Virus record (IMG/VR): IMGVR_UViG_2832576359_000003 | Coordinates: 26,348-90,347 of that record | Length of the DNA stretch: 64,000 nt | Reading direction: 5' to 3' (one strand) | Source: a virus | Taxonomy: Duplodnaviria; Heunggongvirae; Uroviricota; Caudoviricetes | Shown here: positions 1 through 64,000 of the stretch, piece after piece | Layout of the letters: each line of letters begins with the position of its first letter | Position numbering within the stretch: the first letter of the stretch is position 1 | Program-made: the position numbers and the translations under genes | Notes under the pieces: model-generated | The model's database searches: none | What the model was told of the DNA's origin: nothing | Seen by the model: the letters and a program-made list of their open reading frames with translations, nothing else

Positions 1-28
1 CGGCCACGGCCGGCATTACGGTGACATC

Positions 29-652
29 TTGACCACCAGCTTCGACACCTCTCTTACCGGCTTTCGGTTCGTCCGCTCGCACTTCGGCGACACGCTGCGC
101 GACGTCGCGCTGCGCGAGCTCGGCGACGCCTCGAAGTGGCGTGACCTGGTCGCGATCAACTCGCTGCAGCCGCCGTACCTGACGGATGATTCGACGCTCG
201 CGAGCGACACAGTCCTTCTCAACGGTCGCGACTACATCACGATCCCGGCGAGCGCCGCCGCGGCTGCCACCACCGAGGCCGAGGACGTCTTCGGGACCGA
301 TTGCCTGCTCAACGCCGACGGCACGCTCGGTGTGACTGCGTCCGGCGACTTCGCGACGGTATCGGGCGTTGCCAACCTGCAGCAGGCATTGACGAACGCA
401 GTAGGGGTCGAAAAGAAGGAATTGATCTATCACCCGGACTACGGCTGCATCGTGCGGCAATTGCTTGGCGCGGTCGCCGGGCCGGCCGCCGAGCTTCTAG
501 CGGCCGACGACGTGAAGACGACGGTCGAGGCAGACCCGCGCATCAATTCCGTCACGTCATCGACGGGATCGATCTCGGGCGACTCGATCACCGTTTCGAC
601 CGTCGCCCAAGCCATCAACGGCCAAACCGTGACCACTACCGCGGCTGCTTAG
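29..652 (+). CDS. Baseplate wedge protein W (gp25/GpW-like) with N-terminal LysM-like (tail protein X-like) region
   Basis: C-terminal half carries the gp25/GpW signature (ANLQQALTNAVGVEKKELIYHPDYGCIVRQLLG). N-terminal GDTLRDVALRELGDASKWRDLVAINSL resembles the LysM-like phage tail protein X. Sits directly upstream of baseplate J. Confidence 0.55.
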   Translation: MTTSFDTSLTGFRFVRSHFGDTLRDVALRELGDASKWRDLVAINSLQPPYLTDDSTLASDTVLLNGRDYITIPASAAAAATTEAEDVFGTDCLLNADGTLGVTASGDFATVSGVANLQQALTNAVGVEKKELIYHPDYGCIVRQLLGAVAGPAAELLAADDVKTTVEADPRINSVTSSTGSISGDSITVSTVAQAINGQTVTTTAAA

Positions 653-714
653 CGCTCGCACTCGATGTGTCGTGATTCGAAGCTCACCCGGAAGAAGATT
701 CCAGAGGTGAGCGA

Positions 715-1863
715 GTGGCCAGCTTCCAGCTAAAAAATTTCGTTAGCATTTGTGCGAGCATGATCAACCGCATGAAGGCGACCCAAACGGTAGTTACCGA
801 TTACAACGTCGGCGCGGTCGCGCGCACGCTTATCGAAGCGCCCGCGATCGAACTCGAGGAGTTGTATCAGCAGTCGTTCAACATGGTGACCGCTGCAATT
901 CCTGTGTCGGTCTATAAGTCGTTCAATTTCACGGCGCTCGCCGCGATCGCCGCGAGTGGGCTGATTCGGACGACGATCGCTGCGCAGCAGACGGACCAGC
1001 GTATTTCGGCAGGAACGCAGTTCGCAACGACTTCGACCAGCTCCGTATATGTCGCGAGCACGGATACGACGATCGCCGCCGGCGACACGTATGCCGACGT
1101 TCAGGTGGCGTGCTCCGCGACCGGGAGCGCTGGCAATCTGGCAGCGAATCAGTCGTTCACGACCACGCCAACGATTACGGGGTTTGTGAGTGCGACGAAT
1201 CTTTCCCCGTTCACGAGCGGGCGCGATGCAGAAACCGCCGACCAAACGCTGCAGCGCTTCAACGACTACATCTCGACGCTGCCGCGCGGCACGACCGCAT
1301 CGCTGTCGTACGGCCTATCGACCGCCCAGGTCACGGACTCGAATGGCAACGCAATCGAGACGGTTGCCCTGTCGCTCGTCGATGAGCCCTACACGCGTGA
1401 CGCCACGCAGCCGATCGCGCTGGTCAACCTCTACATCTTCAACGGCGTCGGGAGCACGTCCGCGGCGCTGGTCGCGGCCGCGCAAAAGATCATCGACGGC
1501 TACACCCAGACCGACGGTACGAAGGTAGCCGGATACAAGGCCGCCGGCGTGCCCACCACCGTCTATGCGGCAACCGAACAGGACTTGAATTTCTCGGCAG
1601 AGCTTGAAATCGATACCGATCTGACCGATTGGGCTACGGCGGAAGCTGCTGCGACAACGGCGATCGACTCGTACCTGCTGGGGCTTCCATTCAACGCGAC
1701 GGCCGTCGTCGCGAAAATGGAAGCGCTGCTCATGGGCATCACCGGGGTGACCGATGTTCCCAGCATGAGCCTGACCGCGAACGTCACGGGGGGCATCGGC
1801 GTCAAGCTCATGGCCGGCACGTTGTCCTTTACGCAGGCTGCGACGACGGAGGCCACATCGTGA
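715..1863 (+). CDS. Baseplate J-like protein (Mu gp47 / P2 gpJ family)
   Basis: 382 aa. Position and overall character match the baseplate J family, between the W-like gene and the tail fibre. Confidence 0.65.
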   Translation: MASFQLKNFVSICASMINRMKATQTVVTDYNVGAVARTLIEAPAIELEELYQQSFNMVTAAIPVSVYKSFNFTALAAIAASGLIRTTIAAQQTDQRISAGTQFATTSTSSVYVASTDTTIAAGDTYADVQVACSATGSAGNLAANQSFTTTPTITGFVSATNLSPFTSGRDAETADQTLQRFNDYISTLPRGTTASLSYGLSTAQVTDSNGNAIETVALSLVDEPYTRDATQPIALVNLYIFNGVGSTSAALVAAAQKIIDGYTQTDGTKVAGYKAAGVPTTVYAATEQDLNFSAELEIDTDLTDWATAEAAATTAIDSYLLGLPFNATAVVAKMEALLMGITGVTDVPSMSLTANVTGGIGVKLMAGTLSFTQAATTEATS

Positions 1864-2966
1864 AGCTGACGAAGACGCTGCTTCGGTTCCTCCACAAGAA
1901 ATTCAAAAAGGATCCGCTTCCGTTCAACGCCTTCACGATCACCTGTGATGGCAGCGACCTCGCTTGGGTCGTGGCAGATGACGTTCTGACGCTCACGCCG
2001 ACCGGTGGACAGGCTTCGGCGCTAACCGTCGATCTGTCCGCTTATACGCTGCTCCAGCTCGTGCAGTACTTGGCCTCGGAGCCCGGGTACAACTTGAGCG
2101 CGCTGTCGAGCGACTATCGCGATCTGTCGTCGCTCGTTCTGCTCGACGGCAGCGGTGCGGTGTCAGCGGGCACCAACACGCTGACTGGCTACACCAACGT
2201 CCTCTATGCGCTGATGGAGGCGAACGCGCGCGAGCTTCAAACCGCGCACGATGCGATCGATACGCTGCCTGATCAGATGGCGACCACGACGGCGGCCGGC
2301 GACTTCCTGGATTTGCTCGGATCGTATTACAACGTGCCGCGCGCGACGGGCGAGCTCGACGCAGTGTATGGTCCGCGAATCATCGCGACTGTGTTGCGCC
2401 CGGCGAGCAACAACGTCGCGCTCGAAATGGCGATCGAGACGTACACGGGGCAATCCGCAACGGTGACCGACGTCGTCACAAGCGGTGTGACGGGCAGCGT
2501 GTACAACTCGGACCACGACTTCGACGGTTCGATCGACTACAACGCAGTATCGACGAACGTCTATGGTCTGTTCGATGTCTCATACGCCTACGATCTGATC
2601 AACGGCGGTGACCTGACCTCGTTCCAGACAACGGTTGTCTCGCTCATCAATACGCTTCGCGCCGCCGGCACGCACATGCGCTCGATCGCGCTGACGGGAT
2701 CGGTGCTCAGCGACACGCTCACGCCACCGACTGACTCGTTCCATACGCTCGGCGTCGGCGTTCCATTCGCCGACACACTGACGAGCCCAACCGAAAGCAT
2801 GTCGGTGATGCCGACGAGGCTTGCACAGCTTTCGGACACACTGACGACGCCAACCGACGCCGCTTCGATGACGGTCTCCTACAACTATGACTATAGCGGG
2901 CTTCGCTCTTACAACGGCGTGATCGAACACCTCGGCGGGTTCGCGATCACTGAAGATCTCGCATAG
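1860..2966 (+). CDS. Tail/baseplate protein at the Mu gp48 / P2 gpI position
   Basis: In-frame GTG at 1860 overlaps the stop of baseplate J. The longer ORF from 1629 would overlap the J gene and is rejected. Syntenic position between baseplate J and the tail fibre. Confidence 0.4.
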   Translation: MKLTKTLLRFLHKKFKKDPLPFNAFTITCDGSDLAWVVADDVLTLTPTGGQASALTVDLSAYTLLQLVQYLASEPGYNLSALSSDYRDLSSLVLLDGSGAVSAGTNTLTGYTNVLYALMEANARELQTAHDAIDTLPDQMATTTAAGDFLDLLGSYYNVPRATGELDAVYGPRIIATVLRPASNNVALEMAIETYTGQSATVTDVVTSGVTGSVYNSDHDFDGSIDYNAVSTNVYGLFDVSYAYDLINGGDLTSFQTTVVSLINTLRAAGTHMRSIALTGSVLSDTLTPPTDSFHTLGVGVPFADTLTSPTESMSVMPTRLAQLSDTLTTPTDAASMTVSYNYDYSGLRSYNGVIEHLGGFAITEDLA

Positions 2967-3006
2967 TCGTGACACGAGACTGACCTCCAAATGATCGGAG
3001 GTCTAA

Positions 3007-3459
3007 GTGTTTCGTTTCCGCGAAAAATCGCGTCCGCCTACCGGGCGCCTCTCCTACAAGGTGTTTCGAAAGGGCGCGCTCATCGAGGAATTCGATGATC
3101 ACAACCTGATCGTCATCGGTTCCCAAGCCACGCATGCGCACCTTCTTGGCGGCGACGTCGCAAATCGAAGCCTGACGCAGATTGGCTTCGGAACCAACGC
3201 GACGGCCGAGGTATTCGCGAATGCCGCGCTGACGGGCGCGTACATGAACAGCCTAGGCACGCCGACCTATCCGGCTACCAACGAGGTCAGCTTTCCGTTC
3301 TCGCTTGGTTCTGCCGACGTCAACGCGTTTGGGCTCTCGATCTCCGAATTCGGTTTGCTGACTGCCGGCGGCGTTCTATACGCACGCCGCACGCGCGCAT
3401 TGCCTCTCAACTTCAACAGCGACCTGTCTCTCTCCGGGACGTGGGTCATTTCGTTCTGA
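3007..3459 (+). CDS. Hypothetical tail-associated protein
   Basis: 150-aa ORF between the baseplate genes and the tail fibre. No recognisable motif. Confidence 0.35.
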   Translation: MFRFREKSRPPTGRLSYKVFRKGALIEEFDDHNLIVIGSQATHAHLLGGDVANRSLTQIGFGTNATAEVFANAALTGAYMNSLGTPTYPATNEVSFPFSLGSADVNAFGLSISEFGLLTAGGVLYARRTRALPLNFNSDLSLSGTWVISF

Positions 3460-3470
3460 GGCCGCGATAA

Positions 3471-4682
3471 ATGGCAAATCAACCGGAAGTCGCGGAATAC
3501 GATGCTGGCGTATATCAGCTCGAAGTCTCAGATCCTGTTCAAGGTGGCGTGGGAGGGCTCGCGAACGCGCCGCTGCTGAACCTCGCCAATCGGACGGCGT
3601 GGCTCTATACGCAAGTGAACAGCCTGCTCGGCGGAACGGTTATCCCGCCCACGGTTGCTCCGATCAACTCGCCGACCTTCACCGGGTCGCCGGCCGCTCC
3701 GACTCCGGCGCTCGGAGACAACTCGACGAAGCTCGCGACGACGGCCTTCGTGCAAAACACGGTCAGCGGCGAGATTTCCGTGCCGGTCGCGGGCGGCGCG
3801 AACGTCACGCTTTCGGCGGTGCAGGCTGGTAACGGCGTGCTGAATCTGACTGGAGCGCTGACAGCGAACATCGCGGTCATCGTGCCGGGGCAAGGGAAGT
3901 GGACCGTCCTCAATAAGACGACGGGCGCGTACACGCTCACTGTCAAGACGGCCGCAGGCACGGGCATCGCGGTCACGCAAGGGTACTCGCAGAATCTGTG
4001 GTCGGACGGCACCAACGTCTACACGCAGGTTACCGACTTCCCCAGCCTGGTCTTGACCGGAACGCCGACGGCGCCGACGGCGGCCGCCGGCACGAACACA
4101 ACCCAGATCGCCACCACGGCGTTTGTCACAAGCGCGGTGAGCACGGCAACGAGTGGGCTCGCACCGCTCGCTTCGCCAACCTTCACCGGCACGCCGGCCG
4201 CGCCGACTGCGACGGCTGGCACGAACACGACTCAGCTTGCGACAACGGCATTCGTGACGGCGGCGATCACGGGTGTGACGACGGGCTTCGCGCCCCTCGC
4301 GTCGCCCGCATTCACCGGTACGCCGACCGCGCCAACCGCCGTTTACGGGACGAGCAATACGCAGCTCGCGACGACGGCATTCGTGGCGAACAATTATGCG
4401 GCGCTCGCTTCGTTCACGGCTTCAATCGCGTTGCCTGGCTATCAGAAGCTGCCGAGCGGTCTCATCATGCAGTGGCTCTACTTCACCGCATCGGCATCGT
4501 TGACCTTGCAGCTGGCGACGCTACCTATCGCCTTTCCAACCGCCATCTTGGCGATCATCGCGAGTTCGGTCTCTACGAACAGCCCGGTTTATAGCCAGAA
4601 GTACGGGACCTCACTCACGCAGATTTACGTCGCGAGCCAGAACGCGTCGGGTGCTGGCTACGTTCTTGTTATCGGATACTAA
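3471..4682 (+). CDS. Tail fibre protein with tandem collar-like repeats
   Basis: At least 4 tandem copies of the motif SPTFTGTPAAPTA-GTNTTQLATTAFV, typical of P2 gpH-like fibres. Followed by a chaperone-like gene. Confidence 0.75.
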   Translation: MANQPEVAEYDAGVYQLEVSDPVQGGVGGLANAPLLNLANRTAWLYTQVNSLLGGTVIPPTVAPINSPTFTGSPAAPTPALGDNSTKLATTAFVQNTVSGEISVPVAGGANVTLSAVQAGNGVLNLTGALTANIAVIVPGQGKWTVLNKTTGAYTLTVKTAAGTGIAVTQGYSQNLWSDGTNVYTQVTDFPSLVLTGTPTAPTAAAGTNTTQIATTAFVTSAVSTATSGLAPLASPTFTGTPAAPTATAGTNTTQLATTAFVTAAITGVTTGFAPLASPAFTGTPTAPTAVYGTSNTQLATTAFVANNYAALASFTASIALPGYQKLPSGLIMQWLYFTASASLTLQLATLPIAFPTAILAIIASSVSTNSPVYSQKYGTSLTQIYVASQNASGAGYVLVIGY

Positions 4683-4685
4683 GCA

Positions 4686-5246
4686 ATGGGACAGAAATAC
4701 GCCGCCTACGATTCGACCGGCGCCATCGTGGGGTTCTACGACAGCGAAGACAGTCCGGTTCCGACCGGTACGAATGTGATCGAAATTACGGATGCGCAGT
4801 GGTCGGCTGCGATCCAAAACACGACCGGCTTCAAGGTTGTCAGCGGTGTGCTCGTCTCGGTGACCCCGACCGCGGCCCAGCTGCTCGCCACGGCGCAAAC
4901 CACGCAGAAGCTGGTCATCGACGCCGCCTATGCGGATGCGATCCAGCAGAACGTTTCGTTCACCACGGCGGCCGGCGTAACGGAGACATTCGAGGCCGAC
5001 AGCGACAGCCAGACGCTCCTCGTATCGGCAACTCAGGGCTATACGATCGCCGGTGCGACGCCGGCTGGGTTCTATTGGGTCGCGGCCGACAATACGCAGG
5101 TACCGTTCACGCTCGCCGATCTGACGGGGCTCTACCAAGCGACGCTCGCGCAAGGTTGGGAAGCGTTTCAAAAACGCCAGACCCTGAAGTCGCAGATCGA
5201 TGCTGCGACGACTGTCGCCACGGTGCAAGCAATCACCTGGTCATGA
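4686..5246 (+). CDS. Tail fibre assembly chaperone (gpG-like)
   Basis: 186-aa ORF immediately after the tail fibre, start 4 nt after the fibre stop. Call is positional. Confidence 0.45.
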   Translation: MGQKYAAYDSTGAIVGFYDSEDSPVPTGTNVIEITDAQWSAAIQNTTGFKVVSGVLVSVTPTAAQLLATAQTTQKLVIDAAYADAIQQNVSFTTAAGVTETFEADSDSQTLLVSATQGYTIAGATPAGFYWVAADNTQVPFTLADLTGLYQATLAQGWEAFQKRQTLKSQIDAATTVATVQAITWS

Positions 5247-5680
5247 AATTCGCCTTCTACAAAGGCAATTCATCGCTACTCGACAAGCTCATCAGCTGGT
5301 GGATGCGCGGCCCGTACTCGCACGTCGAGGTTATTCTCGGCGAGGGGCCGCGCGGAACGTACACCATCGCGTCGTCTGTCCCCGGTATCGGCGTGCGAAT
5401 CGCGACGCATCAGACGTTGCCGCTCGACGAGTGGGACATCATCGACGGTCCCGGCAATATCGATGCCGCGCGCGCGTGGTTCGAGAAGCGAGTCGGCGCG
5501 CCGTATGACTACGTCGGGCTCCTCGGCTTCGTGCTGCGCCCCGCGACCGGCGACGCGCGCGGGAAATACTGGTGCAGCGAAGCAGCGCTTGAGGCGATCG
5601 GCTTCCCGGGTGCGTGGCGTTACGACCCGAACGCGATGTTCGACGTGATCACGTACAGCGCGCGAGCAGCTCGGGCGTAA
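5243..5680 (+). CDS. Permuted papain-like (NlpC/P60 / YiiX-like) putative hydrolase
   Basis: ATGA overlap with the upstream gene. His in YSHVEV comes before Cys in KYWCSEAA, a His-then-Cys order consistent with permuted NlpC/P60 amidases. Confidence 0.4.
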   Translation: MKFAFYKGNSSLLDKLISWWMRGPYSHVEVILGEGPRGTYTIASSVPGIGVRIATHQTLPLDEWDIIDGPGNIDAARAWFEKRVGAPYDYVGLLGFVLRPATGDARGKYWCSEAALEAIGFPGAWRYDPNAMFDVITYSARAARA

Positions 5681-5699
5681 GGAAAATGCAGCAGGAACC

Positions 5700-5745
5700 G
5701 GGGCCGCCTTCGCGCGGCCTTTTCGTTTTTGTCGTGACGACAGAC
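5700..5745 (+). terminator. Rho-independent terminator after the tail-fibre operon
   Basis: GC hairpin GGCCGCcttcgcGCGGCC followed by TTTTCGTTTTT. Confidence 0.5.
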
Positions 5746-5796
5746 TGATCGCGTGGCCTCACAACGGGCATCGATCAATCATCGCAAACATCAAAA

Positions 5797-6114
5797 ATGA
5801 ACATGGATTTGCTGCCAGTTATTCAGGCCATCTGGGCGGTTCTCGTGTTGGTGCTTATGGCCTTCTCGACCGTCTTGTGGTTTCTGTTCATGTCCGTACG
5901 CGCTGACGCACGCAAGGCTAACGATGGGCTCGCCGAGCACCGGGTGTATTGCGCCGAAAACTACGTCACGTCTAAGGAACTCACTGAGTCGATCGGCGCG
6001 CTGAATCAGACAATCGATCGCCTCATTGCGGCGGTGAATACCAACATGGAGGAGACGCGGCGCGCGCTCTCCGAAATTCACCGCCGCGTCGACACAGTGG
6101 CCGCCGGCAAATGA
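5797..6114 (+). CDS. Small membrane protein, putative holin/lysis regulator
   Basis: N-terminal transmembrane segment (LLPVIQAIWAVLVLVLMAF) plus a coiled-coil tail. Stop overlaps the start of the endolysin. Confidence 0.4.
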   Translation: MNMDLLPVIQAIWAVLVLVLMAFSTVLWFLFMSVRADARKANDGLAEHRVYCAENYVTSKELTESIGALNQTIDRLIAAVNTNMEETRRALSEIHRRVDTVAAGK

Positions 6115-6680
6115 ACGACGACCTCGTACTCACCGCGGACGACCTCTCGCTCACGAAAAGCGCTGAGGCCTGCTATCTCACCGCGTACCCGGACCCCGCC
6201 TCGGCGCTCGCGCAGAAGCTTGTCGCGCTCGGCCTGTGGGCACAGACGCTTCGCGGCGTCGCGATCCCCGCGTCAGTGCTCGCGCTCGGGCTGATCGGCG
6301 CGCCGTGGACGATCGGATATGGGCACACCGGACCCGAAGTGCATCAGGGCCTCGTGTGGACTCAGCCGCAAGCGGATGCCGCGTTGCTGGCCGACATGAG
6401 CGCCGTGCAGGCAAATGTGCGCGCGCACGTCACGGTCGCGCTGACGAAGCCGGAGTTCGTCGCGCTTTGCGACTTTGCATACAACGTCGGGACCGGGAAT
6501 TTCGACACATCAACGCTGTTGAAGCTGCTCGACGCGGGCGACTTCGAGGGCGCGGCCGCGCAATTCGCGCGATGGAATCTGGCCGGCGGCGTCGTTCTCG
6601 CTGGCCTTGTGAAGCGGCGCGGGGCGGAAGCTGCGCTGTTCCTGTCAGGACTGGTCCAAGCGACGACGGCGACGACCTAA
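6111..6680 (+). CDS. Endolysin, GH24 phage lysozyme (lambda R / T4 lysozyme family)
   Basis: SAEACYLTAYPD(P) catalytic Glu/Asp/Thr region and GYGHTG motif. Sits in the lysis cassette. Confidence 0.8.
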   Translation: MNDDLVLTADDLSLTKSAEACYLTAYPDPASALAQKLVALGLWAQTLRGVAIPASVLALGLIGAPWTIGYGHTGPEVHQGLVWTQPQADAALLADMSAVQANVRAHVTVALTKPEFVALCDFAYNVGTGNFDTSTLLKLLDAGDFEGAAAQFARWNLAGGVVLAGLVKRRGAEAALFLSGLVQATTATT

Positions 6681-6700
6681 GTGATAGAGGGAGGAAGGGT

Positions 6701-7072
6701 ATGTGGGGGCTCATTCGGTCGCATTGCCGGATGCCTCAGTTCGAGTTTGTGCGCACCTTCATGCGCCACATTCTCACGGAAGCAGACGGCGAGTCGTATG
6801 ACCTGATTCGCGTATTGGCTCTGTGCTTCGGCGCGAGCTTCGCTATCGGTGGCATGGGCGGCTTCGGCGTGATCGTCGCGTGGGGCGTGCGGCAGTTGAC
6901 GCATCACGCGCTCGATGTCGGCGCGTACTCGACGGCGCTGGCGACCTCATTCGGGGCGTTCGCCGCGGGCTGCGCGACGCTGATGCCCGCGATCGGCTTC
7001 GCTCTCGCGAAGCGCGCTCAGGGCGAGGGGCCATCGGTGCCTGACAAACCAGCAGAGGGAGGTGAGAAGTGA
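6701..7072 (+). CDS. Membrane protein, putative holin/antiholin
   Basis: 124 aa with 2-3 hydrophobic helices (LALCFGASFAIGGMGGFGVIVAWGV...) directly after the endolysin. Confidence 0.4.
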   Translation: MWGLIRSHCRMPQFEFVRTFMRHILTEADGESYDLIRVLALCFGASFAIGGMGGFGVIVAWGVRQLTHHALDVGAYSTALATSFGAFAAGCATLMPAIGFALAKRAQGEGPSVPDKPAEGGEK

Positions 7073-7587
7073 TTTCGTTTTTGATTGCGCATTGGGTGTG
7101 GTTCTCGGGCGGCGGCGCTGCGCTCGTTTTTAGCCTCGTGGCGGGCCTGCTCAGTTGGATCGGGCCTACCGCTCTGATCGCGAACTGGAAAGCCATTCTC
7201 GGCGCCATCGTCGCGGTCGTCGTGCTCGGCGTGATTCTGGTCCTGTACGCGTTGCTCGAACACACGAAGGCCGCGCTCGCGGCCGAGCAGCTCGCTTACT
7301 CGAAGCTCAACGGGAACTACCAGATCGTGCTCGGCGAGAACGCGACGCTCGGCGCCGACAACCTGAAGCTGTCGTCGACGGCGGCCCTGCAGACGGCTAC
7401 CGTCAAGGCGATCGCGGCCCAAGGGGCGCAGGCCAAGCAAGATGCCGCAGCGGCCGTCGCAGCGGCGCTGGCTGCTCAGACGTCCGATCGCGCGACGATC
7501 GCGCGGCTGACCGCGCGTATCAATGATCCGAGTTCGAAGAATGGAGGTTGCGAAAATGAAATCGCTGCTCTGCGCGCTGCTCTGTAG
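7069..7587 (+). CDS. Inner-membrane spanin-like protein (Rz-like)
   Basis: N-terminal hydrophobic segments then an Ala/Gln-rich coiled-coil. The o-spanin gene starts inside its 3' end in another frame. Confidence 0.45.
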   Translation: MISFLIAHWVWFSGGGAALVFSLVAGLLSWIGPTALIANWKAILGAIVAVVVLGVILVLYALLEHTKAALAAEQLAYSKLNGNYQIVLGENATLGADNLKLSSTAALQTATVKAIAAQGAQAKQDAAAAVAAALAAQTSDRATIARLTARINDPSSKNGGCENEIAALRAAL

Positions 7588-7879
7588 CGCGGCGCTCGCC
7601 GCGTGTGCATCCGGGCCCGCGATCGCGCCGGCACCAGTGCTCGACGTGAAGGTCCAAACGGTGGACGTTCCGACGCCGGTCGCATGCGTCGACAAGGTGC
7701 CGGACAAGCCGGCTCTCCTGTCCGATCAAGACCTGCTCGCAGGGAGCGGTGCTCAGGTCGTTGACCAGCTATGGCGCGACCACGTGCAGCGCCGCGACTA
7801 CGAGGCCGTGCTCGAGCCGATCGTATCGAAATGCGCGGCGATCCCGGTCGCGGCATCGGCGCCAGCGGCAATACCGTAG
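7556..7879 (+). CDS. Outer-membrane lipoprotein spanin (Rz1-like)
   Basis: MKSLLCALLCSAALAAC signal peptide with lipobox. RBS GGAGG upstream. Overlaps the 3' end of the i-spanin gene. Confidence 0.5.
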   Translation: MKSLLCALLCSAALAACASGPAIAPAPVLDVKVQTVDVPTPVACVDKVPDKPALLSDQDLLAGSGAQVVDQLWRDHVQRRDYEAVLEPIVSKCAAIPVAASAPAAIP

Positions 7880-7897
7880 CCCGACCGGAAGCCGGCC

Positions 7898-7936
7898 GAA
7901 ATGCCCCGCAATTTGCGGGGCATTTTTGTTTGACCT
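7898..7936 (+). terminator. Rho-independent terminator after the lysis cassette
   Basis: GCCCCGCAAAtttGCGGGGC hairpin followed by ATTTTTGTTT. Confidence 0.6.
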
Positions 7937-7990
7937 GCGCGCCGAAAATGTGCGTGTGCGCGCCGCGCTGCCGTATCCTCTGGCCTGCAC

Positions 7991-8248
7991 ATGCAGGGGT
8001 GGAACGATATGGACGACGCGCTTGAATTCTTCCTCGAACGCGCTGCGATCATGCAGTACGACGGCGGTAAGGACCTGGCAGACGCAGAATTTGCGGCGCT
8101 GAGCCGCACTCGTGTGTACTGCGAGCGTATGGGCATCACGCAGCCCAAGACCGACTATTTCGCGCGGTTCCGCCTCTATCGAATCGACTGGTCGGAATCC
8201 GAGGGAAGGGGCGTCTACGTGCGCGAGACCGTGGACGGAAAATTCTGA
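7991..8248 (+). CDS. Hypothetical protein
   Basis: 85-aa ORF, no motif recognised. Confidence 0.35.
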   Translation: MQGWNDMDDALEFFLERAAIMQYDGGKDLADAEFAALSRTRVYCERMGITQPKTDYFARFRLYRIDWSESEGRGVYVRETVDGKF

Positions 8249-8250
8249 AG

Positions 8251-8478
8251 TTAGCCCTTGAGCGTTATGGAGCGTCCAGCCGTTCCGCGGTCGCGACCCG
8301 CTGACGAGTAGTGATCGACCTCATCGAATCGAAATGTCGCTTCCCTGAGGCGACCCTTCACTTTCTTCTGGCATTTCAGAGTGTCGTGCTCGATTTCCAA
8401 GATTTTCCAAACCTGCGCCGTGGTCTTATGGCGCACGGAGCGTCCGACAATAAACGGTTGAGTGGCAGCGTCCGGCAT
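8251..8478 (-). CDS. Hypothetical protein
   Basis: 75-aa ORF, no motif recognised. Confidence 0.3.
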   Translation of the reverse strand: MPDAATQPFIVGRSVRHKTTAQVWKILEIEHDTLKCQKKVKGRLREATFRFDEVDHYSSAGRDRGTAGRSITLKG

Positions 8479-8536
8479 TTACATCTCCCCTGATATTTCA
8501 GTTTTCGAGAAAAACGCAGCGAGCGCTGTACGCGTG

Positions 8537-8902
8537 TTAAACCGCCTCGCCAATCAATACGCTCGCGGGAATATTCAGTCCTTGATGCAAGCGTCGGATC
8601 ATCGGAAGCGTTAGGTGTCGGCGGCCGTTCAGAATCTCGTACACACGATGCTTGGGCCCGATATATTCGGCCATGTCTTGTACACCGAGGCCTGCTTGCT
8701 CCATCCGGAATCGAATCGCCTCAATTGGATCGGGACGTTCCATCGGGAAGTGCTCGGCCTCATACCGCTCGACGAGAATAGAGAGGATTTCGAGCTCGTC
8801 GCCGTCGGGCGTGCCAACTTCGGGATCCATATCGACGAGCGCGGACACACGTACGAGAGTGGCCTCGTAGTCTACTTCGCTATGAAGAGGGCGGATTTCC
8901 AT
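8537..8902 (-). CDS. higA: HigA antitoxin (XRE-family HTH)
   Basis: MEIRPLHSEVDYEATL...PDPIEAIRFRMEQAGL matches the HigA consensus. Lies immediately downstream of the HigB-like gene. Confidence 0.75.
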   Translation of the reverse strand: MEIRPLHSEVDYEATLVRVSALVDMDPEVGTPDGDELEILSILVERYEAEHFPMERPDPIEAIRFRMEQAGLGVQDMAEYIGPKHRVYEILNGRRHLTLPMIRRLHQGLNIPASVLIGEAV

Positions 8903-8905
8903 CTT

Positions 8906-9208
8906 TTACTCCGGTTCAACAGTCGCGGCGTCGATCGCATCATATTCAGCGTGAGTGCCGATGAATTTGACGTACACAATGCCGACGCGATAAGCGATGG
9001 CAACGACCAATCGATAATCGTTACCCTTAATATTGAAGACAACTCGGTTGTTGCCAACGAAGCTGGCATTCCGATATTGGTCTTTGACGTCCTGCGGCTT
9101 CGTCCATCTTGCCCGGGAAGCTTCCTCATACCACGCCATCAGCGCCGGAGCGGCGTCTTGATTGTTGGCTATGAAAGCGGTCAGGGTTCTTTTGGCTACG
9201 ATTCGCAT
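8906..9208 (-). CDS. higB: HigB toxin (RelE/ParE superfamily)
   Basis: MRIVAKRTL...FNIKGNDYRLVV...FIGTHAEYDAID matches the HigB family consensus. Toxin-first higBA order. Confidence 0.75.
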   Translation of the reverse strand: MRIVAKRTLTAFIANNQDAAPALMAWYEEASRARWTKPQDVKDQYRNASFVGNNRVVFNIKGNDYRLVVAIAYRVGIVYVKFIGTHAEYDAIDAATVEPE

Positions 9209-9330
9209 AGCCTCACTATAGTCCCATCCTGGGACTTGTCAAACAAATTCGTTGGGGAGCCGCTCCAACATGGCTCCAGCATTACTTTACATAATGCAAT
9301 TTGTTGCTCAGACAGAATCTGATCCGGCAG

Positions 9331-9669
9331 TCAGCCTCTGATCAACTCGGGGCGCCATTCACGCACGATCGCCTCGAACTGAGATCCATAGCCCAGCGTG
9401 TCCGGGTAGCTGTGCGAGCGCGAGGCGAGTCGAAACACCACGCACATGTCATCGACGATGTCGTCATCAACACCCCACGCGGTCGTCAAATCGTATTTGC
9501 CGCACTCCGCGGAATTCCACCACGCGAGCAAAAAGTCAGCGACGCTGCGACTTTGGCCTGTATTGCCTTGTGCTCGCGATATCAGCCGCTCGAGCGCCGC
9601 CTTCTCCGCTGGTTGCAAGTGTTCGGAACGCATCGTTGATCCCCCTATTCCTTCGAAAGTAAATCTCAA
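9331..9669 (-). CDS. Hypothetical protein (downstream of trfA)
   Basis: 112-aa ORF. Start may instead be the internal Met near 9633. Confidence 0.35.
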   Translation of the reverse strand: MRFTFEGIGGSTMRSEHLQPAEKAALERLISRAQGNTGQSRSVADFLLAWWNSAECGKYDLTTAWGVDDDIVDDMCVVFRLASRSHSYPDTLGYGSQFEAIVREWRPELIRG

Positions 9670-9992
9670 TGGGCGTTGAGATTTTCTCGAACCATTGCGG
9701 CAATACCGTCCAAGTATCTGTCGACAATAGCGCTACGCACTGCACGCGGTGCTAGCTGACCGATTTCAGGCGGGAAATGAGCGTGTGCCGCGGCCACGTT
9801 GATCGCCCTGAGAAGCGTGGGAAGGGATGCTCCAGCGTACCGCGCCTGGAGTTGATCGGTACGTACAACGTAGCGAACAAGGATTGGGGCCACGAAACCT
9901 GTGCTTCCGAGATCCATCGGATCTTTTATTGCACCAAGCTCTTCGAACGACATGTGTTTCACTTCTTCGAACGAATATTGCTTGAGTTCCAC
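9666..9992 (-). CDS. Hypothetical protein (downstream of trfA)
   Basis: 108-aa ORF overlapping its neighbour by 4 nt. Confidence 0.35.
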   Translation of the reverse strand: MELKQYSFEEVKHMSFEELGAIKDPMDLGSTGFVAPILVRYVVRTDQLQARYAGASLPTLLRAINVAAAHAHFPPEIGQLAPRAVRSAIVDRYLDGIAAMVRENLNAH

Positions 9993-10049
9993 GCGATCTC
10001 TCCGTTACTTGTGTTGGTGTATGCGCGCGGCCGCGATGGAGTTACCGGG

Positions 10050-10913
10050 TTAAGCGCTGATCGCGCGCGCTGCTTTTCCGACGTGAACCTTGTCGTCGTC
10101 ATCGATCTTCCACGAAGCAAGAAACCCGACCGATTGAAGTTCGGTCAAAGCCTTTTTGAGCGTCACGCGAAAATGCGACAGCGCCTTCGCCTGCGACCCG
10201 CATTGCTGGTGGATGAATTTCACCGACACCGCGAACGGAGCTGCGTGGGTGTTGTAGTAGCTATGTAGCCACTTCGACAGTTCTGACCTGAGCCGCAGCC
10301 GCTGCTCGCGCGCGACTCGGCTGTAATCATCGGATGCAAACAGTCGCGCGATCTCGGGTTCGATGTAGCAAATCCACCGAGTCTGCCCATCCGAGTCCGT
10401 CTCGGTGCCGTCCTTCCAGATGAACTTTCGAATCAACGAACCCTGAAAGCCTTTTCGGTTTCCCTCGAACGCCACCTTGAGCGAGCTTTCCTGCAGCCGC
10501 TCAAGGATCTTCACGAGGCGCTCGTACCCTTTGCTCGACGTGTCCCATCCGAGCGTCTTCAGCATCGCGTATCCGGTGAATTCGACGCGCTCCGACAAAA
10601 TCGTGTCTCGGGCCAGATGCAGGATCTCAAGAAAGACGTCGGCGTCGTCCTGCCGCAGCTCCTCGCCTTTGTGCGTGATCGTCGTCGTTCCCGAGCTAGC
10701 GATTTGCTTTCCCGGGAAGTATCGATCGCGCGGCGCCGCGGCGCGGTTCACGTTGAAGAGCGCCGATCGCGCGAGCGAATTCGGCATGCCCCGGACGTTG
10801 GACGGCCAGAGCGGGATCTGCGTAGGCTCGTCGGGCTTGGCGACAGCAGCCTTAGCGCTTCTGGCGAGAGCCGCTGCACCGAGTTGCCTAGTTTTTTCGA
10901 CGAGATCATTCAT
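10050..10913 (-). CDS. trfA: TrfA-type plasmid replication initiator
   Basis: LPLWP, RGMPNSLARSALF and winged-helix blocks resemble IncP TrfA. Start placed at MNDLVEK. An iteron-containing oriV lies immediately upstream. Confidence 0.6.
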   Translation of the reverse strand: MNDLVEKTRQLGAAALARSAKAAVAKPDEPTQIPLWPSNVRGMPNSLARSALFNVNRAAAPRDRYFPGKQIASSGTTTITHKGEELRQDDADVFLEILHLARDTILSERVEFTGYAMLKTLGWDTSSKGYERLVKILERLQESSLKVAFEGNRKGFQGSLIRKFIWKDGTETDSDGQTRWICYIEPEIARLFASDDYSRVAREQRLRLRSELSKWLHSYYNTHAAPFAVSVKFIHQQCGSQAKALSHFRVTLKKALTELQSVGFLASWKIDDDDKVHVGKAARAISA

Positions 10914-10949
10914 GGCGGCCACACTAGCGGTAGTCTGCACGATTCGCAA

Positions 10950-11400
10950 CCCACTACCTTCGGGTTTCTAGCGATGGTCGTTGCTTTTCGGCCAGAGGCT
11001 CGGGTTTCTGGCGATGATCTGAAAAACGGCGTTTGTGCACAACTCTCGGGTGTCTAACGACGGTCATCCAGTGGATATCTGTCGGGTTTCTGGCGACGTG
11101 TTCGGGTGCCTAGCGACGACACCTTCGGGTGTCTAGCGATAGAGGCTCGGGTTTCTAGCGATCGCATGGACATGAAATTTCCTTTTTATTCAATGAATTA
11201 CATGGTGTTTTGGAGAGACCTAATCAGTCTTTAATCTTCTTTAATCCACACCAGACCATCGCTAGAAACCCGATAGTTCGCGATTTCCGGCCCCCGATTT
11301 CGTACCGTCGCTAGAAACCCGATAGTGGAAAATCGTCGCTAGAAACCCGTGGCTACACGTTATGCCCCATCGCTAGAAACCCGTGCCCCGGTGAGCACTC
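10950..11400. repeat. oriV-like origin: 7 direct plus 4 inverted iterons flanking an AT-rich segment
   Basis: Core CGGGTTTCTAGCGA (variants CGGGTGTCTAACGA, CGGGTTTCTGGCGA) at about 10962, 10999, 11045, 11079, 11101, 11123, 11144, the last four on a 22-bp period. AT-rich island 11165-11250. Inverse-oriented TCGCTAGAAACCCG at about 11251, 11307, 11335, 11369. Confidence 0.8.
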
Positions 11401-11559
11401 ACTGTCGGTGAACTCGCGCCCGCCTATGGACAGGGGCGCTGCCCACCGCCTGTCGGCCGTGGACAGCCGCTTCGCGGTCCCTCCCCTGCCCACAGGCTCC
11501 CCGCGGCCCGTGCCCTTCGGGCCTGACGCGCCCTGACGGGCTTGCCTTGCGTTGGGATA

Positions 11560-11600
11560 AACCATAAAAAAACCGGGCTGCATTGCTGCTCGCCCGGTGG
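11560..11600 (-). terminator. Rho-independent terminator of the parAG operon
   Basis: Minus-strand hairpin (CCGGGCgagcagcaatgcaGCCCGG) followed by a T-run, seen on plus as aaaaaaaCCGGGCtgc...GCCCGG. Confidence 0.55.
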
Positions 11601-11664
11601 TCCAGAGTGCTGTGTTACAAGGCTCGGGTTCTGTTTGCCGCCCTGCCCTCCCCGTGTACTTGCT

Positions 11665-12084
11665 TTACTCGAGTCCGTATTTCTTTTTCAACGCGGCCAG
11701 CTTGTCTCGAGTGCCGGCGATGATCACCTCGGACATGGGAATGTCCGTGGCCTTCCAGAAATCCCGCAGTTCCTCGTGCAGGTCGACGGGGAGACGAGTT
11801 TGAAACGGCGTGGTGGCCACCGATCGGCGGCGAGGGATGGGCAACGGATCGTCCTGCGGCTCGTTTTGCGGCTCCACAGGGGGCTTGGGCGCCCTTTCCC
11901 GCGGCTTGGGTGCAGCGACGGCCTCCGAAGCCATAGTGGCGGCCACCTGGTCTTGTGTGTGCGCGGCTGCCTCGGCAGCGTCGATTGCTGTCAGGGAGGA
12001 CGGTGTTTCTGCCTCGTCGCTGTTGCCGCCCTTGATAAATTCCATCGGGCTGCGAAAGCCCTTCCCTCGTGCGGCTGCATTCAT
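11665..12084 (-). CDS. ParG-like ribbon-helix-helix centromere-binding protein (type Ib partition)
   Basis: Small protein downstream of parA. C-terminal TRLPVDLHEELRDFWKATDIPMSEVIIAGTRDKL looks like an RHH fold; N-terminus is disordered. Confidence 0.5.
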   Translation of the reverse strand: MNAAARGKGFRSPMEFIKGGNSDEAETPSSLTAIDAAEAAAHTQDQVAATMASEAVAAPKPRERAPKPPVEPQNEPQDDPLPIPRRRSVATTPFQTRLPVDLHEELRDFWKATDIPMSEVIIAGTRDKLAALKKKYGLE

Positions 12085-12728
12085 TGTGCGATCTCCAGAG
12101 CAAGGGCGCGCATCTCGGCTACGGCCTTGGGGTCAGTGCTGCCGTTGTATTCGGTCACGGCGCGGCCGTCGCGCGCCGTCAGGCGGAATATCTTGCGCTC
12201 GCTGATGAACCCGTCCAGCAGCCGGTATTGGGTCAGGTCTTGAAGGGCTTCGCGCATTTCCGCCACGTCGGTCGATCGGGCGTTTGTCGGAGCGCGGTTG
12301 ATCACCACGAGTGCGCGCAAAGTCTTGTTCCAGATCCGCGCGTTTTTGACGTGGTTGTCCATCTTCGCGAACGTGAAGATGTCGAACTGGCTGGTTTGAG
12401 CAGGTGTGACCACCACATCGGCGGCCACCATCGAGGCGCGCATTTCCTCCGCGTCGTGCCCAGGCGTATCAACCACGATATCGTCGTACTTTGCTTTGAG
12501 GGTCGTCAGCTCTTCTGCAATCGTGGCGCCATAGATGCTGACACACGTGATTTCAGGGGTGATTTTCTCCGTGCGACGTATCTTGTGCCATAGCGATGCC
12601 GATCCCTGCCTATCTGCATCGACGAGTAGCACGTCACGTCCCTCGCCCGCCAGCATTGCGGCATACCCGACGGCCAGCGTGGTTTTACCACTGCCCCCTT
12701 TCTCTCCGCCAAACAAGACAACAGCCAT
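12081..12728 (-). CDS. parA: ParA partition ATPase (small type Ib)
   Basis: Deviant Walker A (GGEKGGSGKTT) and DADRQGS motif. About 215 aa. Start placed at MAVVLFGG. Confidence 0.8.
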   Translation of the reverse strand: MAVVLFGGEKGGSGKTTLAVGYAAMLAGEGRDVLLVDADRQGSASLWHKIRRTEKITPEITCVSIYGATIAEELTTLKAKYDDIVVDTPGHDAEEMRASMVAADVVVTPAQTSQFDIFTFAKMDNHVKNARIWNKTLRALVVINRAPTNARSTDVAEMREALQDLTQYRLLDGFISERKIFRLTARDGRAVTEYNGSTDPKAVAEMRALALEIAQ

Positions 12729-12779
12729 GACAAATACCCCGCGCGCTTGATGTGAATACGCGCAGGGTAGTTGCAATGT

Positions 12780-12900
12780 GCGTGAAATGCAACGTTCGGT
12801 GAATCAAATACTTATGTGTGTGTTTGCGTGCGTATAGGTGTATATCAGGCGTGCTATACGGATATACAGCTATACGGCTATCAACTAGGATTGGCGGAGG
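12780..12900. promoter_or_regulatory. Putative par promoter/centromere region
   Basis: AT-richer segment upstream of parA with short repeats (TATACGG x3, GTGTGTGT). Function inferred only. Confidence 0.3.
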
Positions 12901-13340
12901 GGTTTCGTGGTTGGTGGGGGTTCGTCAATCAAGCTTTTTTGCAGGAGGGCGTGCTGGGATTCTCGCATGGCTTCTGTGAACCGTGTCTCCACGAACTCAA
13001 GTGTCATTCCTTGCGGGCGTGCATGCTGCCTGTCATATACGCAATGGCACCAGTAGCACGCGTAGCAGCCATATACGTCATCCGCCTTCATACCTCCTGC
13101 CTTGCCGTGCTCGCTGCGGTTCGAATGCGCCCACACGACGTTTCCGATCTCCGTCTTGCACACGCCTGGCAGGCGCAACCGACAATACTCTCCGTTCGCC
13201 GATTTCCTGATTTTACTCGTCGGTGCTCGGCGGCTTTTCAGACCCGACCGCGGTGCGAGTTTGCGATCCGGTGCAATATCGCAAACTGGATAGGAGAGCG
13301 CCTCGGGCTTCGTGCGAGCGATCGGCGCCGCGCGTTGCAT
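12885..13340 (-). CDS. NinG/DUF1364-like putative HNH-type recombination nuclease
   Basis: Cys/His cluster: CRLRLPGVC...VVWAHSN...GCYACYWCHC. Start set at MQRAAP to avoid a long overlap with the upstream gene. Confidence 0.45.
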   Translation of the reverse strand: MQRAAPIARTKPEALSYPVCDIAPDRKLAPRSGLKSRRAPTSKIRKSANGEYCRLRLPGVCKTEIGNVVWAHSNRSEHGKAGGMKADDVYGCYACYWCHCVYDRQHARPQGMTLEFVETRFTEAMRESQHALLQKSLIDEPPPTTKPLRQS

Positions 13341-13435
13341 CTGCTTCGCGCCGGGCTTGGACTGGAAAGCGGAACGCTTGAGGGGGGTGTTTCGCGATAG
13401 CCCCTTTCCAGCAGACTTAAAACTGCTGTTCCAAC

Positions 13436-14047
13436 TCACGCTTTGATGATCCCGGCGTACGCCAATTCGCGCTGAATCTGGACCTCTAGCATTTCGGCCG
13501 ATATTTGCGCCGGCGTCATTGTCAACGTGCGATCGCGCATCCAGGCGATCGATGCCCGTGCCGCGTCGACCTCGCGCTGCGTGATGGGCATATCTAGTTC
13601 GAAATGCTTGGCGAGCTTGCGAAGGCCCGCGGTCTGGTCGTCCCATCCATGAGTGCGCGCGAGCTTATCGTAGGTAACGCACACGCTCTCGAGCGCAGGC
13701 GCGAGCGGATAGAGGTTTCCATCAGGCGCGCGGAAACCTGCGACGCCGTTTCGCAGTGTTTCGATTTCTCCGGTCGCGACCAGTGTGTCGAGCAACGATT
13801 CGACGGGGCCGAACACGGCATCGATGCGCGGTCGCTGTTCCTCGTGCGCGAAGGGAAGGTTGTTCGCGATCTCCGCCTTCTTGAGCGCATGGGCCTCTGC
13901 CTTGTACACCAGGCTCGTGATGTGTGACCGCATGCGCTTCGTCGCTGCCGCTGCCTCACCCGCGTCTCGGCGCGCGCGCACCGATGCCTTATCGGTGCCG
14001 CGACGCTGTGCGCGGCTCAGCTTTGGTTGTGCTTGTGCCGTTTCCAT
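13436..14047 (-). CDS. Hypothetical protein in the recombination module
   Basis: 203-aa ORF between the ssb gene and the NinG-like gene. Confidence 0.4.
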   Translation of the reverse strand: METAQAQPKLSRAQRRGTDKASVRARRDAGEAAAATKRMRSHITSLVYKAEAHALKKAEIANNLPFAHEEQRPRIDAVFGPVESLLDTLVATGEIETLRNGVAGFRAPDGNLYPLAPALESVCVTYDKLARTHGWDDQTAGLRKLAKHFELDMPITQREVDAARASIAWMRDRTLTMTPAQISAEMLEVQIQRELAYAGIIKA

Positions 14048-14049
14048 GA

Positions 14050-14598
14050 TCAGTACCGCGCTGCGCCGTCGCGCCGAAGGGGAATGCCGTCGACAGCAGC
14101 GGGCCGCATGAACGGGATGTCGTCGTCAGGAATGTCGCCATATCCGCTCGACTTGGGCTTGCCGCCGCGGGGCGGCGCCGGGTTGTTCGAGCGCTCCTCG
14201 CGATCGTCGTTTGCCCCACCGGAGCTTCGAGCGCCCCCGAGCATCTGAAAGCTATCGACGCGAAGCTCGGTCGAATAGATGTCCTTGCCGGACTGGTCTT
14301 GCCACTTGCGCGTGCGCCACTTGCCTTCGACATACACCTGTTGTCCCTTCTTCAGGTGCTCGCCGGCGATCTCGCCATAGCGTCCGAACACCTGGCAGCG
14401 GATCCATTCGGTGATTTCCTTCTGGTCGCCAGACTGCTTGTCCTTGTAGCGATCCGTGACGCCGATTCGAAACGTGGCGATCGCTTCGCCACTCTGCATG
14501 TATCGAACCTCGGGATCAGCGCCGAGGTTTCCAATGAATGTGCAGCGATTGAGGCTCAAAACGTTTGCTCCGTGAGAAGCGGGGGAGTGCCCCCGCAT
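14050..14598 (-). CDS. ssb: Single-stranded DNA-binding protein
   Basis: OB-fold block FIGNLGADPEVRYMQSGEAIATFRIGV, Gly/Pro-rich linker and acidic C-terminal tip DDDIPF. True start may be the TTG about 14 codons in. Confidence 0.85.
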   Translation of the reverse strand: MRGHSPASHGANVLSLNRCTFIGNLGADPEVRYMQSGEAIATFRIGVTDRYKDKQSGDQKEITEWIRCQVFGRYGEIAGEHLKKGQQVYVEGKWRTRKWQDQSGKDIYSTELRVDSFQMLGGARSSGGANDDREERSNNPAPPRGGKPKSSGYGDIPDDDIPFMRPAAVDGIPLRRDGAARY

Positions 14599-14606
14599 GT
14601 GTTCAG

Positions 14607-16460
14607 CTACGCCGCGTTGCGATACGAGTTCGAATTCGCGATCTGGTCGCTAATGGCCGGGAACAGTTCGGCGATCTGGTCGACGTCGGCGAGTTCGCCC
14701 TCATGCACCCACTCGCACGCGATCTGCTCGGGCATTCCAAGCGCGGGTTGCTTGAGGGTGGCGAAGAGGAGGGCCGTGTTGATGGCGCCATCGTTCGCTC
14801 GCTTCGCGAGCCAGAGGAGGAGGGCGACGCGCGACTTCGCGTCGAGCACATCGACGCGGTCCAGGATCAAAATCCCGAGGCCCGAAATCGATGCGATCGC
14901 TTCGGCGAGCATCGCGTCGATGCGCCACTTCTCCGACTCACAAAGCAGGCTATAAGCACGACTGTCGCCGGTGATGGTCATGTCCGTATGGATCGTCGCC
15001 TGCGGCCAGTTCGTGTCCATCGCGGATTTGCGAAGGGCGCTATTGATTGGCCTAAGCGCTTTCGCGAGCAGCTGCGCGGGCACGCCTTCGGGTCCGAGCT
15101 GCTCGGCGAGCTTCCCCCACTCGAGCACAGCGGTGTGATGCTTGGCGGCGCGCGTGGACTTGTCGTCTGCCTCGTCTGCCTTCGTCTTTTGCTGTTGAAG
15201 GGTGATGTAGTTCTCGTCTGCCTCGCGATACTCGGCGAGATGAAGCTCGAGCGATTCCTGCGCAACGTTGATGTCGGCTTGCGTGACCTGTTCGCTGCTC
15301 GACGGTTGCGCTGCTTTCTCGCGGGCGATCTCGGCGGAGCGCAACGAACGCTCGGTGTTCGTTTGAGCGTTGGTCGCCATCTCGAGTGCCTTGGTGAACT
15401 CCGCGAGCTTCGCGCGCGCCTCGTCGTCGCCTGTGCTGCTCGGCAAGCCGTACTTGTCGACGTACCGATCGAAGGACGGCTGTAGCTGCGCGCAGATTTC
15501 GACGAGACTTTCCGTCTTCGTTCCTTCGAGGGCATCCAGGGCATATTCGATGCCGCGCGCCAGGTCGTGTTCGAGCCCGACTCGCGGCCCGCTTCCGGCC
15601 TTTGCCTTGAGCGCGTCGACCTGCTGTTGAACCTCGGCGAGCGTCTGGCGATCGGCCATCAGTTGCGAGAAAAGCCGCGGCACTTTTTCGCCCAACTCGC
15701 GGGCCGCGGCGCGTTCTCGGGTTTCGGACTCGTACGCTTCGGCCTTAGCCTTAAGGCTGCCGATGATTTCCTGCGTCGTGTGCACTTGCTTCTCGCATGC
15801 ATCACGCTTCGCCTCGGCCTGCGCGATCGCTTCGGCATCGACTTCGGGCTTCTCGGCCTGCCAACCTTCAGCCTTCTTCGAGCCGTACGTTTCGCCCGTG
15901 ACTTCGCGCCATGCGCCGCGCGCTTCGGTCACCTTGACCGTCGCGAACTTCGCGGCCGCGGGAAAGCCCGTGATCGACTTGAGCAGGGGCAGCGTTTCCT
16001 CGACGAAGACGGCGTCGCACTTGGCCTCGAGCAGCATCGTGCGCAGCCGGTCCTCGGTGACGCCGCAATCGGTGAGGGAAAACAGGAAAGTGCGCCGCTC
16101 GTCGTCGGTCAAGCGCGCGAAGCCCTGCGCGTTGAGAACGTAGGGGAGCGCCTCGGGAAGCCCGAGCGACAGGTCTCCGGTCATGGCGTTCGTGCCGGCC
16201 GGGAGCGAAAACGACGCTTCTCCGATGTCCGTAGCGACGCTCACAGTCCCTGCCTTAGCTCCCTCTGTGACCAGAGTCGGATAGAACTTCTTCAGGTTCA
16301 CGCGCAACGTCTCGCCCGTGAAGGCCATGCGCACGGCTTCCTGGATTGATGACTTCGCGGCGCCGTTGAATCCCGCGAATAAGGTGATAGGGCGCGCCGG
16401 AGCGATATCGATGCGGCGCGCGCCGAGGATGTTGCGAATGCTGATGCTGGTGATTTTCAC
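14607..16460 (-). CDS. SbcC/Rad50/RecF-like AAA ATPase
   Basis: N-terminal Walker A (FAGFNGAAKSS), long coiled-coil middle, C-terminal ILILDRVDVLD Walker B/D-loop-like block. Between ssb and recT. Confidence 0.65.
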   Translation of the reverse strand: MKITSISIRNILGARRIDIAPARPITLFAGFNGAAKSSIQEAVRMAFTGETLRVNLKKFYPTLVTEGAKAGTVSVATDIGEASFSLPAGTNAMTGDLSLGLPEALPYVLNAQGFARLTDDERRTFLFSLTDCGVTEDRLRTMLLEAKCDAVFVEETLPLLKSITGFPAAAKFATVKVTEARGAWREVTGETYGSKKAEGWQAEKPEVDAEAIAQAEAKRDACEKQVHTTQEIIGSLKAKAEAYESETRERAAARELGEKVPRLFSQLMADRQTLAEVQQQVDALKAKAGSGPRVGLEHDLARGIEYALDALEGTKTESLVEICAQLQPSFDRYVDKYGLPSSTGDDEARAKLAEFTKALEMATNAQTNTERSLRSAEIAREKAAQPSSSEQVTQADINVAQESLELHLAEYREADENYITLQQQKTKADEADDKSTRAAKHHTAVLEWGKLAEQLGPEGVPAQLLAKALRPINSALRKSAMDTNWPQATIHTDMTITGDSRAYSLLCESEKWRIDAMLAEAIASISGLGILILDRVDVLDAKSRVALLLWLAKRANDGAINTALLFATLKQPALGMPEQIACEWVHEGELADVDQIAELFPAISDQIANSNSYRNAA

Positions 16461-16508
16461 GTTGGCTCCTGTTGGGGGAGGGGAGCGGCGCTCGCGCGCC
16501 GCTCCGCG

Positions 16509-17621
16509 TCAGTCCATCTGAATGAGGGTCGCTTGCTTCGAGCTCTGCGCGCCTTCTTGGAGGGCGGCGCGGCGCTCGCGAAAAAGTGCGTTGAGCGCTT
16601 TGTGCCGATGCTTCGGCGTCGACGAGATCAGATCGGCGGCAATGTCCAGCGTGTCTTCGCTCGTTGCGTTGCGCAGCTGCTGCTCGATCTTGTCGGCCTC
16701 GCGCTCTGCGGGGTCTTGCTCGGGCTCCGCTTGGGCTGAGTTCGCGTGCGATGGCGCGGCTGCCGTAGCGATAGTGGTGGTCTGAGCTGGTTCCTGAGCG
16801 CTTTCGACACGCTGCGTATCGTTTTCAGCACCGTGCTGTCCATCGTCGACGTCGGGGGTGTTCAGGTCGCTGATCGGTGCAATGAGGCCGTCGCCGTCGA
16901 TCGTGAAGTTTTTTCCGTCTTCGCTGGCTGCGTCCAGCGCGATCGCGTTCGAGAGTTCGACCGACTTCGGTACGTACTTGATGACTTGTAGGAGTGGCAC
17001 TTTGCGCGCGTACATCTCCCAGTTGTTAAAGCTGTAGTGCTTCTGCCCGACCTTGTTGACCTTGTCGCGGTGGCGCGCGATTTTGCTAATGGGCCAGAGT
17101 TCGACGACGGGGATATCGGCGCCCTTAATCCATCCGATCGCATAGGCGTGCGTGATGTCGAGCGGATCGTCGAGTGATGTCTCGTTGTGGATCACGAGGT
17201 CGCGCCGCGCGCCATCGGTGAACGTGTACTTCTGGTCGCTGTAAATGACGCCTGTGTAGACCACCGCGCGCCCGGCGCGTGCTACGAGGTCGACGAGACC
17301 CTGCCAACCTGGCACGAACGTGCACTTGCCCTTGTAGGGCACGAGGTAGCCTTGGCCCGTGATGCCGATCTCAAGCCCGAGTTGCGCGGCCACGATCACG
17401 CTCGCGAAAATCGTCCGGATGTCGCATTTGGCGAGCTCGGCGTTTTGGCTGAATTGCGTCAGCGCCAATCGCATCATGCGGTCGGGTTTGAGATGCGTCG
17501 GCAGCGCCATTTCGAGCTGCGCCTTGTGTTTCTGGAAGAAGTCACTCAGGGTCTGCTGCGGCGACGACTTCTTTTCAGTCGGCGCGTTGTTTTCGCGAAG
17601 TGCGGTTAGGGACGTCGTTGC
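16509..17621 (-). CDS. recT: RecT-family single-strand annealing recombinase
   Basis: Conserved RecT core (YLVPYKGKCTFVPGWQGLVDLVARAG). Start placed at MATTSL. Confidence 0.75.
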   Translation of the reverse strand, partial: ATTSLTALRENNAPTEKKSSPQQTLSDFFQKHKAQLEMALPTHLKPDRMMRLALTQFSQNAELAKCDIRTIFASVIVAAQLGLEIGITGQGYLVPYKGKCTFVPGWQGLVDLVARAGRAVVYTGVIYSDQKYTFTDGARRDLVIHNETSLDDPLDITHAYAIGWIKGADIPVVELWPISKIARHRDKVNKVGQKHYSFNNWEMYARKVPLLQVIKYVPKSVELSNAIALDAASEDGKNFTIDGDGLIAPISDLNTPDVDDGQHGAENDTQRVESAQEPAQTTTIATAAAPSHANSAQAEPEQDPAEREADKIEQQLRNATSEDTLDIAADLISSTPKHRHKALNALFRERRAALQEGAQSSKQATLIQMD

Positions 17622-17656
17622 CATAGTCTCGGGATTCCAGTGAAAGGGTAGGTCGG

Positions 17657-18532
17657 TTACGCGTCGCGGTAGATGCACGAATCCCACCGGCCGCAAAAGC
17701 GGGGGTCACACAGAGGACTGCTTGGGTTGGGCGGGAACATGCCCGACTTGAGGAACTGGACGGCATGGGCAATCAGGCCGTCTTCGTATGAGGTGCCGAG
17801 CATTGGGCGCTTGGCGTCGAACGTCTTGCTCACGCCCGTGCGCGCGCTCGCTGTCGTCTGAAGGGCGATGATCTGTGACCCCTCAGTCGGGGTGCGCGTG
17901 TTCTGCTCGAACATGATCGCGTACGCGCCGAGCTGAGGACTGCGTCCCTTGATCAGCACGTTGCCGTCGGCATCGATGAGCCGCGATCCAGTCTTGATGT
18001 CGGGGATGATCACGCCGCCGGCGCCACCTCGCGCCACGCGCGCTCGGTCCATCGTGCCTTTTAGGCGCAGCGTGATTCCGTCGCCGCAGTCGATGTCGAC
18101 CGGCTCCATCTTCATCTCGACCGCGACGAATTCGAATTGCGGGCTGATCTCCGCGCAATATTTCGCGTGCAGGGTCAGGCCGATCTGCTCGGCCTCGCGC
18201 ATGGTGATGCTGCGGTCCTGCTTGTAGTCGACGTCGCCGCCCGGGTTGTGAAGCGTGGCGACGAATACGTCGGCCGCGTCGCTCGCGGTGATCCCCGTCC
18301 CGTCAATACGGCTCTGGTCGAATACGGCGGTGCTGGCGTGGACTGCAGTGCCGAGGCTTGCTCGGATGCCCGAAGGGCGTTTGAGATTGAGAAGGTGCTC
18401 GCCTTCCCATGCATACGCGCAATCAAAGAGTCGTCCCCAGGACGAAGCGCGTACTTCGATGATGCGTGTCGTGGTAAGTGTCACTTGAGCGGGTCCGTGT
18501 CCGTCCAGTATTCTGCGCTGGTGGCAGAACAC
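17657..18532 (-). CDS. PD-(D/E)xK exonuclease with Cas4-like C-terminal Cys cluster (RecE/YqaJ functional analogue)
   Basis: IIPDIKTGS motif and C-terminal CDPRFCGRWDSC (Fe-S type cluster). Immediately upstream of recT. Confidence 0.6.
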   Translation of the reverse strand: MFCHQRRILDGHGPAQVTLTTTRIIEVRASSWGRLFDCAYAWEGEHLLNLKRPSGIRASLGTAVHASTAVFDQSRIDGTGITASDAADVFVATLHNPGGDVDYKQDRSITMREAEQIGLTLHAKYCAEISPQFEFVAVEMKMEPVDIDCGDGITLRLKGTMDRARVARGGAGGVIIPDIKTGSRLIDADGNVLIKGRSPQLGAYAIMFEQNTRTPTEGSQIIALQTTASARTGVSKTFDAKRPMLGTSYEDGLIAHAVQFLKSGMFPPNPSSPLCDPRFCGRWDSCIYRDA

Positions 18533-18589
18533 TATGCGAATACGGAAACTCCATCAAGCGCAGTTTTCGATAAAGGAAGAAATTTAGGC

Positions 18590-18628
18590 GAAAAAAAACC
18601 CGGCGCGACGCGTCCGGGCTTTGCTGGA
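18590..18628 (-). terminator. Rho-independent terminator downstream of cI
   Basis: Minus-strand stem CCCGGACGCGTCGCGCCGGG then TTTTTTTT, seen on plus as aaaaaaaaCCCGGCGCGACGCGTCCGGG. Confidence 0.55.
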
Positions 18629-18655
18629 GGGAGGAAGGGGCCTGCTCGTGCCCGC

Positions 18656-19420
18656 TTAGAAACCGCCGATGCCTTGGAATCCCTTTACGCGGCCTACAAT
18701 GACCAGCGCCTGCGACTGGCGGTAGTCGAGCGTCATCTCGGGGACCTTGCCGCTGTCCGTGGTGATGCGAATGCCCTTGTTGATGTAGTGATGCAGCCGG
18801 CGCACGCATGCTTTGTCGTCGATCACGACGAGAAACACGCCGCCATCGTCTGGAATTTCCGTATCTGCGCGATCCGCAACAATGCTGTCGTTTTGGCACA
18901 AACGCGGCCCCATTGCGCTGTCGCGCAACTTGAACGAAACAAGGTTTTCAGGATCGACACCGGTCTCGCGGATCAAGGACCCTTGAAACAGAATCTTCTC
19001 TCGGGCGCTGACTGAAACGGTCACGCCCCCCCGGGCTGCATCTGGTCTTACTTCTAGCGTTCCAATCGCCACGTTATCGTCCCACTTTAAGTCGGTAATT
19101 TCTTCTTTGTCCGACGCGGGCGATGTAGTTGTGTCCGTTGCGTCGAGTGCAGAATTATGCACCGCAACGGACTTGCTTTGAAGTGAATTTGTACTTGTTG
19201 GAAGAAAAAAATCTGCGACACGCACCTGCAATGCCGTCGCGAGAGCCTCCAACTTGGGCTGCGGCACGCCCTGTTTGCCCGTCTCAATCTTCGACAGGCT
19301 GGAGTTGCTGATTCCCGTAAGTGCCTGTACTTCCATCAATGTCAGGCCGCGTTCGAGTCGGTAGCGGCGGATCTGTGCGCCGATTTCAGCTAAGGACACG
19401 TGTGGGTACTCCCTGATCAT
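18656..19420 (-). CDS. CI-like repressor (XRE HTH + S24 LexA-like peptidase domain)
   Basis: N-terminal HTH (LTLMEVQALTGISNSSLSKIETGK). C-terminal S24 motifs (SAMGPRL Ser ... GRVKG Lys). Divergent from the cro-like gene. Confidence 0.8.
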   Translation of the reverse strand: MIREYPHVSLAEIGAQIRRYRLERGLTLMEVQALTGISNSSLSKIETGKQGVPQPKLEALATALQVRVADFFLPTSTNSLQSKSVAVHNSALDATDTTTSPASDKEEITDLKWDDNVAIGTLEVRPDAARGGVTVSVSAREKILFQGSLIRETGVDPENLVSFKLRDSAMGPRLCQNDSIVADRADTEIPDDGGVFLVVIDDKACVRRLHHYINKGIRITTDSGKVPEMTLDYRQSQALVIVGRVKGFQGIGGF

Positions 19421-19550
19421 TCAATGTATTCGGACTGCTGACTTGGTTCCGTCGGATCTGCGGTTTTCTCATGACGCATGCTTGCCATTGCGCAAAATCT
19501 GCCCTTCACGCACAATTACTGGAAATTTTCTTCGATAAAAGCAGATAGGT
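19421..19550. promoter_or_regulatory. cI/cro divergent promoter-operator region
   Basis: 130-bp intergenic region containing the palindrome TTGCGCAA and related half-sites (TGCGCAA, TCACGCA). Confidence 0.45.
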
Positions 19551-19823
19551 ATGACCGCAGCCAATCTCAGCCCGCTTCGCAAAGCTCGCGAGGCTCGGGA
19601 CCTCAGCCTCAAGGAGGTTGCGGCCGCCGTAGGCACGTTCACGGGGAATCTGTCGCGCATCGAACGCGGTTTGCACAACGCGTCACGCGACCTCGCGGCC
19701 GCGCTCGCCAAGTTTTTTGCGCCGGACATTACCGAACTTCATATCTTTTATCCTGAGCGATACGCAGATTTCTGCCCTTCGAAATCGTCTGCTTATACGA
19801 AGAAAGCAGAGATTCTGTCGTAA
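19551..19823 (+). CDS. Cro-like XRE-family HTH regulator
   Basis: HTH block LSLKEVAAAVGTFTGNLSRIERG. 90 aa, divergent from cI. Confidence 0.6.
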   Translation: MTAANLSPLRKAREARDLSLKEVAAAVGTFTGNLSRIERGLHNASRDLAAALAKFFAPDITELHIFYPERYADFCPSKSSAYTKKAEILS

Positions 19824-20059
19824 TCGTTCTTTAGGGTTGCACGATACGCATTTTTGCTCGTGATGGCAAAGAGTTCGTTCGGTTAGGCAGATGTCTTTTG
19901 CTTTTTGGTCGTTCTAAGCACCAAAAAATGACCAAAATCGGAAAAAAAGAGTGCGTTTCGCCCGGTTTCGAACAGACGTATTTCTTCGGTGCTGACTGCC
20001 TTGTCGAGCCGATCGGTCTGATGATTAACCTGTTGATTACAAAAAACAAAAAGGCCCCG

Positions 20060-20095
20060 GTGCGCGAACGCCGGGGCCTTCTTTTTGCAAACCAC
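20060..20095. terminator. Bidirectional rho-independent terminator (tR1-like)
   Basis: AAAAAGGCCCCGGtgcgcgaacgCCGGGGCCTTCTTTTT, with A/T runs on both sides of the stem. Confidence 0.6.
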
Positions 20096-20216
20096 TACAT
20101 CGAGTTAGCGTGAATTATATCCCGAAAGTTGCCTGCCAAGCAGAACGTGTTCTGCAATTTTTTGTGAACTGTGCAGATTGCAAGTCCGCGCGCCGCACCG
20201 CTTGCGCGGGGGGCGC

Positions 20217-21089
20217 ATGACGACGCACCATTTCGAGGTCGACGACGCCGTTCGATATGGCGTGAACGCCGCTGTCATTCTTCAGAATCTTCGATTCTGG
20301 ATCTTGCACAACAAGGCGAACGGGAAGCACCAGCACCAGGGCCGGACCTGGACGTTCAACAGTGCTCGCGCGTTCTCGCTGCTGTTCCCATACCTAAGTG
20401 CCGATCAGGTGAAACGCATCCTTCGCAAGCTCGTCGACGAAGGTGTTTTGCTCGCGCGCACGCTCGCTGAGGACAGTTGGGATCGAGTCAACTGGTATGC
20501 GTTCGATGATGAGTCGAAGCACCTTGCACAGCCCGAAACCCCCGTCGCAGCGCATGGTGCAAATTCGCCCAATGCATCGGGCGGAATCGCACCATCCATG
20601 GGGCGAAAGCGCACCGTCGATGGTGCGAAATCGCCCAATCACAAGACAGATGTAAACACAGATAAAAAACGCAGATCTAAATCTATATCGGCTGCTGCGC
20701 AGCCTGACGATGATTTCGAGCAGGCCTGGGCGCTTTATCCGAGTCGGGGCGGTGGAAATTCGAAGGCCGACGCGCTGAAGGCTTGGAAGGCGCGCATTGC
20801 TGCTGGCGACACCGCTGCGCAAATGCTCGAGGGCGTGCAGCGCTACGCGGTGTTCTGCGACAAAACAGGGAAGCTCGGCACCGAGTACGTGAAGCAGGCT
20901 AAGACGTTCTTTGGACCCTCTCGGCACTTTGCTGATGCGTGGCCTGTGCCGGTCGCCTCGGCGCCGGCCGCGCGCGACGACACGCGCTTTGCTTCTTCGC
21001 GCTCGATCGTAGGTTCGGCATCCCCTCATTCCGTAGGAGCACGCGATGACGGCAAGACCATCGACGCTGACGCTCGCTTCGTCAACTGA
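20217..21089 (+). CDS. Lambda O-like replication initiator (winged-helix N-terminus)
   Basis: N-terminal winged-HTH-like domain. Iteron repeats plus an AT-rich stretch sit inside the coding region at 20545-20700, as in lambda ori. Followed by an overlapping P-like gene. Confidence 0.45.
   Translation: MTTHHFEVDDAVRYGVNAAVILQNLRFWILHNKANGKHQHQGRTWTFNSARAFSLLFPYLSADQVKRILRKLVDEGVLLARTLAEDSWDRVNWYAFDDESKHLAQPETPVAAHGANSPNASGGIAPSMGRKRTVDGAKSPNHKTDVNTDKKRRSKSISAAAQPDDDFEQAWALYPSRGGGNSKADALKAWKARIAAGDTAAQMLEGVQRYAVFCDKTGKLGTEYVKQAKTFFGPSRHFADAWPVPVASAPAARDDTRFASSRSIVGSASPHSVGARDDGKTIDADARFVN
20545..20700 (+). repeat. Lambda-type origin inside the O-like gene: 4 iterons + AT-rich region
   Basis: GGTGCAAATTCGCCC, GGCGGAATCGCACC, GGGCGAAAGCGCACC, GGTGCGAAATCGCCC at about 20-bp spacing, then acagatgtaaacacagataaaaaacgcagatctaaatctatat. 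Confidence 0.6.
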
Positions 21090-21807
21090 GCGCGCGCCGA
21101 GCGGCGCCGATACGGGCATCGATCGGGTGTTCCTGCATCTGCATGGAATCTGGGGGCGACGCTTCGGCGATCAATTTCTCTCGGGCGACGTGGTCGACGG
21201 CGTCGACACGGGCATCGCAAGCGCGAAGCTCGTTTGGGCAGAGCGGATCCGTGCGAACGGATTGACCATCGGACAGATTCGCCGCGGCATGGCGGCGGTC
21301 GAGAAGCTGAAGCATCCCCCGTCGTGGGCGGACTTCTTGCGCGTTTGCCTGCCGCCGGCGATCGACGCCGATCGCGCGCTCTCTGAAGCCGTTGTGCAGA
21401 TGGAGCGGCGCAGGCGAGGGGAGGACCGGTGGACCGACGCATGCGTGTTTTGGGCCGCCGTGCGCGTGGGCGAATACGACATACTTTCAAAGTCGCGCGA
21501 ATGGTTGCGCCCCGTCTTCGCCGCCGCGCTCGAGGCCGTGCTCGCGCAGGGAATCGTGCCGCCCGTTCCAGAGCGCGCGCCGGCGCTCGTTGCGCCCGGC
21601 ACCGCGGTGACGGACACAGAGTCGGCGAAGGCTCGCCTCGCGTCGCTCGCGCGGACGCACCTTCAGCAGACGTCGGTTCCGGGGCTCGCGTGGGCTCAGC
21701 GCGCGCTCGAGCGCAAAGCGCGGGGCGAGCCGGTCGCTGCGAAACTCGTGCTCGACGCCGAGCGTGCGCTCGCCGCTCGCGCATCCGCGTCGAGCGGTGA
21801 GGCCTGA
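21046..21807 (+). CDS. Lambda P-like replication protein (helicase loader)
   Basis: LTIGQIRRGMAAVEKLKHPPSWADFLRVC parallels lambda P (EQVNAGMRVARRQNRPFLPSPGQFVAWC). Overlaps the end of the O-like gene as in lambda. Confidence 0.5.
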   Translation: MTARPSTLTLASSTERAPSGADTGIDRVFLHLHGIWGRRFGDQFLSGDVVDGVDTGIASAKLVWAERIRANGLTIGQIRRGMAAVEKLKHPPSWADFLRVCLPPAIDADRALSEAVVQMERRRRGEDRWTDACVFWAAVRVGEYDILSKSREWLRPVFAAALEAVLAQGIVPPVPERAPALVAPGTAVTDTESAKARLASLARTHLQQTSVPGLAWAQRALERKARGEPVAAKLVLDAERALAARASASSGEA

Positions 21808-21810
21808 AGC

Positions 21811-22317
21811 ATGACGAATAGCGTGCGCATGACACCCGAGCAATACGCCGAGCATTTGCGGAAGCGTGAGGCGCCACGTCGCGCACAAGGTCCCGCGCCC
21901 GCTGCGGTCGCGCCTGCGCTCTCCGCTGCCGATGCAAAGGTCTTGCGTGCGCACGCAGCGAACCAGGCATTCCAGGCGCTGGGCCGCTTGCCGAAAGGCA
22001 CGATGAACAAGACCGAAGGGCAGTACGCGGATTTCCTCGAGGAACAGAAGCGCATCGGCAAAGTCCTGTTCTGGAAATTCCACCCGTTCAACGTGCGCCT
22101 CGCAAACAACACGTTTTACGAGGTCGATTGGCTCGTGCTTCCTTTCGACATGGTTCTCGAGATCCATGAAACGAAGGGCGGCCGCACGACGGACAAAGGC
22201 CAATTGAAATTAAAGCTGTGCGGTGAAGTACTGCCCGTATTCCGTATGAAAAAGGTCATCAAGCAGACAAAGGCTGATGGCGGTGGTTGGCTTATCGAGG
22301 AATATTCCGCGACATGA
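21811..22317 (+). CDS. DUF1064 / VRR-NUC-like PD-(D/E)xK nuclease-fold protein
   Basis: YEVDWLVL ... LEIHETKGG fits a D...E.K nuclease-fold motif. In the nin-like region after the P-like gene. Confidence 0.4.
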   Translation: MTNSVRMTPEQYAEHLRKREAPRRAQGPAPAAVAPALSAADAKVLRAHAANQAFQALGRLPKGTMNKTEGQYADFLEEQKRIGKVLFWKFHPFNVRLANNTFYEVDWLVLPFDMVLEIHETKGGRTTDKGQLKLKLCGEVLPVFRMKKVIKQTKADGGGWLIEEYSAT

Positions 22318-22529
22318 GTGCCCAAGCGATACCGATACATACCGATTGGCGCGTGCGGCGCGCGATCGCTGCGATCAATGCCGACGATTCGTGGGACTTT
22401 GCCGTGTATGCGGCCGAGTTCGAATGCGACGAGGAAGAGGCGATCGAAATATTTTTTCGCGCCGCGCGTGTGCTCGGCGTCCGGTTCCGCGTAGTGGAGG
22501 ACCGGCCGCGCTCAGCCCTATTGCACTGA
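22314..22529 (+). CDS. Hypothetical small protein
   Basis: ATGA overlap with the upstream gene. 71 aa, acidic. Confidence 0.3.
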   Translation: MSAQAIPIHTDWRVRRAIAAINADDSWDFAVYAAEFECDEEEAIEIFFRAARVLGVRFRVVEDRPRSALLH

Positions 22530-22554
22530 CCTACCTCTTCGACGACGGTGTCCT

Positions 22555-23136
22555 ATGGCAGCGAAACCCGATTTCCCCGTGACGTATTTCGAGCAAGAGG
22601 GCGCGCCTGGCAAGTACTTCGCGTGCGCGCACTATGGGACGATGAGTGTGAATGCATGCGCGCGAAATTTCACCGACGCGCCGCACTCTGTTAAGCAAGG
22701 GCGCCTGCAGCGATGCATCGGGTGCTCGGTCGGTGCCACGCATGCGGGAGTCGATGCTCCGCCCGCGGCGAGCCCACCGTCTTCATCGATCGTCTATCGG
22801 CCGGCGTGCGTGCGCTGCCGGCGCGACGGCCGCACGCAAGGGTCGCGGCTCGTCGGCCGCATGCGTCTCGTGCGCGGCGGCACGATTTGCGTCTCGTGTT
22901 TCAACCGCGAGAAGGAGGTTGTCTCCGGCGCAAACGCGAAGGGTGCGAAGCCTCGCAAGTGGTCGGGCCTCTTCTTCTCGTCTGTGACGTACGTGACCTG
23001 GTCGCGCGCTGTCGTTCAAGTTCACCCGGACCCGGTCGTCGATCGCATCGAGCTCGCATTGACGATGCTTCGCCGCGGTCATGAGCGGGGCGTCGCCTGG
23101 TCACGGCCGCCGGTTCTGATTCCGCTGGAGGCATAG
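22555..23136 (+). CDS. Hypothetical Cys-rich protein
   Basis: 193 aa with several CxxC pairs (CIGCSVG, CVRCRRDG, CVSCF). Confidence 0.4.
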   Translation: MAAKPDFPVTYFEQEGAPGKYFACAHYGTMSVNACARNFTDAPHSVKQGRLQRCIGCSVGATHAGVDAPPAASPPSSSIVYRPACVRCRRDGRTQGSRLVGRMRLVRGGTICVSCFNREKEVVSGANAKGAKPRKWSGLFFSSVTYVTWSRAVVQVHPDPVVDRIELALTMLRRGHERGVAWSRPPVLIPLEA

Positions 23137-23138
23137 CG

Positions 23139-23534
23139 ATGCTCGTCCAGTTCGACCTGTTCGGAGCAGATGATCCGTCCGACGAGCAGCCTGCCGACGG
23201 CAAGCCTTTGCGCAAATCGCGGGGCGCGAGCGGATGGCGTCTTGCCGATCATTGCTGTCGATACTGCTTCGGCCGCGTGCTCGAGCAAGTTGCCAAGGGC
23301 GTCGTGATTGAGGTTCGATGCGCCGAGTGCGGGCAGCGCGCGGCCGGCGGGGCGGAGCTGCTCTGCTGCTGCGGCGCCGACTGCGGCGAACTCGGCCAAT
23401 TGCTCGTGTGCGTGAAGAACCCGTGCGTCACGCCTGAGGTCCCCCACGAAATTCTCGTGCGCGAACGGCGCCGGCCGGAAAAGACGGAGCGCGACGCCGC
23501 GCCGATCCGCCCGGTCAAGATCTCTGGTTTCTGA
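23139..23534 (+). CDS. Hypothetical Cys-rich protein
   Basis: 131 aa with CCRYC, CAEC and CCCGADCG clusters. Confidence 0.35.
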   Translation: MLVQFDLFGADDPSDEQPADGKPLRKSRGASGWRLADHCCRYCFGRVLEQVAKGVVIEVRCAECGQRAAGGAELLCCCGADCGELGQLLVCVKNPCVTPEVPHEILVRERRRPEKTERDAAPIRPVKISGF

Positions 23535-23699
23535 ATTCTTCCTTAATCGAAAATAAATTCTGCGTTAAACGCATATTTTCGAGGAATGGGGATAGAATCC
23601 TTCCTGCGTTCGGTGCAGCAATGGCCGGAACGAATCTCTCGGTCGGTCGTGACAAGAGACTCGGTTTTATCGGGTCTCGTGTTCGTACTTACGGAGAGG

Positions 23700-23996
23700 A
23701 TGGAAGTGAGGAAGAAAGAATTTGTCGCCGCCGTCGCTGCGGCCTCGTCGCTTACCGCCGCGCAGGTTTCCCGCGCGCTGAAAGCGCTCGAGGAGGTCTC
23801 GGCCAATCACATCAAGGATTTCGGATCGGTGCAGGTCCCCGGGCTTGTGACGATCAAGCGCATGCCGGTCGAGGAACGTGTGCGGCAAAAGCCCAGCACC
23901 CGTGAATCGTTCGTGGCGCCGGCCTCGGTGCTCGTGAAAGCGAAGCCCGTACCGCGCTTCAGCAAGCGTATCAAGGCTGAGAACGTACCTGCTTGA
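23700..23996 (+). CDS. HU/IHF-family DNA-binding protein
   Basis: MEVRKKEFVAAVAAASSLTAAQVSRALKALEEV...VQVPGLVTIKRMPVEERVRQKP shows the HU fold pattern. Start chosen at the internal Met of the longer ORF. Confidence 0.6.
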   Translation: MEVRKKEFVAAVAAASSLTAAQVSRALKALEEVSANHIKDFGSVQVPGLVTIKRMPVEERVRQKPSTRESFVAPASVLVKAKPVPRFSKRIKAENVPA

Positions 23997-24307
23997 TGCG
24001 TGACGGCCGCCAAGCCGGCAGTGGCGGCAGTAACGCCGGCAGATGCGTACGCGGCACGGGCGGCTAGGCCCTCCGGGATTCGACACGCGCAAGCGTGTGC
24101 GGCGGGGCGCATCGGACACCGGGAAAGACTGGGCAACTGATCAATTTTGCGGGGTAGGGAATGTCGAGCGTGTCGTGGTCGCCTCTTGCATGGCTCCGGG
24201 CTCTGTTCCGGTTTATCGCGCGTCGCGGCGACGGCTCGCAAGCATCTCCCGCCTCGTTGGCGTTTCAATTCAACCTGCCTGACGGCAACCTTTTAAGGGG
24301 TACGACG

Positions 24308-24880
24308 ATGGATCTGCAACTCAAAGACGACGCACAAGCGCAACAGTATTCGGTGGTCCTGAAGGACAAGGCCGGCAACGTCGCGGCGGCAACGGGCGAG
24401 CTGACGGTGTCGGTGTCGGATTCGACGGTGGTTACCGCGACGCTGTCGGCCGATGGTTCGACGGTCGCGATCGCGCCGGGCAAGATCGGTTCGGCTGTCG
24501 TTACGGTGTCGGACGCGGCAGACGAACTGTCGGCGTCGATCAACGTCACGGTGACCGCTGGCACGCCGGCTTCGATCGAACTGGACCCGGTGGCGGCCGA
24601 CACGTCGACCGCGTCGAGCACGGACGCTTCGACCACGGCGGCGAGCACGTCGACGGATGCAACGAGCACGGCCTCGACCGCCGATACCGCGTCGTCGACG
24701 GATGCCACGACGGCGCCGGCTGCTGGTACCGATTCGAGCGCCGATGCAACGGACGCGTCGTCGGCCGATGCGTCGACCGCCACGGATGCGTCGACGGATA
24801 GCGCCGCCTCAACCTCGGATGCAACGACGGACGCGGCCGCGGCCGCCGACGAGACCGCTGCCGACGCGACGGCGCAGTAA
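24308..24880 (+). CDS. Ig-like domain protein with Ser/Thr/Asp/Ala-rich low-complexity tail
   Basis: N-terminal beta-rich stretch (TVSVSDSTVVTATLSADGSTVAIAPGKIGSAVVTVSD) then about 100 aa of STDA-rich sequence. Confidence 0.4.
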   Translation: MDLQLKDDAQAQQYSVVLKDKAGNVAAATGELTVSVSDSTVVTATLSADGSTVAIAPGKIGSAVVTVSDAADELSASINVTVTAGTPASIELDPVAADTSTASSTDASTTAASTSTDATSTASTADTASSTDATTAPAAGTDSSADATDASSADASTATDASTDSAASTSDATTDAAAAADETAADATAQ

Positions 24881-25028
24881 AGCGGTGAAGGGAAGGCGCT
24901 CGCACGCGCGGGCGTCTTCGTTTTAAGAAGATTTGAATTGCGTTTTACGCAGAATTGTCTATGATGGCTGCATTGCATGGCGGATGAGTTGTCTGCAATG
25001 TGTATAGCTGTGTAGCAGTGTGGATATA

Positions 25029-25103
25029 CGCGGGCTTGGCCGATCGGTTAGGCGCCAGCTTCCCAAGCTGGTAATAGGCGAGTTCGATTCTCGCAGCCCG
25101 CTC
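25029..25103 (+). tRNA. tRNA-Gly (anticodon CCC), slightly noncanonical D-stem and 6-nt variable loop
   Basis: Acceptor GCGGGCT/AGCCCGC, anticodon arm CCAGC-TTCCCAA-GCTGG, T-arm GCGAG-TTCGATT-CTCGC, 3' TCCA. Confidence 0.6.
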
Positions 25104-25258
25104 CAGTATTAGTGCTTCCCGCTCGGTTGGATCGAGTGCTTGGCCCCCGGTCGGGACTCAGGGGTGCCCCTCAAGCGCCGAGGAATCGAAGAGGCCATGA
25201 CCGGCCGCTAGCAGCGCCTCGAAATAATCGTCCGCTGGCCCCGTAGGGCCAACGATTT

Positions 25259-25335
25259 GGCAGGGTGGGGAAGTTGGTCATCCCGATGGGCTCATAACCC
25301 GTAGATCGCTGGTTCGAGTCCAGCCCCTGCAACCA
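25259..25335 (+). tRNA. tRNA-Met-like (anticodon CAT) with G1-A72 mismatch
   Basis: Anticodon arm ATGGG-CTCATAA-CCCGT, T-arm GCTGG-TTCGAGT-CCAGC, encoded ACCA end. First acceptor pair mismatched. Confidence 0.5.
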
Positions 25336-25523
25336 AACTGATGGGTGGCGCAACCTCCCTGAACCGGTGACCTAAAAGTTAGGGAACTGCGCGGAGCAAC
25401 GACGGTTGCGAGTGTTCAGAAATACGGGTGTAACAGTGGTTGCTCGGGGCCGGTGACGTACACCGGCGCTGTACCCGATATGCGCATGCGATGTGTGTGC
25501 ATATCAGGTGCAGTAAGCGGTAT

Positions 25524-25600
25524 GTCGCGTTGGACTTCTGGTTGAGGTCAGCATCCTTTCAAGGTGCGTAGGTCGGGTTCGAATCCCACACGCGACACCA
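25524..25600 (+). tRNA. tRNA-like gene (possible anticodon TTC), imperfect T-stem
   Basis: 7-bp acceptor GTCGCGT/ACGCGAC with encoded ACCA. Hairpin GCATC-CTTTCAA-GGTGC. GGGTTCGAATCCC T-loop with a mismatched stem. Confidence 0.35.
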
Positions 25601-25604
25601 GTTT

Positions 25605-25683
25605 CGCTGGGTAGCTCAAGCGGTAGAGCGTTCTCTCTCCAGAGAGGGGAAGGTTGGTGGTTCAAGTCCATCCCTGGCGGCCA
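25605..25683 (+). tRNA. tRNA-like gene, anticodon arm irregular
   Basis: Canonical D-arm TAGCTCAAGCGGTAGAGC and T-arm GGTGG-TTCAAGT-CCATC. Acceptor has two G-U pairs. There are 3-4 extra nt around the anticodon arm, so the anticodon is ambiguous. Confidence 0.35.
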
Positions 25684-25915
25684 GCGGTTCCTTGTTGTGC
25701 TTCGGTGCGGTGCCAGCCATAACATCGGCTGGGTGGAGGGTCGGGGCCGCTACCCCGACCCCTCATTTACCCATCGAAGAATGTGCATGAATTGCAACTA
25801 ACGCCCAAGCATGCTCGTCTCTCGGCGAGCGCTTCGCGGTGGTTGCGCAATGGTTGGGTGGCCGGGGCGATATCCCTTTGTGTCCGCGCGCAAACCGCGC
25901 CTCGGCTGCTCAAAC

Positions 25916-26001
25916 CCTCTGGTCTGGATTTGCTCGCTGACGTTCTCTAAGGACCCGCTCGTTCGCTGGAGCGTCGGAGATAGAGTCCAGACCAGAGGGT
26001 G
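25916..26001. ncRNA. Structured element: 14-bp perfect inverted repeat stem-loop
   Basis: CCCTCTGGTCTGGA at 25916 and TCCAGACCAGAGGG at 25988 flank a 58-nt loop that has internal pairing potential. Lies between tRNA-like genes. Confidence 0.3.
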
Positions 26002-26019
26002 AGGGGCCGCACCCTAGCA

Positions 26020-26119
26020 GCAGCCGTAGCTCAGTCAGGTAGAGCACCCCGTCGAGGGGGAGACTGGAATTCCAGGCACGCGGCGCCGTGTGGCACGGGT
26101 TCAAATCCCGTCGGCTGCT
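26020..26119 (+). tRNA. Long tRNA-like element (about 100 nt) with extended 11-bp terminal stem and insertion
   Basis: D-arm GTAGCTCAGTCAGGTAGAGC and T-arm ACGGG-TTCAAAT-CCCGT. Terminal stem AGCAGCAGCCG/CGGCTGCTGCT. About 45-nt insert containing the palindrome CTGGAATTCCAG. Class II or intron-like, anticodon unassigned. Confidence 0.3.
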
Positions 26120-26556
26120 GCTAGGGCGACAAGGGGCCTCGCGCCCTGACAGCAGAGTCTGCCGAGAACGTCGCGCGCGCGGCGCCGAGGCGAACGTCGA
26201 TGGTGTGGCCGCATCGGTAGGCGGGATCCGGGCTCTGCTGTGAGGGTGGAAGGTACGGCGGCTTCAAAAATGTGACCTCCGGTGTGCGGGTTCGAGTCCC
26301 GATCGCTGGCCGAGACTGAAGTTGGTAGACGCAGACGAAATAGCCATGTGCGAAACGTCGGAGCACGGCTGGTGTGCAGTTGGAACGCACACCCGAGGTC
26401 ACCCTCATCGAACTGCGCTTGCATCGCAGTCCACCAGTTGGCAGCGTCGGGAGACGCCCCCCGTCAGCACGAGTGCTGCGGTCTGTGTCTGATCCTATCG
26501 GGTCCATACCGCAGTAGTTTTGCATTGGTCTCCTACGGCTTCCCCGGTCGAAGGAT

Positions 26557-26590
26557 TAAAGCCCCGAATTTCGGGGCTTTTTTTTATGCT
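26557..26590. terminator. Bidirectional rho-independent terminator
   Basis: AAAGCCCCGAAatttCGGGGCTTTTTTTTTAT. Confidence 0.7.
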
Positions 26591-26793
26591 GCAGCGGTCT
26601 TGCGCGCGCGAGGCGGATAGATCCGCTTGATGCGGATGCCGGCGGCGCGCCGCGCGGCCGCGATCGTCCGATAATCCGGATTCTTGTACATCGCCTGGGG
26701 CGTGAGCCCGGCCAGGCGCGCGGCGCGGTATCCAGTGCAGCCCCCGCGCACGAGCTCGAGCGCGGTGATCATGCGATCGCTGATCGTCTTCAT
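26584..26793 (-). CDS. Small HTH DNA-binding protein
   Basis: ITALELVRGGCTGYRAARLAGLTPQAMYKN is HTH-like. Last gene of the leftward accessory block. Confidence 0.4.
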   Translation of the reverse strand: MKTISDRMITALELVRGGCTGYRAARLAGLTPQAMYKNPDYRTIAAARRAAGIRIKRIYPPRARKTAAA

Positions 26794-26800
26794 TGCGGTC

Positions 26801-27379
26801 CTATAGATGCGGGGTAAAGCAGATCGGCAGCCGATTATCGGTGCCCTTGGTCAGCGGCATGGTCGCCGGCAGGTTGAAGTTCGCGTCGAATGCCCACCAC
26901 AGCTTGTAACCATACTTCGCGCCGGCCGCGTCTGTATACGCGAAATAGCGGCCGTCGATCGTGTGCGCCTTCAGCAGGGTGAGCGTCGCGCCGTCGTGCT
27001 CGAGCGTGTCGATCACCCACTCCGTCGGGTCGTACGCGATGCCGAGCGGCCAATAGCAAAAGCCATATGCCGGGTTGCGCCACAGCCAGCGTACGCGCAG
27101 CACATACAGGTTGAAGCCCGTCGGCGTGCCCGTGCCGCTGTAGTACCAGCCGGTGGCGTTCAGGATCGACTGCCAGCGCGTCAGCGTGGTCGGCACGACG
27201 AAATAGAGGCCTTGCCAGCCGGCGTCGATCGGTGCGTCTTCCGTCTCGAACCATACGAGCCAATTCGGGAGATAGCCGTTCGACTGCACGAACAACGCGA
27301 GCCCCGGCGCGAGGAGGCACGCGAGTCCCGTGAAAATCAGATTGAGCAGCGTCGCGCCGGCGTAGCGAAGATATTTCAT
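26801..27379 (-). CDS. Hypothetical membrane protein (Trp/Tyr-rich)
   Basis: N-terminal TM (ATLLNLIFTGLACLLAPGLALFV). Start placed at MKYLRYAG. Confidence 0.4.
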   Translation of the reverse strand: MKYLRYAGATLLNLIFTGLACLLAPGLALFVQSNGYLPNWLVWFETEDAPIDAGWQGLYFVVPTTLTRWQSILNATGWYYSGTGTPTGFNLYVLRVRWLWRNPAYGFCYWPLGIAYDPTEWVIDTLEHDGATLTLLKAHTIDGRYFAYTDAAGAKYGYKLWWAFDANFNLPATMPLTKGTDNRLPICFTPHL

Positions 27380-27429
27380 GGTGAGGTCCGATATCGAAGG
27401 CGGCACGTCGCCGCACGTCCATCGTGTCG

Positions 27430-27765
27430 TCACGCCTCAGCCGATGAAACCGGCGCTCGGCGCGTGCGCAACCATTCCTCAGCATTGGCCGGGCTCCCGA
27501 GCAAGCCGGTCGCGCGGCGCCGCGCGTTCATGGCGCCACATTGGCGCCACGTGATCTCGACGGCACCCGCGGCGATCGCGGCCGCGCGCTTCGACAACGC
27601 GATGTCGTAGTGGCTGCCGCTGGTCTTCTCTGGCGACTGCCACCACCGGCGAGCGACGCCGATCTGCGCGGCCATCGCGTGCAGCTCGGCGTCCGTGTCG
27701 GCGATCATGTGGCACATGATCATGCGGCCGAACTTCGCGCGCATGTCGTCGACGTAGACGGTCAT
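27430..27765 (-). CDS. DUF4031-like protein
   Basis: MTVYVDDMRAKFGRMIMCHMIADTDAELHAMAAQIGV...SHYDIAL fits the DUF4031 pattern. Confidence 0.45.
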   Translation of the reverse strand: MTVYVDDMRAKFGRMIMCHMIADTDAELHAMAAQIGVARRWWQSPEKTSGSHYDIALSKRAAAIAAGAVEITWRQCGAMNARRRATGLLGSPANAEEWLRTRRAPVSSAEA

Positions 27766-28868
27766 GGCAGCACCGAGTCGACGGACAGATCGGGATGCGG
27801 AAATCCATCGTGCGTCACACCATCGAGCAAACGGCCGGCCGCGATCTTGCCGACGCGCGCGCTCATGGCGCCGTCGTCGAACGTGTGCCACGCGGGGTTT
27901 TGCGGGCCTGTGGGGGCTCCCTCGGCGAACGATAGGGTCAAGGTGTCACCGTCGCGCTCGGCGGGCATCCACTCGCCCCATTGCTTGAACAGGAACGGAA
28001 CGCCGGCCGCCGCGCATTGGTCGCGCAGCGCGCGGGCCCAATCGCGATGCATAGGCCGCGCGTGCGCGCCGCTCTCACCGCCGACGATGACCCAATCGAT
28101 CAGCTTCTTCTCGCTGTCGAAGATGTAGCCTGCGTCGCTCTCGAAGGATCGATGGCTCCCGCACTTCGGGCACGAGGGCTTTGCAGATTGATCGTCTGCA
28201 CCGCATGCGCTGCAGCGATCTGCGGCCCCGAATGGCTCGCCGCACGATCCGCATCCATCCGGGCCGGCGTCGTTATAGCTTCCGTGGAAACTGCAGTCTG
28301 CGCAGGTATACGGATCAAGCCATTTCAGAAGATCGATGGCCCCGAGCATCGGCTCGATCGAAAGGAAGCGCACGGGCGCCGGCGTCGCGATCAGCTTCGG
28401 GATGTCGCGATCGGCCTCTTCCTGATTGCATATCGTCGCGCCGAGCCAGACGTTTTCGGGCAGCCATCCCGGGATCTGCGACACCATCATCGGAACGTTG
28501 CCGATGCGCTTCGTCAGCAGCAGCCAATCGAGGTTAGGCGTGTCGCGGATGAGCACGAACAAGTCGGCGCGCCACTGCGGATCGACGGCGTTGTCAAATA
28601 CGTCGGCGAGCGAAGCACAGAAGACGCGCCGCCGGCGCCCGTGCTCGGCGAAGAACGCCTCATGCTGGCGGTTCCACTTCTCCGGTTGCTTCCATGATGC
28701 CGCCGACGTGTGGCGACGTTCAGCGCGGGCACCCCATGTGACCCCGAGCGCGCGCGCCGGCGTGCTGACTTCCGCGTAGCAGTGGTCGCACGCGGGCGAG
28801 ACCTTCGTGCATCCGATCCACGGATTGAAGGTCGCGTCAGTCCATTCGATTTTGCTGGTTTCGGCCAT
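27762..28868 (-). CDS. Phage Gp37/Gp68-family protein (DUF5131)
   Basis: N-terminal TSKIEWTDATFNPWIGCTKVSPACDHCYA signature. Several CxxC clusters in the middle. Confidence 0.55.
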   Translation of the reverse strand: MAETSKIEWTDATFNPWIGCTKVSPACDHCYAEVSTPARALGVTWGARAERRHTSAASWKQPEKWNRQHEAFFAEHGRRRRVFCASLADVFDNAVDPQWRADLFVLIRDTPNLDWLLLTKRIGNVPMMVSQIPGWLPENVWLGATICNQEEADRDIPKLIATPAPVRFLSIEPMLGAIDLLKWLDPYTCADCSFHGSYNDAGPDGCGSCGEPFGAADRCSACGADDQSAKPSCPKCGSHRSFESDAGYIFDSEKKLIDWVIVGGESGAHARPMHRDWARALRDQCAAAGVPFLFKQWGEWMPAERDGDTLTLSFAEGAPTGPQNPAWHTFDDGAMSARVGKIAAGRLLDGVTHDGFPHPDLSVDSVLP

Positions 28869-28877
28869 GCTTGTTCA

Positions 28878-29384
28878 CTAGTCCATGTGTTGGTTCGGAA
28901 AGGCCGCGCACGGGCCCTCGTGTCCACTCTTGCGCTGGCATTGCCATCCTGCTTCGGCCTTGTCGCACGAGCCGTCGTCGACCTCGATCTGCGTGTTTGT
29001 CTGTCGAGCGCGCGCGACGGCAGCAAGTTCCTCGATGACGGCCGAGGCCGCGGTGAAGTCATTCATGCGGCCAGAGTGATCGCGCGCCCATTCCGGCACG
29101 CCGTCGCGCCACTGACCGTGCGCGCGCAGATGGAGCCATTCGGCGTAGCGCGGGGTATCGCTCGCCACATCATCGGCTTCAGGGGAGGCGCGCCGGTTCC
29201 ACGCCGCGGTAAGACCGTCGAGCGTCGAATGGATCATTCCGCACTCACAGCCAGGACATGCGATCGTGAAGCTGCCTGGATGTGGCGGCAGGTCGGACCA
29301 GTGGTGCGGGTGTGGCGGATGTTCTTCGATCGTTTGCTCGGACCCGCAGAACGGGCATCGCAACAGGTTCCGTTGAGTGGTCAT
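28878..29384 (-). CDS. Zn-ribbon protein, possibly Lar-like restriction alleviation
   Basis: N-terminal LLRCPFCGSEQ and a later CPGCECG cluster. Confidence 0.3.
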   Translation of the reverse strand: MTTQRNLLRCPFCGSEQTIEEHPPHPHHWSDLPPHPGSFTIACPGCECGMIHSTLDGLTAAWNRRASPEADDVASDTPRYAEWLHLRAHGQWRDGVPEWARDHSGRMNDFTAASAVIEELAAVARARQTNTQIEVDDGSCDKAEAGWQCQRKSGHEGPCAAFPNQHMD

Positions 29385-29556
29385 GTCGGCTCCCCGGCGG
29401 CGCGGTCTGCCGCATCCTTCAGCGTGTGGTAAACCTCCTGCTTATGAAGCAAGTAGCGGGAGGCTTTCTTGAGTTCTAGCGCGGCATCTTGATATCTGCG
29501 CTCGGCCGCACGCAGATCACTCTCGGCCTCACGCAGCATGCGTTCATTGAAGTCTT

Positions 29557-31344
29557 TCACGATTCACCCCCGGCGGCGCGGTCGATGGCGAGCATACGGT
29601 CCATCTGTGCCCGGACGAGCTTCGCGGCGTCTCGATTCTTGGCCGTGATGATGATGTAGTCGCCGTCTGTCCCGACGCTTTTAACCGGCGCATCGAAGCC
29701 GCGCTTAGGCGTAACGCTCGCAGGTTGAGCGGCGAGGATGTGCGTGACTACTGCGCCGTCGTGATTCGCCGCGCACTGCAATGCGTCGGCCTCGTTGATG
29801 AATACGCGATGCCAAGTCTGTTCGGCTTCGCCGGGCCATTCGACGTACCACGCCTCTTTCTGATCGCTCGTCAGCCCCACAGCGGCAGCGGGCTCGCTCG
29901 GCGCAGCACGCAGTTCAGCCGACACGAGTGCATGAAGCACGTCCACGACATTCTCGCGGCTGGTTCGATTTTTGGCTGCGTCGCTCATGTGTTCGTAGAC
30001 GTGATCCGGTAACGGCGCGCAAGGCGTATCGGTGCCTGTTGCATTGCAGGTTGGGCAGGTGGGCGCTTCCGTAGATAGGGCGGCGCGGGCCTGCCAGCCG
30101 TCCCAATGAGAATTTGTCCCGGGCCACGCATAGCCGTCCTTTTCTCGAGTCAGGAGAAATTCCAAACCGGCGTATCGCGTAACAGCCCATGCCTCGAATG
30201 CGCCACGCTCGCATGCAGACTGATCGACCATATCGGTTTCCTCGGGCTCGCTCGGCGCAGCGGGGGCGACGGTTGAAGCGGCGACGGATTTTGCATGCTG
30301 GCGAATATGGGCGCCCGCAATAATCGACTCATACGCGTAGTCTCCCCACTGACCGGGACATCCCTTCCTGTTCAGCTTGGTGAGCACGTAGTCCGCGATG
30401 AACGTCGCGTCGGCGTCGCTGGGCGCTGCACTCGCCACTACGGGGGCGCCAGTAGCTTGTTTGCGCGAAGGCGGATAGCCGGGCTTCATGCCGCGAATGA
30501 CGCGCGCATCCTCCCGCATGCCCCAGTTCTGTTCCATCTCGACCGCAGCGGCCTCAAGCAGATTATTGAGGTCGGCCGCCTGCGCATCTTCCGCCACTAC
30601 GGGGGCGACGGGAGCGGCGTCTGTGTCAACGCTTTCGCCGAGCGCGCGGCGGATCGCGCTGAATCCTGCATCGGTTGCGGCCTCGTCATCGTCCTCGACC
30701 GCATCCATGTCGTTCAGCGTATCGCCCAGATGGTTCATCGCGGCGTAGATGGCAAGCAGGTCCGCGCGCGATACGAGCACGGCGTCGGCCGGCCCCGTTG
30801 CATCTGCCCCCCGCTCCCCCTCAACAGCGGCGCACTCGGCCGGTATATCAGGGCTTGCGTTGGTCAAACTCGAAACAAGTCGAACATCGATGTGCGAGGC
30901 GTATCTGGCATTGCACATATGCAGATGAACGGCGTGGGCGTCCCATCCAATCGGGCTCACGACCCGCTTGAACCACTTCCCGCGACCGTCATACACGTCC
31001 CACAGCAGTCCAACGCCGTCATCCCACGTCGCCAAGGGCTTTTCATCTGCCCCCTCAACAGCATCGAGCCGCTCGCCCATTTCAGATAGCAGCTGCTCGA
31101 CGTCGGGCACGTTACGCGCATAGACCTCCTGTCCGCTTCCGTCGCCTGGCACGACACGCAGCAGGATTTTTCGCACGTCGCAATCGGCCGGGATCTGGGA
31201 TTTAACAGCATGGAGCAGGTCGCTAATTACCTCGCCGGCGTTGTTCGGCGTATCACGCGAGGCGATCACTCGGCACAATTCTCCGATTGTCCGGCCGCCG
31301 TAGTAGATTTTGTCGGTCATGTCTTTATCTCGCTTGTGCCCCAT
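29557..31344 (-). CDS. Large hypothetical protein (595 aa)
   Basis: Long high-GC3 ORF. CPTCNATGTDTPC and HLHMCNARYASH motifs. No family recognised. Confidence 0.45.
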   Translation of the reverse strand: MGHKRDKDMTDKIYYGGRTIGELCRVIASRDTPNNAGEVISDLLHAVKSQIPADCDVRKILLRVVPGDGSGQEVYARNVPDVEQLLSEMGERLDAVEGADEKPLATWDDGVGLLWDVYDGRGKWFKRVVSPIGWDAHAVHLHMCNARYASHIDVRLVSSLTNASPDIPAECAAVEGERGADATGPADAVLVSRADLLAIYAAMNHLGDTLNDMDAVEDDDEAATDAGFSAIRRALGESVDTDAAPVAPVVAEDAQAADLNNLLEAAAVEMEQNWGMREDARVIRGMKPGYPPSRKQATGAPVVASAAPSDADATFIADYVLTKLNRKGCPGQWGDYAYESIIAGAHIRQHAKSVAASTVAPAAPSEPEETDMVDQSACERGAFEAWAVTRYAGLEFLLTREKDGYAWPGTNSHWDGWQARAALSTEAPTCPTCNATGTDTPCAPLPDHVYEHMSDAAKNRTSRENVVDVLHALVSAELRAAPSEPAAAVGLTSDQKEAWYVEWPGEAEQTWHRVFINEADALQCAANHDGAVVTHILAAQPASVTPKRGFDAPVKSVGTDGDYIIITAKNRDAAKLVRAQMDRMLAIDRAAGGES

Positions 31345-31528
31345 TTAACGCCGTGCACGACAAATTTGACTTCGTTGATCTTGATAAGGTGCAGGTCACG
31401 ATTCATACCGCGCAGCTTGGTTATGCCTTCGCGCACGGCTTGTTGGGCGAGGGCGTCGGTATTCCCTTTATCGCCCCACGTGTCGACGGTTAATTCAACC
31501 TCGGCAACGATTCGAACGGTAGTGCTCA
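31317..31528 (-). CDS. Small hypothetical protein (70 aa)
   Basis: Internal-Met start MSTTVRIVAEV of the longer ORF. Overlaps the upstream gene by 28 nt. Confidence 0.3.
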
Positions 31529-31531
31529 TGT

Positions 31532-32578
31532 TCAGTCCTTGGCGGGTTGAGCGGGCTGCGGTGCGGCGAGGAGTGCATCGCGCGCGTCTTTCTCGATGCA
31601 ATAGAGTTGCAACAGCTCGTCGACGACTGCGGTATCGCCGGCATACCAGCGCGATCCCAGTTCGGTCATGTGGTCTTTGAACTGGCGCAGCATCTCGGCT
31701 GTGCCGGTCTCCTGATGTCCATGCTTCAGCGCGCGCTGCGCGGCCCCGAACATGCCGGAATAGTCGACGCGCATACCCTTGTGGTCCTCGGCCAGCAGCG
31801 GGATGCGCGTCGGCGCTTCCGCTTGCTTGGGGGCGGCGCGCAAACCCATCGGCAACGCTGCGTCGGAAATCGACTTGCCAAGCGACCACAGGAACATGCA
31901 GAAATTCGCAACGTCTCGGGGATCGCCTTTTTCGACGTGCTCCCGAAGCATGATCGATAGCTCAGTCGGGTCGCATTGCTCCCATCCTTCGCGTCCTTTC
32001 GCGCGCGCCTCCGAGAGCTTGTCCTTCAATGCGCAGGCGAAACGATCCACAGCAACGTCATCGCTATGTGCCTCTTGCTTGGGGGCGGCAGCTTGGGGTG
32101 CGGCGTAGACGATGCGGGCCAAGTCGGCGCGCAGGCCCTTTGCTCGGTCATATTCCGCACGATCAACGTCCCGCCACTGATCGGCAATGAAGCCCGTTTG
32201 ATAGATCGGCTCGCTCGCCTGCTGCGCATCCCACGACAATTCGAACTGCGTCTTGATTTCGAACGTCGCGAAACCCTTGCTCGCCGCGTCTGCCTCTTCG
32301 TACTTCGGCCGGAAAATGAGGCAATCGGAGCCGTCGGGATACTTGCCCGTCAGCTTGAATCCGGACTGCTTCAGCCCGGCGCCTGTGGGGACATGTGGCG
32401 GGACAGCGTCGCGGCGCTCGCTGATCGACTCGTGCTCGCTGAGCAGCTCTTCGATGCGCTTGCACGCATCGAATGTGGCGGCATCGAATAAGGCGTTCCC
32501 TGTCTTCGCGCGGATTGATGGGAGGTGCCGGGCGATCTTTGCTGCCAGCGACCGATCGTTAGACGTCATGTCGTTCAT
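31532..32578 (-). CDS. Hypothetical protein (348 aa)
   Basis: Long ORF with coding GC3 bias, stop 4 nt from the next start. No motif recognised. Confidence 0.45.
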   Translation of the reverse strand: MNDMTSNDRSLAAKIARHLPSIRAKTGNALFDAATFDACKRIEELLSEHESISERRDAVPPHVPTGAGLKQSGFKLTGKYPDGSDCLIFRPKYEEADAASKGFATFEIKTQFELSWDAQQASEPIYQTGFIADQWRDVDRAEYDRAKGLRADLARIVYAAPQAAAPKQEAHSDDVAVDRFACALKDKLSEARAKGREGWEQCDPTELSIMLREHVEKGDPRDVANFCMFLWSLGKSISDAALPMGLRAAPKQAEAPTRIPLLAEDHKGMRVDYSGMFGAAQRALKHGHQETGTAEMLRQFKDHMTELGSRWYAGDTAVVDELLQLYCIEKDARDALLAAPQPAQPAKD

Positions 32579-33666
32579 GCGGCGTTCCGTGCTTCGTTAT
32601 TGATGGGGATCACGCGATTGGGCTTGCTGTTCCAACCCTTGCACTCATCGGCCGTGAACTTGCCGGCTTTACTGCTGTCGCGCGTGTAACCGCAGAATCC
32701 CGCGCAGTGGTACATCTCGTGCTCGTCGTGCCACACGTGAAAGAGGGGCATCTCTTTCTGGAAAAGGATGTCGCGTAGCGTGCACGCACGCTCGAAGTTC
32801 ATAGTCGAAACAGCCGTCGCGAGCTCGGCTTCGAGACGCTTTCGACGGTCGCGCCCGTTGCGCTTGACGCGCAGGTTATCTGGACACTTCGTGAACAGTT
32901 CGAAGCTTGCGATGTTTCGCAAGCCGAATTTGTCGGTGACGACCCACCACATGTTGTTGATGTTGTAGTAGGCGGTCCCTGCCTGTATACGGCCCTTGTA
33001 GTCAGCGAACCAGACTCGTTGTCCGTGCACGACGCGTGCGCGTTCCGCGGACCGGTGGTTGTATTCGACTTCGTCGCCGCGCGGGCGCCCCGTCGCTTTG
33101 TCGTAATGCCGTGAGGCCTCGTAATGGGCCTGGATCCACTCAAGCGCCGTTACGCCGTTAAATCCGCGATTGCGCTCGGGCTCCGTGAACGTGTATCCAG
33201 TGAAGACGTTGCAGAGATAATCGCGAATGCGGCGCCGCGTGCGCTCCATCTCCAAACGCAGGAGGTAGGGCATCGCCTGTTCCTTGTTGGATTCATAGCG
33301 GCCCTCGTGATCGGGGCGCGTCGGAGTGTTGACGCTCTGGAACATTTCGAACTCGATGTGCCGGCCGGTCAGCGACAAGTCGGCCTTGAGATCGCCTTTC
33401 ACGCAGAAACGTTGGCGTTGAGCTGCCCAACGCGCGACATTGCCCCCGTAACGCTTAACGTCGAGTTCGTTGATCGGCGGCATCGAGCACGTCCAGCCGA
33501 GCCGGTTTAACGTCTGAATGATTCGCGCGAACACCTCGTGTTTGAATTGCCGCTCCCAGCGCTCGGAGGCGTCATGGCCCCCGCTGCCGCCTTCTTCCCA
33601 GACGTGCAGCGCGGCGTCATGGAACACGATGCGTCCCGAGCGGTCGATTTGTGCTTTCGTGAGACT
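32575..33666 (-). CDS. Hypothetical protein (364 aa), Trp/Arg-rich
   Basis: Start at MSLTKAQIDRSG. C-terminal Cys/His cluster HVWHDEHEMYHCAGFCGY. No family recognised. Confidence 0.45.
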   Translation of the reverse strand, partial: SLTKAQIDRSGRIVFHDAALHVWEEGGSGGHDASERWERQFKHEVFARIIQTLNRLGWTCSMPPINELDVKRYGGNVARWAAQRQRFCVKGDLKADLSLTGRHIEFEMFQSVNTPTRPDHEGRYESNKEQAMPYLLRLEMERTRRRIRDYLCNVFTGYTFTEPERNRGFNGVTALEWIQAHYEASRHYDKATGRPRGDEVEYNHRSAERARVVHGQRVWFADYKGRIQAGTAYYNINNMWWVVTDKFGLRNIASFELFTKCPDNLRVKRNGRDRRKRLEAELATAVSTMNFERACTLRDILFQKEMPLFHVWHDEHEMYHCAGFCGYTRDSSKAGKFTADECKGWNSKPNRVIPINNEARNAA

Positions 33667-34166
33667 CATGCTTTCACCTGAACGGCTGTTGCTGCATGGG
33701 CGGCCTTGAACATGCCGCGCGTGAGCGTGATGTCGACCCCTTCGCGCAGCGTCGCGCGCAGGAGTGCTGTGTCGTCGGGACGATCCGACGTGAGGGATGC
33801 GCCGATGCGCGCGAATGGTTCGAGCGCGGTTCGCGCCACACGGCCGATCTGCGCGTCGCGCGCGGCGGCTCGTGCATACATGGGCAAGTCGTGCCATGAG
33901 TGATGCTGAAGGTGGCCGGCGCCTCCCTTCAACGCGTCGGCGATCTGCGAGAGGATGGAAGCGAGGCTGTCGGAAACTTGTCGCGCAAGTTCGGATTCGT
34001 CGATCTCGATCGGCTCAGCGCTGCCGTCGAGCACGCCGCGCAGGAAGTCGCGATAGACCGCGTTGAGCGCCGACCGGCGTACCTGCACGTATTCCTGCCG
34101 TTCGGTGAACGCGAGCGCCTGGCTGATGCTCACGATGTTGGCGACCTGTTCGCTGGTGAGGATCAT
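33666..34166 (-). CDS. Hypothetical protein (166 aa)
   Basis: Translationally coupled ORF in the accessory block. Confidence 0.4.
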   Translation of the reverse strand: MILTSEQVANIVSISQALAFTERQEYVQVRRSALNAVYRDFLRGVLDGSAEPIEIDESELARQVSDSLASILSQIADALKGGAGHLQHHSWHDLPMYARAAARDAQIGRVARTALEPFARIGASLTSDRPDDTALLRATLREGVDITLTRGMFKAAHAATAVQVKA

Positions 34167-34939
34167 GCTGTTGCCTCCTCGCGCGGGGTCAACATGAGGG
34201 CTTTGCTGGCCTCGAACACGGCCGCGCTGCAGTCGCTATACCCGTGACCCGCCAGGATGCCGGCGGCGGCGCTCAGGCGCGTTGTCAGCGGTGTCTCGGC
34301 GTGGCGCTCCGGCGTCGATTCGTTCGCGTGCGTCGCCTCTTCGATTGCCTGGTCGATTTCGTCGAGCATGGCGTCGGCGACGATGCCCGCCAGTTCGCGC
34401 TGCTGCATCCGATCGTCGCCGCCGGAGTCCCACCGATCCTTGATGGCGGCGACTAACGCGCGTGCTGCCTTGAGCCCGGGCACTTTCCCTTCGCCGGCGA
34501 TATACGGGGCGAGCGCTTGCTCGAGCGCGACCGCGTCCTCGTCGCCCGGCGCGAGGGTGATCCGGCCCGCGGCCATTTTGGCGGTGCCCTTAAGGCGCGC
34601 GACGGTGAAGCTCACCGCGGAGCGCAGCCGATCGCCGATCGCGGCCGTGCGTCCGTTGAGCCAGAACGGGGCGAGCCAATGGTCGAGGCTCGCCGGCGGA
34701 TTGGTGCCCAGGTAGCCAAACGAGATCGCGCTATCGATCGCGTCTTTGACTAGGTCGCGCTGCGTCTGCTTGATAGTGGTTTCGGCCGTTGACAGGCGCA
34801 GCGCGAGCTGGTTGAGCGCGTTGTGCCCCGCTTGAGTGGGATCGAAATGCAGCGTGATCGACTTGCTTTCGATGTCGTGCGGGCAGGCGATCGCGCGCAT
34901 GTAGAGCGGTCCGGATTCGGGTTTCGTCTTGTCGGTCAT
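34163..34939 (-). CDS. Hypothetical protein (258 aa)
   Basis: Translationally coupled ORF in the accessory block. Confidence 0.4.
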   Translation of the reverse strand: MTDKTKPESGPLYMRAIACPHDIESKSITLHFDPTQAGHNALNQLALRLSTAETTIKQTQRDLVKDAIDSAISFGYLGTNPPASLDHWLAPFWLNGRTAAIGDRLRSAVSFTVARLKGTAKMAAGRITLAPGDEDAVALEQALAPYIAGEGKVPGLKAARALVAAIKDRWDSGGDDRMQQRELAGIVADAMLDEIDQAIEEATHANESTPERHAETPLTTRLSAAAGILAGHGYSDCSAAVFEASKALMLTPREEATA

Positions 34940-34950
34940 GGTGGTGGGTG

Positions 34951-35187
34951 TCAGTGTTGGCGGATCCAGAGGCCTGCGACCATCTGAAGGCGCCCGGAGC
35001 GCCGCTCGCGGAAAATGAGGCGGTCGACGATGCGGTTTGCGGTGCCGTCATGGCGCGCGAATCCGTAGCGCTCCGCGCTGTCGACGATGTCGGCCATGCG
35101 GAATTGCTCGAGCGGCACGCGCTTGAGAATCGTGTCGAGCACCTCGTCCATCTGCTCGGGCTCGAGCTGCGAGTTCAGGTTCATCAT
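34951..35187 (-). CDS. Small hypothetical protein (78 aa)
   Basis: Short ORF between the SPFH gene and the 258-aa gene. Confidence 0.3.
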   Translation of the reverse strand: MMNLNSQLEPEQMDEVLDTILKRVPLEQFRMADIVDSAERYGFARHDGTANRIVDRLIFRERRSGRLQMVAGLWIRQH

Positions 35188-35233
35188 TCGGTGTTCCGTC
35201 AGGCTTCGATCGTCGGTTGTCCAGGGCTGCTGA

Positions 35234-36094
35234 CTACTTCGTAGCGCCGACCTGGATCATCGGGATCGCGTTGCCCATCATGTAGGTCGGGTAGTGGCCG
35301 TCCCACTTCTCGATCTTCATCTTCTCGATCAACGACGGGTTCGCCGCGAGCGACTGGCCGAGGATGTCGTTGGCCTTCGCGGTGTTTTGCGCGACCTGCA
35401 GCGCGGCTTCGCTCTCGACGACGCGCTTTTGCGCTTCCCACTTCGTTTGCGCGATCTCGTTCTCGACGCGAAGGGCGTTTTGCTGCGCGGTGATCTTTGC
35501 CTCGATCGCGTCGTTGAACTGCTTGCTGAATTGGAAGTCGACGATGTTCACCGCGCTGACGTTGACGCCGATGTTCTTGAAGCGATTCAGCAGGGCCTCG
35601 CGCACTTCCTGGCTGACCTGATCGCGGCGCTGAATCAGATCGGTTGCCTCGTAGCGCGCTGCGACTGCTTTGACGGTGTCGTGCACAGCGGGATCCATGA
35701 TCGTCGGCCACGGGTCGCTGCCAAGATTGGCGTAAATCGCCGCCGCGGCGGCCGGCAGAATGTTGAAGTTGACCGCGACCTTCATGTCGACCTGCTGGAG
35801 ATCCTTCGACGAGCCGGCGACATCCGATTCGGACTTGTGAACGCCGACATAGACGGTGTGCATCGTCTGCGAGATCGGCATGCGGAAATGGATGCCAGGC
35901 GCGTATGTTTTTTCAGACGGCGCGCCGAATGTGGTCATCACTCCCACGTAGCCGGCCGGAACAGTCGCGACGGGCATGAGGGCCCAAAGTGCGCCCAGGG
36001 CGACCACTGATAAAACGCAAATGATGGCGAGACGAAGCTGGCTCATGCTGCTCGTGCTGGATTCGTCGCGGTTAGGTTGGTTGGTCGATACCAT
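35234..36094 (-). CDS. SPFH / band-7 (prohibitin/HflC-like) membrane protein
   Basis: N-terminal TM then the SPFH core (GYVGVMTTFGAPSEKTYAPGIHFRMPISQTMHTV...VNFNI) and a coiled-coil tail. Confidence 0.65.
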   Translation of the reverse strand: MVSTNQPNRDESSTSSMSQLRLAIICVLSVVALGALWALMPVATVPAGYVGVMTTFGAPSEKTYAPGIHFRMPISQTMHTVYVGVHKSESDVAGSSKDLQQVDMKVAVNFNILPAAAAAIYANLGSDPWPTIMDPAVHDTVKAVAARYEATDLIQRRDQVSQEVREALLNRFKNIGVNVSAVNIVDFQFSKQFNDAIEAKITAQQNALRVENEIAQTKWEAQKRVVESEAALQVAQNTAKANDILGQSLAANPSLIEKMKIEKWDGHYPTYMMGNAIPMIQVGATK

Positions 36095-36154
36095 CGGGGT
36101 TTCTCCGGCTTTAGTTGAGTGATTGCGCCGCGACGTGCGGCGCTTGGGATTCGG

Positions 36155-38125
36155 TTAAGCGGCCGCGGCAGCACGCAACTCGTGCGCGAAATTAGCGCGG
36201 ATGATTGCGGCGGCGACCGGCGGGCAGACGCTGTTGCCGATCATGCGGACCTGAGCCGACTTGGAAAGGCGCTTGCCGTTGTGCTCGGGGTCGAGCACGT
36301 ACGAATCGGGGAAGCCCTGGGCACGCGCGAGCTCGCGCGGCGTGAGCATGCGCATGCCGATATCGACGATGGCGTAGTCCTCGCCGTGGATCGTCACGAG
36401 ACCGAGCCGGTCTTTCGTCGGGATCGTGTGCATCGGGTCGCGCAGATCCTGATGCTGGCCGCCTTCGCTGTAGTACTTGATCAGGAAGGCGCGCACCTCG
36501 GCGTGATGCAGTCCACCGGCGCTTACCGTGTGGAGCGGCTCGGCGACCGGTTGCGCGCCGCCGTTGTTGCGCAGCTTCACGAGGTGCGACACGGCGATCG
36601 CCGAATCGGCCTTCGCGGTGATTGTGGCAGCGGGCTCGCTCGCGTCGCGCGGCCGAGACTGACCAGCGCGGCCGCCACAGCCGACGATCTGAGCGGTGAC
36701 GAGCGCGTGGTGATCCTGCGTCGTGACCGTGCTCATCGGGTATGCGAGGTCCGCGCCGGGCGTTTCATTACCGCCGTAGTGCTTCGCGAGGAAGGCGGAC
36801 ACGAGGGCGTGCTTCGCGCCGCCCGCGACGACGGTGCCGAGTGGCTTGTCGATACCCGGCGCGCGCGGCGCCTGCCCGGCGCGCTCGCCGTATCCCGTCT
36901 GAATCAGCGTTGCGGCGACGATCTGCTGCTGGCCGCCGCTCGCAGTGATCGTGCTCAGCGGCGCTTTTGCGGATCGACCGGCCTTAACGCCCACGCGTTC
37001 CTTGTTGTGCTGCGCGAGGAATGCAGTAACGAGCGCTTGCTCGCTGCGGTTCGCGCCCGTGACGGTCGCGAGCGGTGCGTCGGCGCGCGCGCCGCGGTCT
37101 GAGCCCTGGTGCGTGACGTGCATCAAGGTCGGCGCGACCATCGCAAGGCTTCCACCGCGCGGATACGCGGTGATCGTGCGCAATGGTTCGCTCCCGCTGT
37201 GGACCGTGTCGCGGCCGTTGTAGTGCGCAATCGGAACGATGAAAGGGTCGGCGCTGTTCACGACGAACTTCATGATGCCGCGCGCGATACGCCGCAGCGT
37301 CGCATCCTTGAGCGGGCGATCGCGCTCGAAGATCGAGGGGCACGGGATCGACCAGTCGATGCATTCGGCCGCGGTGCGGTACGGCGCGAGCGCGCCGCGC
37401 GCGACGGCGTCCGAGTTCGGCGCGCCGTGCGTGGGCGCGGGCCAAACGATCGGAAGCCCATCGCGGCGCGCGAACAGATAGAGGCGCTTGCGAATCGTCG
37501 GCGTGCCGAAGTCGCACGCGCGCAGCACGCGCCATTCGACCTTGTATCCGAGCCCCGCGTAGAGTCGCTCCATCGGGAAGTCGGCGCCGAGCGTCTCGAA
37601 GATCTCGGGCACGTCCGGGTGCTCAGGCGACAGGCCGGACGAGAGCGCATCGACGAACGCGCGGAACGTGCGGCCTTTCTCGGCCTTGATCGGTTGGCCG
37701 TGCTCGTCGACCGGGCCCCAATCCTGGAACTCCTCGACGTTTTCGAGCGCGAGGCAGCGCGGCACCTGGAAGGTCCCCCACTTCAGGGCGATCCAGGCCA
37801 GCCCGCGGATCTTCTGGTCGCGCGGCTTGCCGCCCTTCGCCTTCGAGTGATGCTTGCAATCGGGGCTGAACCAGGCAAGCCCGATCGGCATCTGGTTCGT
37901 GATGAAGCCCGGGTGCACCGCAAAGACGTCTTCGCGATAGTGCCGCGTCGTCGGGTGGTTGGCCGCGTGCATCGCGAGCGCTTCGCCGTCGTGGTTGATG
38001 GCGATATCGACCGGGCGCCCGAAGGCCATCTCAATGCCCGTGCTCGCGCCGCCGCCGCCGGCGAAGTTATCCACGATGAGTTCGTGCCCCAAGTCGAGCT
38101 CGAAACTGATCTCGTCGCGCTTCAT
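36155..38125 (-). CDS. DNA cytosine-5 methyltransferase with 8 tandem ~35-aa repeats in the variable region
   Basis: Motif I DNFAGGGG, PC-like SPDCKHHS, ENV(EEF) motif, C-terminal MIGNSVCPPVAAAI. Repeat unit PLxTITAxG..HALVTAFLAKHYG occurs 8 times between roughly aa 300 and 580. Confidence 0.7.
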   Translation of the reverse strand: MKRDEISFELDLGHELIVDNFAGGGGASTGIEMAFGRPVDIAINHDGEALAMHAANHPTTRHYREDVFAVHPGFITNQMPIGLAWFSPDCKHHSKAKGGKPRDQKIRGLAWIALKWGTFQVPRCLALENVEEFQDWGPVDEHGQPIKAEKGRTFRAFVDALSSGLSPEHPDVPEIFETLGADFPMERLYAGLGYKVEWRVLRACDFGTPTIRKRLYLFARRDGLPIVWPAPTHGAPNSDAVARGALAPYRTAAECIDWSIPCPSIFERDRPLKDATLRRIARGIMKFVVNSADPFIVPIAHYNGRDTVHSGSEPLRTITAYPRGGSLAMVAPTLMHVTHQGSDRGARADAPLATVTGANRSEQALVTAFLAQHNKERVGVKAGRSAKAPLSTITASGGQQQIVAATLIQTGYGERAGQAPRAPGIDKPLGTVVAGGAKHALVSAFLAKHYGGNETPGADLAYPMSTVTTQDHHALVTAQIVGCGGRAGQSRPRDASEPAATITAKADSAIAVSHLVKLRNNGGAQPVAEPLHTVSAGGLHHAEVRAFLIKYYSEGGQHQDLRDPMHTIPTKDRLGLVTIHGEDYAIVDIGMRMLTPRELARAQGFPDSYVLDPEHNGKRLSKSAQVRMIGNSVCPPVAAAIIRANFAHELRAAAAA

Positions 38126-38289
38126 TTATTCGATTCCTTCGATGAAATTGCTTGTTGAGCGACCAGCGCATCCTGCTCGACGCGCTGCCGGCGCCCGAGC
38201 GCGACGTGCTCGTCGAACTCTCGGCGGCTGATGCGGTTGTCGACGAACACGCGCGTCGCGAGGCGCATATCGCCCTTGAAGGCGAACAT
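38122..38289 (-). CDS. Small hypothetical protein
   Basis: 55 aa from MFAFKGD with coding GC3 bias. Start uncertain. Confidence 0.25.
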   Translation of the reverse strand: MFAFKGDMRLATRVFVDNRISRREFDEHVALGRRQRVEQDALVAQQAISSKESNK

Positions 38290-38351
38290 GCGGATCTGGT
38301 CGAGCGCCGAGTCGCGCCCGCGATCGCGTCGGCCGAACTGCGGGGCGCGCG

Positions 38352-38573
38352 TCACGCGTGGCTCCGCGAGCAGCCGGAGCAGCGTGCGTCGCCGGGCGTG
38401 CCGCGCGCGTAGCCGCATTCCTTGCTCATCTGGACGGGCACGATCTCGATGACGGGCAGGCGCGTTTGCATGCGCCCGTGGTCCGCGAGCATCGTTTCCC
38501 ATCCGTTCTGCACGACGATCCTGTCGCGCGGCGCGGGGCGGTTCTGGCAGGCGTACGGGGCGATCGTGCTCAT
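38352..38573 (-). CDS. Small hypothetical protein (73 aa)
   Basis: MSTIAPYACQNRP..., strong GC3 bias. ATGA-coupled to the upstream gene. Confidence 0.3.
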   Translation of the reverse strand: MSTIAPYACQNRPAPRDRIVVQNGWETMLADHGRMQTRLPVIEIVPVQMSKECGYARGTPGDARCSGCSRSHA

Positions 38574-39211
38574 GCGAGGGTCTCCATCAAGCGGCGGAAC
38601 TGCGGCGACGGGTCGGTGCCGAGGCTCTTGAGGAGGATCGCGATCTCGTTCGCGAGCACGACGGTCGGCTCGGGCAGCGGGGTCCAGGCTTCCGGCTGCG
38701 GGCACTCGGCGACGTCCATCGCGTGCGTCACCGTTTCGGCGCTGATCGCGTGCTCGAAGTGCGTCGTCGCCGCGACGGCGAGCGATTCCGCGCTCGGATG
38801 CTTGGACGCCTCGCTGACGACCCAGAGGCAGAGCCGGTGGAATTCACGCGGCGTTAGTTCCTCCGCCGCCCTGGACGCGCTCGATACCGGTCCGGATGCC
38901 GCCGGCGTCGGGCTGCTCTTTGCTGTGAGGGTGGGTCGTTTCTCACTCATTTGCGCTGCTTTCTTCGTGGGTTCGGTGGATGGCGTCGCTGCTTCGGGCG
39001 CCGGGTTCTCGCGCAGGAAACGGCGCATGTGCATGGATGCGAGGTTGTCGCCGGCTGAGTCGCACTTGCCGGTCGCAATCGAAAACGAGCGCTCGACGCC
39101 GTTGGGTGCTCTCAGGACCGCGCACATGCGGTTGGATTCGCGCTGAACGCGCACGACCTCAAGGCCGGCGCGCTCCGCGAGGTGCTTTATGTCGCGTGCT
39201 CGGTTGGTCAT
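38570..39211 (-). CDS. Hypothetical protein (213 aa)
   Basis: Start at MTNRARDIKHLAE. The N-terminal extension of the long ORF is Arg/His-rich non-coding-like sequence and is rejected. Confidence 0.4.
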   Translation of the reverse strand: MTNRARDIKHLAERAGLEVVRVQRESNRMCAVLRAPNGVERSFSIATGKCDSAGDNLASMHMRRFLRENPAPEAATPSTEPTKKAAQMSEKRPTLTAKSSPTPAASGPVSSASRAAEELTPREFHRLCLWVVSEASKHPSAESLAVAATTHFEHAISAETVTHAMDVAECPQPEAWTPLPEPTVVLANEIAILLKSLGTDPSPQFRRLMETLA

Positions 39212-39510
39212 TTCACCGAATCGAGGATGGAGTCGATCTGCTGCATCGGACCGGTGAGGTCGCCGAGCGTGACGGTCGCCCCGGCGATCTGCTCGCGCAG
39301 CCCACGAAACGCGTGGATCAGGTCGGGCAGCTTCGTGTAGAGCGTCGCTTGCGCGAATGCATCCATCTGGCGCACGCGCGGGAATCGTCCGACCGTGATC
39401 GGTCCGTTGATGGTGTCGGCGACGACCGTGATGTCTGCCTCGGTCGTGCGTCCGATGCGATACGGGCCGGGGATGAGGCCCGCGACCTGGTCCTTTGCTT
39501 TGGGCGACAT
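39208..39510 (-). CDS. Hypothetical protein (100 aa)
   Basis: ORF overlapping its neighbours by 4 nt. Confidence 0.35.
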   Translation of the reverse strand: MSPKAKDQVAGLIPGPYRIGRTTEADITVVADTINGPITVGRFPRVRQMDAFAQATLYTKLPDLIHAFRGLREQIAGATVTLGDLTGPMQQIDSILDSVK

Positions 39511-39521
39511 CGTCGTGCTCC

Positions 39522-39872
39522 TCAGCGGGCGTGGGCAAAGGTGCGTTCGAAATCCGCCGTGCGGTGCTGCTCGATGCCCCCGAATGCCGACGGCTGCCGG
39601 CCGAGCGCCGGTGCCGCGTTGCGCGCGCCCTTCGCCGCGTGAGCAATGCGCTTGCTATCCCCCTTGGCTTGCTCAAGCGCCTCGTCGGCCTCGATCTCGG
39701 ACTGCAGGCGTGCAATACGGGCCTCGAGCATGGGCACGCTCGACCGGTAGAACTCGAGTGCGCACTTGTGCTCGACGAGGGTGAAGCGCGCCTCGTGCAG
39801 CTTGAATTTCGACTCGCTACGCGGATCCTTCATCGCGAAAGCCTTGGCAATGCGTTGGAGCAGCTTCTTCAT
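39522..39872 (-). CDS. Hypothetical protein (116 aa)
   Basis: Start at MKKLLQRIAKAF. Helical. Confidence 0.35.
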   Translation of the reverse strand: MKKLLQRIAKAFAMKDPRSESKFKLHEARFTLVEHKCALEFYRSSVPMLEARIARLQSEIEADEALEQAKGDSKRIAHAAKGARNAAPALGRQPSAFGGIEQHRTADFERTFAHAR

Positions 39873-39919
39873 GTCGTTACCTTCTTTGGGAGGGAAGGCC
39901 GCAACCCGCGGCCCGAGGG

Positions 39920-40180
39920 TCAAGCCGTGTGCGTTGCGTGAGCCGCGTGCTGATGCTCGATGTGCTGCGGAGCGCTCGGGGGCGTGAGGCGCGAAATCCC
40001 GAGGACAAAGGAGACGTACCAGATGGCGCCGCAGACCATGCCCGTGCCGAGCATGTAGACGAAGAGGCGCGGGGTCGAAATCGTGTTCTGAGAAGGGTCC
40101 GCGTGCTTGCGGCCCGGCTGATTCTTCTTTTTACGAAGAAATTCGCGCTTGTCTGCGAAGTCGCGTGCGATCGTGTTCAT
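39920..40180 (-). CDS. Small membrane protein (86 aa)
   Basis: One TM segment (LFVYMLGTGMVCGAIWYVSFVLGI). Confidence 0.3.
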   Translation of the reverse strand: MNTIARDFADKREFLRKKKNQPGRKHADPSQNTISTPRLFVYMLGTGMVCGAIWYVSFVLGISRLTPPSAPQHIEHQHAAHATHTA

Positions 40181-40199
40181 GAGCGTCTCCGGTCGCGAC

Positions 40200-40445
40200 T
40201 CAGCAGTACGTCAGGGGGGTGATCAGCTTGATGCGGCCCGCTTCCTGGTGTGCGAGGAAGGACTCTGTCAGGGTCGCTACGTTCTCTGCGAATTCCGCGG
40301 CGTAGCGCTTGTGGCCTGCCTGGATGCAGCTTTCCATGCATTCGATGGTGTTGCCGGTGCGCTTCGCGACGGCGGTCAGCGCAGCCCTTCGGATCTCGTG
40401 CGAGGCCCTTCGGATCTCTACCAGCTTCGTCCCCTGTGTCTCCAT
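40200..40445 (-). CDS. Small hypothetical protein (81 aa), first gene of the leftward block
   Basis: Internal-Met start METQGTKLVEIRRASHEIRRAALTAV of the longer ORF. Divergent from the terminase-small-like gene. Confidence 0.3.
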   Translation of the reverse strand: METQGTKLVEIRRASHEIRRAALTAVAKRTGNTIECMESCIQAGHKRYAAEFAENVATLTESFLAHQEAGRIKLITPLTYC

Positions 40446-40677
40446 CTCTGCCTCGCTTGTGCGTTGAAGTGAGGCAATTGTGAAACTTACGAATCTGCAC
40501 GTCAAGCAGAATGATGCGTTATTCGCAGATTTACGTGATACGCTTGCGCCATATTCTTCGAATAAAGCAAGTAATCGCGCAAAAGCGCCGCCCTCCTGTT
40601 GACGACGTAAACGTCTCGGGGCGTTGTCTTCGTTGTCGTGACGCGATGCTTGAGCACAACGTCTCTCGGGGCCGGTA

Positions 40678-41319
40678 GTGGCGCGCGTATCAATCAGCAA
40701 AGAGCAATGGCGTATCGCGCGGATCCAGTGGGAGGGTGATCCGCTGGTGTCGTACGCCGATATCGCCGAACAACTCACGACTTCGCGCCAGGCGGTCAAG
40801 CAGCACGCCGATCGCAACGGCTGGCAAAAGAAGATCGACGCCGCCGCGGTCGCTGAGAAAGCACACATCGCAGCGGATGCGAAAGTTTCATATGTGCCCG
40901 TGGGAACGCCGGAGCAAGCGCCCTCCGTTTACGTAGAAACCGCTGAAAACGTCGATCTGTCGCGCGCGCCGATGCGTCCCGCGCTGCCGACGCCGGTACC
41001 TGCAGGCACTGACTCGCAAACGGCATCGGTCATGGTCGAGCAGGGCGCCGTCGACATGCGTGCACAGGTGCTCGCGCAGCACCGGACCGAATGGAAGGCC
41101 GTACGCAGCAAGCTCTACAAGCTCTTGAAGGCGGGCGACTCGATGCCCGATGGGGATACCGCGCGCGCGGTAAAGGCCGTCGCCGAGTCGGTGAAGGTGC
41201 TGCAGGAAGGGGAGCGGAAGGCCTACGGCCTGGAGGCGCCCGGCGACCCGCGCAATCCCGGTGCGGGCCGGCCGGCGATCGTGATCAATCGCACGAAGGG
41301 GAAGACGATTGGTCGCTGA
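40678..41319 (+). CDS. Terminase small-subunit-like protein (gpP-like / Terminase_5-type N-terminus)
   Basis: N-terminal ISKEQWRIARIQWEGDPLVSYADIAEQLTTSRQAVKQHADRNGWQKK resembles the HTH start of gpP-like terminase ATPase-subunit proteins. Confidence 0.4.
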   Translation: MARVSISKEQWRIARIQWEGDPLVSYADIAEQLTTSRQAVKQHADRNGWQKKIDAAAVAEKAHIAADAKVSYVPVGTPEQAPSVYVETAENVDLSRAPMRPALPTPVPAGTDSQTASVMVEQGAVDMRAQVLAQHRTEWKAVRSKLYKLLKAGDSMPDGDTARAVKAVAESVKVLQEGERKAYGLEAPGDPRNPGAGRPAIVINRTKGKTIGR

Positions 41320-41320
41320 T

Positions 41321-41896
41321 CTATGCCGTGGCGCGCGCGCGCATGATGGTCTGGCGGCTCGTGCCGAAGTCGCGGGCCACGATGCCGATGGGCGTGCCCT
41401 CGGCCAGCCGCTCGCGCACCTGGACCTTCTGCGCCTCGGTGAGGCTTGCGCGGCGCCCGAGCTTCTTTCCCTCTTTGCGCGCCCGGTCGAGCCCCGCGTG
41501 CGTGCGCTCGATCAACAGGTCGCGCTCGAACTCTGCAACGGCCGTGATGACGCTCATCGTCATCTTGCCCGCGGCGCTCGTGAGGTCCACGCCGCCCAGG
41601 GCGAGGCAATGCACGCGCACGCCGAGGCTCGCGAGGTTCTCGACGGTCTGCCGCACGTCCATCGCGTTGCGGCCCAGCCGGTCCAGCTTCGTCACGATCA
41701 GCACGTCGCCTTCCTCGAGGCGGTCGAGCAGCTTGGCGAAGCCCGGCCGCTCGCTGGCGTTGACGCTGCCGCTGATGGTTTCGGCCACGATGCGGCGCTG
41801 GTCGACCGCGAAGCCGTGGGATTGGACCTCGGTGACCTGGTTGGCGGTCGTTTGCTCGGCGGTGCTGACCCGCGCGTAAAGGAAGGTTCGGCTCAT
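41321..41896 (-). CDS. Serine recombinase (resolvase/invertase family)
   Basis: [11 protein letters not shown] catalytic Ser block, resolvase core, C-terminal HTH ([17 protein letters not shown]). About 190 aa. Confidence 0.8.
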
Positions 41897-42027
41897 TTTC
41901 TTCGATTTCTTCACATTGACGAAATGGGTGTACGAATTCTGCCTTATACGCAGAATTACGCAACCCTATTTTTTGGACACCTTTCTTCGGGCCGTCCAGA
42001 TTCGTCCGTTATCGGCGGGGGTGCTCT

Positions 42028-43278
42028 GTGACGACCCTCCACCTGGGTGACTGCCTCGCGGTGCTCGCCGGCATGCCCGACGCCTCGTTCGATTCGATCG
42101 TCACCGATCCGCCGTACCACCTGACGAACAACGGGGGCGGCCCCGCGCGCGGCTCGGACAACGCGTACACGCGTGCGCGCGCCGGCGCCTCGTCGCGTGG
42201 CTTCATGGGCCTCGAATGGGACGGCGGTGATATCGCCTTCCGCCCGGACGTGTGGCGCGAGTGCTTGCGCGTGCTCAAGCCCGGTGGTCATCTGCTCGCG
42301 TTCTCGGCCGCGCGCACGTACCACCGGATGGCCTGCGCGATCGAGGACGCGGGCTTCGAGGTCCGCGACCAGGTCATGTGGATCTATTCGTCCGGCTTTC
42401 CAAAGTCGAAAAACCTCGACGGCGAGTGGGAGGGGTGGGGCACTGCGCTCAAGCCCGCGCACGAGCCGTTGTGCCTGGCGCGCCGGCCACTCGAGGGGAC
42501 GGTGGCCGAGAACGTCGCGCGCTATGGCGTTGGTGCTCTGAATATCGACGGTTGCCGTGTCGCGTCCGACGAGCTGGTCGCTCGCATCGAGCACGCCGAC
42601 ACCGGCGCGCAGCGTGGCTACGGCGGCGGCATACGCGGGGGCACGCGCCGATCGGCTGGCACCGATGGCCGCTGGCCCGCCAACGTCATGCACGACGGCT
42701 CCGACGCCGTTCTGGCCGCGTTCCCGTCGGCGCCCGGTCAGCAGGGGCGTGCCGTCAACGATGGGGCTGCCGCGTCGAACAGCGTCTACGGCGCGATGCG
42801 CAACGTTACGGCCGCGCCGGCGCCGCGCGTTGAAGTGGACACGTCCGCCGCGCGCTTCTTCTATTGCGCGAAGGCGTCGCGCGCGGACCGCAACGCGGGC
42901 TTGCCGTCAGGCGACGTGCCGGCGGTGTCGCAGGACTCGACGATGCGCGCTTGCGAGACAGCCGATTGGGCCGCGCGCAATGGCAACCATCACCCGACCG
43001 TCAAGCCGACATCGCTGATGCAGGAGCTTTGCCGCTTGGTCACGCCACCCGGTGGCCACGTCCTGGACCCGTTCATGGGTTCGGGATCGACTGGCCGTGG
43101 CGCCGTGCTCGAGGGGTTCGAGTTCAGCGGCATCGAGCTTTCCGCCGCATACCACGCGATCGCGCGCGCCCGGATCGACGACGCCGCGCGGGCTCGCGCA
43201 GAGCTTGTCCGCGCCGCCGCTGATGAATCCCGCGCGCGCTCGCAACTGGATCTCTTTGAGGTGCCCGATGTCGTGTGA
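42028..43278 (+). CDS. DNA methyltransferase, N6-adenine/N4-cytosine family (beta class)
   Basis: DPPY motif near the N-terminus (IVTDPPYHL) and FxGSG near the C-terminus (DPFMGSGSTG). Confidence 0.75.
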   Translation: MTTLHLGDCLAVLAGMPDASFDSIVTDPPYHLTNNGGGPARGSDNAYTRARAGASSRGFMGLEWDGGDIAFRPDVWRECLRVLKPGGHLLAFSAARTYHRMACAIEDAGFEVRDQVMWIYSSGFPKSKNLDGEWEGWGTALKPAHEPLCLARRPLEGTVAENVARYGVGALNIDGCRVASDELVARIEHADTGAQRGYGGGIRGGTRRSAGTDGRWPANVMHDGSDAVLAAFPSAPGQQGRAVNDGAAASNSVYGAMRNVTAAPAPRVEVDTSAARFFYCAKASRADRNAGLPSGDVPAVSQDSTMRACETADWAARNGNHHPTVKPTSLMQELCRLVTPPGGHVLDPFMGSGSTGRGAVLEGFEFSGIELSAAYHAIARARIDDAARARAELVRAAADESRARSQLDLFEVPDVV

Positions 43279-43329
43279 TCGCGCACCGCTGCTCCTTCCG
43301 CGGGCTCTCCCGCTTTTCTGCTGACCTCC

Positions 43330-44394
43330 ATGAAAAAACTATCAGCTTTCTTCGTGTTGTTCTTCGCTTACGCGCTCGCGTTCGCGTTGCCGACGCCCCA
43401 TCAGATCGAGGACGCGCTCGCCGCGAATGACTACGCCAGCGCGCGCAGCATGCTCCAGCAAGTGCTCGTCGAGCGCCCCGATAGCGCGCGCGCCCATCTG
43501 CTGAATGCCTACGTGCTCGAACACGTCGATCACAACGTGGGGGCCGCGCGCGCCGAACTGCAAACGGCGACAGGGCTCGACAAGCGCGGCGACGTGAAGG
43601 GCTCGGCGCTTTACGGCCGCGTCATCGCGGAAATGGACGCTCAGCCGGTTGCGCCGGCCGCCGCGCAGCCGACACCTCGACCCGCCGCGCATGCCGTGGC
43701 GTCTCCGCAGTCCGTGTCGACTCAACCGCCCCATAACAGCGACGGCTTCGCGCTTCTGGTCGTCCTTCTGTTCGTGGTCGTGGTGCTCGGGATCGTCGCT
43801 TTGGTATCGCGTGCGATGCGGCCGCCGACGGTGGTGATCCACCATCGCCACAACCCCGATCCGCGTCATGTTCGCCGCGCGGCTCCGAGCCCGGCTCCGC
43901 TTCCCCCGAGCGGCGCGCACGTCGTTTATGTGCCGGAGCGCGACGCTGGCGCGTATCCGTCGACCGTGATCGTCCCGCCGGCGGCTCCCGTGCGCGGCGG
44001 CATGACGGCCGGCGAAAACTTCGCGTCGACCGCGGGCGGCGTCGTGGCCGGAAACCTGATCAGCGACTCGCTTCTGCACTCGCACCACAGCTCGCGGGAC
44101 ATCGACGATGACGACGAACGCCGCCGGCGTCGCCGCGACTTGAGCGATGACGCGGTCGATGCGCCGATCCAGAGCCGCGCGCCGTCCGTTGACTACGCGA
44201 CGGAGCGTGCTTCGTTCTCGTCGTCGAGCTCGGATTCGGATAGCTGGTCGCCGTCGCCCATCTCGTCTTCCTCGTCCAGCTCGGATAGCTGGTCGAACAG
44301 CAGCGGGTCGGACAGCTCGTCGTCCTCGTGGGATTCGGGCGGCTCGTCGTCGAGCGACTGCGGCAGCAGTAGCGGCGGATCGGACTGGTCCTGA
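43330..44394 (+). CDS. Secreted/membrane-anchored protein with Ser-rich low-complexity C-terminus
   Basis: Signal peptide MKKLSAFFVLFFAYALAFA, TPR-like helical region, TM (LLVVLLFVVVVLGIVALV), then a long SSSSDSDSWS-type tail. Confidence 0.45.
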   Translation: MKKLSAFFVLFFAYALAFALPTPHQIEDALAANDYASARSMLQQVLVERPDSARAHLLNAYVLEHVDHNVGAARAELQTATGLDKRGDVKGSALYGRVIAEMDAQPVAPAAAQPTPRPAAHAVASPQSVSTQPPHNSDGFALLVVLLFVVVVLGIVALVSRAMRPPTVVIHHRHNPDPRHVRRAAPSPAPLPPSGAHVVYVPERDAGAYPSTVIVPPAAPVRGGMTAGENFASTAGGVVAGNLISDSLLHSHHSSRDIDDDDERRRRRRDLSDDAVDAPIQSRAPSVDYATERASFSSSSSDSDSWSPSPISSSSSSSDSWSNSSGSDSSSSSWDSGGSSSSDCGSSSGGSDWS

Positions 44395-44396
44395 AT

Positions 44397-44618
44397 GTGC
44401 CGATCAATGAGGTTCGTGAGCGTGAATGGGCAGCCGATGCCGCTCGCTGCCTCGCTGAGTTCCACGACGCCGTCGCTGCTGCGCGTAGCCGCAACTTCGC
44501 TCCGGGCAAAGCGCTTATCGAGCGGGTGCGTGAGCGCGGCGGCGACGCGATGGCCGAAGTGGCGCGCGCCGAGTTGCGCAAGCACGCGGGTATCGCGCCG
44601 CCCGCTTCTGGCGAATGA
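44397..44618 (+). CDS. Small hypothetical protein
   Basis: 73-aa ORF starting 3 nt after the upstream stop. Confidence 0.3.
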   Translation: MPINEVREREWAADAARCLAEFHDAVAAARSRNFAPGKALIERVRERGGDAMAEVARAELRKHAGIAPPASGE

Positions 44619-44640
44619 AACGGATTTCCGAGAGGGCAAT

Positions 44641-44964
44641 GTGAGAAAGGTTTTCAAGTACGAGGTCGCGCGACGCGGCCAAGAGCCTACGGTGCTCCGT
44701 CTTCCGGGGTCTGCAACGCTATCGCGCGTCGACGTGCAAGACGGCCGCTTCATGGTCTGGGGGGGCGTCCCGACCGGTTTGCCGGCTGACACCGAATTCG
44801 AGGTGTTCGTGGTCGGCACTGGCGATCCGATCCCCGACGACGTCTTCGTGTTGAACACGTTCTTCGAAGGGCCTTTGGTGTGGCACGCGTGCGTACGCAT
44901 CCTCGCCGTCCCGTCGCACCTTCACGTCGGAAAGACGCACAGCGGGGTGACGCATGGTTGCTGA
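44641..44964 (+). CDS. Hypothetical protein (107 aa, GTG start)
   Basis: GTG preceded by a GAGAGGG RBS-like sequence. The N-terminal extension of the long ORF is rejected. Confidence 0.35.
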   Translation: MRKVFKYEVARRGQEPTVLRLPGSATLSRVDVQDGRFMVWGGVPTGLPADTEFEVFVVGTGDPIPDDVFVLNTFFEGPLVWHACVRILAVPSHLHVGKTHSGVTHGC

Positions 44965-46363
44965 CCAACACGGCTTTACGTTGCGTTCGATCAGCGACCT
45001 GCTTCCGTACGCGCGGAACTCCCGCACGCATAGCGACGACCAGGTCGCGCAGCTCGCCGCGTCGATCGATGAGTTCGGGCTGGTCGGCGCGATCGTCGTG
45101 CGCGACGGCACGATCGCGAAGGGGCACGGCACGCTCGCCGCGGTGCGAAAGCTGATCGAGGCGGGGAAGGGCATCTATCCGCCGCCGGGCCGCTCGCAGG
45201 GCGCTGATGCCTATCCAAATGGCCTTGTGCCGGCGATCGATGCGTCGGGTTGGTCTGATGCGCAGTTCCGCGCGTACGTCATCGCGGACAACAAGCTCGC
45301 GCTGAACGCCGGGTGGGATCTGGACATGCTCCGGATCGAACTCGAGGAGTTGCAGACCGAAGGCTTCGATCTCTCGCTGACGGGCTTCGAGCTCGACGAG
45401 ATCAAAGACCTTCTCACGCCCGAGCAGCTCGACCCGAACGGCAAGGACCCCGATGCCATTCCAGATGTGCCGCCCGATCCGCATTCGGTGCTCGGGGATG
45501 TGTGGATCCTGGGCGCGCACCGGGTGATGTGCGGCGACTCCACGATGCTGGATTCGTGGGACACGCTGATGGCCGGCGAGATGGCCGATATCGTCTGGAC
45601 CGATCCGCCGTACAACGTCGCTTACGAGGGCGTGGCCGGCAAGATCAAGAACGACGATATGGGCGACGAGCAGTTCGCGCAATTCCTGCTTGACGTCCAC
45701 ATCGCGCTGTTCTCGATCATGAAGCCCGGTGCCGCCATCTATGTCGCGCACGCGGATTCCGAGGGCTACAACTTCCGCAGGGCGTTCAAACAAGCGGGGC
45801 TCAAGCTGGCCGGCTGCCTGATCTGGCGCAAAGACCAGTTCGTCCTTGGCCGCTCGGACTATCAGTGGATGCACGAGCCAATCCTTTACGGCTGGAAGCA
45901 GGGCGCTGGGCACCGCTGGTTTGGCGGACGCAAGCAAACCACTGTGCTCGAGTATGGCGAGGGCTCTCCGTTCGAACAGCAGGCCGACGGTCGCTGGGTC
46001 GTGCGCGTGGGGAATCAGACGTTCGTCGTCGACGGCGCCGCGAAGGTTGAGCGCATGGAGTCGTCGCTCGTGTTCCACGAAAAGCCCGCGCGCTCGGCGC
46101 TGCATCCAACCACCAAGCCAGTCGGCCTGGTCGCGAAGTTCCTGCGCAACAGCGCGCGCCACAACGACATCGTCGTCGACGCGTTCGGCGGCTCCGGATC
46201 GACGCTGATCGCGTCTGAAGAAATGGGCATGTGCGCACGCCTGATGGAGCTTGACCCCAAGTTCGTCGACGTGATCTGCCAGCGCTACTACGCATTCACC
46301 GGCCGCGTGCCGGTCAACGCTCGCACAGGCGAGGAATTCCCCGTGAAGGAGAAGCAGCAGTGA
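44954..46363 (+). CDS. ParB-like nuclease domain fused to N6/N4 DNA methyltransferase
   Basis: N-terminal ParB/Srx-like block (LLPYARNSRTHSDDQVAQLAASIDEFGLVGAIVV). MTase motifs DPPY (VWTDPPYNV), HPTTKP and GGSGST. Confidence 0.75.
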   Translation: MVADQHGFTLRSISDLLPYARNSRTHSDDQVAQLAASIDEFGLVGAIVVRDGTIAKGHGTLAAVRKLIEAGKGIYPPPGRSQGADAYPNGLVPAIDASGWSDAQFRAYVIADNKLALNAGWDLDMLRIELEELQTEGFDLSLTGFELDEIKDLLTPEQLDPNGKDPDAIPDVPPDPHSVLGDVWILGAHRVMCGDSTMLDSWDTLMAGEMADIVWTDPPYNVAYEGVAGKIKNDDMGDEQFAQFLLDVHIALFSIMKPGAAIYVAHADSEGYNFRRAFKQAGLKLAGCLIWRKDQFVLGRSDYQWMHEPILYGWKQGAGHRWFGGRKQTTVLEYGEGSPFEQQADGRWVVRVGNQTFVVDGAAKVERMESSLVFHEKPARSALHPTTKPVGLVAKFLRNSARHNDIVVDAFGGSGSTLIASEEMGMCARLMELDPKFVDVICQRYYAFTGRVPVNARTGEEFPVKEKQQ

Positions 46364-46743
46364 TCGAAACCGATCCGAAAGGACTCGACTCGCGCGTGAT
46401 GGGCGCGAAGACCGACGCGCAAAAGGTGCGCCCGTCGTTGATCTTGAACGACATGCCGCGCGCGATTCTAGCTATCGCTCAGCTCGGCACGATCGCCGTT
46501 CGGCTGAAGTACTCACCCGGCTCGTGGCTGCAAGTTGAGCGGGGCATCGAGCGCTTCACCGATGCGATGGACCGCCATCGTTTGGCCGAAGGCCTTGAAG
46601 TGTTCGACGAGAACACGCCCGGCTTCGAAGAAGTTCGCCACGCGACGTCGGTCGCCTGGAATGCGCTTGCGCGTCTCGAACTGATCCTGCGCGAGGCGCA
46701 TGCGCGGCGCCCCGTGTCGATCGAATTTGTCGCGGTGGCCTGA
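46360..46743 (+). CDS. Hypothetical protein (127 aa)
   Basis: ATGA-coupled to the upstream MTase gene. Confidence 0.4.
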   Translation: MIETDPKGLDSRVMGAKTDAQKVRPSLILNDMPRAILAIAQLGTIAVRLKYSPGSWLQVERGIERFTDAMDRHRLAEGLEVFDENTPGFEEVRHATSVAWNALARLELILREAHARRPVSIEFVAVA

Positions 46744-46931
46744 TGCTCGATACCGGTCCGCTTCAATCCGGCATGACGGCAGACGACGCCTTGCACAAGG
46801 CGTTCCCTGCCTCTCAATCGCACGGCCACGTGCAACCCCATCCGTTGGGTCACAAAGCCCGCTGCGGTGGCCCGGCGTTGTGCTCGCAGTGTCAGCGCGA
46901 GCGCGACTTCCTCGCGGGGCTCGGTCAATGA
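46743..46931 (+). CDS. Small hypothetical protein
   Basis: 62-aa ORF. Confidence 0.25.
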   Translation: MLDTGPLQSGMTADDALHKAFPASQSHGHVQPHPLGHKARCGGPALCSQCQRERDFLAGLGQ

Positions 46932-47116
46932 ATGCTCGTCAGCGCCGCATCGGCCGCCGGTCCCGGTGCCGGGACTACCTGCGTTGGCACGCGGAGTTGC
47001 CGGCCCATATGCGAGCTGTGTTCTCGGCCGCCGAGACTCACATGTTCGCGGGCGACGCGCTCGCTCTCCCTACCCATTTCGATGGCTTCTCATTCAAGGA
47101 CAAAAAACCATGTTGA
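46928..47116 (+). CDS. Small basic protein, MNARQRR family copy 1
   Basis: MNARQRRIGRRSRC... ATGA overlap with the upstream gene. A paralogous N-terminus starts at 47600. Confidence 0.3.
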   Translation: MNARQRRIGRRSRCRDYLRWHAELPAHMRAVFSAAETHMFAGDALALPTHFDGFSFKDKKPC

Positions 47117-47445
47117 AACTGATCCTCGCGGCGCTCGTCGCGGCCATCTCGCTTTCTGGCTGTAACGACAACTACCCTCCGGACACGCCGCTCGCCACGC
47201 AGTCGCCAGGCGCGCAGGCGGCCCCCGTACCGGCGTCGTCGCCTCTGCATCCCGTAGTCGCGCCGCGCTTCTCGGTCGCGCGCGTGGGCGTCTTCGCCGA
47301 TGGCTTGGCGTACGGGGAGCGCCGGGGCATCTATGTGCTCGAGGATTCGCAGACGGGTAAGGAATACGTCGGGATCAGTGGCGTCGGAATCGCCGAACTC
47401 GGCAGCCATCAGGTGGGCAAGACGCAAACCGAGGACGAGCGGTGA
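47110..47445 (+). CDS. Lipoprotein
   Basis: MLKLILAALVAAISLSGC signal peptide with lipobox. Confidence 0.5.
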   Translation: MLKLILAALVAAISLSGCNDNYPPDTPLATQSPGAQAAPVPASSPLHPVVAPRFSVARVGVFADGLAYGERRGIYVLEDSQTGKEYVGISGVGIAELGSHQVGKTQTEDER

Positions 47446-47599
47446 GATTCGATCTGATTAGCGGCATCGTCACGCTGGCCGTCTCCGTCTTCATGGCATG
47501 CCTATTCATGCACGAGAAAGGAATGTGCGTGGAGCGCGGGCGCGCATATGTCTGGTACAGCGAGATCGGTTTCGAGTGCGTCGTGCCGAAAGCATCGCA

Positions 47600-47833
47600 A
47601 TGAACGCTCGTCAGCGTCGGACGGCGCGTCGCTCGATATTCGGTCTTTTGTTCCGGCTCGGCGGCCGCACGATGCAAGTAGTGGTCACGGGCGATCTTCC
47701 CGCGGCACGGCCTGTGCCGCCTCCACCTGTGCCTCCCTCGACGACTCTGCACATCGATGGCCAGACGTATCGACTGGACGGGTTTCGTTGCGGTCGGTAC
47801 GAGGTAGGCGAATGGGCGCGCTTATTTCGATGA
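47600..47833 (+). CDS. Small basic protein, MNARQRR family copy 2
   Basis: MNARQRRTARRSIFG... The first 22 nt are nearly identical to the start of the 46928 gene. Confidence 0.3.
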   Translation: MNARQRRTARRSIFGLLFRLGGRTMQVVVTGDLPAARPVPPPPVPPSTTLHIDGQTYRLDGFRCGRYEVGEWARLFR

Positions 47834-47960
47834 AAGCGAGGGTTTCCTCGCACAAACCCCATCCGAAAACGAGCGTTTTCGGGTGGCCCTAAAGGGTGAG
47901 TCCGAAATCTAACCCATCACATTTCGGACTGCCCATTCCGTACTGACCACGTTTTCGGAC

Positions 47961-48671
47961 ATGTTCAAGAGCTTTCCAAAGAACGCTACAGGCCGCGATT
48001 TCGTCGTCGGTGATATCCACGGTGCCTACAGCCGTCTCGAAGCCGCCATGGCCCGCATATCGTTCGACGCGTCGAACGATCGCCTGTTTTCTGTGGGTGA
48101 TTTGATCGATCGCGGGCCGGAGTCGGAGCGCGTGCTTGAGTTCCTCGCGCAGCCGTGGTTCCACGCGGTTCGCGGCAATCACGAAGCCGTCGCCATCGAC
48201 TACGCCCGCGGCGAGGTTTCGGATGAGGATCAGACGCAGCACGGCGGATCGTGGTTCGTCGGAATGCCGCAGCTCGCGCGCACGGCCTACGTCGACGCCT
48301 TCGATGTGCTGCCCAATGGCATCGAGATCGACATCGGCGACGAACTCCGTGTCGGCATCGTGCACGCCGACTGTCCGCTGGCGCACTGGGACGACTTCAA
48401 AGCCCGGGCAGGGGAAGGCTTCGATTCGCGTGATCGCGAGGCGCTTCTCAGCGCTTCGATGTGGTCACGCGCGCGCGTCAAACATGGGGATACCACATGG
48501 GTTGACGGTGTCGCCGCGGTGTTTGTTGGGCACACGCCGGTAAAGAGCGTGCTCGAGCTGGGCAACGTCGTGCATATCGACACGGGTGCCTTTCTCGAAG
48601 GCCGACCCCTGACGGTTATTCAACTGCGGCCGGCCGACGGCCTCGTCTACCAGGTGGCGGCGCAGGTATGA
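47961..48671 (+). CDS. Ser/Thr protein phosphatase (lambda PPase-like metallophosphoesterase)
   Basis: GDIHG, GDLIDRG and GNHE metal-binding motifs. Confidence 0.8.
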   Translation: MFKSFPKNATGRDFVVGDIHGAYSRLEAAMARISFDASNDRLFSVGDLIDRGPESERVLEFLAQPWFHAVRGNHEAVAIDYARGEVSDEDQTQHGGSWFVGMPQLARTAYVDAFDVLPNGIEIDIGDELRVGIVHADCPLAHWDDFKARAGEGFDSRDREALLSASMWSRARVKHGDTTWVDGVAAVFVGHTPVKSVLELGNVVHIDTGAFLEGRPLTVIQLRPADGLVYQVAAQV

Positions 48672-48925
48672 ACGTTCAATTTGAGCTGCCTGTCGGCGCT
48701 CTCGTGAACGGGTGGCGCCATCTCGGGGACGGTCGTTTCGCGGCCGATACCTCTCTGCCTGTCGGGCTCGGCTATCCGCCCCACTGGATCGAATGCGTCG
48801 TCGCCGATCCGCAAGCACCCCCCGCGCCGGTACCGGCCGCGCCTTTCTCCGACCCGATGCCCGATGTTGCCTATCGCGTGCTGGTCGACGTTTCCCACCC
48901 GCCGGCGAGCGCCGGCAAACCCTAA
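48668..48925 (+). CDS. Hypothetical protein
   Basis: 85-aa ORF. Confidence 0.3.
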   Translation: MNVQFELPVGALVNGWRHLGDGRFAADTSLPVGLGYPPHWIECVVADPQAPPAPVPAAPFSDPMPDVAYRVLVDVSHPPASAGKP

Positions 48926-48935
48926 CAGGTCATCC

Positions 48936-49526
48936 ATGATCGTGTTTCTTCTCGCTTTGAACTTCGGTATCAGCTGGCTTAACTGCTGGGTGGTCGGCGG
49001 CATCTGGGCCGAGTCCCGCGCGCTCGGCGGTTTCTCGCGCGTGCTCGCGTGGTGCGGCGCCACGCAGGCCGCGATCGGCTTCAGCAGCGTGATCGGGTTC
49101 GTGCTCGGCTATGTGCTGTTCGCGAGCGGACATATGCCGCCCAAGGTCGCGCACGGCGCCGCGGCGCTTTGGTATTTGCTGGTGATCATTCCCGCGCTCG
49201 GTACCGGCCTGATCATCACCATCGAGTCATGGATCATCGCGTTCCGCACGCGCAGCATCCTCGACATGGGGTCCGCGACCTACAACACGTTTTCCATGGC
49301 CTACAACGTCTACCAGGCCGCAGATGGCGGGATTTTCGACGCGCTTGGCGACGTGGGCGATCTCTTCGACGACAACGATGCGTGGCCGATCATGCTCGCG
49401 GTCGTGCTCGTCGCGGTGGCGCTCGCCGGCGGCATATGGCTCACGTACGTGCTGATCGGCAAGTACGCGGGACGGCTTCCTCTCCCGGCGCGCGGCGCGT
49501 CGGCGCCCATCGTCGCGGGGCACTGA
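48936..49526 (+). CDS. Polytopic membrane protein
   Basis: 4-5 predicted TM helices. Start placed at MIVFLLALNF. Confidence 0.45.
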   Translation: MIVFLLALNFGISWLNCWVVGGIWAESRALGGFSRVLAWCGATQAAIGFSSVIGFVLGYVLFASGHMPPKVAHGAAALWYLLVIIPALGTGLIITIESWIIAFRTRSILDMGSATYNTFSMAYNVYQAADGGIFDALGDVGDLFDDNDAWPIMLAVVLVAVALAGGIWLTYVLIGKYAGRLPLPARGASAPIVAGH

Positions 49527-50413
49527 TGGGCTGGAAGCACGACGCTCTCGCGCGGGACCTCGCGGACCATCTCTCGGCAGCGACAGATCGGATGGTCTGG
49601 ACCGACATGCAGCTCGGGCCCGCGGGCTCGCCGCGCCCGGACGTGTACGCCGTGCCCAAGTCATACGCGAAGTTCACGCCGATCGCCTACGAATGCAAGA
49701 TCAGCGTCGCCGACTTCCGGCGCGACGTGACGGCGGGGAAGTGGACGAAATATCTGTCGTACGCGGCCGGCGTCGTCTTCTGCGTGCCCCAAGGGCTCAT
49801 AGGGAAGGCGGATATCCCCCACGGGTGCGGGCTCATGGTGCGCGGCGCCGAGGGCTGGCACACGGTCAAGGGTCCCACGCTGCGCGCCGTAGACAACCTC
49901 CCGCTTGCGGCGTGGCAGAAGCTGCTGATCGACGGGGTGGGGCGTCAGCGCGCGGAGATCCGCGACCGGGCGTCATCCGTGTGGGGGATGTCGGAGCAGG
50001 CCCGGACCCGGCTCGGCGACACGGTCATGCGCGCCGTGCAGGACCACGCGCGCGCGACGACGCGCCTTCGGCAGGCTACGGAGCAGCTCGAGGCGGCGGC
50101 CAAGGACGCGCAGCGCGAGCGCGACCGGGTCGTGAAGGATGCGGTCGATGCCGCGAATCGGGAAGCCGCGCGTATCGATGAGGGACGTCGCGCGCTCTGC
50201 GATGTGCTCGGCCTCGAGCCTACGTCCAGCGCGTACGCGATTGCGCGCGCAGCGACCGACGTCGCGCACCGGCTCAATCGTGACGATGAAATCGTGAGAC
50301 TGCGACGCGAACTCGACCGGGTGCGCGCTGCGGTAACCGCCGGCCTTGAGCCGCTGCCCGACGTGAAAGTGATTGAGGAGCCAGATGACCACGTATCAGA
50401 AATTTCTGCATAG
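49526..50413 (+). CDS. MmcB-like PD-(D/E)xK nuclease domain protein with coiled-coil tail
   Basis: MQLGPAGSPRPDVYAVPKSYAKFTPIAYECKISVADF fits the MmcB-family D...E.K core. Confidence 0.45.
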   Translation: MGWKHDALARDLADHLSAATDRMVWTDMQLGPAGSPRPDVYAVPKSYAKFTPIAYECKISVADFRRDVTAGKWTKYLSYAAGVVFCVPQGLIGKADIPHGCGLMVRGAEGWHTVKGPTLRAVDNLPLAAWQKLLIDGVGRQRAEIRDRASSVWGMSEQARTRLGDTVMRAVQDHARATTRLRQATEQLEAAAKDAQRERDRVVKDAVDAANREAARIDEGRRALCDVLGLEPTSSAYAIARAATDVAHRLNRDDEIVRLRRELDRVRAAVTAGLEPLPDVKVIEEPDDHVSEISA

Positions 50414-50621
50414 GACCGTTCTCGCGGTCGCCGCGCTCGGTTCAATGACCGTGCTCGCTGTGACTGGCCACCAGATCTTCGCGCTGTGCGCGCTCTGCGT
50501 GTTCTTCTCGGCGGCCGACATCTGATGAATCCGCTGTTTCTCTGCCTCTGGTGGCTCTGCTGGGTGTACGGGCCGAGCGCGCCGGAGCTTCCCGAAATTC
50601 CCCCGTCTGCGAAGGTGAAGG

Positions 50622-51752
50622 TTGATGAGTGAAAAGAAAGTGATTGCGCCGTCGATCGGCCGCAAGGTCTGGTACGTGCCGCTCGCACGCGATGGCGAGA
50701 TCAAAACGAACGACGAGGTTCAGCCGCTCGACGCCACGGTCATCTACGTGTGGTCCGACAGCATGGTCAACCTCGACGTGACGGACCATGTCGGGGCGCG
50801 CCACGTTCGCACGAGCGTCACGCTGATCCACCCCGGGGACGCCGAATTGCAATGGGGCGGCTTCGCGAAATGGATGCCCTACCAGGTCGGCCAAGCGAAC
50901 AAGGAAGATGGCCGTCGAGTCGTGGGAATCGACCCCGTCGGAAAGCTCGAGACGACGGAATCGGCGCCGCGCGGCGGCGACGCGCAGACGCGCATCGGCC
51001 CGAGCGTTGCTCGCGAGGCCATCGAGGCGCTGTTCGAGCGCGTCGACTGGAAATTTGAACAGCCGTCCGGGAGCACGTCGACGTTCGCGCATGCGTTCCT
51101 CGACGGCTTCTATCTCGCGTCCGGTCATTCGGCGTGCGTGTCGCCGGAAAATTTCAACGCTTTCATGGGGCGCAATATCGCGCTGGAACAGGCGCGCCAG
51201 AAGGTCTATGACAAGCTGTGGGAACTGGAGGACTACCTGCTGCGCGCGCGCATCAACGGGCGCTTGGGCGACATCACGTACGCGCTTGGCGAGGTGACCG
51301 TCAGAATCGACCAAGATATGCGGTGCCACATCTGGACCCCGGGCGAAGTGACGATCGATGGCAATGTGAACTGCACCGGCTCTGTGGTCGCCGCGGCCGG
51401 TACGTTGGCGCCCGAAAAGCATTCGACTGGCGTCGCGGCGCGCCCGCAAGCGCATTCCGACATGGATATCGGCGGCGCGATCGCGGCGCTGAAGGATGGC
51501 GAGCGCGTCGCGCGGCGCGGCTGGAACGGAAAGGACATGTGGCTCGCGCTGTCGCCGGGCGTGAGTGCGGTCCCTGCCGACAAGTTCTGGGCTCGGCCGA
51601 ACCGAGCCTACGCGGCGTCGACCGAATCGGGAGCGGCCGACGTGCTGCCCTCTGTGACGATGAAGACCGCGACGGGTGAGATCCTGATGGGCTGGCTCGC
51701 CTCGCAGACGGACTTGCTCGCGAACGACTGGTTCGTGCTGGAAGGGCAGTGA
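50622..51752 (+). CDS. Gp49-like domain + C-terminal DUF2829 (Tad2-like) domain protein
   Basis: Middle block FAHAFLDGFYLASGHSACVSPENFNAFMGRNIALEQARQKVYDKLWELEDYL is Gp49/66-like. C-terminal GGAIAALKDGERVARRGWNGKDMWLAL...DLLANDWFVL is the Trp-rich DUF2829 pattern. Confidence 0.45.
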   Translation: MMSEKKVIAPSIGRKVWYVPLARDGEIKTNDEVQPLDATVIYVWSDSMVNLDVTDHVGARHVRTSVTLIHPGDAELQWGGFAKWMPYQVGQANKEDGRRVVGIDPVGKLETTESAPRGGDAQTRIGPSVAREAIEALFERVDWKFEQPSGSTSTFAHAFLDGFYLASGHSACVSPENFNAFMGRNIALEQARQKVYDKLWELEDYLLRARINGRLGDITYALGEVTVRIDQDMRCHIWTPGEVTIDGNVNCTGSVVAAAGTLAPEKHSTGVAARPQAHSDMDIGGAIAALKDGERVARRGWNGKDMWLALSPGVSAVPADKFWARPNRAYAASTESGAADVLPSVTMKTATGEILMGWLASQTDLLANDWFVLEGQ

Positions 51753-51875
51753 TGTATCTGAGCCTCCACGAGCTGTTCGACGTCGTCCTGGGTTGCGTCG
51801 GGGTCGGCTTTGTCGCCGGCGCGGCCGCCGCCATCGCCTTCTTGGTGCGACGCGCCCGCCGCGTCCGCTGATCCT

Positions 51876-52136
51876 CTATGCGACGGCGCGCACCGCCCAC
51901 GTGCCGTCGCCTCTCAGCCGGGCATGCCATTCCTCACCGTGGCAGCGCACCGTGAGTGACATCCCACCCGTGTACTCGTTTCGCACGACGTATCCGCCAC
52001 TTGGATGCCACACGGGGCGTGTCTCGTATTCGATGTCAACCAAATCGACCGGGCCGTCGCACACCGCGCAGTGCGGCCACGCGTCGCGACCCGGGTGCCG
52101 GGGTATCGTGAGGTCGGTCGATCCGTTGCTCGTCAT
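51876..52136 (-). CDS. Hypothetical protein
   Basis: 86 aa with a CAVCDG...C...H cluster. Confidence 0.3.
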   Translation of the reverse strand: MTSNGSTDLTIPRHPGRDAWPHCAVCDGPVDLVDIEYETRPVWHPSGGYVVRNEYTGGMSLTVRCHGEEWHARLRGDGTWAVRAVA

Positions 52137-52154
52137 GGTTCCCTCTGTGGTGGG

Positions 52155-52562
52155 TTAGCGCTCTGGGCGCGAAACGCCGAGCATCGCTCCATACCCGAGT
52201 GCCGCGGCGCGCGCGTACGCCTCCTGGATGGCGGGATGCTGTTCCTTCAGATCGGCGTCGTGCCGCAGAGTCGGGTTGAAGCTCGTATATGCGCCGTCGG
52301 CACCGTGGCGGGCGACCAACGTCGGCGGCAACGCCGCCTGCTCGCACAGATACAGGTCGAATTCTTTGAACACGCCGAGCACAACGCTTCCCTTCATCGG
52401 GTGCGGATATCGCGGCGCACCGGGCCATGCCGTTCCGTAGCGCGATTGCTCGTTGGGGATCTCGCCGACACCCTTAGCCCCCGTGAGCACGATTCCCCAT
52501 TCCGGCAGCATCTCGATGACGTGCTTGATCCACTCGTAGTGGGTGGCTTCGCTCGGGGTCAT
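52155..52562 (-). CDS. Hypothetical protein
   Basis: 135-aa ORF. Confidence 0.35.
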   Translation of the reverse strand: MTPSEATHYEWIKHVIEMLPEWGIVLTGAKGVGEIPNEQSRYGTAWPGAPRYPHPMKGSVVLGVFKEFDLYLCEQAALPPTLVARHGADGAYTSFNPTLRHDADLKEQHPAIQEAYARAAALGYGAMLGVSRPER

Positions 52563-52903
52563 TCGTCACCTTTCTTTCCGCCATCGTGGACGGTAAATCG
52601 CGGCACGCCGAGCGTCGGCAGCGTCGCAGGTATGTCGGCGTCGTCGAGCGATTCCCGGATCATGTGCTCGAGCACGTTCGTGTTGTTCAACTGCCGGGCG
52701 ACCTCGGTCGCGTCGCGCACGCGATCCTCGAGATAGCGCCACGTCGCCGGCGGCTTGCTCGGGTCGGCGGCCCATGACTCGGTGACCGCGCGCAGCGCCG
52801 TCTCGTCGACGCCGAGTGCCTGCGCCATCACCGCATATCCGGTGCGTTGATTGTCCATGTTTCGCTCGTGTTTATCGGTGGTTTGGACATCATAAACCGA
52901 CAC
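52559..52903 (-). CDS. Hypothetical protein, possible HTH
   Basis: YAVMAQALGVDETALRAVTE is HTH-like. Confidence 0.3.
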   Translation of the reverse strand: MSVYDVQTTDKHERNMDNQRTGYAVMAQALGVDETALRAVTESWAADPSKPPATWRYLEDRVRDATEVARQLNNTNVLEHMIRESLDDADIPATLPTLGVPRFTVHDGGKKGDE

Positions 52904-52918
52904 GAGCGCGTGCCCGTT

Positions 52919-53135
52919 TTATTCCTCGGCCGGTCGAATTGCGGTCGCGGCGCGGCGAATGCCGACGGATAGATCCCCATCCCCGAACGCGCGCAGGGTG
53001 GCGATCGACTGCTCGTCCAACGTGACCGACTTGCGGTGGAGCTTGCCTGCTGCGTCGATGGCTTTGCGGCCTTGCCCGCGGCCCGCGCCACCGCGCCCGG
53101 TTAGCTGGCGAGGCGCCCCCTTACTGGCGCTCACG
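52919..53135 (-). CDS. Small RHH-like protein (GTG start)
   Basis: RKSVTLDEQSIATLRAFG looks like a ribbon-helix-helix beta-strand. GTGA overlap with the upstream gene. Confidence 0.25.
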
Positions 53136-53385
53136 GCTTGAATGCCGCGCGCGCTTCCTTGCGCGACATGTAGAGCTCGTTTTGCGAGGCGAGGACGCGA
53201 ATCTTGCCGGACAAAATCACGCAATCGAATCCGTTTTCGTCGGGCTCGCGCGTTTCGATGAGTTCGACCTTGCACACGACCTGGTGGCATTGCATGTTGA
53301 GTCCGACCGTGTAGCGCGTGCTGTTTGTGCTTTCCATTTGCGTCTCCGTTGCGTTCTCGATGGTTGAATCATGCGCATCAATCAA
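53131..53385 (-). CDS. Hypothetical protein
   Basis: 84-aa ORF. Confidence 0.3.
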   Translation of the reverse strand: MIDAHDSTIENATETQMESTNSTRYTVGLNMQCHQVVCKVELIETREPDENGFDCVILSGKIRVLASQNELYMSRKEARAAFKP

Positions 53386-53453
53386 AACACAGTCAACCGC
53401 TATTCGTGGTCGTCGTGACAGTAGCCTCGAAGCGAATTCATATGAGGCTTCGC

Positions 53454-55919
53454 ATGACCGAAATGCTCCATGCGGTAAGGCCGCGCGCTGTGCTGCTGCT
53501 CAAAGCGGTATCGAAGAAGCAGGTCTACGTGCCTGCGTACACCCGCCACGACGGCACGGTGGTGGTGGGCCACTACGCCACGGTGAATGTCGCCATCGAC
53601 CACAGCGACACGAAGGTCTTGGCGGGCCGAGGTTCGCACTCTCAACGCCAGGCGCACGCAAAACTCGCGCAGCACGACTGGTTCAACGCGATGGATCACG
53701 GGGACCGCGTGAATCTTCTGCTTCACCACGCCACGAAGATCCAAGACAAGGCATCGCGCGCGGCCGCCGTGTCAATGTGGCGAACCGCGGCGCTGGCTGG
53801 CCGCAACCCGACGCCGGCGCAGTGGCGCGCGTTCCATGCGCTCCCCAGCGATCGCAAGCTCGCGCTGCTCGACGAGGTGCGGCAGACCGGGCGCACTGAT
53901 CATCTGAACTCGCCGCCCGTGGCAGCGGACGCCGAGCATCCGAATTCGCCGGCCACGCCGACGCCAGTTCCCTCGGCCGCACCTCCGCGCGTCGTCGCGG
54001 CGGAAACGTCCGGGCCGGAATCTCGCGCGCGCGAAACCGACACGCCGAGCGACGGCGATACGAAGACGGTCGACGGCGTGACGTACGTCCTGCAGGGCGG
54101 CCGCTGGCATCGTCAGACGCCCGAGAGCGAACAGGCCGAACAGCCGGCCTCCACGCCGCCCGAGCAGCCTGTTGCGCCAACGCCCTCGGCGGCCGACCGC
54201 GATCGGCACGCCGGGGCGATGCGCGCGGTCGTTGCGCCGACATTCCCCGAGACGAGCGCCTCGAATGCAGGGTGCACGCGCCGGGTCGCCGCACTGCGTG
54301 CCATGGCCGAGGCGGGAGATGTCGACGGGATCTCGAGTTTCTCGACGTCGCGCACGCGCGCGAACTACGCCCGCGTCGACGACTACCGGGCCGCGCTGCT
54401 GGCCGCGGCGCAGAACCTGACGCCTGCCGAGGCTCAGCGCGCCGTTGAAACACCGCCGCCGGCGCCCCCGCAGCTCTCCGGCGCGAACATGCAAAACACG
54501 GCGCTGCTCGCCGCTCAACGCAAAATCAACATGCTGCACGACGCCGCGCGCGCGGCCGACCCGGTTGCAGCGATTCAGGCGATCAACACGTCCCGCGGCA
54601 ACCGGTACCTGGACGCGGCCGACAATTACAAGCGCGCGCTGCTTGCACACTTCGGCGTCGACATCGCTGGCGCGCCCGTGCCGGGCGTCAGTGCCGAAGG
54701 AGAAGCGTCGCGCGCGCCGCGAATCGTTGCGGCTCGCGAGGCACCAGCGCCGGCCGCGGCCCCGCCGCGCGAGCAGCCCGCGGAGACCGCTGTTCCCGAG
54801 GCGGAGAGCCCGCCCCCGTTGCCCGACTCACAGAACCCCGCGATCGCCGCGAACCCGCTCGGGTACTCCGAGGTCGTGCTCGGGTTCGTGCCGCGCCCCA
54901 ACGTGCCGTTGAGCGTGCGCACGAACATGCCTGGTGTGCAGTTTCCCGATCCGCGCATGGCCGAGTTGAACCGCCGGTACCTCGCGCAGCCGACCTCGCT
55001 GCAGCAGCGCGCTCGCGAATATCAGGCGGGAAATTGGGCGCCGCGCACACCTGAGGTGATCGCGGCGGAGGCAGCAGCTGCGGCCGAGCGCCAGCGCGCC
55101 GAGCAAGAGGCTATCCGGCGCGCCGCGGCGGCGGTGGAGGCGCGCCTAGGATCCATCGAACAGATCTTCCGGCCGCGCGCGGCGGTCGGTGCAAACGTCC
55201 GCGTCCTCAACTCGCACATCTCCGACGTCGATGCGCAGCGCGTGCTCGGTGTTCCGAAGGAGCAGGCTGACGTCATGTTCAAGCAGATGGTCGTCGACTA
55301 CGGCTTCGGCGTGACGTTCGCCATCACTGCGACCGCCTCGCCGGCGCAAATCGAGGTCCAGTATCACGGATCGGACGGAACATCGATCACGCGTCGATTC
55401 AAACGAGACACCGCCGGTGGCCCGCTGTCGGTGTACCACGCGTATTTCAAGGCCGGGAGCACGGGCGGCGGGTCAGGAAAACAGCTGTTCCGCAACTCGA
55501 TGGGGGTCTACAAGGCGCTCGGCGTGGCCGAGGTATCTGTGTACGCCAATATCGACGTGGGGGGCTATGCCTGGGCGAAGTTCGGTTATCTGCCGAAGAA
55601 TTGGGGAAACCTCCGCGCGACGCTGCGCAATCGCTTGTCATCGATCGCAAACGGGTCAATCTCGCGCGCGACGCAAGGGCGCCGGTCGGTGCAGTTGCCC
55701 GCACTGGATCCGTCGATCGTTGCAAAAATCAACACCGTGCTCGACAGCGACTCTCCGGAGACGCTCTGGGTTATCGCCGACATGAAGGTCGGCGAGCGCG
55801 CGGTCGGGAAGGAGCTTTTGCTCGGCACGGATTGGAACGGCGTGATGAAGCTGTCCCACGAGCGAACCATGCTAAGGTTCGCGAAGTACGTCAGTCCCGA
55901 TAGGAGTCAAGCACAGTGA
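53454..55919 (+). CDS. Large multidomain protein with GNAT-like C-terminal domain
   Basis: N-terminal LLLKAV...YTRHDGTVVVGHYA motif shared with the next gene. Pro/Ala-rich linkers. C-terminal YHAYFKAGSTGGGSGKQLFRNSMGVYKALGV resembles GNAT motif A. Confidence 0.45.
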   Translation: MTEMLHAVRPRAVLLLKAVSKKQVYVPAYTRHDGTVVVGHYATVNVAIDHSDTKVLAGRGSHSQRQAHAKLAQHDWFNAMDHGDRVNLLLHHATKIQDKASRAAAVSMWRTAALAGRNPTPAQWRAFHALPSDRKLALLDEVRQTGRTDHLNSPPVAADAEHPNSPATPTPVPSAAPPRVVAAETSGPESRARETDTPSDGDTKTVDGVTYVLQGGRWHRQTPESEQAEQPASTPPEQPVAPTPSAADRDRHAGAMRAVVAPTFPETSASNAGCTRRVAALRAMAEAGDVDGISSFSTSRTRANYARVDDYRAALLAAAQNLTPAEAQRAVETPPPAPPQLSGANMQNTALLAAQRKINMLHDAARAADPVAAIQAINTSRGNRYLDAADNYKRALLAHFGVDIAGAPVPGVSAEGEASRAPRIVAAREAPAPAAAPPREQPAETAVPEAESPPPLPDSQNPAIAANPLGYSEVVLGFVPRPNVPLSVRTNMPGVQFPDPRMAELNRRYLAQPTSLQQRAREYQAGNWAPRTPEVIAAEAAAAAERQRAEQEAIRRAAAAVEARLGSIEQIFRPRAAVGANVRVLNSHISDVDAQRVLGVPKEQADVMFKQMVVDYGFGVTFAITATASPAQIEVQYHGSDGTSITRRFKRDTAGGPLSVYHAYFKAGSTGGGSGKQLFRNSMGVYKALGVAEVSVYANIDVGGYAWAKFGYLPKNWGNLRATLRNRLSSIANGSISRATQGRRSVQLPALDPSIVAKINTVLDSDSPETLWVIADMKVGERAVGKELLLGTDWNGVMKLSHERTMLRFAKYVSPDRSQAQ

Positions 55920-56104
55920 ACGTCATTTTTGAGCACGACGAGGAGAATCCCGTGCCGGCCGACGCGGCCGACGGGATGCAAGACCTCATGGCCGAGCTCG
56001 ACGAGCCGTCGTCGACGTCCTGGGACATCGCGGTCGAAAACCCGCCGCACGAGGGCTATGACGGACCTTTGCCGCACCCTAGCTTGCCGAAAGCGCCGGG
56101 GTGA
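55916..56104 (+). CDS. Small acidic hypothetical protein
   Basis: 62-aa ORF followed by a terminator. Confidence 0.25.
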   Translation: MNVIFEHDEENPVPADAADGMQDLMAELDEPSSTSWDIAVENPPHEGYDGPLPHPSLPKAPG

Positions 56105-56117
56105 ACCTCACCCTATG

Positions 56118-56150
56118 CCGCCGAGAAGCCCGCCGCGCGCGGGCTTTTTT
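56118..56150 (+). terminator. Rho-independent terminator
   Basis: GAAGCCCGCCGCGCGCGGGCTTTTTTGCG. Confidence 0.6.
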
Positions 56151-56230
56151 GCGTCCGAATTTTCCCTCGCTCGACGGTCGTCGTGATGCAAACATGCTGT
56201 CACTTTCCTGATCCAACCGTGGGGTATCGC

Positions 56231-56839
56231 ATGAGCAAAGCAAAGCCGGTCCTGTTCCTGAAGGCGCACGTCGGCTCCTACACTCGCTCGGACGGCACCG
56301 TTGTGCAGGCGCACGAAACGAGCGCGCGCTCGGCGGTACCGCGCCACCGCTCGATCGTGGAAGCGGCAACGTATTCGGGAGGCCACCACGAGGAACACAG
56401 CGTGAGCCATTTGCCCAATCAGTCGAGCCGGGGGATTCGTGTGGGCGCCGGCGACAAGGCGCACGCGATGGAGCACGCGCGCGCGACGTTCTCGGCGGCC
56501 GGTCTCAAGCGCAAAGGTACGGACACTATCTCGGGGGCCGAACAGTACGAGTCGGCCTCGCACGCCGGCGAAATTTGGCACAACAACGGCACGGTGCATG
56601 TAGTGGTGCAGCGCAAGTCGAAAGCCGCGGCGCCGGCCGCTTCCGGTGGACTCCACCACACGGACCTGCGCGAAGGCGATGAAATCGAGGGGCCGGACGG
56701 CGAGAAACACGAGTATTCGCACACGCAGCGCGGCGTGGGCCGGATGGTCGTCCACACCGGCGCCGGGCACACCTTCCCGACCGAGCGCGACGGCACGCTG
56801 AAAGGCTTCAAGAAGACCGGGCACAACTTCGCCGACTGA
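56231..56839 (+). CDS. Hypothetical protein sharing its N-terminal motif with the 53454 gene
   Basis: MSKAKPVLFLKAHVGSYTRSDGTVVQAHET parallels RAVLLLKAVSKKQVYVPAYTRHDGTVVVGHYAT. His-rich. Confidence 0.4.
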   Translation: MSKAKPVLFLKAHVGSYTRSDGTVVQAHETSARSAVPRHRSIVEAATYSGGHHEEHSVSHLPNQSSRGIRVGAGDKAHAMEHARATFSAAGLKRKGTDTISGAEQYESASHAGEIWHNNGTVHVVVQRKSKAAAPAASGGLHHTDLREGDEIEGPDGEKHEYSHTQRGVGRMVVHTGAGHTFPTERDGTLKGFKKTGHNFAD

Positions 56840-56892
56840 CGCGTCGTGACGCAAGCCTAGAGGCCTTCGCATACCCCTCCCGAGGCCCAGAA

Positions 56893-57096
56893 ATGTCCGC
56901 ACGCATTCAGATCGTCGTCGTCGATTCGAAAGGCAATTCGTTCGACCCCAACTCGCTCGCGCACGTCTACACGAACGACGACGACGGAAACCGCCTGACC
57001 GATACCTGCTTTGACGGCGCCGTCACCCGAGTCAAGACGTGCACCTACGATACGAGCGGCGCGAAGCTGACCGAGTCGGCCTGGGTCGTGCAGTGA
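56893..57096 (+). CDS. Small hypothetical protein
   Basis: 67-aa ORF. Confidence 0.3.
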   Translation: MSARIQIVVVDSKGNSFDPNSLAHVYTNDDDGNRLTDTCFDGAVTRVKTCTYDTSGAKLTESAWVVQ

Positions 57097-57149
57097 GGTC
57101 GTGACACCACGATTGCCCGTGTTTATCGGGCTTTCGTGGGGTCGCAAAG

Positions 57150-59768
57150 GTGCAGTCTGTCGAGTGTGAGTTTCCTGAACTGTTCGAAGGGCAGGAACGC
57201 ATCGCGAGTAGCCTCGCGCGTTTCAATCTCGTGCACGGCGGCGAGCAGTGCGGCAAGAGCACGACGGCGATCGACGTCCTGCTGCTCTCGCAATTTGGCG
57301 CGCTCAACGGGTATCACGTCGCCTTCTGCGTGCCCGACGAGGCCGCTGTAACGGTCGCCAAGCGGCGCGTCTTCTCCCTCATTCACCACCTCGTCGACGG
57401 GCGTCCCGATCGGCCCCGCGTCGAACTAATCACGGGTGGCTCGATTCGCTTCGTGCGGCTCGATGACGAGCACCTTGAGCTTTGGGACCACCTCGCGCTG
57501 ATCGTCGTCGACGACGCGCAGCTCGTGCCGCGCATCGAGCCGCTCTGGTATGACGTGCTCGAACCTGCGCTCGGGCGCTCGCGCGGCTCGGCCTGGATCT
57601 TCGGAAAGCCCCGCGGCGCGCGCGACGGATTCGCGAGCCTCGCGCGGAACGCCGCCGGCGGCGTGCTATGGGCGGCATACCGCATGCCCACGGAAGAAAA
57701 CCCGTATTTCGACCGCGCGCGCCTCGAAGCGGACCGCGAGAAATTCACAGCAGACCAGTTCGCGCAGGAACGCGAGGGCGTCTTCGTCGACGTGCCGGTG
57801 GCGCTCACCGCGTCACAGTCGATCATCAAGCCTGGCGAGACGTTCCGCGAGTGGTGCATCCGGCTCGGCGAAGAAGGCCTCCACGTCGACGAAAAGCCAT
57901 TCACGCTCGACGATCGCCCGGCGATGCACTTCGTCTACGACCTGATCCCCTCGACCGCCGAAGAGGCGTTCCAGCGCATCGACGTGATCATGAAGTGCAC
58001 GCAGGTCGGGTTCACGGTGTTCGAAATGATGGCGATGCTGTATCTCGCGCTTCGCTTCGCGCCGGCGAAGATCGGCAGCTTCATGCCGTCGAAGGATCTC
58101 GCCGCCGGCAAGTCGTCGAATCGGTTCATGGGCATCGTGCGCACGATGCCGGCCGTGCACTCGATGATGACCGAGACGGCCGCCGAGCACGGCAAGTCCG
58201 GCGAGGGCAACGTCCTTACGCGGAACCTCGGCAACTCCATCTTCTATTTCCTCTGGACGTCCGGCAAGACCACGACCGAGTCGAACCCGATGGACGTGGT
58301 TTCGTTCGACGAAGTGCAGGAAATGAAGATCGCGGCGATGGAGAAAACCCGCGAGCGTATGTCGGCGTCGGCGATCCGCTACACGCTGATGGGATCCACC
58401 GCGAATTGGCCGGACGAGGATATCCACTGGTGGTTCAAGAAGGGCACGCAGTACCAATTTCACACGGACTGCCCCTCATGCCACACAGGGCAGGTTCTCG
58501 ACGATCACTTCCCCAAGTGCGTGGGCTTTGATCCCACGGCGCTGCGTTGGAACCCGCGCGAGGCCGAGGCGGGCATCGTGGGCGAGTACCGGTACCGCTG
58601 CCACGCGTGCGGCGGATGGATCGATGACCCGCAGATCGGCCGATGGATCGCGAAATTCCCAGAGGCTTCGATCCGCTCGCTCCACTTCCCACAGTTCCTG
58701 TCCCCGACGATCTCGCCGCGCGAAATGTACGAGGCGTATCGCGACGCCAAGGACATGAAGAACTTCTACAACCGGAAGCTCGGAAAGCCGTACGTCGATC
58801 CCACACAGGTTCCGGTCAACCTCGAGATGCTCGCCGCGTGCGCGGCGCTCGGGATGAAGCTCGGCGTCGTGTGGGAGGAGCGGGGCCGCGACACGTACAT
58901 GGGCATCGACCAGATGGGGCAATTTAACGCGGTCTTGATCGCGAAGCGGCTGCCGACTGGTCACATGGCGATTATCCACGCTGAGGAAGTCTACGACGCA
59001 GACCCGTTCGCGCGCTGCTCGGTGCTGCTCGAGCGCTATGGCGTGCGCGTTTGCGTCGTCGAAACGCTGCCGAACTACAACGACGCGAAGCGCTTCGCCA
59101 ACCGCCACCCGGGCATCGTGTTCCTCGCCGGCTACGGCAACATGGAAAGCGACATGCTGCGGTGGGGCGACGATCGGGCGAACCGCTCGGAGCGCCGCAC
59201 GGACGACGAGGACCGCGACCAGTACACGGTCACGCTCGACCAATACAAGTCGATGCAGGTTGCCTTCGCGCGGATCTCGAAGCTGGTTTGCGTGTTTCCT
59301 GATCCGAAGGCCCTTATCCAGGAGCTGACCGACGACGGGGACAACGGCAAGGGCGAGCGATCGTTGCGCCCGATCCTCGAGGAGCGCGTGTTTAAGCACT
59401 TCACGCGCACGGCGCTGATCGCCGAGCGCGACGAGGAGGAAAAGAAATTCCGGCGCCGCGTGGTCAAGGTCGGTATCGACCCTCACTTCTCGTACGCGTT
59501 CATGCTGCTCAACGTCGCATGGGCTCGCGCGCACGGTACGGCGTCGTTTCTATTCCCTGACGAGGCGGAGGAGGTTGAAGTGCCCCAAGGAAGCATTGCG
59601 ATCGCGCAGACGCGCGTTCTGGCGGATATCAAGCGGGAGACTGAGGAGGCGGGGGCAGAGAAGTGCGCCGGCTGCGCATCGTTCGACGAGGAGCGGGGGT
59701 GGTGCGAGGAGCGCGAGGTGCTGGTGAGGCCGAGCAGCCCCGCGTGCATCTTGTTTATGGATCGGTAG
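57150..59768 (+). CDS. Terminase large subunit (GpA family) with ~250-aa N-terminal extension carrying a second P-loop
   Basis: GpA-like Walker A KCTQVGFT near aa 283 and a Zn ribbon (CPSCHTGQ...CHACGG). Additional N-terminal Walker A GGEQCGKST and Walker B LIVVDDAQ. No stop codon over 872 aa. GTG start. Confidence 0.6.
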   Translation: MQSVECEFPELFEGQERIASSLARFNLVHGGEQCGKSTTAIDVLLLSQFGALNGYHVAFCVPDEAAVTVAKRRVFSLIHHLVDGRPDRPRVELITGGSIRFVRLDDEHLELWDHLALIVVDDAQLVPRIEPLWYDVLEPALGRSRGSAWIFGKPRGARDGFASLARNAAGGVLWAAYRMPTEENPYFDRARLEADREKFTADQFAQEREGVFVDVPVALTASQSIIKPGETFREWCIRLGEEGLHVDEKPFTLDDRPAMHFVYDLIPSTAEEAFQRIDVIMKCTQVGFTVFEMMAMLYLALRFAPAKIGSFMPSKDLAAGKSSNRFMGIVRTMPAVHSMMTETAAEHGKSGEGNVLTRNLGNSIFYFLWTSGKTTTESNPMDVVSFDEVQEMKIAAMEKTRERMSASAIRYTLMGSTANWPDEDIHWWFKKGTQYQFHTDCPSCHTGQVLDDHFPKCVGFDPTALRWNPREAEAGIVGEYRYRCHACGGWIDDPQIGRWIAKFPEASIRSLHFPQFLSPTISPREMYEAYRDAKDMKNFYNRKLGKPYVDPTQVPVNLEMLAACAALGMKLGVVWEERGRDTYMGIDQMGQFNAVLIAKRLPTGHMAIIHAEEVYDADPFARCSVLLERYGVRVCVVETLPNYNDAKRFANRHPGIVFLAGYGNMESDMLRWGDDRANRSERRTDDEDRDQYTVTLDQYKSMQVAFARISKLVCVFPDPKALIQELTDDGDNGKGERSLRPILEERVFKHFTRTALIAERDEEEKKFRRRVVKVGIDPHFSYAFMLLNVAWARAHGTASFLFPDEAEEVEVPQGSIAIAQTRVLADIKRETEEAGAEKCAGCASFDEERGWCEEREVLVRPSSPACILFMDR

Positions 59769-59771
59769 GGG

Positions 59772-60086
59772 TCATCGCCGACGGGCGGAAACTGGGCGCT
59801 TCCGCGGCTTTCTGGCATCTAGTTGCGCTTTGAGCTGTAAGTACTGATTCAGCTCCTTCGGTTCCGGGACGTCTTCCTTACGCCAGAACAGCACCTGTTG
59901 GCCTTTCCAATGCGTGCCCGTCGCCCAGAAGTCCGGGTCACCTGGCATCTTCTCCAAGACCTCCATCCTGAGTGGCTGGTCGCGGCGCCAAGGGACGCAG
60001 GCTCGCAACCGGGCTCCGGTTAGGCCGAACAAGATATCGCCTTCGCGGACAGGTTGCCCATCGAGGTATGCGAGCACGCTACCCAT
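59772..60086 (-). CDS. Hypothetical protein
   Basis: 104-aa ORF, last gene of the leftward NAD operon. Confidence 0.3.
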   Translation of the reverse strand: MGSVLAYLDGQPVREGDILFGLTGARLRACVPWRRDQPLRMEVLEKMPGDPDFWATGTHWKGQQVLFWRKEDVPEPKELNQYLQLKAQLDARKPRKRPVSARRR

Positions 60087-60104
60087 GTTGTGTCTCGTCG
60101 ATCG

Positions 60105-60308
60105 TCATGTTGCCTGTTCTCTCATCGTCTGGGTCTTCAGCAAGAAAAGCTCCCAACGAGCAATGTCCATGCGGCGTGTCCCGCGCTCGTATTCGGACCA
60201 GCGCACCGCGCTACTCAGATGCACGAGGCTCGCGGCCTTCGACTGGCTGATACGCGCCGCGCGGCGGACCGCGCGCACTTCGTCACTCGTTGGGGTCTTC
60301 AGGGTCAT
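60105..60308 (-). CDS. Short XRE-like HTH protein
   Basis: EVRAVRRAARISQSKAASLVHLSSAVRWSEYERG is HTH-like. Confidence 0.35.
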   Translation of the reverse strand: MTLKTPTSDEVRAVRRAARISQSKAASLVHLSSAVRWSEYERGTRRMDIARWELFLLKTQTMREQAT

Positions 60309-60338
60309 GTGTCGCTGCGGTGATGGACTATTGGTGCG

Positions 60339-62072
60339 TCATGGCATGATCCCGGTCCAGTCGATGCTGCCTGGCTCGGGGCACTCCCACGACATGGCAA
60401 GGCGATTGCGCATTTGCGCAAGTGTCGTCGTCCGTACCAGTTTCCCATCACGAAAGATCGGCTTAAGCGAGCCGGTATCGAACACGGTAGGGTCTTGCCG
60501 GTCGTACAGCACGTAATCGTCGTCAACGCGGCGCACGCACACCAATCCCTTCGCGGACTTCTTCGTGCCGTCGTCGGTTGCCGGATCCTTGTAAATCTCT
60601 ATCGACTCGCCGCCGACCTCGGCATAGATCGCCTTCAGCGCGAAGCCGAATGTATCGCGTGACACCATGTTGTACGTGTACGAGCCGATGCCGAAAACGA
60701 CGTTGTTCGACGCGAAGCCCTTGTCTGCCAGACGGCGCAGGATGCGCACGCCACGCTCGAGTGTGATCGAATCGCCGTAGATCAGGCCTACGTGACTGTC
60801 GAGTACCTTGAAGCCCTTGTCTGTTCCCGTGCCGCCGTAGATATCCCAGAGGCATTCGACCGCGCCCTTGCGCTCGGCAGCCGTGATCCGACGACCCATG
60901 CCTGCGCGTCCGCACGTGACATATTTTCCTTCTTCGTCGACAACCGGTTGCCCATCGTCGTCGCACATAAGCTCGTCATTTCGGTAACCCGTCAGAATCT
61001 TCACCGGGTCGCCCGAGTCGGGCCTGAACACCACCTTGCACTGGCCGAGCGCATTTGGCCGGCGCGCGAGAATCTCGTCTTTGAGCTCGCGCGCGACGAC
61101 CGTGATCGTGTTCCAGAAATCGAACGAATCGGCGACGATCGAAATCATGCCTTCGGGATAGTCCTCGGTCACAAGCTCGCGGATCACTTCCTGCTCGGCG
61201 ACGCACCGCATTTGCTTCTCGGTGAAAATCTCGTTTCCGCGCTTGCGCTTGAGAGCCGCGAGCACGCGCAGAATCCGAAGCGTCATCACGCTGTGCTCGG
61301 TCGCCGGGATCGAACCCCCGATCAGTTCCTTATCTGCGTCGGCGCCGTAGAAGTCCTCGGCATAGTCGATAGCGGGGATCGTGTCGGTGCCGGTGAATGA
61401 GAGCAAGTGACCGAGGCCGCAACGCATCGCATCGTGCACGCCGCTCATGCCGCGCATCGAGAAATCGTGGCCTTGCCAGCTAACGAAGTCCTCGGGAGCA
61501 CCCGTGAGCCGCGCGAAGTACGTGAGCAGCTTGCGGAATTCAAAGGCAATCGTCGCGACCGTCGACGGCTTCCAGTTCTCGCAGCTGAATAGCGTCTCGA
61601 AGTACGTTGCGAGCCACGAATGCTCGCCTCGGGCAATAAAGATGATCGGCGGCACCTTGATATTCACGCGAGAGCCTTCGGGGAGTGCCCGGATCTCGAG
61701 CGGCAAATATCCGAGGTCGTGCAAGGCCTCGAGCTTCGCCGTCGACACTGCATCCGGTCCGAGTGCGGTGTCCATGCGGCGCTTGAACTTGCGCACGGCC
61801 TTGGCCTTGGGAACGTCGAAGAATCGCTTCCCGAACAGGTCAATGACGAATTCCTGAATCCAGCCCTGCTGGCCGAGCCACACGACCTTTCCGTCGAACA
61901 GCTGCGGCAGGACCGGCGCGTACTTAGCCGAGCGCGGCGTGAAGTTCGCGACGAGCATGTCTAATCCGGCCGGGTACATGCCCGGGTGCCCGGTCTTGTA
62001 GAAGTCGGCGAGGTTGAACGGCACGAGGCCGTTTTGCTTCTCGAGTACGTCGTGATCGATGGGTGCGTTCAT
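60339..62072 (-). CDS. Nicotinamide phosphoribosyltransferase family protein (NadV/NAMPT; possibly Namat-like)
   Basis: N-terminal NLADFYKTGH(P)GMYP (NAMPT TDSYK-type motif), GTDT, IADSFD and FGIGS blocks typical of the NAMPT family. Confidence 0.75.
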   Translation of the reverse strand: MNAPIDHDVLEKQNGLVPFNLADFYKTGHPGMYPAGLDMLVANFTPRSAKYAPVLPQLFDGKVVWLGQQGWIQEFVIDLFGKRFFDVPKAKAVRKFKRRMDTALGPDAVSTAKLEALHDLGYLPLEIRALPEGSRVNIKVPPIIFIARGEHSWLATYFETLFSCENWKPSTVATIAFEFRKLLTYFARLTGAPEDFVSWQGHDFSMRGMSGVHDAMRCGLGHLLSFTGTDTIPAIDYAEDFYGADADKELIGGSIPATEHSVMTLRILRVLAALKRKRGNEIFTEKQMRCVAEQEVIRELVTEDYPEGMISIVADSFDFWNTITVVARELKDEILARRPNALGQCKVVFRPDSGDPVKILTGYRNDELMCDDDGQPVVDEEGKYVTCGRAGMGRRITAAERKGAVECLWDIYGGTGTDKGFKVLDSHVGLIYGDSITLERGVRILRRLADKGFASNNVVFGIGSYTYNMVSRDTFGFALKAIYAEVGGESIEIYKDPATDDGTKKSAKGLVCVRRVDDDYVLYDRQDPTVFDTGSLKPIFRDGKLVRTTTLAQMRNRLAMSWECPEPGSIDWTGIMP

Positions 62073-62092
62073 TGTTGTGTCTCTGGTTTGAG

Positions 62093-62908
62093 TTAGACCA
62101 CGGTGCAGCGATCGTCGCTGATCCAGTTGTTACGCGTGAAAACCTGCGCATATCCCTCGAGCAGCACGTCGAGTCCCTTGCTGAAAATGCCGTGTGTGAC
62201 GTAGAGGAAAAGCTGGTGGCGCGTGCCCTGCGTGTCCTGCTTAGCTTTGATGGCGCTCGCCAATTCGATAAAAGTCCGTCCACCGTCGCAGATGTCGTCG
62301 ACGACAAGCAAGGGCAATTCGGGAAGGTCGCCGAGGACCTCGGTGCCCGTGATCTGACCGGTTCGTGTGTCGCGCACCTTGTCCGCAAATACGACTTCCA
62401 GATCGAAGGCCGAGGCGAGCTTCAGGACGCGTTTGCGTGCCCCCGCATCGGGTGCCACTAGCGCGACCTTCGTGCCGATTCGGTCGATCACCGCCGAGAG
62501 AGGCAGAACCGGGTCGGCGATCTGGACACGCTCGAGCAGCGCGGGCACGACGTCGCTGTGCGGATCCTCAATGAGCACGCGGCTGTATTTCTGGGCGTTG
62601 ATCAGGTCACAAAACACCTTGGCGCTCAGCGACTCTCCCCGGTTGGCCACGCGATCCTGGCGTGCATAGGGGACATAGGGCATGTCAAGGATGATGCCGG
62701 CCGCCGGATAGGCGCGGCGCAGCGCGTCAGTGATCATGATCAGCGCCATGACGTCGGCCGAGCTTTTCAGTCCTGCGCTGATCAGCAGCCCGCGGGGCGC
62801 GACGGCGTCTGCCTGAACGGTTGCGTGGATCTCGCCACCGGGGAACGTGAGGGTCTTTACGTCGAGCTTCCTATAGCCTGTTTCGGTAACTACGGATACA
62901 TCGATCAT
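62093..62908 (-). CDS. Ribose-phosphate pyrophosphokinase-family protein (short Prs-like; possibly Adps-like)
   Basis: Prs N-terminal domain pattern and PRPP-binding loop (LLVVDDICDGGRTFIELASA). 271 aa, shorter than canonical Prs. Adjacent to the NAMPT-like gene. Confidence 0.7.
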   Translation of the reverse strand: MIDVSVVTETGYRKLDVKTLTFPGGEIHATVQADAVAPRGLLISAGLKSSADVMALIMITDALRRAYPAAGIILDMPYVPYARQDRVANRGESLSAKVFCDLINAQKYSRVLIEDPHSDVVPALLERVQIADPVLPLSAVIDRIGTKVALVAPDAGARKRVLKLASAFDLEVVFADKVRDTRTGQITGTEVLGDLPELPLLVVDDICDGGRTFIELASAIKAKQDTQGTRHQLFLYVTHGIFSKGLDVLLEGYAQVFTRNNWISDDRCTVV

Positions 62909-62923
62909 TGTTCAGTCCTGTTG

Positions 62924-63358
62924 TCAGAAGAGTTCGCCTTGAGCGGCGTTCGGGATTGCTGGTTTGATTGCTGCGGGGAGGCCTGCACGGCGTCGCGCGA
63001 TCCCCTGTACTGCCTCGCGTATCGATAGGGCTTCGCCATCCTTCAACACGCGGCGATGGCCTTCTTCTGTGCCCTTGGGGTGCTCGGGGCAGTAGTCGTA
63101 CGTGTCCCACGTTCCGGTCCGGCCCATCTTTATGTGGATGACCCCGCGACGTTCGGCGTGCTTCGTGCACAGGGGCATGTCACACGTGTGCACAAAATCC
63201 CGGCTCGGGATGCGCTCGACCTTTCCCGTCTTGATGCCGATCGCCTCGGACCGATAGCCCCTCCCCAGCACGTGGTCGCATAGCTGCGTGGCGGGGAGCG
63301 CGCAATAGAAGCAAGTCTGTTGCTGCCGTGGCATCAAAGCGCCTCGCGCCGGACCCAA
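62924..63358 (-). CDS. Hypothetical Cys/His-rich protein
   Basis: CFYCALPATQLCDHV...HTCDMPLCTKH...YCPEH suggests Zn binding. Confidence 0.3.
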   Translation of the reverse strand: MGPARGALMPRQQQTCFYCALPATQLCDHVLGRGYRSEAIGIKTGKVERIPSRDFVHTCDMPLCTKHAERRGVIHIKMGRTGTWDTYDYCPEHPKGTEEGHRRVLKDGEALSIREAVQGIARRRAGLPAAIKPAIPNAAQGELF

Positions 63359-63585
63359 TTCGCCGGATCAATGAGGCGCCCAGCTTGCAAATCAAACATC
63401 GGATCGAAAGGTCGCATGCACGACAGGCAAACGACCGGGTCGGACAGCTCTACTCGCGTGCCGTCGAGTCGCTCGAAGTCAGGGGCAAATATCCGCTCGC
63501 CCGACAGGGGAACGGCTACCCTGAAAAATGCGGGCTTCCCGCACACAGGATCGATGAAGGCGAACGGATGCGTTTCGACGCTCAT
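63334..63585 (-). CDS. Small hypothetical protein
   Basis: 83-aa ORF. Confidence 0.25.
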   Translation of the reverse strand: MSVETHPFAFIDPVCGKPAFFRVAVPLSGERIFAPDFERLDGTRVELSDPVVCLSCMRPFDPMFDLQAGRLIDPANWVRREAL

Positions 63586-63986
63586 GCCGGATCCTGGAAG
63601 AGCTTCACGGGCTTCGCATATTCGTCGAAGTGATGCTTAACGATCCGAAGCTTTCCGTCCGCCGACGCGCGCGAGCGAAGCGCGAAGCCGATGCATGCGA
63701 TGGTGTTCTGCGCTCGCTCGAGTGTTTTCCTCAGGCGTTCCTGCGCGTCGGTCGGTGCAAACAGGCGGGGCGTACCCACCTCGATAAACACCTTCCCAGC
63801 GTCCCAATCGAATCCCTCGTGGATCGAAACGACGTTTTTGGCCGGCGTGCCGCCGACCGATGCAAATCCTGGGTCAAACGGGACGACCAGCCGTGTTTCG
63901 CGGCGCGCGCGCGCGCGCGCGGCGATCGCAGCCAGGCGCTCGGACGCCTCCGCGACGCTCATTGGTGCTTGTTCGGGGCGTGACAT
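63582..63986 (-). CDS. Hypothetical protein, first visible gene of the leftward NAD operon
   Basis: 134-aa ORF with coding GC3 bias. Confidence 0.35.
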   Translation of the reverse strand: MSRPEQAPMSVAEASERLAAIAARARARRETRLVVPFDPGFASVGGTPAKNVVSIHEGFDWDAGKVFIEVGTPRLFAPTDAQERLRKTLERAQNTIACIGFALRSRASADGKLRIVKHHFDEYAKPVKLFQDPA

Positions 63987-64000
63987 TAGAAAAGGGCTCC

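What the first reader, a model, noticed from the sequence alone, without database searches (positions are those of the whole stretch)
25029..26300. Cluster of tRNA / tRNA-like genes, several structurally noncanonical, one with an 11-bp terminal stem and ~45-nt insertion
Five or more elements carry canonical D-arm (TAGCTCA..GGTAGAGC) and T-loop (GGTTCGAATCC / GGTTCAAATCC) signatures and encoded CCA. Only the Gly(CCC) and Met(CAT)-like ones fold near-canonically. Others have mismatched T-stems, extra nucleotides in the anticodon arm, or a long insertion with an EcoRI-type palindrome (element 26020-26119). They could be intron-containing tRNAs, decoy or defence-evading tRNAs (phage tRNAs are known to replace host tRNAs cleaved by anticodon nucleases), or decaying pseudogenes.
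Basis: seen in the sequence. Interest (0 to 1): 0.55.

Follow-up and report, generated by a model that had tools for sequence, protein, structure and literature searches.

The report
Phage-plasmid tRNA operon with tRNA mimic
A phage-like plasmid of a soil Burkholderia relative carries a 1.65-kb RNA-only operon with two sound tRNAs, two damaged or altered ones, and a conserved tRNA-shaped RNA that has no anticodon, belongs to a family not in Rfam, and is unlikely to decode.

Summary
Window 25030-26310 is the core of a non-coding + strand unit running from about 24.93 to 26.585 kb and ending in an intrinsic terminator. The replicon is a phage-plasmid-like contig of Pararobbsia silviterrae.

- ARAGORN calls four tRNAs. 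Gly(CCC) and an initiator-type Met(CAU) are sound.
- Glu(UUC) has a T stem reduced to 3 bp.
- The 'Trp(CCA)' gene has 3 extra bases in its anticodon arm. It folds as an 8-bp stem with a CCAG tetraloop, or as 6 bp with an 8-nt loop, so it cannot decode normally.
- The element at 26012-26126 is not an intron-containing tRNA and not a pseudogene. It has a normal D arm and T arm, an acceptor stem prolonged to 15-16 bp, no CCA, and three small hairpins in place of the anticodon and variable arms.
- Homologues occur in two other contexts that lack adjacent tRNAs. One is between the DUF1804 gene and terL in Mu-like prophages. The other is on B. vietnamiensis plasmid pBVIE05.
- Across these, 22 of 39 base pairs show compensatory changes. 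Only the generic Rfam tRNA model matches.

It is most likely a processed tRNA mimic, but its function is inferred, not shown. A lone T-arm relic lies at 26286-26302, and the spacers hold conserved long-hairpin cassettes.

The parts
24892..24925 (+). GC-rich hairpin followed by GUUUU just after the stop of the upstream ORF (24161-24880). It is the probable terminator of the upstream unit, so the RNA operon needs its own promoter somewhere in 24926-25029.
   Evidence: MFE fold of 24881-25029, z = -3.1. The consensus scan did not flag it as a terminator, and it found no sigma-70 consensus promoter.
25030..25105 (+). tRNA-Gly(CCC). Canonical, with G1-C72, C2-G71, G3-C70, U73 and encoded CCA.
   Evidence: ARAGORN. 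Rfam tRNA 54.1 bits.
25259..25335 (+). tRNA-Met(CAU) of initiator type. It has a G1/A72 mismatch, three consecutive G-C pairs at the bottom of the anticodon stem, purine11-pyrimidine24, and encoded CCA. It is the one gene shared with the syntenic relatives.
   Evidence: ARAGORN drawing. Rfam 57.5 bits. 88% identical, with the same G1/A72 and GGG/CCC features, in L315-L319. The initiator assignment is an inference from the established identity rules.
25336..25523 (+). Highly structured spacer of unknown role.
   Evidence: MFE -88.1 kcal/mol, z = -6.1 against dinucleotide shuffles. No Rfam match.
25524..25600 (+). tRNA-Glu(UUC) with an eroded T stem (UCGGG/CCCAC, only 3 pairs). It has G1-C72, U2-A71, U13-G22 and encoded CCA.
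   Evidence: ARAGORN. Rfam 37.5 bits with two flagged non-pairs. The homologue in LR756511 has an intact AUGGG/CCCAU stem.
25605..25683 (+). tRNA-Trp-derived gene (G73, CCA triplet, encoded CCA end) with 3 extra nt in the anticodon arm. Its MFE fold is a cloverleaf with an 8-bp stem and a CCAG tetraloop. The alternative is 6 bp with the 8-nt loop CUCCAGAG.
   Evidence: ARAGORN's 7-nt-loop register costs +3.3 kcal/mol for the arm. The 8-nt-loop register gives -3.5 and a third register (6-bp stem UCUCUC/GAGAGG with a UCCA tetraloop) -6.4; the whole-molecule MFE is -27.5. No similar gene was found among 76 IMG/VR matches to a Trp-type pattern.
25914..26001 (+). Long, nearly perfect hairpin cassette whose helix base is CCCUCUGG.../...CCAGAGGGUGA.
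   Evidence: Inverted repeat I1. Fold of 25684-26005, z = -7.1.
26012..26126 (+). tRNA-like RNA (called E5 in this report). It has a 15-bp terminal helix (7-bp acceptor plus 8-bp extension), a canonical D arm, three hairpins and a canonical T arm, and no CCA. The hairpins are Pa (CCCC/GGGG, 5-nt loop), Pb (CUGG/CCAG, AAUU loop) and Pc (6 bp).
   Evidence: Rfam tRNA 49 bits over 26020-26119. MFE z = -3.9. Consensus fold. Covariation over 5 homologues in 3 lineages. Perfect inverted repeat I5.
26137..26253 (+). Long-hairpin cassette (GCGCCCUGACAGC.../...GCUGUGAGGGUGGAAGG). It is homologous to the last cassette of the syntenic relatives.
   Evidence: Inverted repeat I3. Fold. The same helix base with compensatory changes in L315 and L318, read by eye.
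26286..26302 (+). Lone T arm (GCGGG-UUCGAGU-CCCGA) with no supporting cloverleaf. It is probably a relic of a tRNA or of a duplicate of the tRNA-like RNA.
   Evidence: T-loop motif. 77% direct repeat with the T arm and 3' strand of the 26012-26126 element (repeat D4). tRNA-Sec only 16 bits, E = 6.9. Local fold z = +0.6.
26558..26585 (+). Intrinsic terminator that closes the RNA operon. It abuts the convergent ORF 26584-26793(-).
   Evidence: Terminator scan: 10-bp stem followed by T8.

Best explanation
The region is a single + strand RNA-only operon on a phage-plasmid. It mixes working tRNAs with tRNA-derived RNAs that no longer decode.

What the sequence and comparisons show:
- Gly(CCC) and an initiator-type Met(CAU) are sound tRNAs.
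- Glu(UUC) is eroded in its T stem.
- The Trp-like gene cannot present a 7-nt anticodon loop.
- The element at 26012-26126 belongs to a conserved family of tRNA-shaped RNAs carried by mobile elements of Burkholderiales.
- This family keeps everything the tRNA-maturation machinery reads: a 7-bp acceptor stacked on the T arm, and the D-loop/T-loop elbow with G18 G19 and UUCRAAU.
- Its ends are locked in an 8-10 bp extension of the acceptor helix, and the anticodon and variable arms are replaced by three hairpins.

How it most likely works (inferred, not shown):
- The long helix and the tRNA elbow let the module be cut out of whatever transcript carries it, whether a poly-tRNA precursor here or the DUF1804-terL late mRNA in Mu-like prophages.
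- RNase III or RNase E would cut the helix, RNase P would cut at +1, and CCA might then be added.
- The product would be a stable tRNA-shaped RNA of about 100 nt with no anticodon.
- It would act in trans as a mimic or sponge for a host factor that recognises the acceptor/T-arm/elbow half of tRNA. Candidates are a tRNA-targeting defence nuclease or a tRNA-modifying or tRNA-tailing enzyme.
- The genuine tRNAs in the operon would top up or replace host tRNAs.
For: Operon layout:
- There is no ORF with coding-like GC3 between 24881 and 26583.
- A terminator lies at 26558-26585.
- All tRNA-type elements are on the + strand.

Structure of the family:
- RNAalifold and the single-sequence MFE give the same six-helix fold.
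- On 5 sequences from 3 lineages, 99% of cells pair. With slid partners the figure is 40-48%.
- 22 of 39 pairs have changes on both sides, and 0 of 500 shuffles reach this.
- G-U pairs occur only in the + strand sense.

Independence from tRNA clusters:
- In L085, L082 and L075 the element fills the gap of about 135 nt between the DUF1804 stop and the terL ATG. These two genes overlap in Ralstonia phage RS138 and in Pseudomonas Casadabanvirus.
- The complete 88-kb plasmid pBVIE05 has one family member (60 bits, E = 1e-18) and no ARAGORN tRNA.

tRNA origin:
- The acceptor and D arm match a tRNA-Gly(GCC) in a 10-tRNA cluster on a Variovorax plasmid.

No anticodon:
- The Pa loop is 5-6 nt and variable.
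- ARAGORN intron mode disagrees among the homologues.

Anti-defence setting of the replicon:
- It carries Lar, a Tad2-like domain, a NAPRTase-family gene with a PRPP synthetase, and DNA methylases.

Background:
- Phage tRNAs counter tRNA-targeting defences (PMC10264068, PMC11555353).
- Some defences attack tRNA tails rather than anticodons (PMC12851939).
- Bacterial Y RNAs show that tRNA mimics can be modified by tRNA enzymes, cut by RNase P and given CCA (PMC4201824).
Against: - No expression, processing or binding data exist. The trans-acting decoy role is pure inference.
- The base-paired leader and trailer is a poor RNase P substrate (from established knowledge of RNase P, not tested here).
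- No target is identified.
- The family is small: 5 sequences in 3 lineages.
- The only invariant non-tRNA features are the CCCC/GGGG stem of Pa and the following purine-rich linker. No partner is suggested for them.
- In the Mu-like prophages the element lies 12 nt from the upstream stop and 12 nt from the downstream start. That position fits a cis role at least as well.
- No sigma-70 consensus promoter was found for the operon.
Confidence: 0.5

Rival explanations
1. The element acts in cis as a 'punctuation' or stability module. The tRNA-like fold recruits RNase P or RNase III to split a polycistronic transcript, or it caps mRNA ends against exonucleases. In the prophages, the closed helix also keeps the upstream stop codon and the downstream start codon physically adjacent, so that translational coupling survives the insertion. 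The released RNA itself would have no function.
For: - In L085, L082 and L075 the helix starts 12 nt after the DUF1804 stop and ends 12 nt before the terL ATG. No obvious Shine-Dalgarno sequence precedes terL.
- In relatives the two genes overlap by 4-8 nt.
- In the window the element lies in a row of other long-helix cassettes.
- Only the helices are constrained. Hairpin Pb varies from 4 bp to a hairpin about 29 nt longer.
Against: - In pBVIE05 and in the window it lies inside long non-coding stretches with no adjacent ORFs to punctuate.
- A plain hairpin would be enough for stability. Yet the full D arm, the T loop and the CCCC/GGGG stem of Pa are invariant across lineages. That argues the tRNA shape itself is read.
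Confidence: 0.2
2. The element is a selfish, non-autonomous mobile insertion derived from tRNA. It spreads between phage genomes and persists because its closed helix makes it harmless.
For: - It sits in three unrelated contexts with no flanking homology.
- It is an insertion relative to RS138 and Casadabanvirus.
- Short imperfect direct repeats flank it: CGGTC in L085 and AGGGGCC in the window.
Against: - The terminal helix differs almost completely in sequence between lineages while staying paired, with 11 of 16 pairs compensatory. Transposase-recognised inverted repeats would be conserved in sequence.
- The flanking repeats do not abut the helix cleanly.
- There is only one copy per replicon.
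- It is absent from 50,697 phage records. Among 72,556 plasmid records only pBVIE05 carries it, plus a D-arm-only match to an ordinary tRNA-Gly on a Variovorax plasmid.
Confidence: 0.12
3. The whole cluster is a decaying phage tRNA array, and the odd elements are pseudogenes on their way out.
For: - The Glu T stem is eroded relative to a homologue.
- A lone T arm at 26286-26302 has no cloverleaf.
- The Trp-like gene has no homologue.
- Syntenic relatives keep only Met plus a different Gly(TCC). They also hold another tRNA-like relic at L316 11379-11492.
Against: - It cannot explain the 26012-26126 element, which is conserved with compensatory changes.
- It cannot explain the strongly structured spacers, z = -6 to -7.
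- Gly and Met score as well as ordinary tRNAs.
Confidence: 0.1
4. The Trp-like gene (25605-25683) is a natural +1 frameshifting or quadruplet-reading tRNA with an 8-nt anticodon loop, C-U-CCAG-A-G.
For: - The register with a 6-bp stem, the 8-nt loop CUCCAGAG and a normal 5-nt variable loop is the dominant one in the ensemble, with pair probabilities of 0.39-0.51.
- U33 is in place.
- G73 and the CCA triplet fit bacterial TrpRS identity (established knowledge).
- Known frameshift suppressors carry 8-nt loops (PMC4238358 and the bioRxiv preprint 10.1101/2020.12.31.424971).
Against: - The MFE closes the loop with two more Watson-Crick pairs, leaving a CCAG tetraloop.
- There is no homologue to test by covariation.
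- No gene needing a +1 shift was identified. I did not search for one systematically.
Confidence: 0.07
5. The 26012-26126 element is a bacterial Y RNA (Yrn1 or YrlA type) that tethers a Ro60/Rsr protein.
For: It is a tRNA mimic with a long terminal helix, as in D. radiodurans Yrn1 (PMC4201824).
Against: - No Rfam family other than tRNA matches.
- YrlA has a permuted topology, with its ends at the anticodon-arm position (PMC4201824).
- The GNCGAA(N)G motif of the Ro-binding strand is absent from all three kinds of 5' strand.
- The 20 window ORFs I scanned with Pfam, including the ten longest, carry no TROVE or RtcB domain. None is annotated on pBVIE05 either.
Confidence: 0.04

Closest known systems
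Phage-encoded tRNA clusters (T4, T5, D3 and mycobacteriophages). They are interpreted as codon supplementation or as replacement of host tRNAs cut by defence nucleases (PMC10264068, PMC11555353).
   Same: - tRNA genes on one strand in a non-coding operon on a phage-type replicon.
- tRNA-Met is 82-87% identical to those of Pseudomonas phage D3 and others.
- The replicon also carries protein anti-defence genes.
   Different: - Only two of the six tRNA-type elements are canonical.
- About 1.2 kb of the 1.65-kb unit is structured non-tRNA RNA.
- One member has no anticodon at all.
Bacterial Y RNAs, YrlA and Yrn1. These are tRNA mimics bound by Ro60/Rsr (Chen et al. 2014, PMC4201824).
   Same: - A non-coding RNA that copies the tRNA D arm, T arm and acceptor stack.
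- A long helix at the RNA ends.
- Found in bacteria and phages.
- M. smegmatis YrlA is cut by RNase P and receives CCA.
   Different: - YrlA is permuted: its ends lie at the anticodon-arm position and its acceptor is a closed hairpin. Here the topology is that of tRNA.
- There is no Ro-binding motif, no Rsr nearby and no Rfam match.
C4 RNA of P1/P7 and CI RNA of P4. These are immunity RNAs of phage-plasmids released from longer transcripts by RNase P (from my own knowledge: Hartmann et al. 1995; Forti et al.).
   Same: A regulatory RNA of a phage-plasmid, embedded in a longer transcript and proposed to be released by the tRNA-processing machinery.
   Different: - C4 and CI are antisense RNAs of about 70-77 nt with only an acceptor/T-like stack.
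- Rfam's C4 model does not match here.
- No target complementarity is known for the present RNA.
Engineered 'tRNA scaffold' RNAs (Ponchon and Dardel 2007; from my own knowledge).
   Same: The anticodon arm of a tRNA is replaced by foreign hairpins, while the acceptor, D and T arms are kept. The chimera is therefore processed and stabilised like a tRNA.
   Different: Those are artificial and keep a free NCCA end. The natural family has a base-paired extension of the acceptor helix and no encoded CCA.
tmRNA tRNA-like domain and the mascRNA / MALAT1 tRNA-like processing signal.
   Same: An acceptor and T-arm mimic used for RNase P recognition. The Rfam mascRNA model gives a sub-threshold hit to 26060-26118 (19.4 bits, E = 0.82).
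   Different: - tmRNA has no D stem and carries a long helix on the anticodon side plus a tag reading frame.
- ARAGORN and Rfam find no tmRNA.
- mascRNA is eukaryotic.
Frameshift-suppressor tRNAs with 8-nt anticodon loops, such as SufJ and SufB2 (PMC4238358; bioRxiv 10.1101/2020.12.31.424971).
   Same: The Trp-like gene can form an 8-nt loop with U33 followed by four bases (CCAG) and a purine.
   Different: - Its loop can close into a tetraloop.
- Its anticodon stem has 6-8 bp instead of 5.
- There is no evidence of function.

Membership tests
Canonical tRNA (Rfam RF00005 / ARAGORN cloverleaf) | Score above the curated threshold, and a predictor call without special options. | tested here: met
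   Met for 25030, 25259, 25524 and 25605 (ARAGORN; Rfam 37.5-57.5 bits against a gathering score of 29). For 26020-26119 Rfam scores 49 bits, but ARAGORN does not call it, nor any homologue, without intron mode.
Canonical tRNA (applied to 26012-26126) | A 5-bp anticodon stem with a 7-nt loop carrying U33 and a conserved anticodon. | tested here: not met
   Three hairpins with 4-6-nt loops occupy this region. The Pa loop varies (GUCGA, AUUGA, GUUGA, AUUGG, UCGUAU). Read as a 7-nt loop it has no U at its second position. The anticodons predicted in intron mode are inconsistent.
Canonical tRNA (applied to 26012-26126) | A free single-stranded 3' end (N73 plus CCA, encoded or added) on a 7-bp acceptor stem. 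| tested here: not met
   N73 and the next 7-9 nt pair with the 5' leader in all five homologues. No CCA is encoded. Whether processing creates a free end cannot be tested here.
Canonical tRNA (applied to the Trp-like gene 25605-25683) | A 7-nt anticodon loop on a stable 5-bp stem. | tested here: not met
   The 7-nt-loop register costs +3.3 kcal/mol and has pair probabilities of 0.001 or less. The favoured registers give a tetraloop or an 8-nt loop.
Bacterial initiator tRNA-fMet (applied to 25259-25335) | A 1-72 mismatch, three G-C pairs at 29-41, 30-40 and 31-39, and purine11-pyrimidine24. | tested here: met
   G1/A72, GGG/CCC and G11-C24 are seen in the ARAGORN drawing. The same features occur in L316. 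E. coli has C1xA72 and A11-U24, so this is a variant. Formylation was not tested.
tRNA interrupted by a group I intron | A group I intron core of at least about 200 nt in the anticodon loop, with a canonical tRNA after its removal. | tested here: not met
   The extra material is only 42 nt. No intron family appears in Rfam at E <= 10. No consistent spliced tRNA can be derived.
tmRNA | A tRNA-like domain without a D stem, a tag reading frame and pseudoknots. | tested here: not met
   ARAGORN default finds none. Its low-threshold calls reuse the Met T arm with implausible tags. There is no Rfam tmRNA hit.
tRNA-Sec (RF01852) | Gathering score of 47 bits, an 8/5 or 9/4 acceptor/T arrangement, and a UCA anticodon. 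| tested here: not met
   The best hit is 26217-26310 at 16.2 bits, E = 6.9.
YrlA / Y RNA (Ro60 partner) | Permuted tRNA-like module with the ends at the anticodon-arm position, and a GNCGAA(N)G motif in the Ro-binding helix. | tested here: not met
   The topology here is that of tRNA. The motif is absent from the 5' strands of the window, L085 and pBVIE05 copies. The defining features are taken from PMC4201824.
YrlA / Y RNA (Ro60 partner) | Encoded next to an Rsr (TROVE-domain) gene, often with RtcB. | tested here: not met
   The 20 window ORFs scanned, including the ten longest, have no TROVE or RtcB domain. None is annotated on pBVIE05. The host chromosomes were not searched.
C4 / CI RNase P-processed antisense RNA | A match to Rfam's C4 family, and complementarity to a target in the same operon. 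| tested here: not met
   No C4 hit in the window region or in the pBVIE05 gap at E <= 1-10. Target complementarity was not examined.
+1 frameshift-suppressor tRNA (applied to the Trp-like gene) | An 8-nt anticodon loop that stays open, plus aminoacylation and quadruplet reading. | tested here: inconclusive
   The 8-nt-loop register is the commonest in the ensemble, but the MFE closes it to a tetraloop. Charging and decoding cannot be tested with these tools.
Transposable MITE-like element (applied to 26012-26126) | Sequence-conserved terminal inverted repeats, clean target-site duplications, and multiple copies. | tested here: not met
   The helix sequence differs between lineages, with 11 of 16 pairs compensatory. 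The flanking repeats are imperfect and offset. Each replicon has a single copy.

The most novel reading that the evidence does not exclude
The tRNA-shaped RNA is one payload in a previously undescribed system of RNA cassettes on Burkholderiales phage-plasmids. The cassettes are tandem long hairpins that share a sequence-conserved basal helix (5'-CACUCUCA...UGAGGGUGAA-3' and variants) and carry different apical payloads. A dedicated or host endonuclease would recognise the common base and release the payloads from one non-coding operon. One payload, the anticodon-less tRNA mimic, would neutralise a defence or toxin that attacks the acceptor/T-arm half of tRNA. The same mimic would have been captured separately by Mu-like prophages.
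Probability: 0.15. Interest if true: 0.8.

Novelty: new variant of a known kind. Interest (0 to 1): 0.6.

Why it matters
Phage tRNAs are now seen as counter-measures to tRNA-cleaving immunity. The known cases are decodable tRNAs with altered anticodon loops. This locus carries a conserved tRNA-shaped RNA that has dropped the anticodon altogether and is carried by three kinds of mobile element, two of them without any tRNA genes.

If it proves to be a processed mimic, it would add an RNA decoy, or an RNase P-dependent RNA-release module, to the phage counter-defence repertoire. It would also give a natural counterpart to engineered tRNA scaffolds.

It is testable. B. vietnamiensis G4 is a cultured strain, and its plasmid pBVIE05 carries a single copy.

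For annotation, the case shows that an Rfam tRNA hit of 49 bits can be something other than a tRNA. It also shows that an ARAGORN 'Trp' call can hide an arm that cannot form an anticodon loop.

Tried and rejected
1. Near and distant BLAST of 24900-26620 against 50,697 phage records. Only the Met and Glu tRNAs matched.
2. Relatives fetched through the neighbouring Gp37/Gp68 and DUF7338 proteins (94 IMG/VR loci; L306-L308 came from a separate look-up). None has a tRNA locus next to that gene, because these are moron-like genes without synteny.
3. Exact-protein look-ups of window genes. They are not on record.
4. Family-specific DNA patterns. They gave 0 hits in genome contigs, only L075 again in metagenomes, and no new members in IMG/VR.
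5. The general 'D arm - long gap - T loop' pattern in genome contigs.
6. The covariance model run over about 1.5 Mb of fetched loci. It found no further members apart from pBVIE05.
7. tmRNA. The low-threshold ARAGORN calls are artefacts of the Met T arm.
8. A homologue search for the Trp-like gene. None was found.
9. Literature searches for a described equivalent. Nothing was found.
10. SD-like or small-ORF readings of the conserved GAGGGUGAAUG motif. I rejected these because the AUG is not conserved between cassettes.
11. The promoter scan. It found no sigma-70 consensus site, so the operon's start is not defined.


Full report
**Where the window comes from**

Two window proteins are 100% identical to NCBI proteins of Pararobbsia silviterrae (Burkholderiaceae) that lie on a 90,347-bp contig.

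The window encodes phage functions:
- a gpA-type large terminase;
- a tail-fibre C-terminal domain;
- RecT with a PD-(D/E)XK nuclease;
- a Holliday-junction resolvase.

It also encodes plasmid functions, a TrfA initiator and ParA. I therefore read it as a phage-plasmid-like replicon.

It carries several recognisable anti-defence genes:
- Lar;
- a Tad2-like domain;
- a NAPRTase-family enzyme next to a PRPP synthetase;
- a C-5 cytosine DNA methylase at 36155-38125 confirmed by Pfam, plus two further methylase-like ORFs read only from their translations.

**The observation**

The stretch 24881-26583 holds no ORF with coding-like composition. It ends in a clean intrinsic terminator at 26558-26585 on the + strand. 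It begins after a GC-rich hairpin that follows the upstream ORF. No sigma-70 consensus promoter was found.

ARAGORN calls four tRNAs. Rfam's tRNA model hits those four plus 26020-26119. The T-loop motif GGTTCRANTCC occurs five times, all here and all on the + strand, against 0.31 expected.

The corrections are:
- The terminal stem is 15-16 bp, not 11.
- The TAGCTCA..GGTAGAGC D arm occurs in only two elements.
- CCA is encoded in only four elements.
- The EcoRI palindrome is just a tetraloop hairpin that is not conserved as a palindrome.

**The four ARAGORN tRNAs**

Gly(CCC) is canonical (54 bits).

Met(CAU) scores 57.5 bits. It has a G1/A72 mismatch, three G-C pairs at the foot of the anticodon stem, and a purine11-pyrimidine24 pair. 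By the established identity rules this marks an initiator tRNA. It is the only gene shared with the syntenic relatives (see below), at 88% identity and with the same features.

Glu(UUC) keeps G1-C72, U2-A71 and U13-G22. Its T stem is UCGGG/CCCAC, so only three pairs form. A homologous phage tRNA-Glu in LR756511 has an intact AUGGG/CCCAU stem. The window copy therefore looks eroded.

The 'Trp(CCA)' gene has G73 and the CCA triplet, but it has 26 nt where 23 are expected between the D and T stems.
- ARAGORN's 7-nt-loop register is thermodynamically untenable, at +3.3 kcal/mol for the arm.
- The MFE is a cloverleaf with an 8-bp stem and a CCAG tetraloop.
- Opening two pairs gives a 6-bp stem, the 8-nt loop CUCCAGAG and a normal 5-nt variable loop.
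- No similar gene was found among 76 Trp-type matches in IMG/VR.
- It cannot decode in the standard way. It could be a relic, a mimic or a frameshifting tRNA, and I cannot tell which.

**The element at 26012-26126**

It folds, alone and in alignment, into six helices:
- a 15-16 bp terminal helix, made of the 7-bp acceptor continued by 8-9 bp;
- a canonical D arm, with U8, A14, G18 G19 and A21 all present;
- hairpin Pa (CCCC/GGGG, 5-6-nt loop);
- hairpin Pb (CUGG/CCAG, tetraloop);
- hairpin Pc (5-6 bp, tetraloop);
- a canonical T arm.

A pattern scan of IMG/VR found three homologues, L075, L082 and L085. BLAST against plasmids found a fourth on B. vietnamiensis G4 plasmid pBVIE05. It matches my covariance model at 60 bits (E = 1e-18) and has the same six helices, with a longer Pb.

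The covariation over these five sequences (three lineages) is strong:
- 99% of cells pair, against 40-48% when the partners are slid.
- 22 of 39 pairs carry compensatory changes. That includes 11 of the 16 pairs in the terminal helix and all 6 pairs of Pc.
- No shuffle out of 500 reaches these values.
- G-U pairs occur in the + sense only.
- The D arm, the T loop and the Pa stem are invariant.

The element is not an intron-bearing tRNA. No loop offers U33 and a conserved triplet, and ARAGORN's intron mode gives five different answers for the five homologues.

It is not a tmRNA, a tRNA-Sec or a group I host gene.

It is not a YrlA-type Y RNA:
- The topology differs.
- The Ro-binding motif is absent.
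- No TROVE or RtcB gene was found among the 20 window ORFs scanned, and none is annotated on pBVIE05.

Its acceptor and D arm equal those of a tRNA-Gly(GCC) in a 10-tRNA cluster on a Variovorax plasmid. It is therefore tRNA-derived.

**Contexts of the family**

(i) In the window it sits in a tRNA operon.

(ii) In L085, L082 and L075, which are D3112/Casadabanvirus-like transposable prophages, it fills a gap of about 135 nt between the DUF1804 'DNA-binding protein' gene and terL.
- The helix starts 12 nt after the stop codon and ends 12 nt before the start codon.
- In Ralstonia phage RS138 and in Pseudomonas phages these two genes overlap.

(iii) On pBVIE05, a complete 88-kb phage-plasmid with a phage repressor, ERF, RepB and lysis genes, it lies in an 850-nt non-coding gap. 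ARAGORN finds no tRNA on the whole plasmid.

No flanking homology links the three contexts. The family is absent from the phage collection.

**Syntenic relatives and the spacers**

The neighbouring HU gene led to metagenomic contigs of about 93 kb with the same gene order: SSB, AAA_23, RecT, PD-(D/E)XK, repressor, then HU, then a gap.

At the same position they carry tRNA-Met(CAU) and tRNA-Gly(UCC), separated by 0.5-1.1 kb of non-coding sequence. They also have an expanded tRNA-like relic whose acceptor stem resembles that of the window's Glu gene.

Their spacers, the pBVIE05 gap and the window spacers hold tandem long hairpins.
- Seven of them share an 18-bp, two-part basal helix: CACUCUCA-N-GCAUGGCGAY...RUCGCCAUG-N-UGAGGGUG(AA).
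- Window 26137-26253 shares its helix base (GCGCCCUGACAGC.../...GCUGUGAGGGUG) with the last cassette of L315 and L318. Three compensatory pairs lie further in (read by eye).
- The terminal helix of the tRNA-like RNA has the same kind of base in the window (GCACCCUAG.../...CUAGGGCGA) and in pBVIE05 (GCACUCUCAG.../...CUGAGGGUGAAUGC).
- The window spacers are much more structured than shuffles: z = -6.1 for 25336-25523 and z = -7.1 for 25684-26005.
- None of them matches Rfam.

I regard these cassettes as real but unexplained.

**How it most likely works**

Shown:
- It is an RNA-level, tRNA-derived, six-helix structure under purifying selection.
- It has no anticodon.
- It is carried singly by three kinds of mobile element.

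Inferred:
- It keeps exactly the features read by RNase P, the CCA-adding enzyme and the T-loop modification enzymes.
- Its ends are closed by a helix that, stacked on the T arm, reaches about 20 bp.
- It is therefore probably excised from its host transcript, by RNase III or RNase E and then RNase P.
- It would then accumulate as a stable tRNA-shaped RNA that acts as a mimic or sponge for a factor binding the acceptor/T/elbow half of tRNA.

The anti-defence gene content of the replicon makes a counter-defence role reasonable. So does current knowledge that phage tRNAs counter tRNA-targeting immunity (PMC10264068, PMC11555353) and that some systems attack tRNA tails (PMC12851939). The role is untested.

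The main rival is a purely cis role in transcript punctuation, stability, or preservation of translational coupling. The placement in the prophages favours this rival. The two non-coding contexts and the invariant tRNA-specific nucleotides weigh against it.

A selfish mobile element is unlikely, because the terminal helix covaries rather than being conserved in sequence.

**Verdict**

Taken together, the operon holds:
- two good tRNAs;
- one eroded tRNA;
- one non-decoding Trp derivative;
- one relic T arm;
- one member of a structured tRNA-mimic family that matches only the generic tRNA model in Rfam and that I did not find described in the literature searches I ran;
- conserved hairpin cassettes in the spacers.

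It is a new variant of a known kind (tRNA mimics). Interest is moderate to high, mainly because the family is well supported by covariation and is experimentally accessible.

Noticed in passing
window 25914-26001 and 26137-26253; L309 (pBVIE05) 3281-3392; L316 11645-11758, 11972-12078, 12258-12362, 12458-12546; L315 11645-11750 and about 11935-12015; L318 2672-2776: Tandem long-hairpin 'cassettes' lie in the non-coding loci next to the phage-plasmid tRNAs. They share a sequence-conserved basal helix (CACUCUCA-N-GCAUGGCGAY ... RUCGCCAUG-N-UGAGGGUGAA) and have variable apical parts. There is no Rfam match and no BLAST match in other plasmids. On pBVIE05 and in the window, one such cassette base encloses the tRNA-like core.
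   Followed up: partly
window 60339-62072(-) and 62093-62908(-): A NAPRTase-family (nicotinamide/nicotinate phosphoribosyltransferase) gene lies next to a ribose-phosphate pyrophosphokinase gene. This looks like a phage NAD+ reconstitution module of the kind that counters NAD-depleting defences.
   Followed up: partly
window 50622-51752(+) and 28878-29384(-): A 376-aa protein has a C-terminal Tad2-like (Thoeris anti-defence 2) domain fused to an N4 gp49/Sf6 gp66 domain. A Lar restriction-alleviation homologue is also present. Together with the methylase genes, the replicon is rich in anti-defence functions.
   Followed up: partly
window 10050-10949(-) and 12081-12776(-): A TrfA-type replication initiator and a ParA ATPase sit inside an otherwise phage-like genome. 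This indicates a phage-plasmid lifestyle.
   Followed up: partly
L081 2399-2549(-), L074 5491-5600(-), L084 3394-3481(-) (= L086): Other IMG/VR contigs carry unrelated tRNA-like elements with the same D arm and T loop. Their terminal helices are extended to 10-19 bp, and a long hairpin replaces the anticodon loop. tRNA-shaped RNAs with closed ends may therefore be a wider phenomenon in phages.
   Followed up: partly
L206 1683-1781(+) (metagenome contig Ga0315290_10000001, 189 kb): A tRNA-like gene has a normal 7-bp acceptor and a CUCGG/CCGAG anticodon stem that encloses a 33-nt structured insertion. The contig is AT-rich and may be a jumbo phage.
   Followed up: no
L316 11379-11492(+) (also in L315, L317 and L318): A 114-nt element lies just upstream of tRNA-Met in the syntenic relatives. 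It has a 7-bp acceptor (GUCGUGU/ACGCGAC, like the window's Glu gene), a T arm and an encoded GCCA end, but a non-tRNA interior. Rfam tRNA-Sec scores only 22 bits.
   Followed up: partly
L311 2501-3859(+) (Variovorax paradoxus plasmid NZ_CP138514.1): A cluster of ten tRNA genes lies on a 1.19-Mb plasmid. Its tRNA-Gly(GCC) shares its acceptor and D arm with the window's tRNA-like RNA. The record carries no annotation at this site.
   Followed up: no
window 25336-25523: The 188-nt spacer after tRNA-Met folds far better than shuffles (z = -6.1). It includes a 13-bp hairpin at 25475-25507. No homologue or Rfam match was found.
   Followed up: no
window 26272-26288 with 26386-26402: A 17-nt inverted repeat (16 of 17 pairs) has a 5' arm that overlaps the relic T stem. 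GGTGTGC is repeated at 26281 and 26370, which allows alternative pairings.
   Followed up: no

Follow-up and report, generated by a model that had tools for sequence, protein, structure and literature searches.

A 14-kb minus-strand gene block of a temperate Pararobbsia silviterrae phage, probably a mosaic accessory operon

The gene block and its boundaries

An unbroken run of 22 ORFs, all on the minus strand, extends from 40445 to 26584 (ca. 14 kb, Table 1) in the window, which is the whole stretch of 64,000 nucleotides analyzed. A one-strand block of about 20 genes at 26584–40445 had been described in an earlier note on this DNA, and that description holds. Of ten gene models compared with the NCBI proteins (RKP44728–44739), nine are identical; the tenth, g06a, differs only in its start. 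There are 4-bp start/stop overlaps at 10 of the 21 junctions; one of the remaining junctions (g14/g15) is a 28-bp overlap, and the others are gaps of 2–62 bp. The earlier note had proposed translational coupling throughout; these overlaps make it plausible at roughly half of the junctions. Base composition differs between sub-blocks, with a GC3 of 0.62–0.76 in g12–g17 versus 0.77–0.92 elsewhere.

The boundaries were also revised. A strong terminator had been placed at 26557–26590, and there is a hairpin there, but its T-run is on the plus strand, while on the block side it is followed only by UUUAAUCC. Because of this orientation the hairpin is assigned to the convergent tRNA/early-right operon, for which it is predicted to be a strong terminator; for the block it would be weak at best. 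A divergent promoter had been placed at 40446–40677. This 232-bp intergenic gap upstream of g01 contains one sigma-70-like match, and two such sites were observed in the region, compared to 2.7 expected by chance, so the site is kept here as a candidate promoter.

Table 1. Genes and flanking features of the block (coordinates in the window)
Feature	Coordinates	Strand	Description
Candidate promoter	40477..40505	-	Sigma-70-type, TTGACG-17-CACAAT; ~30 nt upstream of g01; single consensus match
g01	40200..40445	-	81 aa; RKP44739; no family
g02	39920..40180	-	86 aa; one hydrophobic segment; no family
g03	39522..39872	-	116 aa; basic; helical/coiled-coil by eye; no family (only a weak Pfam match, DUF1192, E 0.018)
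g04	39208..39510	-	100 aa; no family
g05	38570..39211	-	213 aa; phrog_25702 (3e-40)
g06b	38352..38573	-	73 aa; four Cys; no family
g06a	38122..38289	-	Small ORF; NCBI gene here has a different start; start uncertain
g07	36155..38125	-	656 aa; orphan C5 cytosine DNA methyltransferase; phrog_116
g08	35234..36094	-	286 aa; membrane-anchored SPFH/Band-7; phrog_200
g09	34951..35187	-	78 aa; no family
g10	34163..34939	-	258 aa; acidic; phrog_16138 (1.5e-7)
g11	33666..34166	-	166 aa; no family in the libraries used
g12	32575..33669	-	364 aa; phrog_7674
g13	31532..32578	-	348 aa; modular
g14	31317..31529	-	70 aa; no family; low GC3 (0.62)
g15	29557..31344	-	595 aa (587 in NCBI); acidic chimera
g16	29381..29560	-	59 aa; GTG start; helical by eye; both ends overlapped
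g17	28878..29384	-	168 aa; Lar-like zinc ribbon; phrog_599
g18	27762..28868	-	368 aa; DUF5131 (Gp37/Gp68)
g19	27430..27765	-	111 aa; DUF4031 (Pfam 1.2e-25); phrog_4887
g20	26801..27379	-	192 aa; Trp-rich membrane protein; DUF7338 (Pfam 3.1e-26); phrog_2143
g21	26584..26793	-	69 aa; very basic (pI 11.4); HTH-like by eye
Hairpin	26558..26580		10-bp, G+C-rich; 3 nt past the g21 stop

Genes with recognizable families

The domain calls of the earlier note – a C5-MTase, an SPFH/band-7 protein, DUF4031, Gp37/Gp68, a Lar-like protein and a Trp-rich membrane protein – were all confirmed by Pfam. The g07 protein matches the Pfam DNA_methylase profile (3.6e-23, 83 bits, cut-off 22) and phrog_116 (1.7e-101). 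With motifs I, IV, VI, IX and X all present in its sequence (FAGGGG at 21, SPDC at 88, ENV at 128, RMLTPRE at 592 and GNSV at 630), it is identified as a C5 cytosine DNA methyltransferase. Motif IV is an SPDC variant, and SPDCxH[FH]SKA is kept in ten homologs. No nuclease or restriction endonuclease family was found by Pfam, PHROG, PADLOC or NCBIfam in the surrounding genes g05–g10, so g07 is considered an orphan and not part of a Type II restriction/modification system. Homologs of one of these genes, g05, are the terminal leftward gene in Bcep22-like Burkholderia podophages.

The repeats noticed earlier in g07 were located as eight tandem units of ~36 aa, beginning at residues 314, 351, 389, 428, 463, 498, 530 and 564, with the signature P-x-x-T-[IV]; homologs have 4–7 of them. 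The units resemble target recognition domains (TRDs), and in that role they would make methylation by g07 multispecific, though they could instead be structural. The C5-MTases of Bacillus phages (SPR/SPbeta, phi3T, rho11s) have several TRDs in tandem between motifs VIII and IX. Like these, g07 is an orphan with tandem units of TRD size (~36–40 aa) between motifs VIII and IX; unlike these, it belongs to the phrog_116 sequence family, has SPDC as motif IV, and carries eight repeats.

The g17 protein has an N-terminal zinc ribbon (residues 1–66) followed by a shuffled module (64–124). The ribbon is like the Lar of the Rac prophage in matching phrog_599 and Lar_restr_allev (PF14354, 2.2e-7), the latter with 31.4 bits, above the cut-off of 28.6. 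Unlike Rac Lar, g17 has extra modules in its 168 aa and falls under the cut-off of the NCBIfam Lar profile (TIGR03655, 23.4 versus 39.6 bits), and its Lar role is a predicted one. The g18 protein matches PF07505 at 4.7e-87 over profile positions 2–243 of 243. This full-length match and an N-terminal Cys triad, C20-x7-C28-x2-C31 (GCTKVSPACDHCYA), identify it as a predicted radical-SAM protein of the DUF5131 (Gp37/Gp68) family, into which a double zinc ribbon is inserted.

Three predicted membrane proteins are encoded in the block (g02, g08 and g20). One of these, g08, has a Band_7 Pfam match of 7.5e-34 and matches HflK/HflC profiles weakly, far under the NCBIfam cut-off. SPFH proteins had been said to recur in anti-phage contexts; a literature search found no link between SPFH proteins and phage defense.

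Modular proteins and the g12 family

Five large proteins had been reported to have no family. This stands for the 166-aa g11, which has none in any profile library used, but not for the 364-aa g12, which belongs to phrog_7674, nor for the 348-, 595- and 258-aa proteins, which share modules with other proteins. By sequence comparison, g10, g13, g15 and g17 are beads-on-a-string chimeras, assembled from a large pool of exchangeable modules of 40–100 aa. Several hundred other proteins have one or another of these modules, and those named are all from Burkholderiales. Residues 60–100 of g10 are a shuffled module, and the rest is ORFan. The central module of g13 (~165–250, motif DVANFCMFLW) and its C-terminal module (~255–340) are each found in many other proteins, the former in proteins of 75–766 aa. 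At least five modules make up g15 (46–100, 95–177, 178–250, 296–365 and 463–566). A search of 1.84 billion representatives with g15 gave 269 matches; all of the 150 listed were partial, in five separate segments, and there was no full-length relative among them. The same foreign proteins combine g13 modules with modules of g10, g15 and g17, and their partner domains include Lar, HTH_31 and DUF3850/ASCH. Pfam matched only 7 families in 99 module-sharing proteins and none in the modules of g10, g13 and g15.

A profile of the g13 module matches PDB 2p06 (AF_0060) with an E-value of 0.0019 over the DVANFCM[FY]LW motif, and the fold of that structure is presumably MazG-like. A MazG-like module could be one part of a DNA modification pathway, in which DUF5131, DUF4031 and MTases of the block and of the rightward arm of the replicon would together make a modified base. 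The DUF5131 subgroup is listed under the radical-SAM superfamily, other phages repeatedly have DUF5131 genes less than 10 kb from C5-MTases and from g12/g13-type genes, and among the products of the rightward arm are a dGTP_diPhyd_N domain and two N6/N4 MTases. However, no known hypermodification enzyme was found, such as PurZ, DpdA/queuosine-type enzymes, thymidylate-synthase-like hydroxymethylases or glycosyltransferases, and other phages do not keep these genes side by side as a set; such a pathway is considered improbable.

Polyvalent proteins of phages and conjugative elements (Iyer et al. 2017, PMC5512222, in which Lar, MazG and ASCH are unmentioned) likewise string together many small domains that are combinatorially recombined in mobile elements. 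The block proteins differ in that their modules are nearly all outside Pfam, they are much smaller (168–595 aa), and nothing points to their packaging into virions. They were not assigned to that class, which has at least two recognized conflict domains per polypeptide; only g17 has any, and it has one (Lar).

The g12 protein matches phrog_7674, labeled 'UvrB/UvrC motif-containing protein' in PHROG, at 8e-127. The family is widespread in phages and prophages, with more than 690 homologs. The predicted model has a KA1-like alpha/beta domain, a Tudor/SH3-like barrel, a UVR hairpin and a small C-terminal beta domain, and no nuclease fold. The Cys/His clusters of this protein, which had been thought suggestive of a nucleic-acid enzyme, fall outside the conserved columns of the homolog alignment, and that suggestion fails for g12; the wider idea that such clusters indicate nucleic-acid enzymes, put forward for the 595-aa protein as well, lacks support. 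No neighbor family is conserved across the homologs. In 36 IMG/VR loci with g12 relatives, the rest of the block is absent except for an occasional g07 or g18.

Replicon, gene neighborhoods and interpretation

The contig of ~90 kb, with Pararobbsia silviterrae as host, carries genes of a temperate, singleton phage (baseplate J, tail fiber, lysozyme, RecT, SSB and GpA terminase). Because the plasmid-type genes TrfA, ParA and HigB accompany a CI/Cro pair, the replicon is probably a phage-plasmid. Its gene content is that of this class, as genes for phage structure and lysis share one replicon with genes for plasmid replication and partition. No integrase was found in the scanned sequence (64 kb visible of the 90-kb contig). 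The replicon has no close relatives in phage collections, plasmid collections or IMG/VR, and all nine of the block proteins looked up are in singleton clusters. An early-right operon and a tRNA cluster separate the block from the CI-adjacent leftward operon (8.5–18.5 kb).

In other temperate phages, genes related to g12 and g13 are located in the early-left region, with integrase, exonuclease and cI. Their same-strand neighbors in 67 loci include integrase (13), C5-MTase (8), reverse transcriptase (6), and RdgC, DUF5131, YqaJ and S24 repressor (4 each). In none of the loci examined were the block genes co-conserved as a set. The early-region placement of the relatives comes near the outcome – ordinary early genes – that the earlier note had itself named as speaking against a defense locus.

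In lambdoid phages, the exo-xis, b-region and nin-type genes, including the modular Ea22, are early accessory genes. The block resembles such regions as a tightly packed, one-strand set of mostly uncharacterized small and mid-sized genes in a temperate phage, with g12/g13 relatives that adjoin integrase, YqaJ/RecT, RdgC and S24 repressor genes in other phages. It could be a set of genes that tune the lysis-lysogeny decision or host physiology, as in the exo-xis region, with no defense or counter-defense role beyond self-methylation. HflK and HflC are SPFH proteins that modulate FtsH, the protease that degrades lambda CII, which gives the weak HflK/HflC match of g08 a place in this explanation. 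Ea22 is pro-lysogenic, multi-domain and sequence-diverse (PMC7093339, PMC10834534), as some block proteins are also diverse and multi-domain, and one module-sharing protein matches Ead/Ea22 (PF13935, E 3e-4). That match is single and weak, though, and is the only sequence homology to lambda genes; the block has 14 kb and its own divergent start region, outside the CI-adjacent operon; no operator-like sequence is common to the block and the CI/Cro region; and the MTase and Lar indicate restriction evasion. A role confined to such tuning is unlikely.

The 22 proteins were also searched against PADLOC-DB v2 (reporting threshold E <= 0.01), in which 19 had no match. The g18 protein matches the B components PDC-M41B (5.9e-51) and PDC-M30B (8.8e-50), g07 hits MTase models from several systems, and g08 has one marginal match to CARF3 (E 0.0031). 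With PADLOC, none of the 22 proteins was recognized as an A component of PDC-M30 or PDC-M41, as a nuclease or as another effector, and Pfam and NCBIfam added none. No known or candidate PADLOC system was assigned, as the required components are not all present together.

A defense or superinfection-exclusion island, expressed from the prophage or plasmid by its own promoter in the lysogen, would have SPFH, DUF7338 and small membrane proteins to exclude phages, with the MTase and DUF5131 as an R-M-like or PDC-type part. The block runs antisense to the flanking operons from a start region of its own in the intergenic gap, the classic layout of prophage-expressed morons, and g02, g08 and g20 would suit superinfection exclusion; both points count against an accessory operon and, together with the PADLOC matches of g18 and g07, favor an island. 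The missing A components and effectors, the lack of co-conservation, the early-left lytic/lysogenic decision regions occupied by relatives, and the missing link to phage defense in the SPFH literature searched all speak against it, and an island of this kind is very unlikely.

The block is probably a leftward-transcribed mosaic accessory operon of a temperate phage, with some anti-restriction cargo. It is not regarded as a single system, since the PADLOC partners are absent, the genes are not co-conserved, GC3 is varied, and relatives lie in early regions. What remains of the proposed defense/anti-defense locus is a few genes of counter-defense type, the orphan C5-MTase with its TRD-like repeats and the Lar-like ribbon; the idea of one novel defense locus was dropped on the same grounds. 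As judged from their sequences, the block genes shuffle independently among Burkholderiales phages and prophages. The recognizable functions appear to be counter-restriction or DNA modification (g07, g17, g18), though annotations that point to restriction evasion are limited to two or three of the 22.

In such an operon, transcription would begin in the divergent gap at the candidate promoter (40505–40477), and the transcript would cover the 22 packed ORFs to the hairpin just past g21. Each product would then work on its own, with phage DNA and the host as targets. The eight TRD-like units of g07 would direct methylation of several sequence contexts and pre-empt Type II restriction, while the zinc ribbon of g17 would alleviate Type I restriction. 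The SPFH protein g08, with g02 and g20, would act at the membrane, and g18 and g19 would contribute some further chemistry. Proteins that bind or inhibit variable host targets would be expected to have a modular architecture like that of g10, g13, g15 and g17. The presumed timing of expression and a possible anti-defense activity of the uncharacterized proteins belong to the same scheme. Outside the block, the replicon has other genes of anti-defense type: a Tad2-like domain, NAMPT with PRPP synthetase, and two N6/N4 MTases.

Organisation of the minus-strand block

The block at 26584-40445 is best read as a mosaic operon of accessory genes in a temperate phage-plasmid. The earlier note's description of it was largely right, and it is indeed unidirectional: 22 minus-strand ORFs follow one another without a break, numbered g01-g21 because g06 counts as two, g06b and g06a. 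Adjacent ORFs share a 4-bp start/stop overlap at ten of the 21 junctions; one further junction (g14/g15) overlaps by 28 bp, and the rest are gaps of 2-62 bp. Of ten gene models tested, nine match NCBI proteins of Pararobbsia silviterrae (RKP44728-RKP44739) exactly, while g06a is the only one with a start unlike the NCBI annotation. The matching entries are all named 'hypothetical protein', and each of the nine proteins is a singleton cluster among ca. 15 billion sequences.

The strong terminator and divergent promoter that were said to bound the block stand only in part. There is a hairpin at 26558-26580 (10 bp, 6 G-C pairs), but its T-run is on the plus strand, so it would terminate the convergent tRNA/early-right operon; beyond it the block strand has only UUUAAUCC. 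In the 232-bp gap at 40446-40677 the minus strand has one match of sigma-70 type (TTGACG-17-CACAAT), but such matches are not enriched relative to shuffled sequence (2 observed, 2.7 expected). The CI/Cro region and this gap have four 8-mers in common, where about one is expected, and no longer operator-like sequence, so control of the block by CI is not arguable. On the plus strand at 40610-40672, shortly before the rightward gene at 40678, is a near-direct repeat, AACGTCTCGGGGC / AACGTCTCTCGGGGC, with its copies 48 bp apart; the rightward arm may be regulated there.

Recognisable cargo and the defence reading

All of the domains that the earlier note had named were found by Pfam: a C5 DNA_methylase in g07, Band_7/SPFH in g08, Lar_restr_allev in g17 (narrowly over the cut-off), DUF5131 carrying an inserted double zinc ribbon in g18, DUF4031 in g19, and, for the Trp-rich membrane protein g20, DUF7338. 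PHROGs assigned g12 over its full length to phrog_7674 (8e-127), and placed g05 (phrog_25702), g10 (weakly), the middle of g13, and g18-g20 in unnamed phage families. NCBIfam gave nothing for the block proteins beyond Pfam and PHROGs – the Lar match of g17 was under its cut-off, and g08 had only weak HflK/HflC matches. The 19 unknown proteins of the block, concatenated, had no match to PDB sequences at E <= 5. The DUF5131 subgroup is among the members of the radical-SAM superfamily (PMC9477430).

The methyltransferase g07, METHYLTRANSFERASE, has motifs I, IV, VI, IX and X, with motif IV in an SPDC variant that is kept in ten homologues. Between motifs VIII and IX are eight tandem units of ca. 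36 amino acids (P-x-x-T-[IV]-T...ALV), as the call of a repeat-containing enzyme had anticipated, and the eighth is the canonical end of the target-recognition domain (TRD) ahead of motif IX. In other phages, homologues that are complete are 567-833 aa long and carry 4-7 units. Multispecific methyltransferases of Bacillus phages carry tandem target-recognising domains, and the g07 units resemble these in size and position, so multispecific self-methylation would be the most economical reading of g07. No accompanying endonuclease was found by Pfam, PHROGs or PADLOC. As an orphan C5-methyltransferase with eight TRD-like repeats, g07 is a lead, a candidate broad anti-restriction 'master key'.

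The block is not one coherent system. PADLOC matched only g07, as generic methyltransferase components, and g18, as PDC-M41B and PDC-M30B, with no partner component or effector among the 22 proteins, which argues against the novel defence locus that had been proposed. The anti-defence side of that proposal is partly sustained by the C5-methyltransferase and the Lar-like zinc ribbon. A lysogen-expressed defence or exclusion island is a less supported explanation, and the tie between SPFH proteins and defence was not found in the literature searched. The SPFH domain was also rejected as a recognised defence marker, for want of support in PADLOC and in that literature. A DNA-hypermodification pathway is likewise less supported, with no known enzyme of such a pathway found. 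In the preferred reading, as an accessory operon, the recognisable cargo would serve to evade restriction and to modify DNA (the orphan multi-TRD g07, the Lar-like g17, and the radical-SAM DUF5131 protein g18), and the remainder would be membrane proteins and module-shuffled proteins. The 'dark' 14 kb would hold no hidden defence system but a phage accessory operon of the usual sort, large though it is.

In kind, the nearest known parallel is found in lambdoid phages, in their early accessory region with Ea22, a modular and pro-lysogenic protein (PMC7093339, PMC10834534). That the block genes are purely modulators of lysis and lysogeny is less supported than the mosaic accessory operon.

Base composition is consistent with a composite origin of the block: GC3 is 0.82-0.92 in g01-g10 and g19-g21 and drops to 0.62-0.76 in g12-g17. 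At 67 IMG/VR loci Pfam was run on neighbours of g12- or g13-type genes, taking the two largest on the same strand, and gave 13 integrases, 8 C5-methyltransferases, 6 reverse transcriptases, 4 each of RdgC, DUF5131, YqaJ and S24 repressor, and, more rarely, ParB-HTH, N6/N4 methyltransferases, RecT and others. The surroundings of these genes are the int/exo/cI early-left region of temperate phages. In IMG/VR loci L001-L072 the reverse transcriptases are 6 of 133 large neighbours, and one neighbour is bAvd-like, which suggests that this variable region often harbours diversity-generating retroelements as well.

The g12 family and the shuffled-module proteins

That the five large proteins belong to no recognisable family is only partly true. 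Proteobacterial genomes and metagenomes supply over 690 homologues of g12 (364 aa), and the modules of g13 and g15 occur in many proteins; g15 (595 aa) has no relative in IMG/VR. At the 36 IMG/VR loci with a g12 relative there are no other block genes within 10 kb, bar occasional g07- or g18-type genes. Neighbours of g12 were clustered for a conserved partner; none emerged, and this candidate was rejected. The predicted structure of g12 includes a UVR helical hairpin, also detected weakly by Pfam, and appears to hold no enzyme fold. The Cys/His clusters of g12 had been taken as suggestive of a nucleic-acid enzyme; in an alignment of 36 sequences, its C-terminal His and Cys residues are not in columns that are invariant or nearly so. 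With its many members, confident model and no assigned function, the family is a second lead.

A word-indexed search with g15 gave only 14 matches; itself aside, these were local, and their best alignment took in 8-14% of the query. Exhaustive HMMER gave 269 matches at E <= 1e-3 among 1.84 billion representatives, and each of the 150 listed is confined to a single one of five distinct segments (46-100, 95-177, 178-250, 296-365, 463-566) whose position varies in proteins of 59-767 aa. PF26207 is a precomputed assignment on g15. The 348-aa g13 had 829 matches; the 119 listed are, itself aside, all local, within residues 106-348, and most of them cover a central (ca. 165-250) or C-terminal (ca. 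255-340) module, the central one present in proteins of 75-766 aa. Modules of g10 (60-100), g15 (51-112) and g17 (1-71, 64-124) share foreign proteins with g13 modules, and some of these proteins also bear Lar, HTH_31 or DUF3850/ASCH. Across 99 module-sharing proteins Pfam recognises no more than seven families, with 1-3 members apiece, one of them a weak match to Ead/Ea22.

The local matches and co-occurring modules indicate that g10 (258 aa), g13, g15 and g17 (168 aa) are beads-on-a-string chimeras, apparently drawn from a large, mostly unannotated pool of small modules. This pool, a third lead, is outside current domain libraries. The chimeras are built like polyvalent proteins (PMC5512222), but their domain repertoire differs. 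Outside the block, a 62-aa ORF (46743-46931, plus strand) has a module in common, at 41% identity, with P0308, a g15 module-sharing protein, so the pool reaches beyond the block.

A joint reading of these families, which we consider improbable, is that the chimeras form a very large and virtually unannotated combinatorial family, chiefly of Burkholderiales (pro)phages, with more than 800 g13-matching proteins and exchangeable 40-100-aa modules, the Lar zinc ribbon among them, each of which would bind or inhibit a different component of host immunity or physiology. If true, they would be compact counterparts of polyvalent proteins whose domains form a new repertoire, and the widespread g12 family, with its KA1-like, Tudor-like and UVR domains, would supply a further counter-defence adaptor.

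The surrounding replicon

The window is phage genome. Alongside phage genes it encodes TrfA, a ParA-type ATPase and HigB, and no integrase was seen among the ORFs scanned within the 64 kb, which makes a phage-plasmid the likely identity of the 90-kb contig.

Features outside the block
Position	Strand	Feature
0.7-6.7 kb		Baseplate J, tail fibre, lysozyme
		Leftward early operon: PD-(D/E)XK nuclease, RecT, AAA_23 ATPase, SSB
8537-12776	-	Plasmid-type TrfA, ParA ATPase, HigB toxin with HigA-like partner
18656-19823 (18.7-19.8 kb)		CI-type repressor (HTH + S24) and Cro-like HTH protein
25030-26119 (25.0-26.1 kb)	+	tRNA cluster at end of rightward operon; ARAGORN: Gly-CCC, Met-CAT, Glu-TTC, Trp-CCA
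From 40.7 kb		Second rightward arm, to GpA-type terminase at 57.2-59.8 kb
42028-46743	+	Two N6/N4-type DNA methyltransferases, then dGTP_diPhyd_N domain protein
43330-44394	+	354-aa protein: TPR match, hydrophobic segment (by eye), long Ser/Asp-rich tail
50622-51752	+	376-aa protein: Phage_gp49_66 and C-terminal Tad2-like (Thoeris anti-defence 2) domain, E 1.7e-20
53325-55919	+	864-aa protein directly upstream of terminase, no Pfam match
60339-62908	-	NAMPT-like phosphoribosyltransferase adjoining PRPP synthetase, just beyond terminase

No close relative was found among GenBank phages, among PLSDB plasmids or in IMG/VR. Megablast searches of phages and plasmids gave only short methyltransferase/DUF5131 matches or nothing, scans of IMG/VR with g15, g10 and g05 and of GTDB genomes with g10 gave no matches, and the divergent neighbour at 40678-41319 had only 28%-identity matches in IMG/VR. 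The replicon is a phage-plasmid candidate not seen before, and could supply new anti-defence proteins for Burkholderia-group bacteria.

The genome overall is rich in counter-defence-type genes. With g07, the phage has three methyltransferases, the second N6/N4-type enzyme having a ParB-like N-terminus (by eye), and this other arm also encodes a metallophosphatase. Phage NAD+ salvage pairs of the NAMPT/PRPP-synthetase kind have been linked to counteraction of defences that deplete NAD; the window showed no NMNAT. In the tRNA cluster, Glu-TTC was called by ARAGORN and not by Rfam at gathering score, and Rfam found an extra 100-nt tRNA at 26020-26119, missed by ARAGORN, which possibly holds an insertion or intron.

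Follow-up and report, generated by a model that had tools for sequence, protein, structure and literature searches.

A predicted prophage cytosine-5 DNA methyltransferase carries eight tandem modules that vary among its relatives by whole cassettes

Introduction

How the recognition domains of cytosine-5 DNA methyltransferases (C5-MTases) encode specificity, and how they alternate on one catalytic domain, is an old open question. Methyltransferases of Bacillus phages owe their multiple targets to tandem target-recognition domains (TRDs) (PMC8936443). The locus described here lies in a 64,000-nucleotide stretch of Caudoviricetes DNA (from IMG/VR record IMGVR_UViG_2832576359_000003; hereafter the window, in which all coordinates are given) and contains a methyltransferase gene for which eight tandem repeats of about 35 residues had been predicted. 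It raises the question of whether these repeats are real, how they evolve, and whether they could serve as a set of recognition modules on a single enzyme.

Results

A C5-MTase gene in a prophage element

The open reading frame at 36155-38125 on the minus strand scores 83 bits with Pfam PF00145, where the cut-off is 22 (E 3.6e-23, split over three stretches), which bears out the C5-MTase call of the original prediction, and its product matches phrog_116 (E 1.7e-101). The 656-aa protein is 100% identical to the NCBI entry 'DNA cytosine methyltransferase [Pararobbsia silviterrae]'. A match to DUF5946 (E 0.13) was set aside as noise. The parts of the gene outside the repeats are as follows, with the basis of each assignment in brackets.

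36155..38125, minus strand: C5 cytosine DNA methyltransferase, complete coding sequence, 656 aa plus stop codon (ORF list, ATG start)
37463..38083, minus strand: catalytic domain, motifs I-VIII, residues 15-221 (AF2 pLDDT, Foldseek, invariant columns)
37844..37867, minus strand: motif IV, S-P-D-C-K-H-H-S, with catalytic Cys90 (translation, alignment to 3g7u)
37190..37462, minus strand: variable region, conserved N-terminal portion without repeats, residues 222-312, with helix 274-289 (A3 invariants, BLASTP, pLDDT)
36158..36358, minus strand: motifs IX and X and C-terminal helices, residues 590-656, RMLTPRELARAQGFPD ... GNSVCPPV (Pfam stretch 585-644, PDB sequence matches, pLDDT)

The catalytic motifs read FAGGGG (I), SPDC (IV), ENV (VI) and TIRKR (VIII), followed beyond the repeats by RMLTPRE (IX) and GNSV (X). 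Conservation was followed in two alignments, A1 (61 close homologues) and A3 (121 relatives). Motif I, the AdoMet-binding F-x-G-x-G, takes the form D19-N-F-A-G-G-G-G26, with F21, A22, G23 and G26 invariant in the 121 relatives; E128, N129 and V130 of motif VI are invariant in A1, and in A3 R214 of motif VIII is invariant, R212 is at least 90% conserved, and G630, N631 and V633 of motif X are invariant. The non-repeated segment at residues 222-312 contributes nine further A3-invariant positions (I256, S264, I265, F266, L272, T276, R279, G283 and P294). Motif IV has Asp-Cys in place of the usual Pro-Cys. The P-P-C of 3g7u, a prophage C5-MTase of known structure, aligns to P-D-C, so that Cys90 falls on the 3g7u catalytic Cys; among the 121 relatives P88 is invariant, D89 and C90 are each kept in at least 90%, and the residue preceding the Cys is Asp across the family. 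With this variant throughout the family, even ordinary methylase activity is assumed here. In some homologues an intein is inserted precisely at the catalytic Cys; such elements tend to occupy sites essential for function.

AF2 modelled the catalytic domain with high confidence (pLDDT mostly 88-98 at residues 21-250, apart from the loop at 91-110, and about 77-84 up to residue 290), and Foldseek searches of the PDB aligned this domain exclusively, with 3g7u, DNMT1, M.HaeIII and M.HhaI as matches. The region of motifs IX-X (pLDDT 87-98) matches 3g7u, DNMT1 and M.HhaI by sequence; when the C-terminal 217 residues were compared with PDB sequences, motifs IX-X alone found a match.

The same prophage element contains a terminase gene and two further MTase genes. 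Beside the gene at 36155-38125, nothing that could act as a restriction or defence partner was found: PADLOC returned no matches among the neighbours, and neither Pfam nor PHROGs identified a nuclease there. With no partner gene adjoining, assignment as the methylase of a type II restriction-modification system or of DISARM/Druantia was rejected. The PADLOC DrmMII model, which describes a C5-MTase of standard length in 322 positions, has its best stretch over residues 546-646 only. A homologue in B. cenocepacia lies in the early region of a prophage, between ERF/YqaJ recombination genes and the integrase, and gp10 of Pseudomonas phage F116 is flanked by two adenine MTase genes. On these data the 656-aa protein is a prophage-encoded orphan member of the C5-MTase family, methyl transfer to C5 being itself a prediction.

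Its family, phrog_116, is large, already annotated and unstudied. The array was found in enzymes from 120 phage records; clustering at 50% identity gives about 2,700 clusters, in which the reading frame is intact. Such enzymes are spread through temperate phages of Burkholderiales, Pseudomonas, enterobacteria, Vibrio, rhizobia and others. Our literature search found no account of such a repeat architecture, no characterised member, and no methylome or biochemical data for any phrog_116 member; the repeat unit itself has no model in Pfam or NCBIfam.

Eight tandem modules between motifs VIII and IX

All eight repeat strings of the original prediction are present, at residues 313, 350, 388, 427, 462, 497, 529 and 563, and they define eight consecutive units with a period of 32-39 aa, here called modules A-H.

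37079..37189, minus strand: module A, residues 313-349, EPLRTITAYPRGGSLAMVAPTLMHVTHQGSDRGARAD (type 'PTLMHxTHQGxDR')
36965..37078, minus strand: module B, residues 350-387, APLATVTGANRSEQALVTAFLAQHNKERVGVKAGRSAK (unit repeat search, conservation)
36848..36964, minus strand: module C, residues 388-426, APLSTITASGGQQQIVAATLIQTGYGERAGQAPRAPGID (type 'ATLIQTGYGERxGQxPRxPGLD')
36743..36847, minus strand: module D, residues 427-461, KPLGTVVAGGAKHALVSAFLAKHYGGNETPGADLA (translation; modelled strand 443-449)
36638..36742, minus strand: module E, residues 462-496, YPMSTVTTQDHHALVTAQIVGCGGRAGQSRPRDAS (modelled strand 472-482)
36542..36637, minus strand: module F, residues 497-528, EPAATITAKADSAIAVSHLVKLRNNGGAQPVA (modelled strand 508-517)
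36440..36541, minus strand: module G, residues 529-562, EPLHTVSAGGLHHAEVRAFLIKYYSEGGQHQDLR (in most relatives; modelled strand 541-547)
36359..36439, minus strand: module H, residues 563-589, DPMHTIPTKDRLGLVTIHGEDYAIVDI, the last module, abutting motif IX (translation, BLASTP, DrmMII model)

Each unit runs from P-x-x-T-[IV] through a short loop and a hydrophobic strand to a Gly-rich loop; P2, T5 and the strand are shared by all eight. Pairwise local alignments between units score 32.5 on average, compared with 18.1 +/- 0.7 for shuffled sequences (maximum 20.4 of 200 shuffles). Two details of the prediction needed correction. The array does precede motif X, but its exact place is after motif VIII (about residues 205-221) and before motif IX, which begins at residue 592 with RMLTPRELARAQGFPD; and the idealised consensus that had been offered, HALVTAFLAKHYG, fits unit D (HALVSAFLAKHYG) closely but the other units less well.

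At the DNA level, neither Tandem Repeats Finder nor a direct-repeat search detected a tandem repeat in the gene, and the best matches between units reach just 70-80% over at most 46 nt, indicating that the duplications are old. At the protein level the repeats are conserved in homologues, as the original prediction had implied they should be: in every one of the 120 closest homologues a unit HMM detects between 5 and 10 units, the distinctive sequence of each unit type is retained, its loops as well, among homologues 50-75% identical, and invariant or near-invariant residues are spread across modules C-H (61-121 relatives).

Structure prediction was less certain in the array than in the catalytic core. 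With 61 close homologues as input (run 1), pLDDT was below 50 across residues 274-590; with 121 more diverse sequences (run 2), modules D-H rose to 50-65 and A-C stayed below 50. In this low-confidence region the model gives beta-strands for the hydrophobic segments of D-H, and we used the array model for strand assignments alone. Profiles of the unit, 28 and 46 positions long, gave no meaningful match to PDB sequences.

Relatives differ by whole modules

Across 198 full-length relatives the number of modules ranges from 3 to 10, with a mode of 7, and 40 of the 198 have eight, as does F116 gp10; the idea that eight repeats are unusual is thus not upheld within the family. When units were typed as Louvain communities, about 13 recurrent module types emerged, with types B and D not cleanly separated, and the eight units of the 656-aa protein belong to eight different types. 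Single-linkage clustering was unsuitable for this purpose: the units collapsed into one cluster, forming a continuum with hybrids.

The 198 relatives display 136 architectures, in which the order of modules is conserved. The N-terminal end of the array is variable; towards the C-terminus the run F-G-H is near-constant, F being followed by G in 143 relatives and G by H in 144. The shortest relatives retain three modules and most relatives have G and H, so these two may be structural. Insertions and deletions relative to the 656-aa query measure 35-40 aa or 73 aa, that is, they are quantised to module lengths. At the E/F boundary, for example, 10 of 60 homologues share a 35-aa deletion (residues 475-512, one module length), and module B, which is spanned by deletions of 36-40 aa, is missing in the arrangement that occurs most often among the close homologues.

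The finest resolution comes from pairs of alleles whose catalytic domains are 99-100% identical and that differ by exactly one cassette. P0048 (662 aa) and P0049 (618 aa) are identical at 600 of 618 positions outside a single 44-aa cassette; the pairs P0007/P0040 and P0107/P0120 likewise differ by one cassette, with breakpoints within the strand. Between them, the one-unit indels and the one-cassette alleles support the earlier suggestion of an expandable array. We found no evidence for the other role that had been suggested, a DNA-wrapping scaffold.

Discussion

Proposed function and its alternatives

The reading that best fits these data is multispecific protective methylation by alternating recognition modules, and on balance we lean towards it. 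Each cassette has a hydrophobic beta-strand, a Gly-rich loop, P-x-x-T-[IV] and then another short loop. The TRDs of the multispecific Bacillus phage enzymes M.SPRI, M.Phi3TI, M.H2I and M.Rho11sI (the SPbeta group) show this order too, with P-x-x-T-[IV] corresponding to the 'TL' motif found in recognition domains of C5-MTases. Because the modules have the same elements in the same order, the mechanism is most likely that of the SPbeta-group enzymes: alternative modules, each specific for one short sequence, would take turns on a single catalytic domain and give one enzyme several targets, although 'pseudo-domains' without activity may be among them. Unequal recombination that preserves the frame, with crossovers in the conserved strand, would allow modules to be gained, lost and swapped. 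As an orphan prophage enzyme, the protein would methylate the phage's own DNA, leaving host restriction enzymes unable to cut it. The enzyme family, the repeat and its conservation, the change by cassettes and the orphan prophage setting are established by the data; we infer that more than one module probably acts as a recognition domain and that the enzyme probably has an anti-restriction role.

The most serious competitor is an enzyme of single specificity, in which eight stacked hairpin-like units form one composite beta-rich domain; G and H, next to motif IX, would read the target, and the others would be structural, would provide non-specific affinity or processivity, or would be dead. 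The strands modelled for D-H are compatible with such a domain, as are the presence of G-H in most relatives, the three units kept by the shortest ones, and the restriction of the DrmMII match to the G/H junction and motifs IX-X. So too are the pseudo-domains that Lange et al. (1991) reportedly found in rho11s and SPR, with which the four modules each of rho11s and H2 agree. We nevertheless consider this arrangement unlikely, if deserving of real weight: the non-terminal module types keep their own, strongly conserved loop sequences, modules are gained, lost and exchanged between otherwise identical alleles in a way ill-suited to one interlocked fold, and inert extra modules would bring the phage little gain.

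A second alternative is a relaxed, nearly non-specific cytosine methylase whose modules jointly tolerate most contexts (any GC or CG, for instance) and which methylates densely. The two other MTase genes alongside suggest a broad anti-restriction strategy, and a precedent exists in adenine orphan phage MTases of very short or no specificity (PMC3299994). We regard such relaxation as quite improbable, since the sequence bears no sign of lost specificity and the conserved, type-specific loops suggest defined contacts. A TALE-like mode, in which all modules together read one long site, is also unlikely, long and rare sites being of little use for anti-restriction. Least credible of all is that the repeats are a flexible, largely disordered spacer with no part in reading sequence, or that the protein is an inactive relic, as the low AF2 confidence at residues 299-590 and the non-canonical motif IV might suggest; the invariant and near-invariant residues throughout C-H, the frame kept intact in so many clusters, the family-wide conservation of the Asp-Cys variant itself and the intein at the exact catalytic Cys all argue against it.

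If several modules are active, as the multispecific reading proposes, one small prophage gene would shield phage DNA from many restriction systems, which would help to explain the wide spread of the family in temperate phages, and the family would offer an existing stock of short recognition modules that can be exchanged on a single catalytic scaffold, for which the one-cassette allele pairs would serve as natural controls. A bolder version, which we put forward tentatively and hold to be possible rather than probable, is that these enzymes constitute a natural cassette system: some 13 or more module types, each specifying one short DNA sequence, would be re-assorted very fast by unequal recombination, and with 3-10 modules per array these enzymes would be ahead of every known DNA methyltransferase in multispecificity. 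Were this cassette system real, the allele pairs differing by one cassette would give a direct readout of the module-to-sequence code. Should one motif only be methylated, the protein would be one more orphan phage methylase, notable only for the unusual repetitiveness of its recognition domain.

Comparison with known methyltransferases

The closest parallels lie within phrog_116 itself, among temperate phages of Proteobacteria (F116, BgManors32, Pectobacterium phage ZF40 and Myxococcus phage Mx4), whose enzymes differ from the 656-aa protein in module set and order alone. The enzyme of Burkholderia phage BgManors32 is 67% identical over 99% of the length and has 8 modules; F116 gp10 (687 aa) has the same S-P-D-C motif and likewise 8 modules. 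The best PDB match, 3g7u (sequence E 8.8e-13, fold E 5.5e-11), is also prophage-encoded, from CP-933R of E. coli O157, but at 376 aa it has the canonical P-P-C and no repeat array, and only motifs I-VIII and IX-X align.

M.HhaI and M.HaeIII, monospecific enzymes with solved DNA-bound structures, share the catalytic fold of the 656-aa protein but have one recognition unit where it has eight. Direct sequence comparison of the modules with these two structures gave no significant match, and none of the PDB matches was a structure of a multispecific C5-MTase. HMMER did align the first phi3T module to M.HhaI residues 229-257 (GKGGQGERIYSTRGIAITLSAYGGG), a stretch that in the M.HhaI-DNA structure holds both recognition loops and Thr250-Leu251; this unit has a Gly-rich loop, TL and a second loop, the order of elements in every module of the 656-aa protein.

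For the SPbeta-group enzymes multiple targets have been demonstrated experimentally; for the phrog_116 family they are a prediction. SPR and H2 each have three targets, and M.(phi)BssHII has five, figures that the proposed cassette system would exceed. Modules of the form loop-xPxxT[LIV]-loop number three in SPR, two in phi3T, four in H2 and four in rho11s, so the enzymes of this group have 2-4 modules against eight in the 656-aa protein and up to 10 in its relatives. Their module period is also longer (about 41-47 aa, against 32-39 aa), and they have P-C in motif IV where the 656-aa protein has D-C.

Sequence similarity between the two groups is weak: at 21-29% identity it is confined to short local alignments, one over motif VIII and the conserved N-terminal part, the other over module G/H and motifs IX-X, in which the conserved motifs reach E values of 1e-4 and 2e-4 by BLASTP. 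Residues 191-288 align with phi3T 166-252 (E 1e-4), and residues 541-643 with phi3T 326-425, placing DPMHTIPTKDRLGLV opposite EPAFTVNTIDRHGVA. Our first unit HMM found no significant match in phi3T. A longer, strand-to-strand profile was needed, and this aligns end to end with the last SPbeta-group module at a weak 3.7-7.7 bits, compared with a maximum of 2.7 in 1,200 shuffles. Module H thus appears to be the counterpart of the last SPR/phi3T module, and the alignments hint weakly at a possible descent in common with M.SPRI and M.Phi3TI beyond the C5-MTase core.

The likeness in organization supports SPR and phi3T, the enzymes named in the original prediction, as comparisons: their tandem TRDs share the module layout of the 656-aa protein. 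Both groups are phage-borne orphan C5-MTases. In both, the variable region that separates motifs VIII and IX opens with a conserved N-terminal segment and continues with tandem modules, a two-part arrangement that Trautner et al. (1996) are said to have described. The SPbeta-group module runs loop, x-P/S-x-T-[LIV], second loop, in the same order as the units described here. Finally, the SPbeta-group modules are homologous to one another, and the enzymes differ by gaps of whole modules, just as the phrog_116 relatives do.

A C5-methylase with an eight-module array

The modules under study are encoded by a single open reading frame:

36155-38125, (-) strand: C5 cytosine DNA methyltransferase ORF, 656 aa

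The protein matches Pfam PF00145 at 83 bits (gathering score 22) and phrog_116, annotated "DNA methyltransferase," with an E of 1.7e-101; its match to TIGR00675 is under that model's own cut-off. The closest PDB relatives in both sequence and fold are 3g7u (the prophage CP-933R methylase), DNMT1, M.HaeIII and M.HhaI, and an NCBI entry from Pararobbsia silviterrae is 100% identical. Motifs I (FAGGGG), VI (ENV), VIII (TIRKR), IX (RMLTPRELARAQGFPD) and X (GNSV) are all present and are invariant or near-invariant among relatives. Motif IV reads S-P-D-C (window 37844-37867, (-) strand) rather than the canonical Pro-Cys of C5-MTases, a form common to the whole methylase family, including the proteins from F116, Dolphis and a record labelled phi105. 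Of 60 close homologues, 13 lack a 28-aa stretch of the catalytic domain (about SGLSPEHPDVPEIFETLGADFPMERLYA; residues 162-192, window 37550-37639, (-) strand), which is an optional insertion located between motif VI and motif VIII. Separately, three homologues (P0026, P0072 and P0073; 1078-1116 aa) contain a 366-aa intein (Pfam Intein_splicing/Hint_2) directly before the motif IV catalytic Cys (...WFSPD/CFPAGT...VVHN/CKH...; equivalent to window 37856-37858, the Cys90 codon), such that the active-site Cys of the methylase is the +1 extein residue.

The array lies between motifs VIII and IX and is preceded by a 90-residue conserved, non-repeated segment (residues 222-312). The original prediction described eight tandem repeats of ~35 aa, and all eight quoted strings were found, at residues 313, 350, 388, 427, 462, 497, 529 and 563 (modules A to H, with H adjoining motif IX), in units of 32-39 aa. 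The units share the alignment anchors P2, T5 and a hydrophobic strand, and in pairwise local alignments they score 32.5 on average, compared with 18.1 +/- 0.7 for shuffled units. No tandem repeat was detected in the array at the DNA level, and inter-unit DNA identity is 70-80% over no more than 46 nt, indicating that the unit duplications are ancient. In its sequence, each module is made up of the same kinds of element, in the same order, as a minimal C5-MTase recognition unit.

Modules are conserved as types and differ among relatives as whole cassettes

The best 120 homologues, from Burkholderia, Paraburkholderia and Herbaspirillum, are 50-74% identical to the query and contain 5-10 units each. 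The repeats are conserved at the protein level: A to H are eight distinct orthologous types whose order is kept, most commonly as ACDEFGH, CDEFGH or ABCDEFGH in close homologues, some of which have additional inserted units. Type-specific signatures are retained even in what had been called "linker" loops, such as ATLIQTGYGERxGQAPRVPGLD (C), VTAQLVGCGGRAGQSRPRDA (E) and EVRAFLIKYYG (G).

When the repeat region alone was scored against 1.84 billion cluster representatives, 2,736 clusters were recovered at E <= 1e-3 and, at the stricter E <= 1e-30, 382. Of the 1,789 units in 268 relatives, 1,697 belong to about 13 recurrent module types. Among the 198 full-length proteins, 136 architectures can be distinguished, with 3-10 modules and a mode of 7; 40 of these proteins have eight modules, and 20 have nine or ten. 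At its C-terminal end the array is near-constant, with an F-G-H run (F then G in 143 proteins, G then H in 144), and at its N-terminal end it is variable.

Length differences from the query come in quantised steps (indels of 35-40 aa and 73 aa, with insertions of 29-44 aa), and one-cassette differences separate proteins that are 99-100% identical over their first 280 residues. The homologues P0048 and P0049, for example, are identical at 600 of 618 positions apart from one 44-aa gap, and the pairs P0007/P0040 and P0107/P0120 behave likewise. Breakpoints in these allele pairs fall within the conserved hydrophobic strand, pointing to in-frame unequal recombination and a natural exchange unit composed of strand, Gly-rich loop, P-x-x-T-[IV], second loop and strand.

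Genomic setting and distribution

The methylase gene sits in a phage-like element, flanked by PHROG families of the function-unknown class. Other features of the window are:

14607-16460, (-) strand: SbcC-like protein gene
25030-25683, (+) strand: four tRNA genes (Gly-ccc, Met-cat, Glu-ttc, Trp-cca) within 650 bp, beside phage-like genes
35234-36094, (-) strand: SPFH/Band_7 (prohibitin-like) gene immediately downstream of the methylase and in the same orientation (Pfam E 4.5e-34; phrog_200)
42028-43278, (+) strand: N6_N4_Mtase gene (phrog_67)
44954-46363, (+) strand: gene for a ParB-like N-terminal domain fused to N6_N4_Mtase (phrog_498)
57150-59768, (+) strand: large terminase subunit gene (phrog_675, E 8.9e-90)

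The terminase and SbcC-like genes support a large prophage or phage-plasmid spanning much of the window, and the tRNA cluster may represent phage-encoded tRNAs or mark an integration region. Neighbours of the methylase gave no match to defence-system models or nuclease families, which makes the enzyme an orphan. The element thus has three methylase genes within 10 kb, and the two others are likewise orphan.

The array is present in 120 phage records, including phages of Pseudomonas, Vibrio, Gordonia, Aeromonas, Rhizobium, Burkholderia, Klebsiella and Escherichia, Myxococcus Mx4 and Pectobacterium ZF40. F116 gp10, from a Pseudomonas phage, has eight modules, and its gene has an adenine methylase gene on either side, giving a row of adenine, cytosine and adenine MTase genes; the gene for the B. 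cenocepacia homologue P0007 falls in the early region of a prophage, with ERF/YqaJ recombination genes on one side and the integrase on the other. Shorter relatives have, for example, four modules (Pseudomonas phage Dolphis) or three (the record labelled phi105). This last protein is unannotated (KY197768.1, 28948-30864; 44% identical to the query), and its 39.2-kb GenBank record, titled "Bacillus phage phi105 ... CwlH gene," has one annotated feature.

Function of the array

Tandem target-recognising domains (TRDs) are the basis of multiple targets in Bacillus phage MTases (PMC8936443). We favour, with some reserve, the interpretation that the query is a multispecific-type orphan phage C5-MTase, in which one catalytic domain would work with alternative recognition cassettes, unequal recombination would re-assort the array, and phage DNA would be protected from restriction.

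A somewhat unlikely alternative is that the enzyme is monospecific, its modules either making up a single composite domain or consisting mostly of pseudo-domains. In favour of this alternative, most relatives have G-H, the shortest arrays keep three modules, and the modelled strands would fit one sheet. AlphaFold2 gave a confident model of the catalytic domain but not of the array: pLDDT was <50 with 61 close homologues and, with 121 more diverse sequences, 50-65 for D-H, whose hydrophobic segments are predicted beta-strands, and <50 for A-C. This low-confidence model neither supports nor excludes independent modules, and unit profiles found no match among solved structures. We consider a relaxed-specificity enzyme improbable, and a functionless spacer, which strong module-specific conservation contradicts, highly improbable.

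A multispecific-type methylation function is a plausible reading of the query. The protein itself is an unexceptional member of a family that is very large and already carries an annotation (phrog_116, "DNA cytosine methyltransferase"). In the literature searched, we found neither methylation data nor a publication on any member, and the family-wide occurrence of 3-10 homologous TRD-type cassettes, their ~13 recurrent types and the one-cassette allelic differences look to be undescribed there.

Comparison with characterised multispecific methylases

In their original records, the Bacillus SPbeta-group phage enzymes M.SPRI, M.Phi3TI, M.H2I and M.Rho11sI have 3, 2, 4 and 4 modules, respectively, of the type ...VY-x-S-x-G-[LIV]-[SA]-[PTS]-T-[LI]-T-[TS]-loop, or EPAFTVNTIDRHG. 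The view that eight repeats are unusual thus holds only relative to characterised enzymes; within the query's own family, eight is common. SPR reportedly targets GGCC, CCGG and CCWGG, phi3T GGCC and GCNGC, and H2 GGCC, GCNGC and GDGCHC, and rho11s and SPR reportedly contain inactive pseudo-domains as well (Behrens 1987; Lange 1991; Trautner 1996), so that there are as many TL modules as targets, or slightly more.

By BLASTP, query residues 541-643 (spanning modules G and H and motifs IX-X) align with phi3T 326-425, placing DPMHTIPTKDRLGLV opposite EPAFTVNTIDRHGVA, and residues 191-288 align with phi3T 166-252, a match in the conserved N-terminal portion of the variable region. A 46-position profile built from the strand-to-strand module aligns along its whole length with the last module of SPR, phi3T, H2 and rho11s, at weak scores of 3.7-7.7 bits (best of 1,200 shuffled sequences, 2.7). 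By HMMER, the first phi3T module aligns to M.HhaI residues 229-257 (GKGGQGERIYSTRGIAITLSAYGGG), which in the M.HhaI-DNA structure comprise both recognition loops and the TL dipeptide. In a MAFFT alignment, SPR, phi3T, H2 and rho11s are separated from one another by whole-module gaps, the same behaviour seen in the query family.
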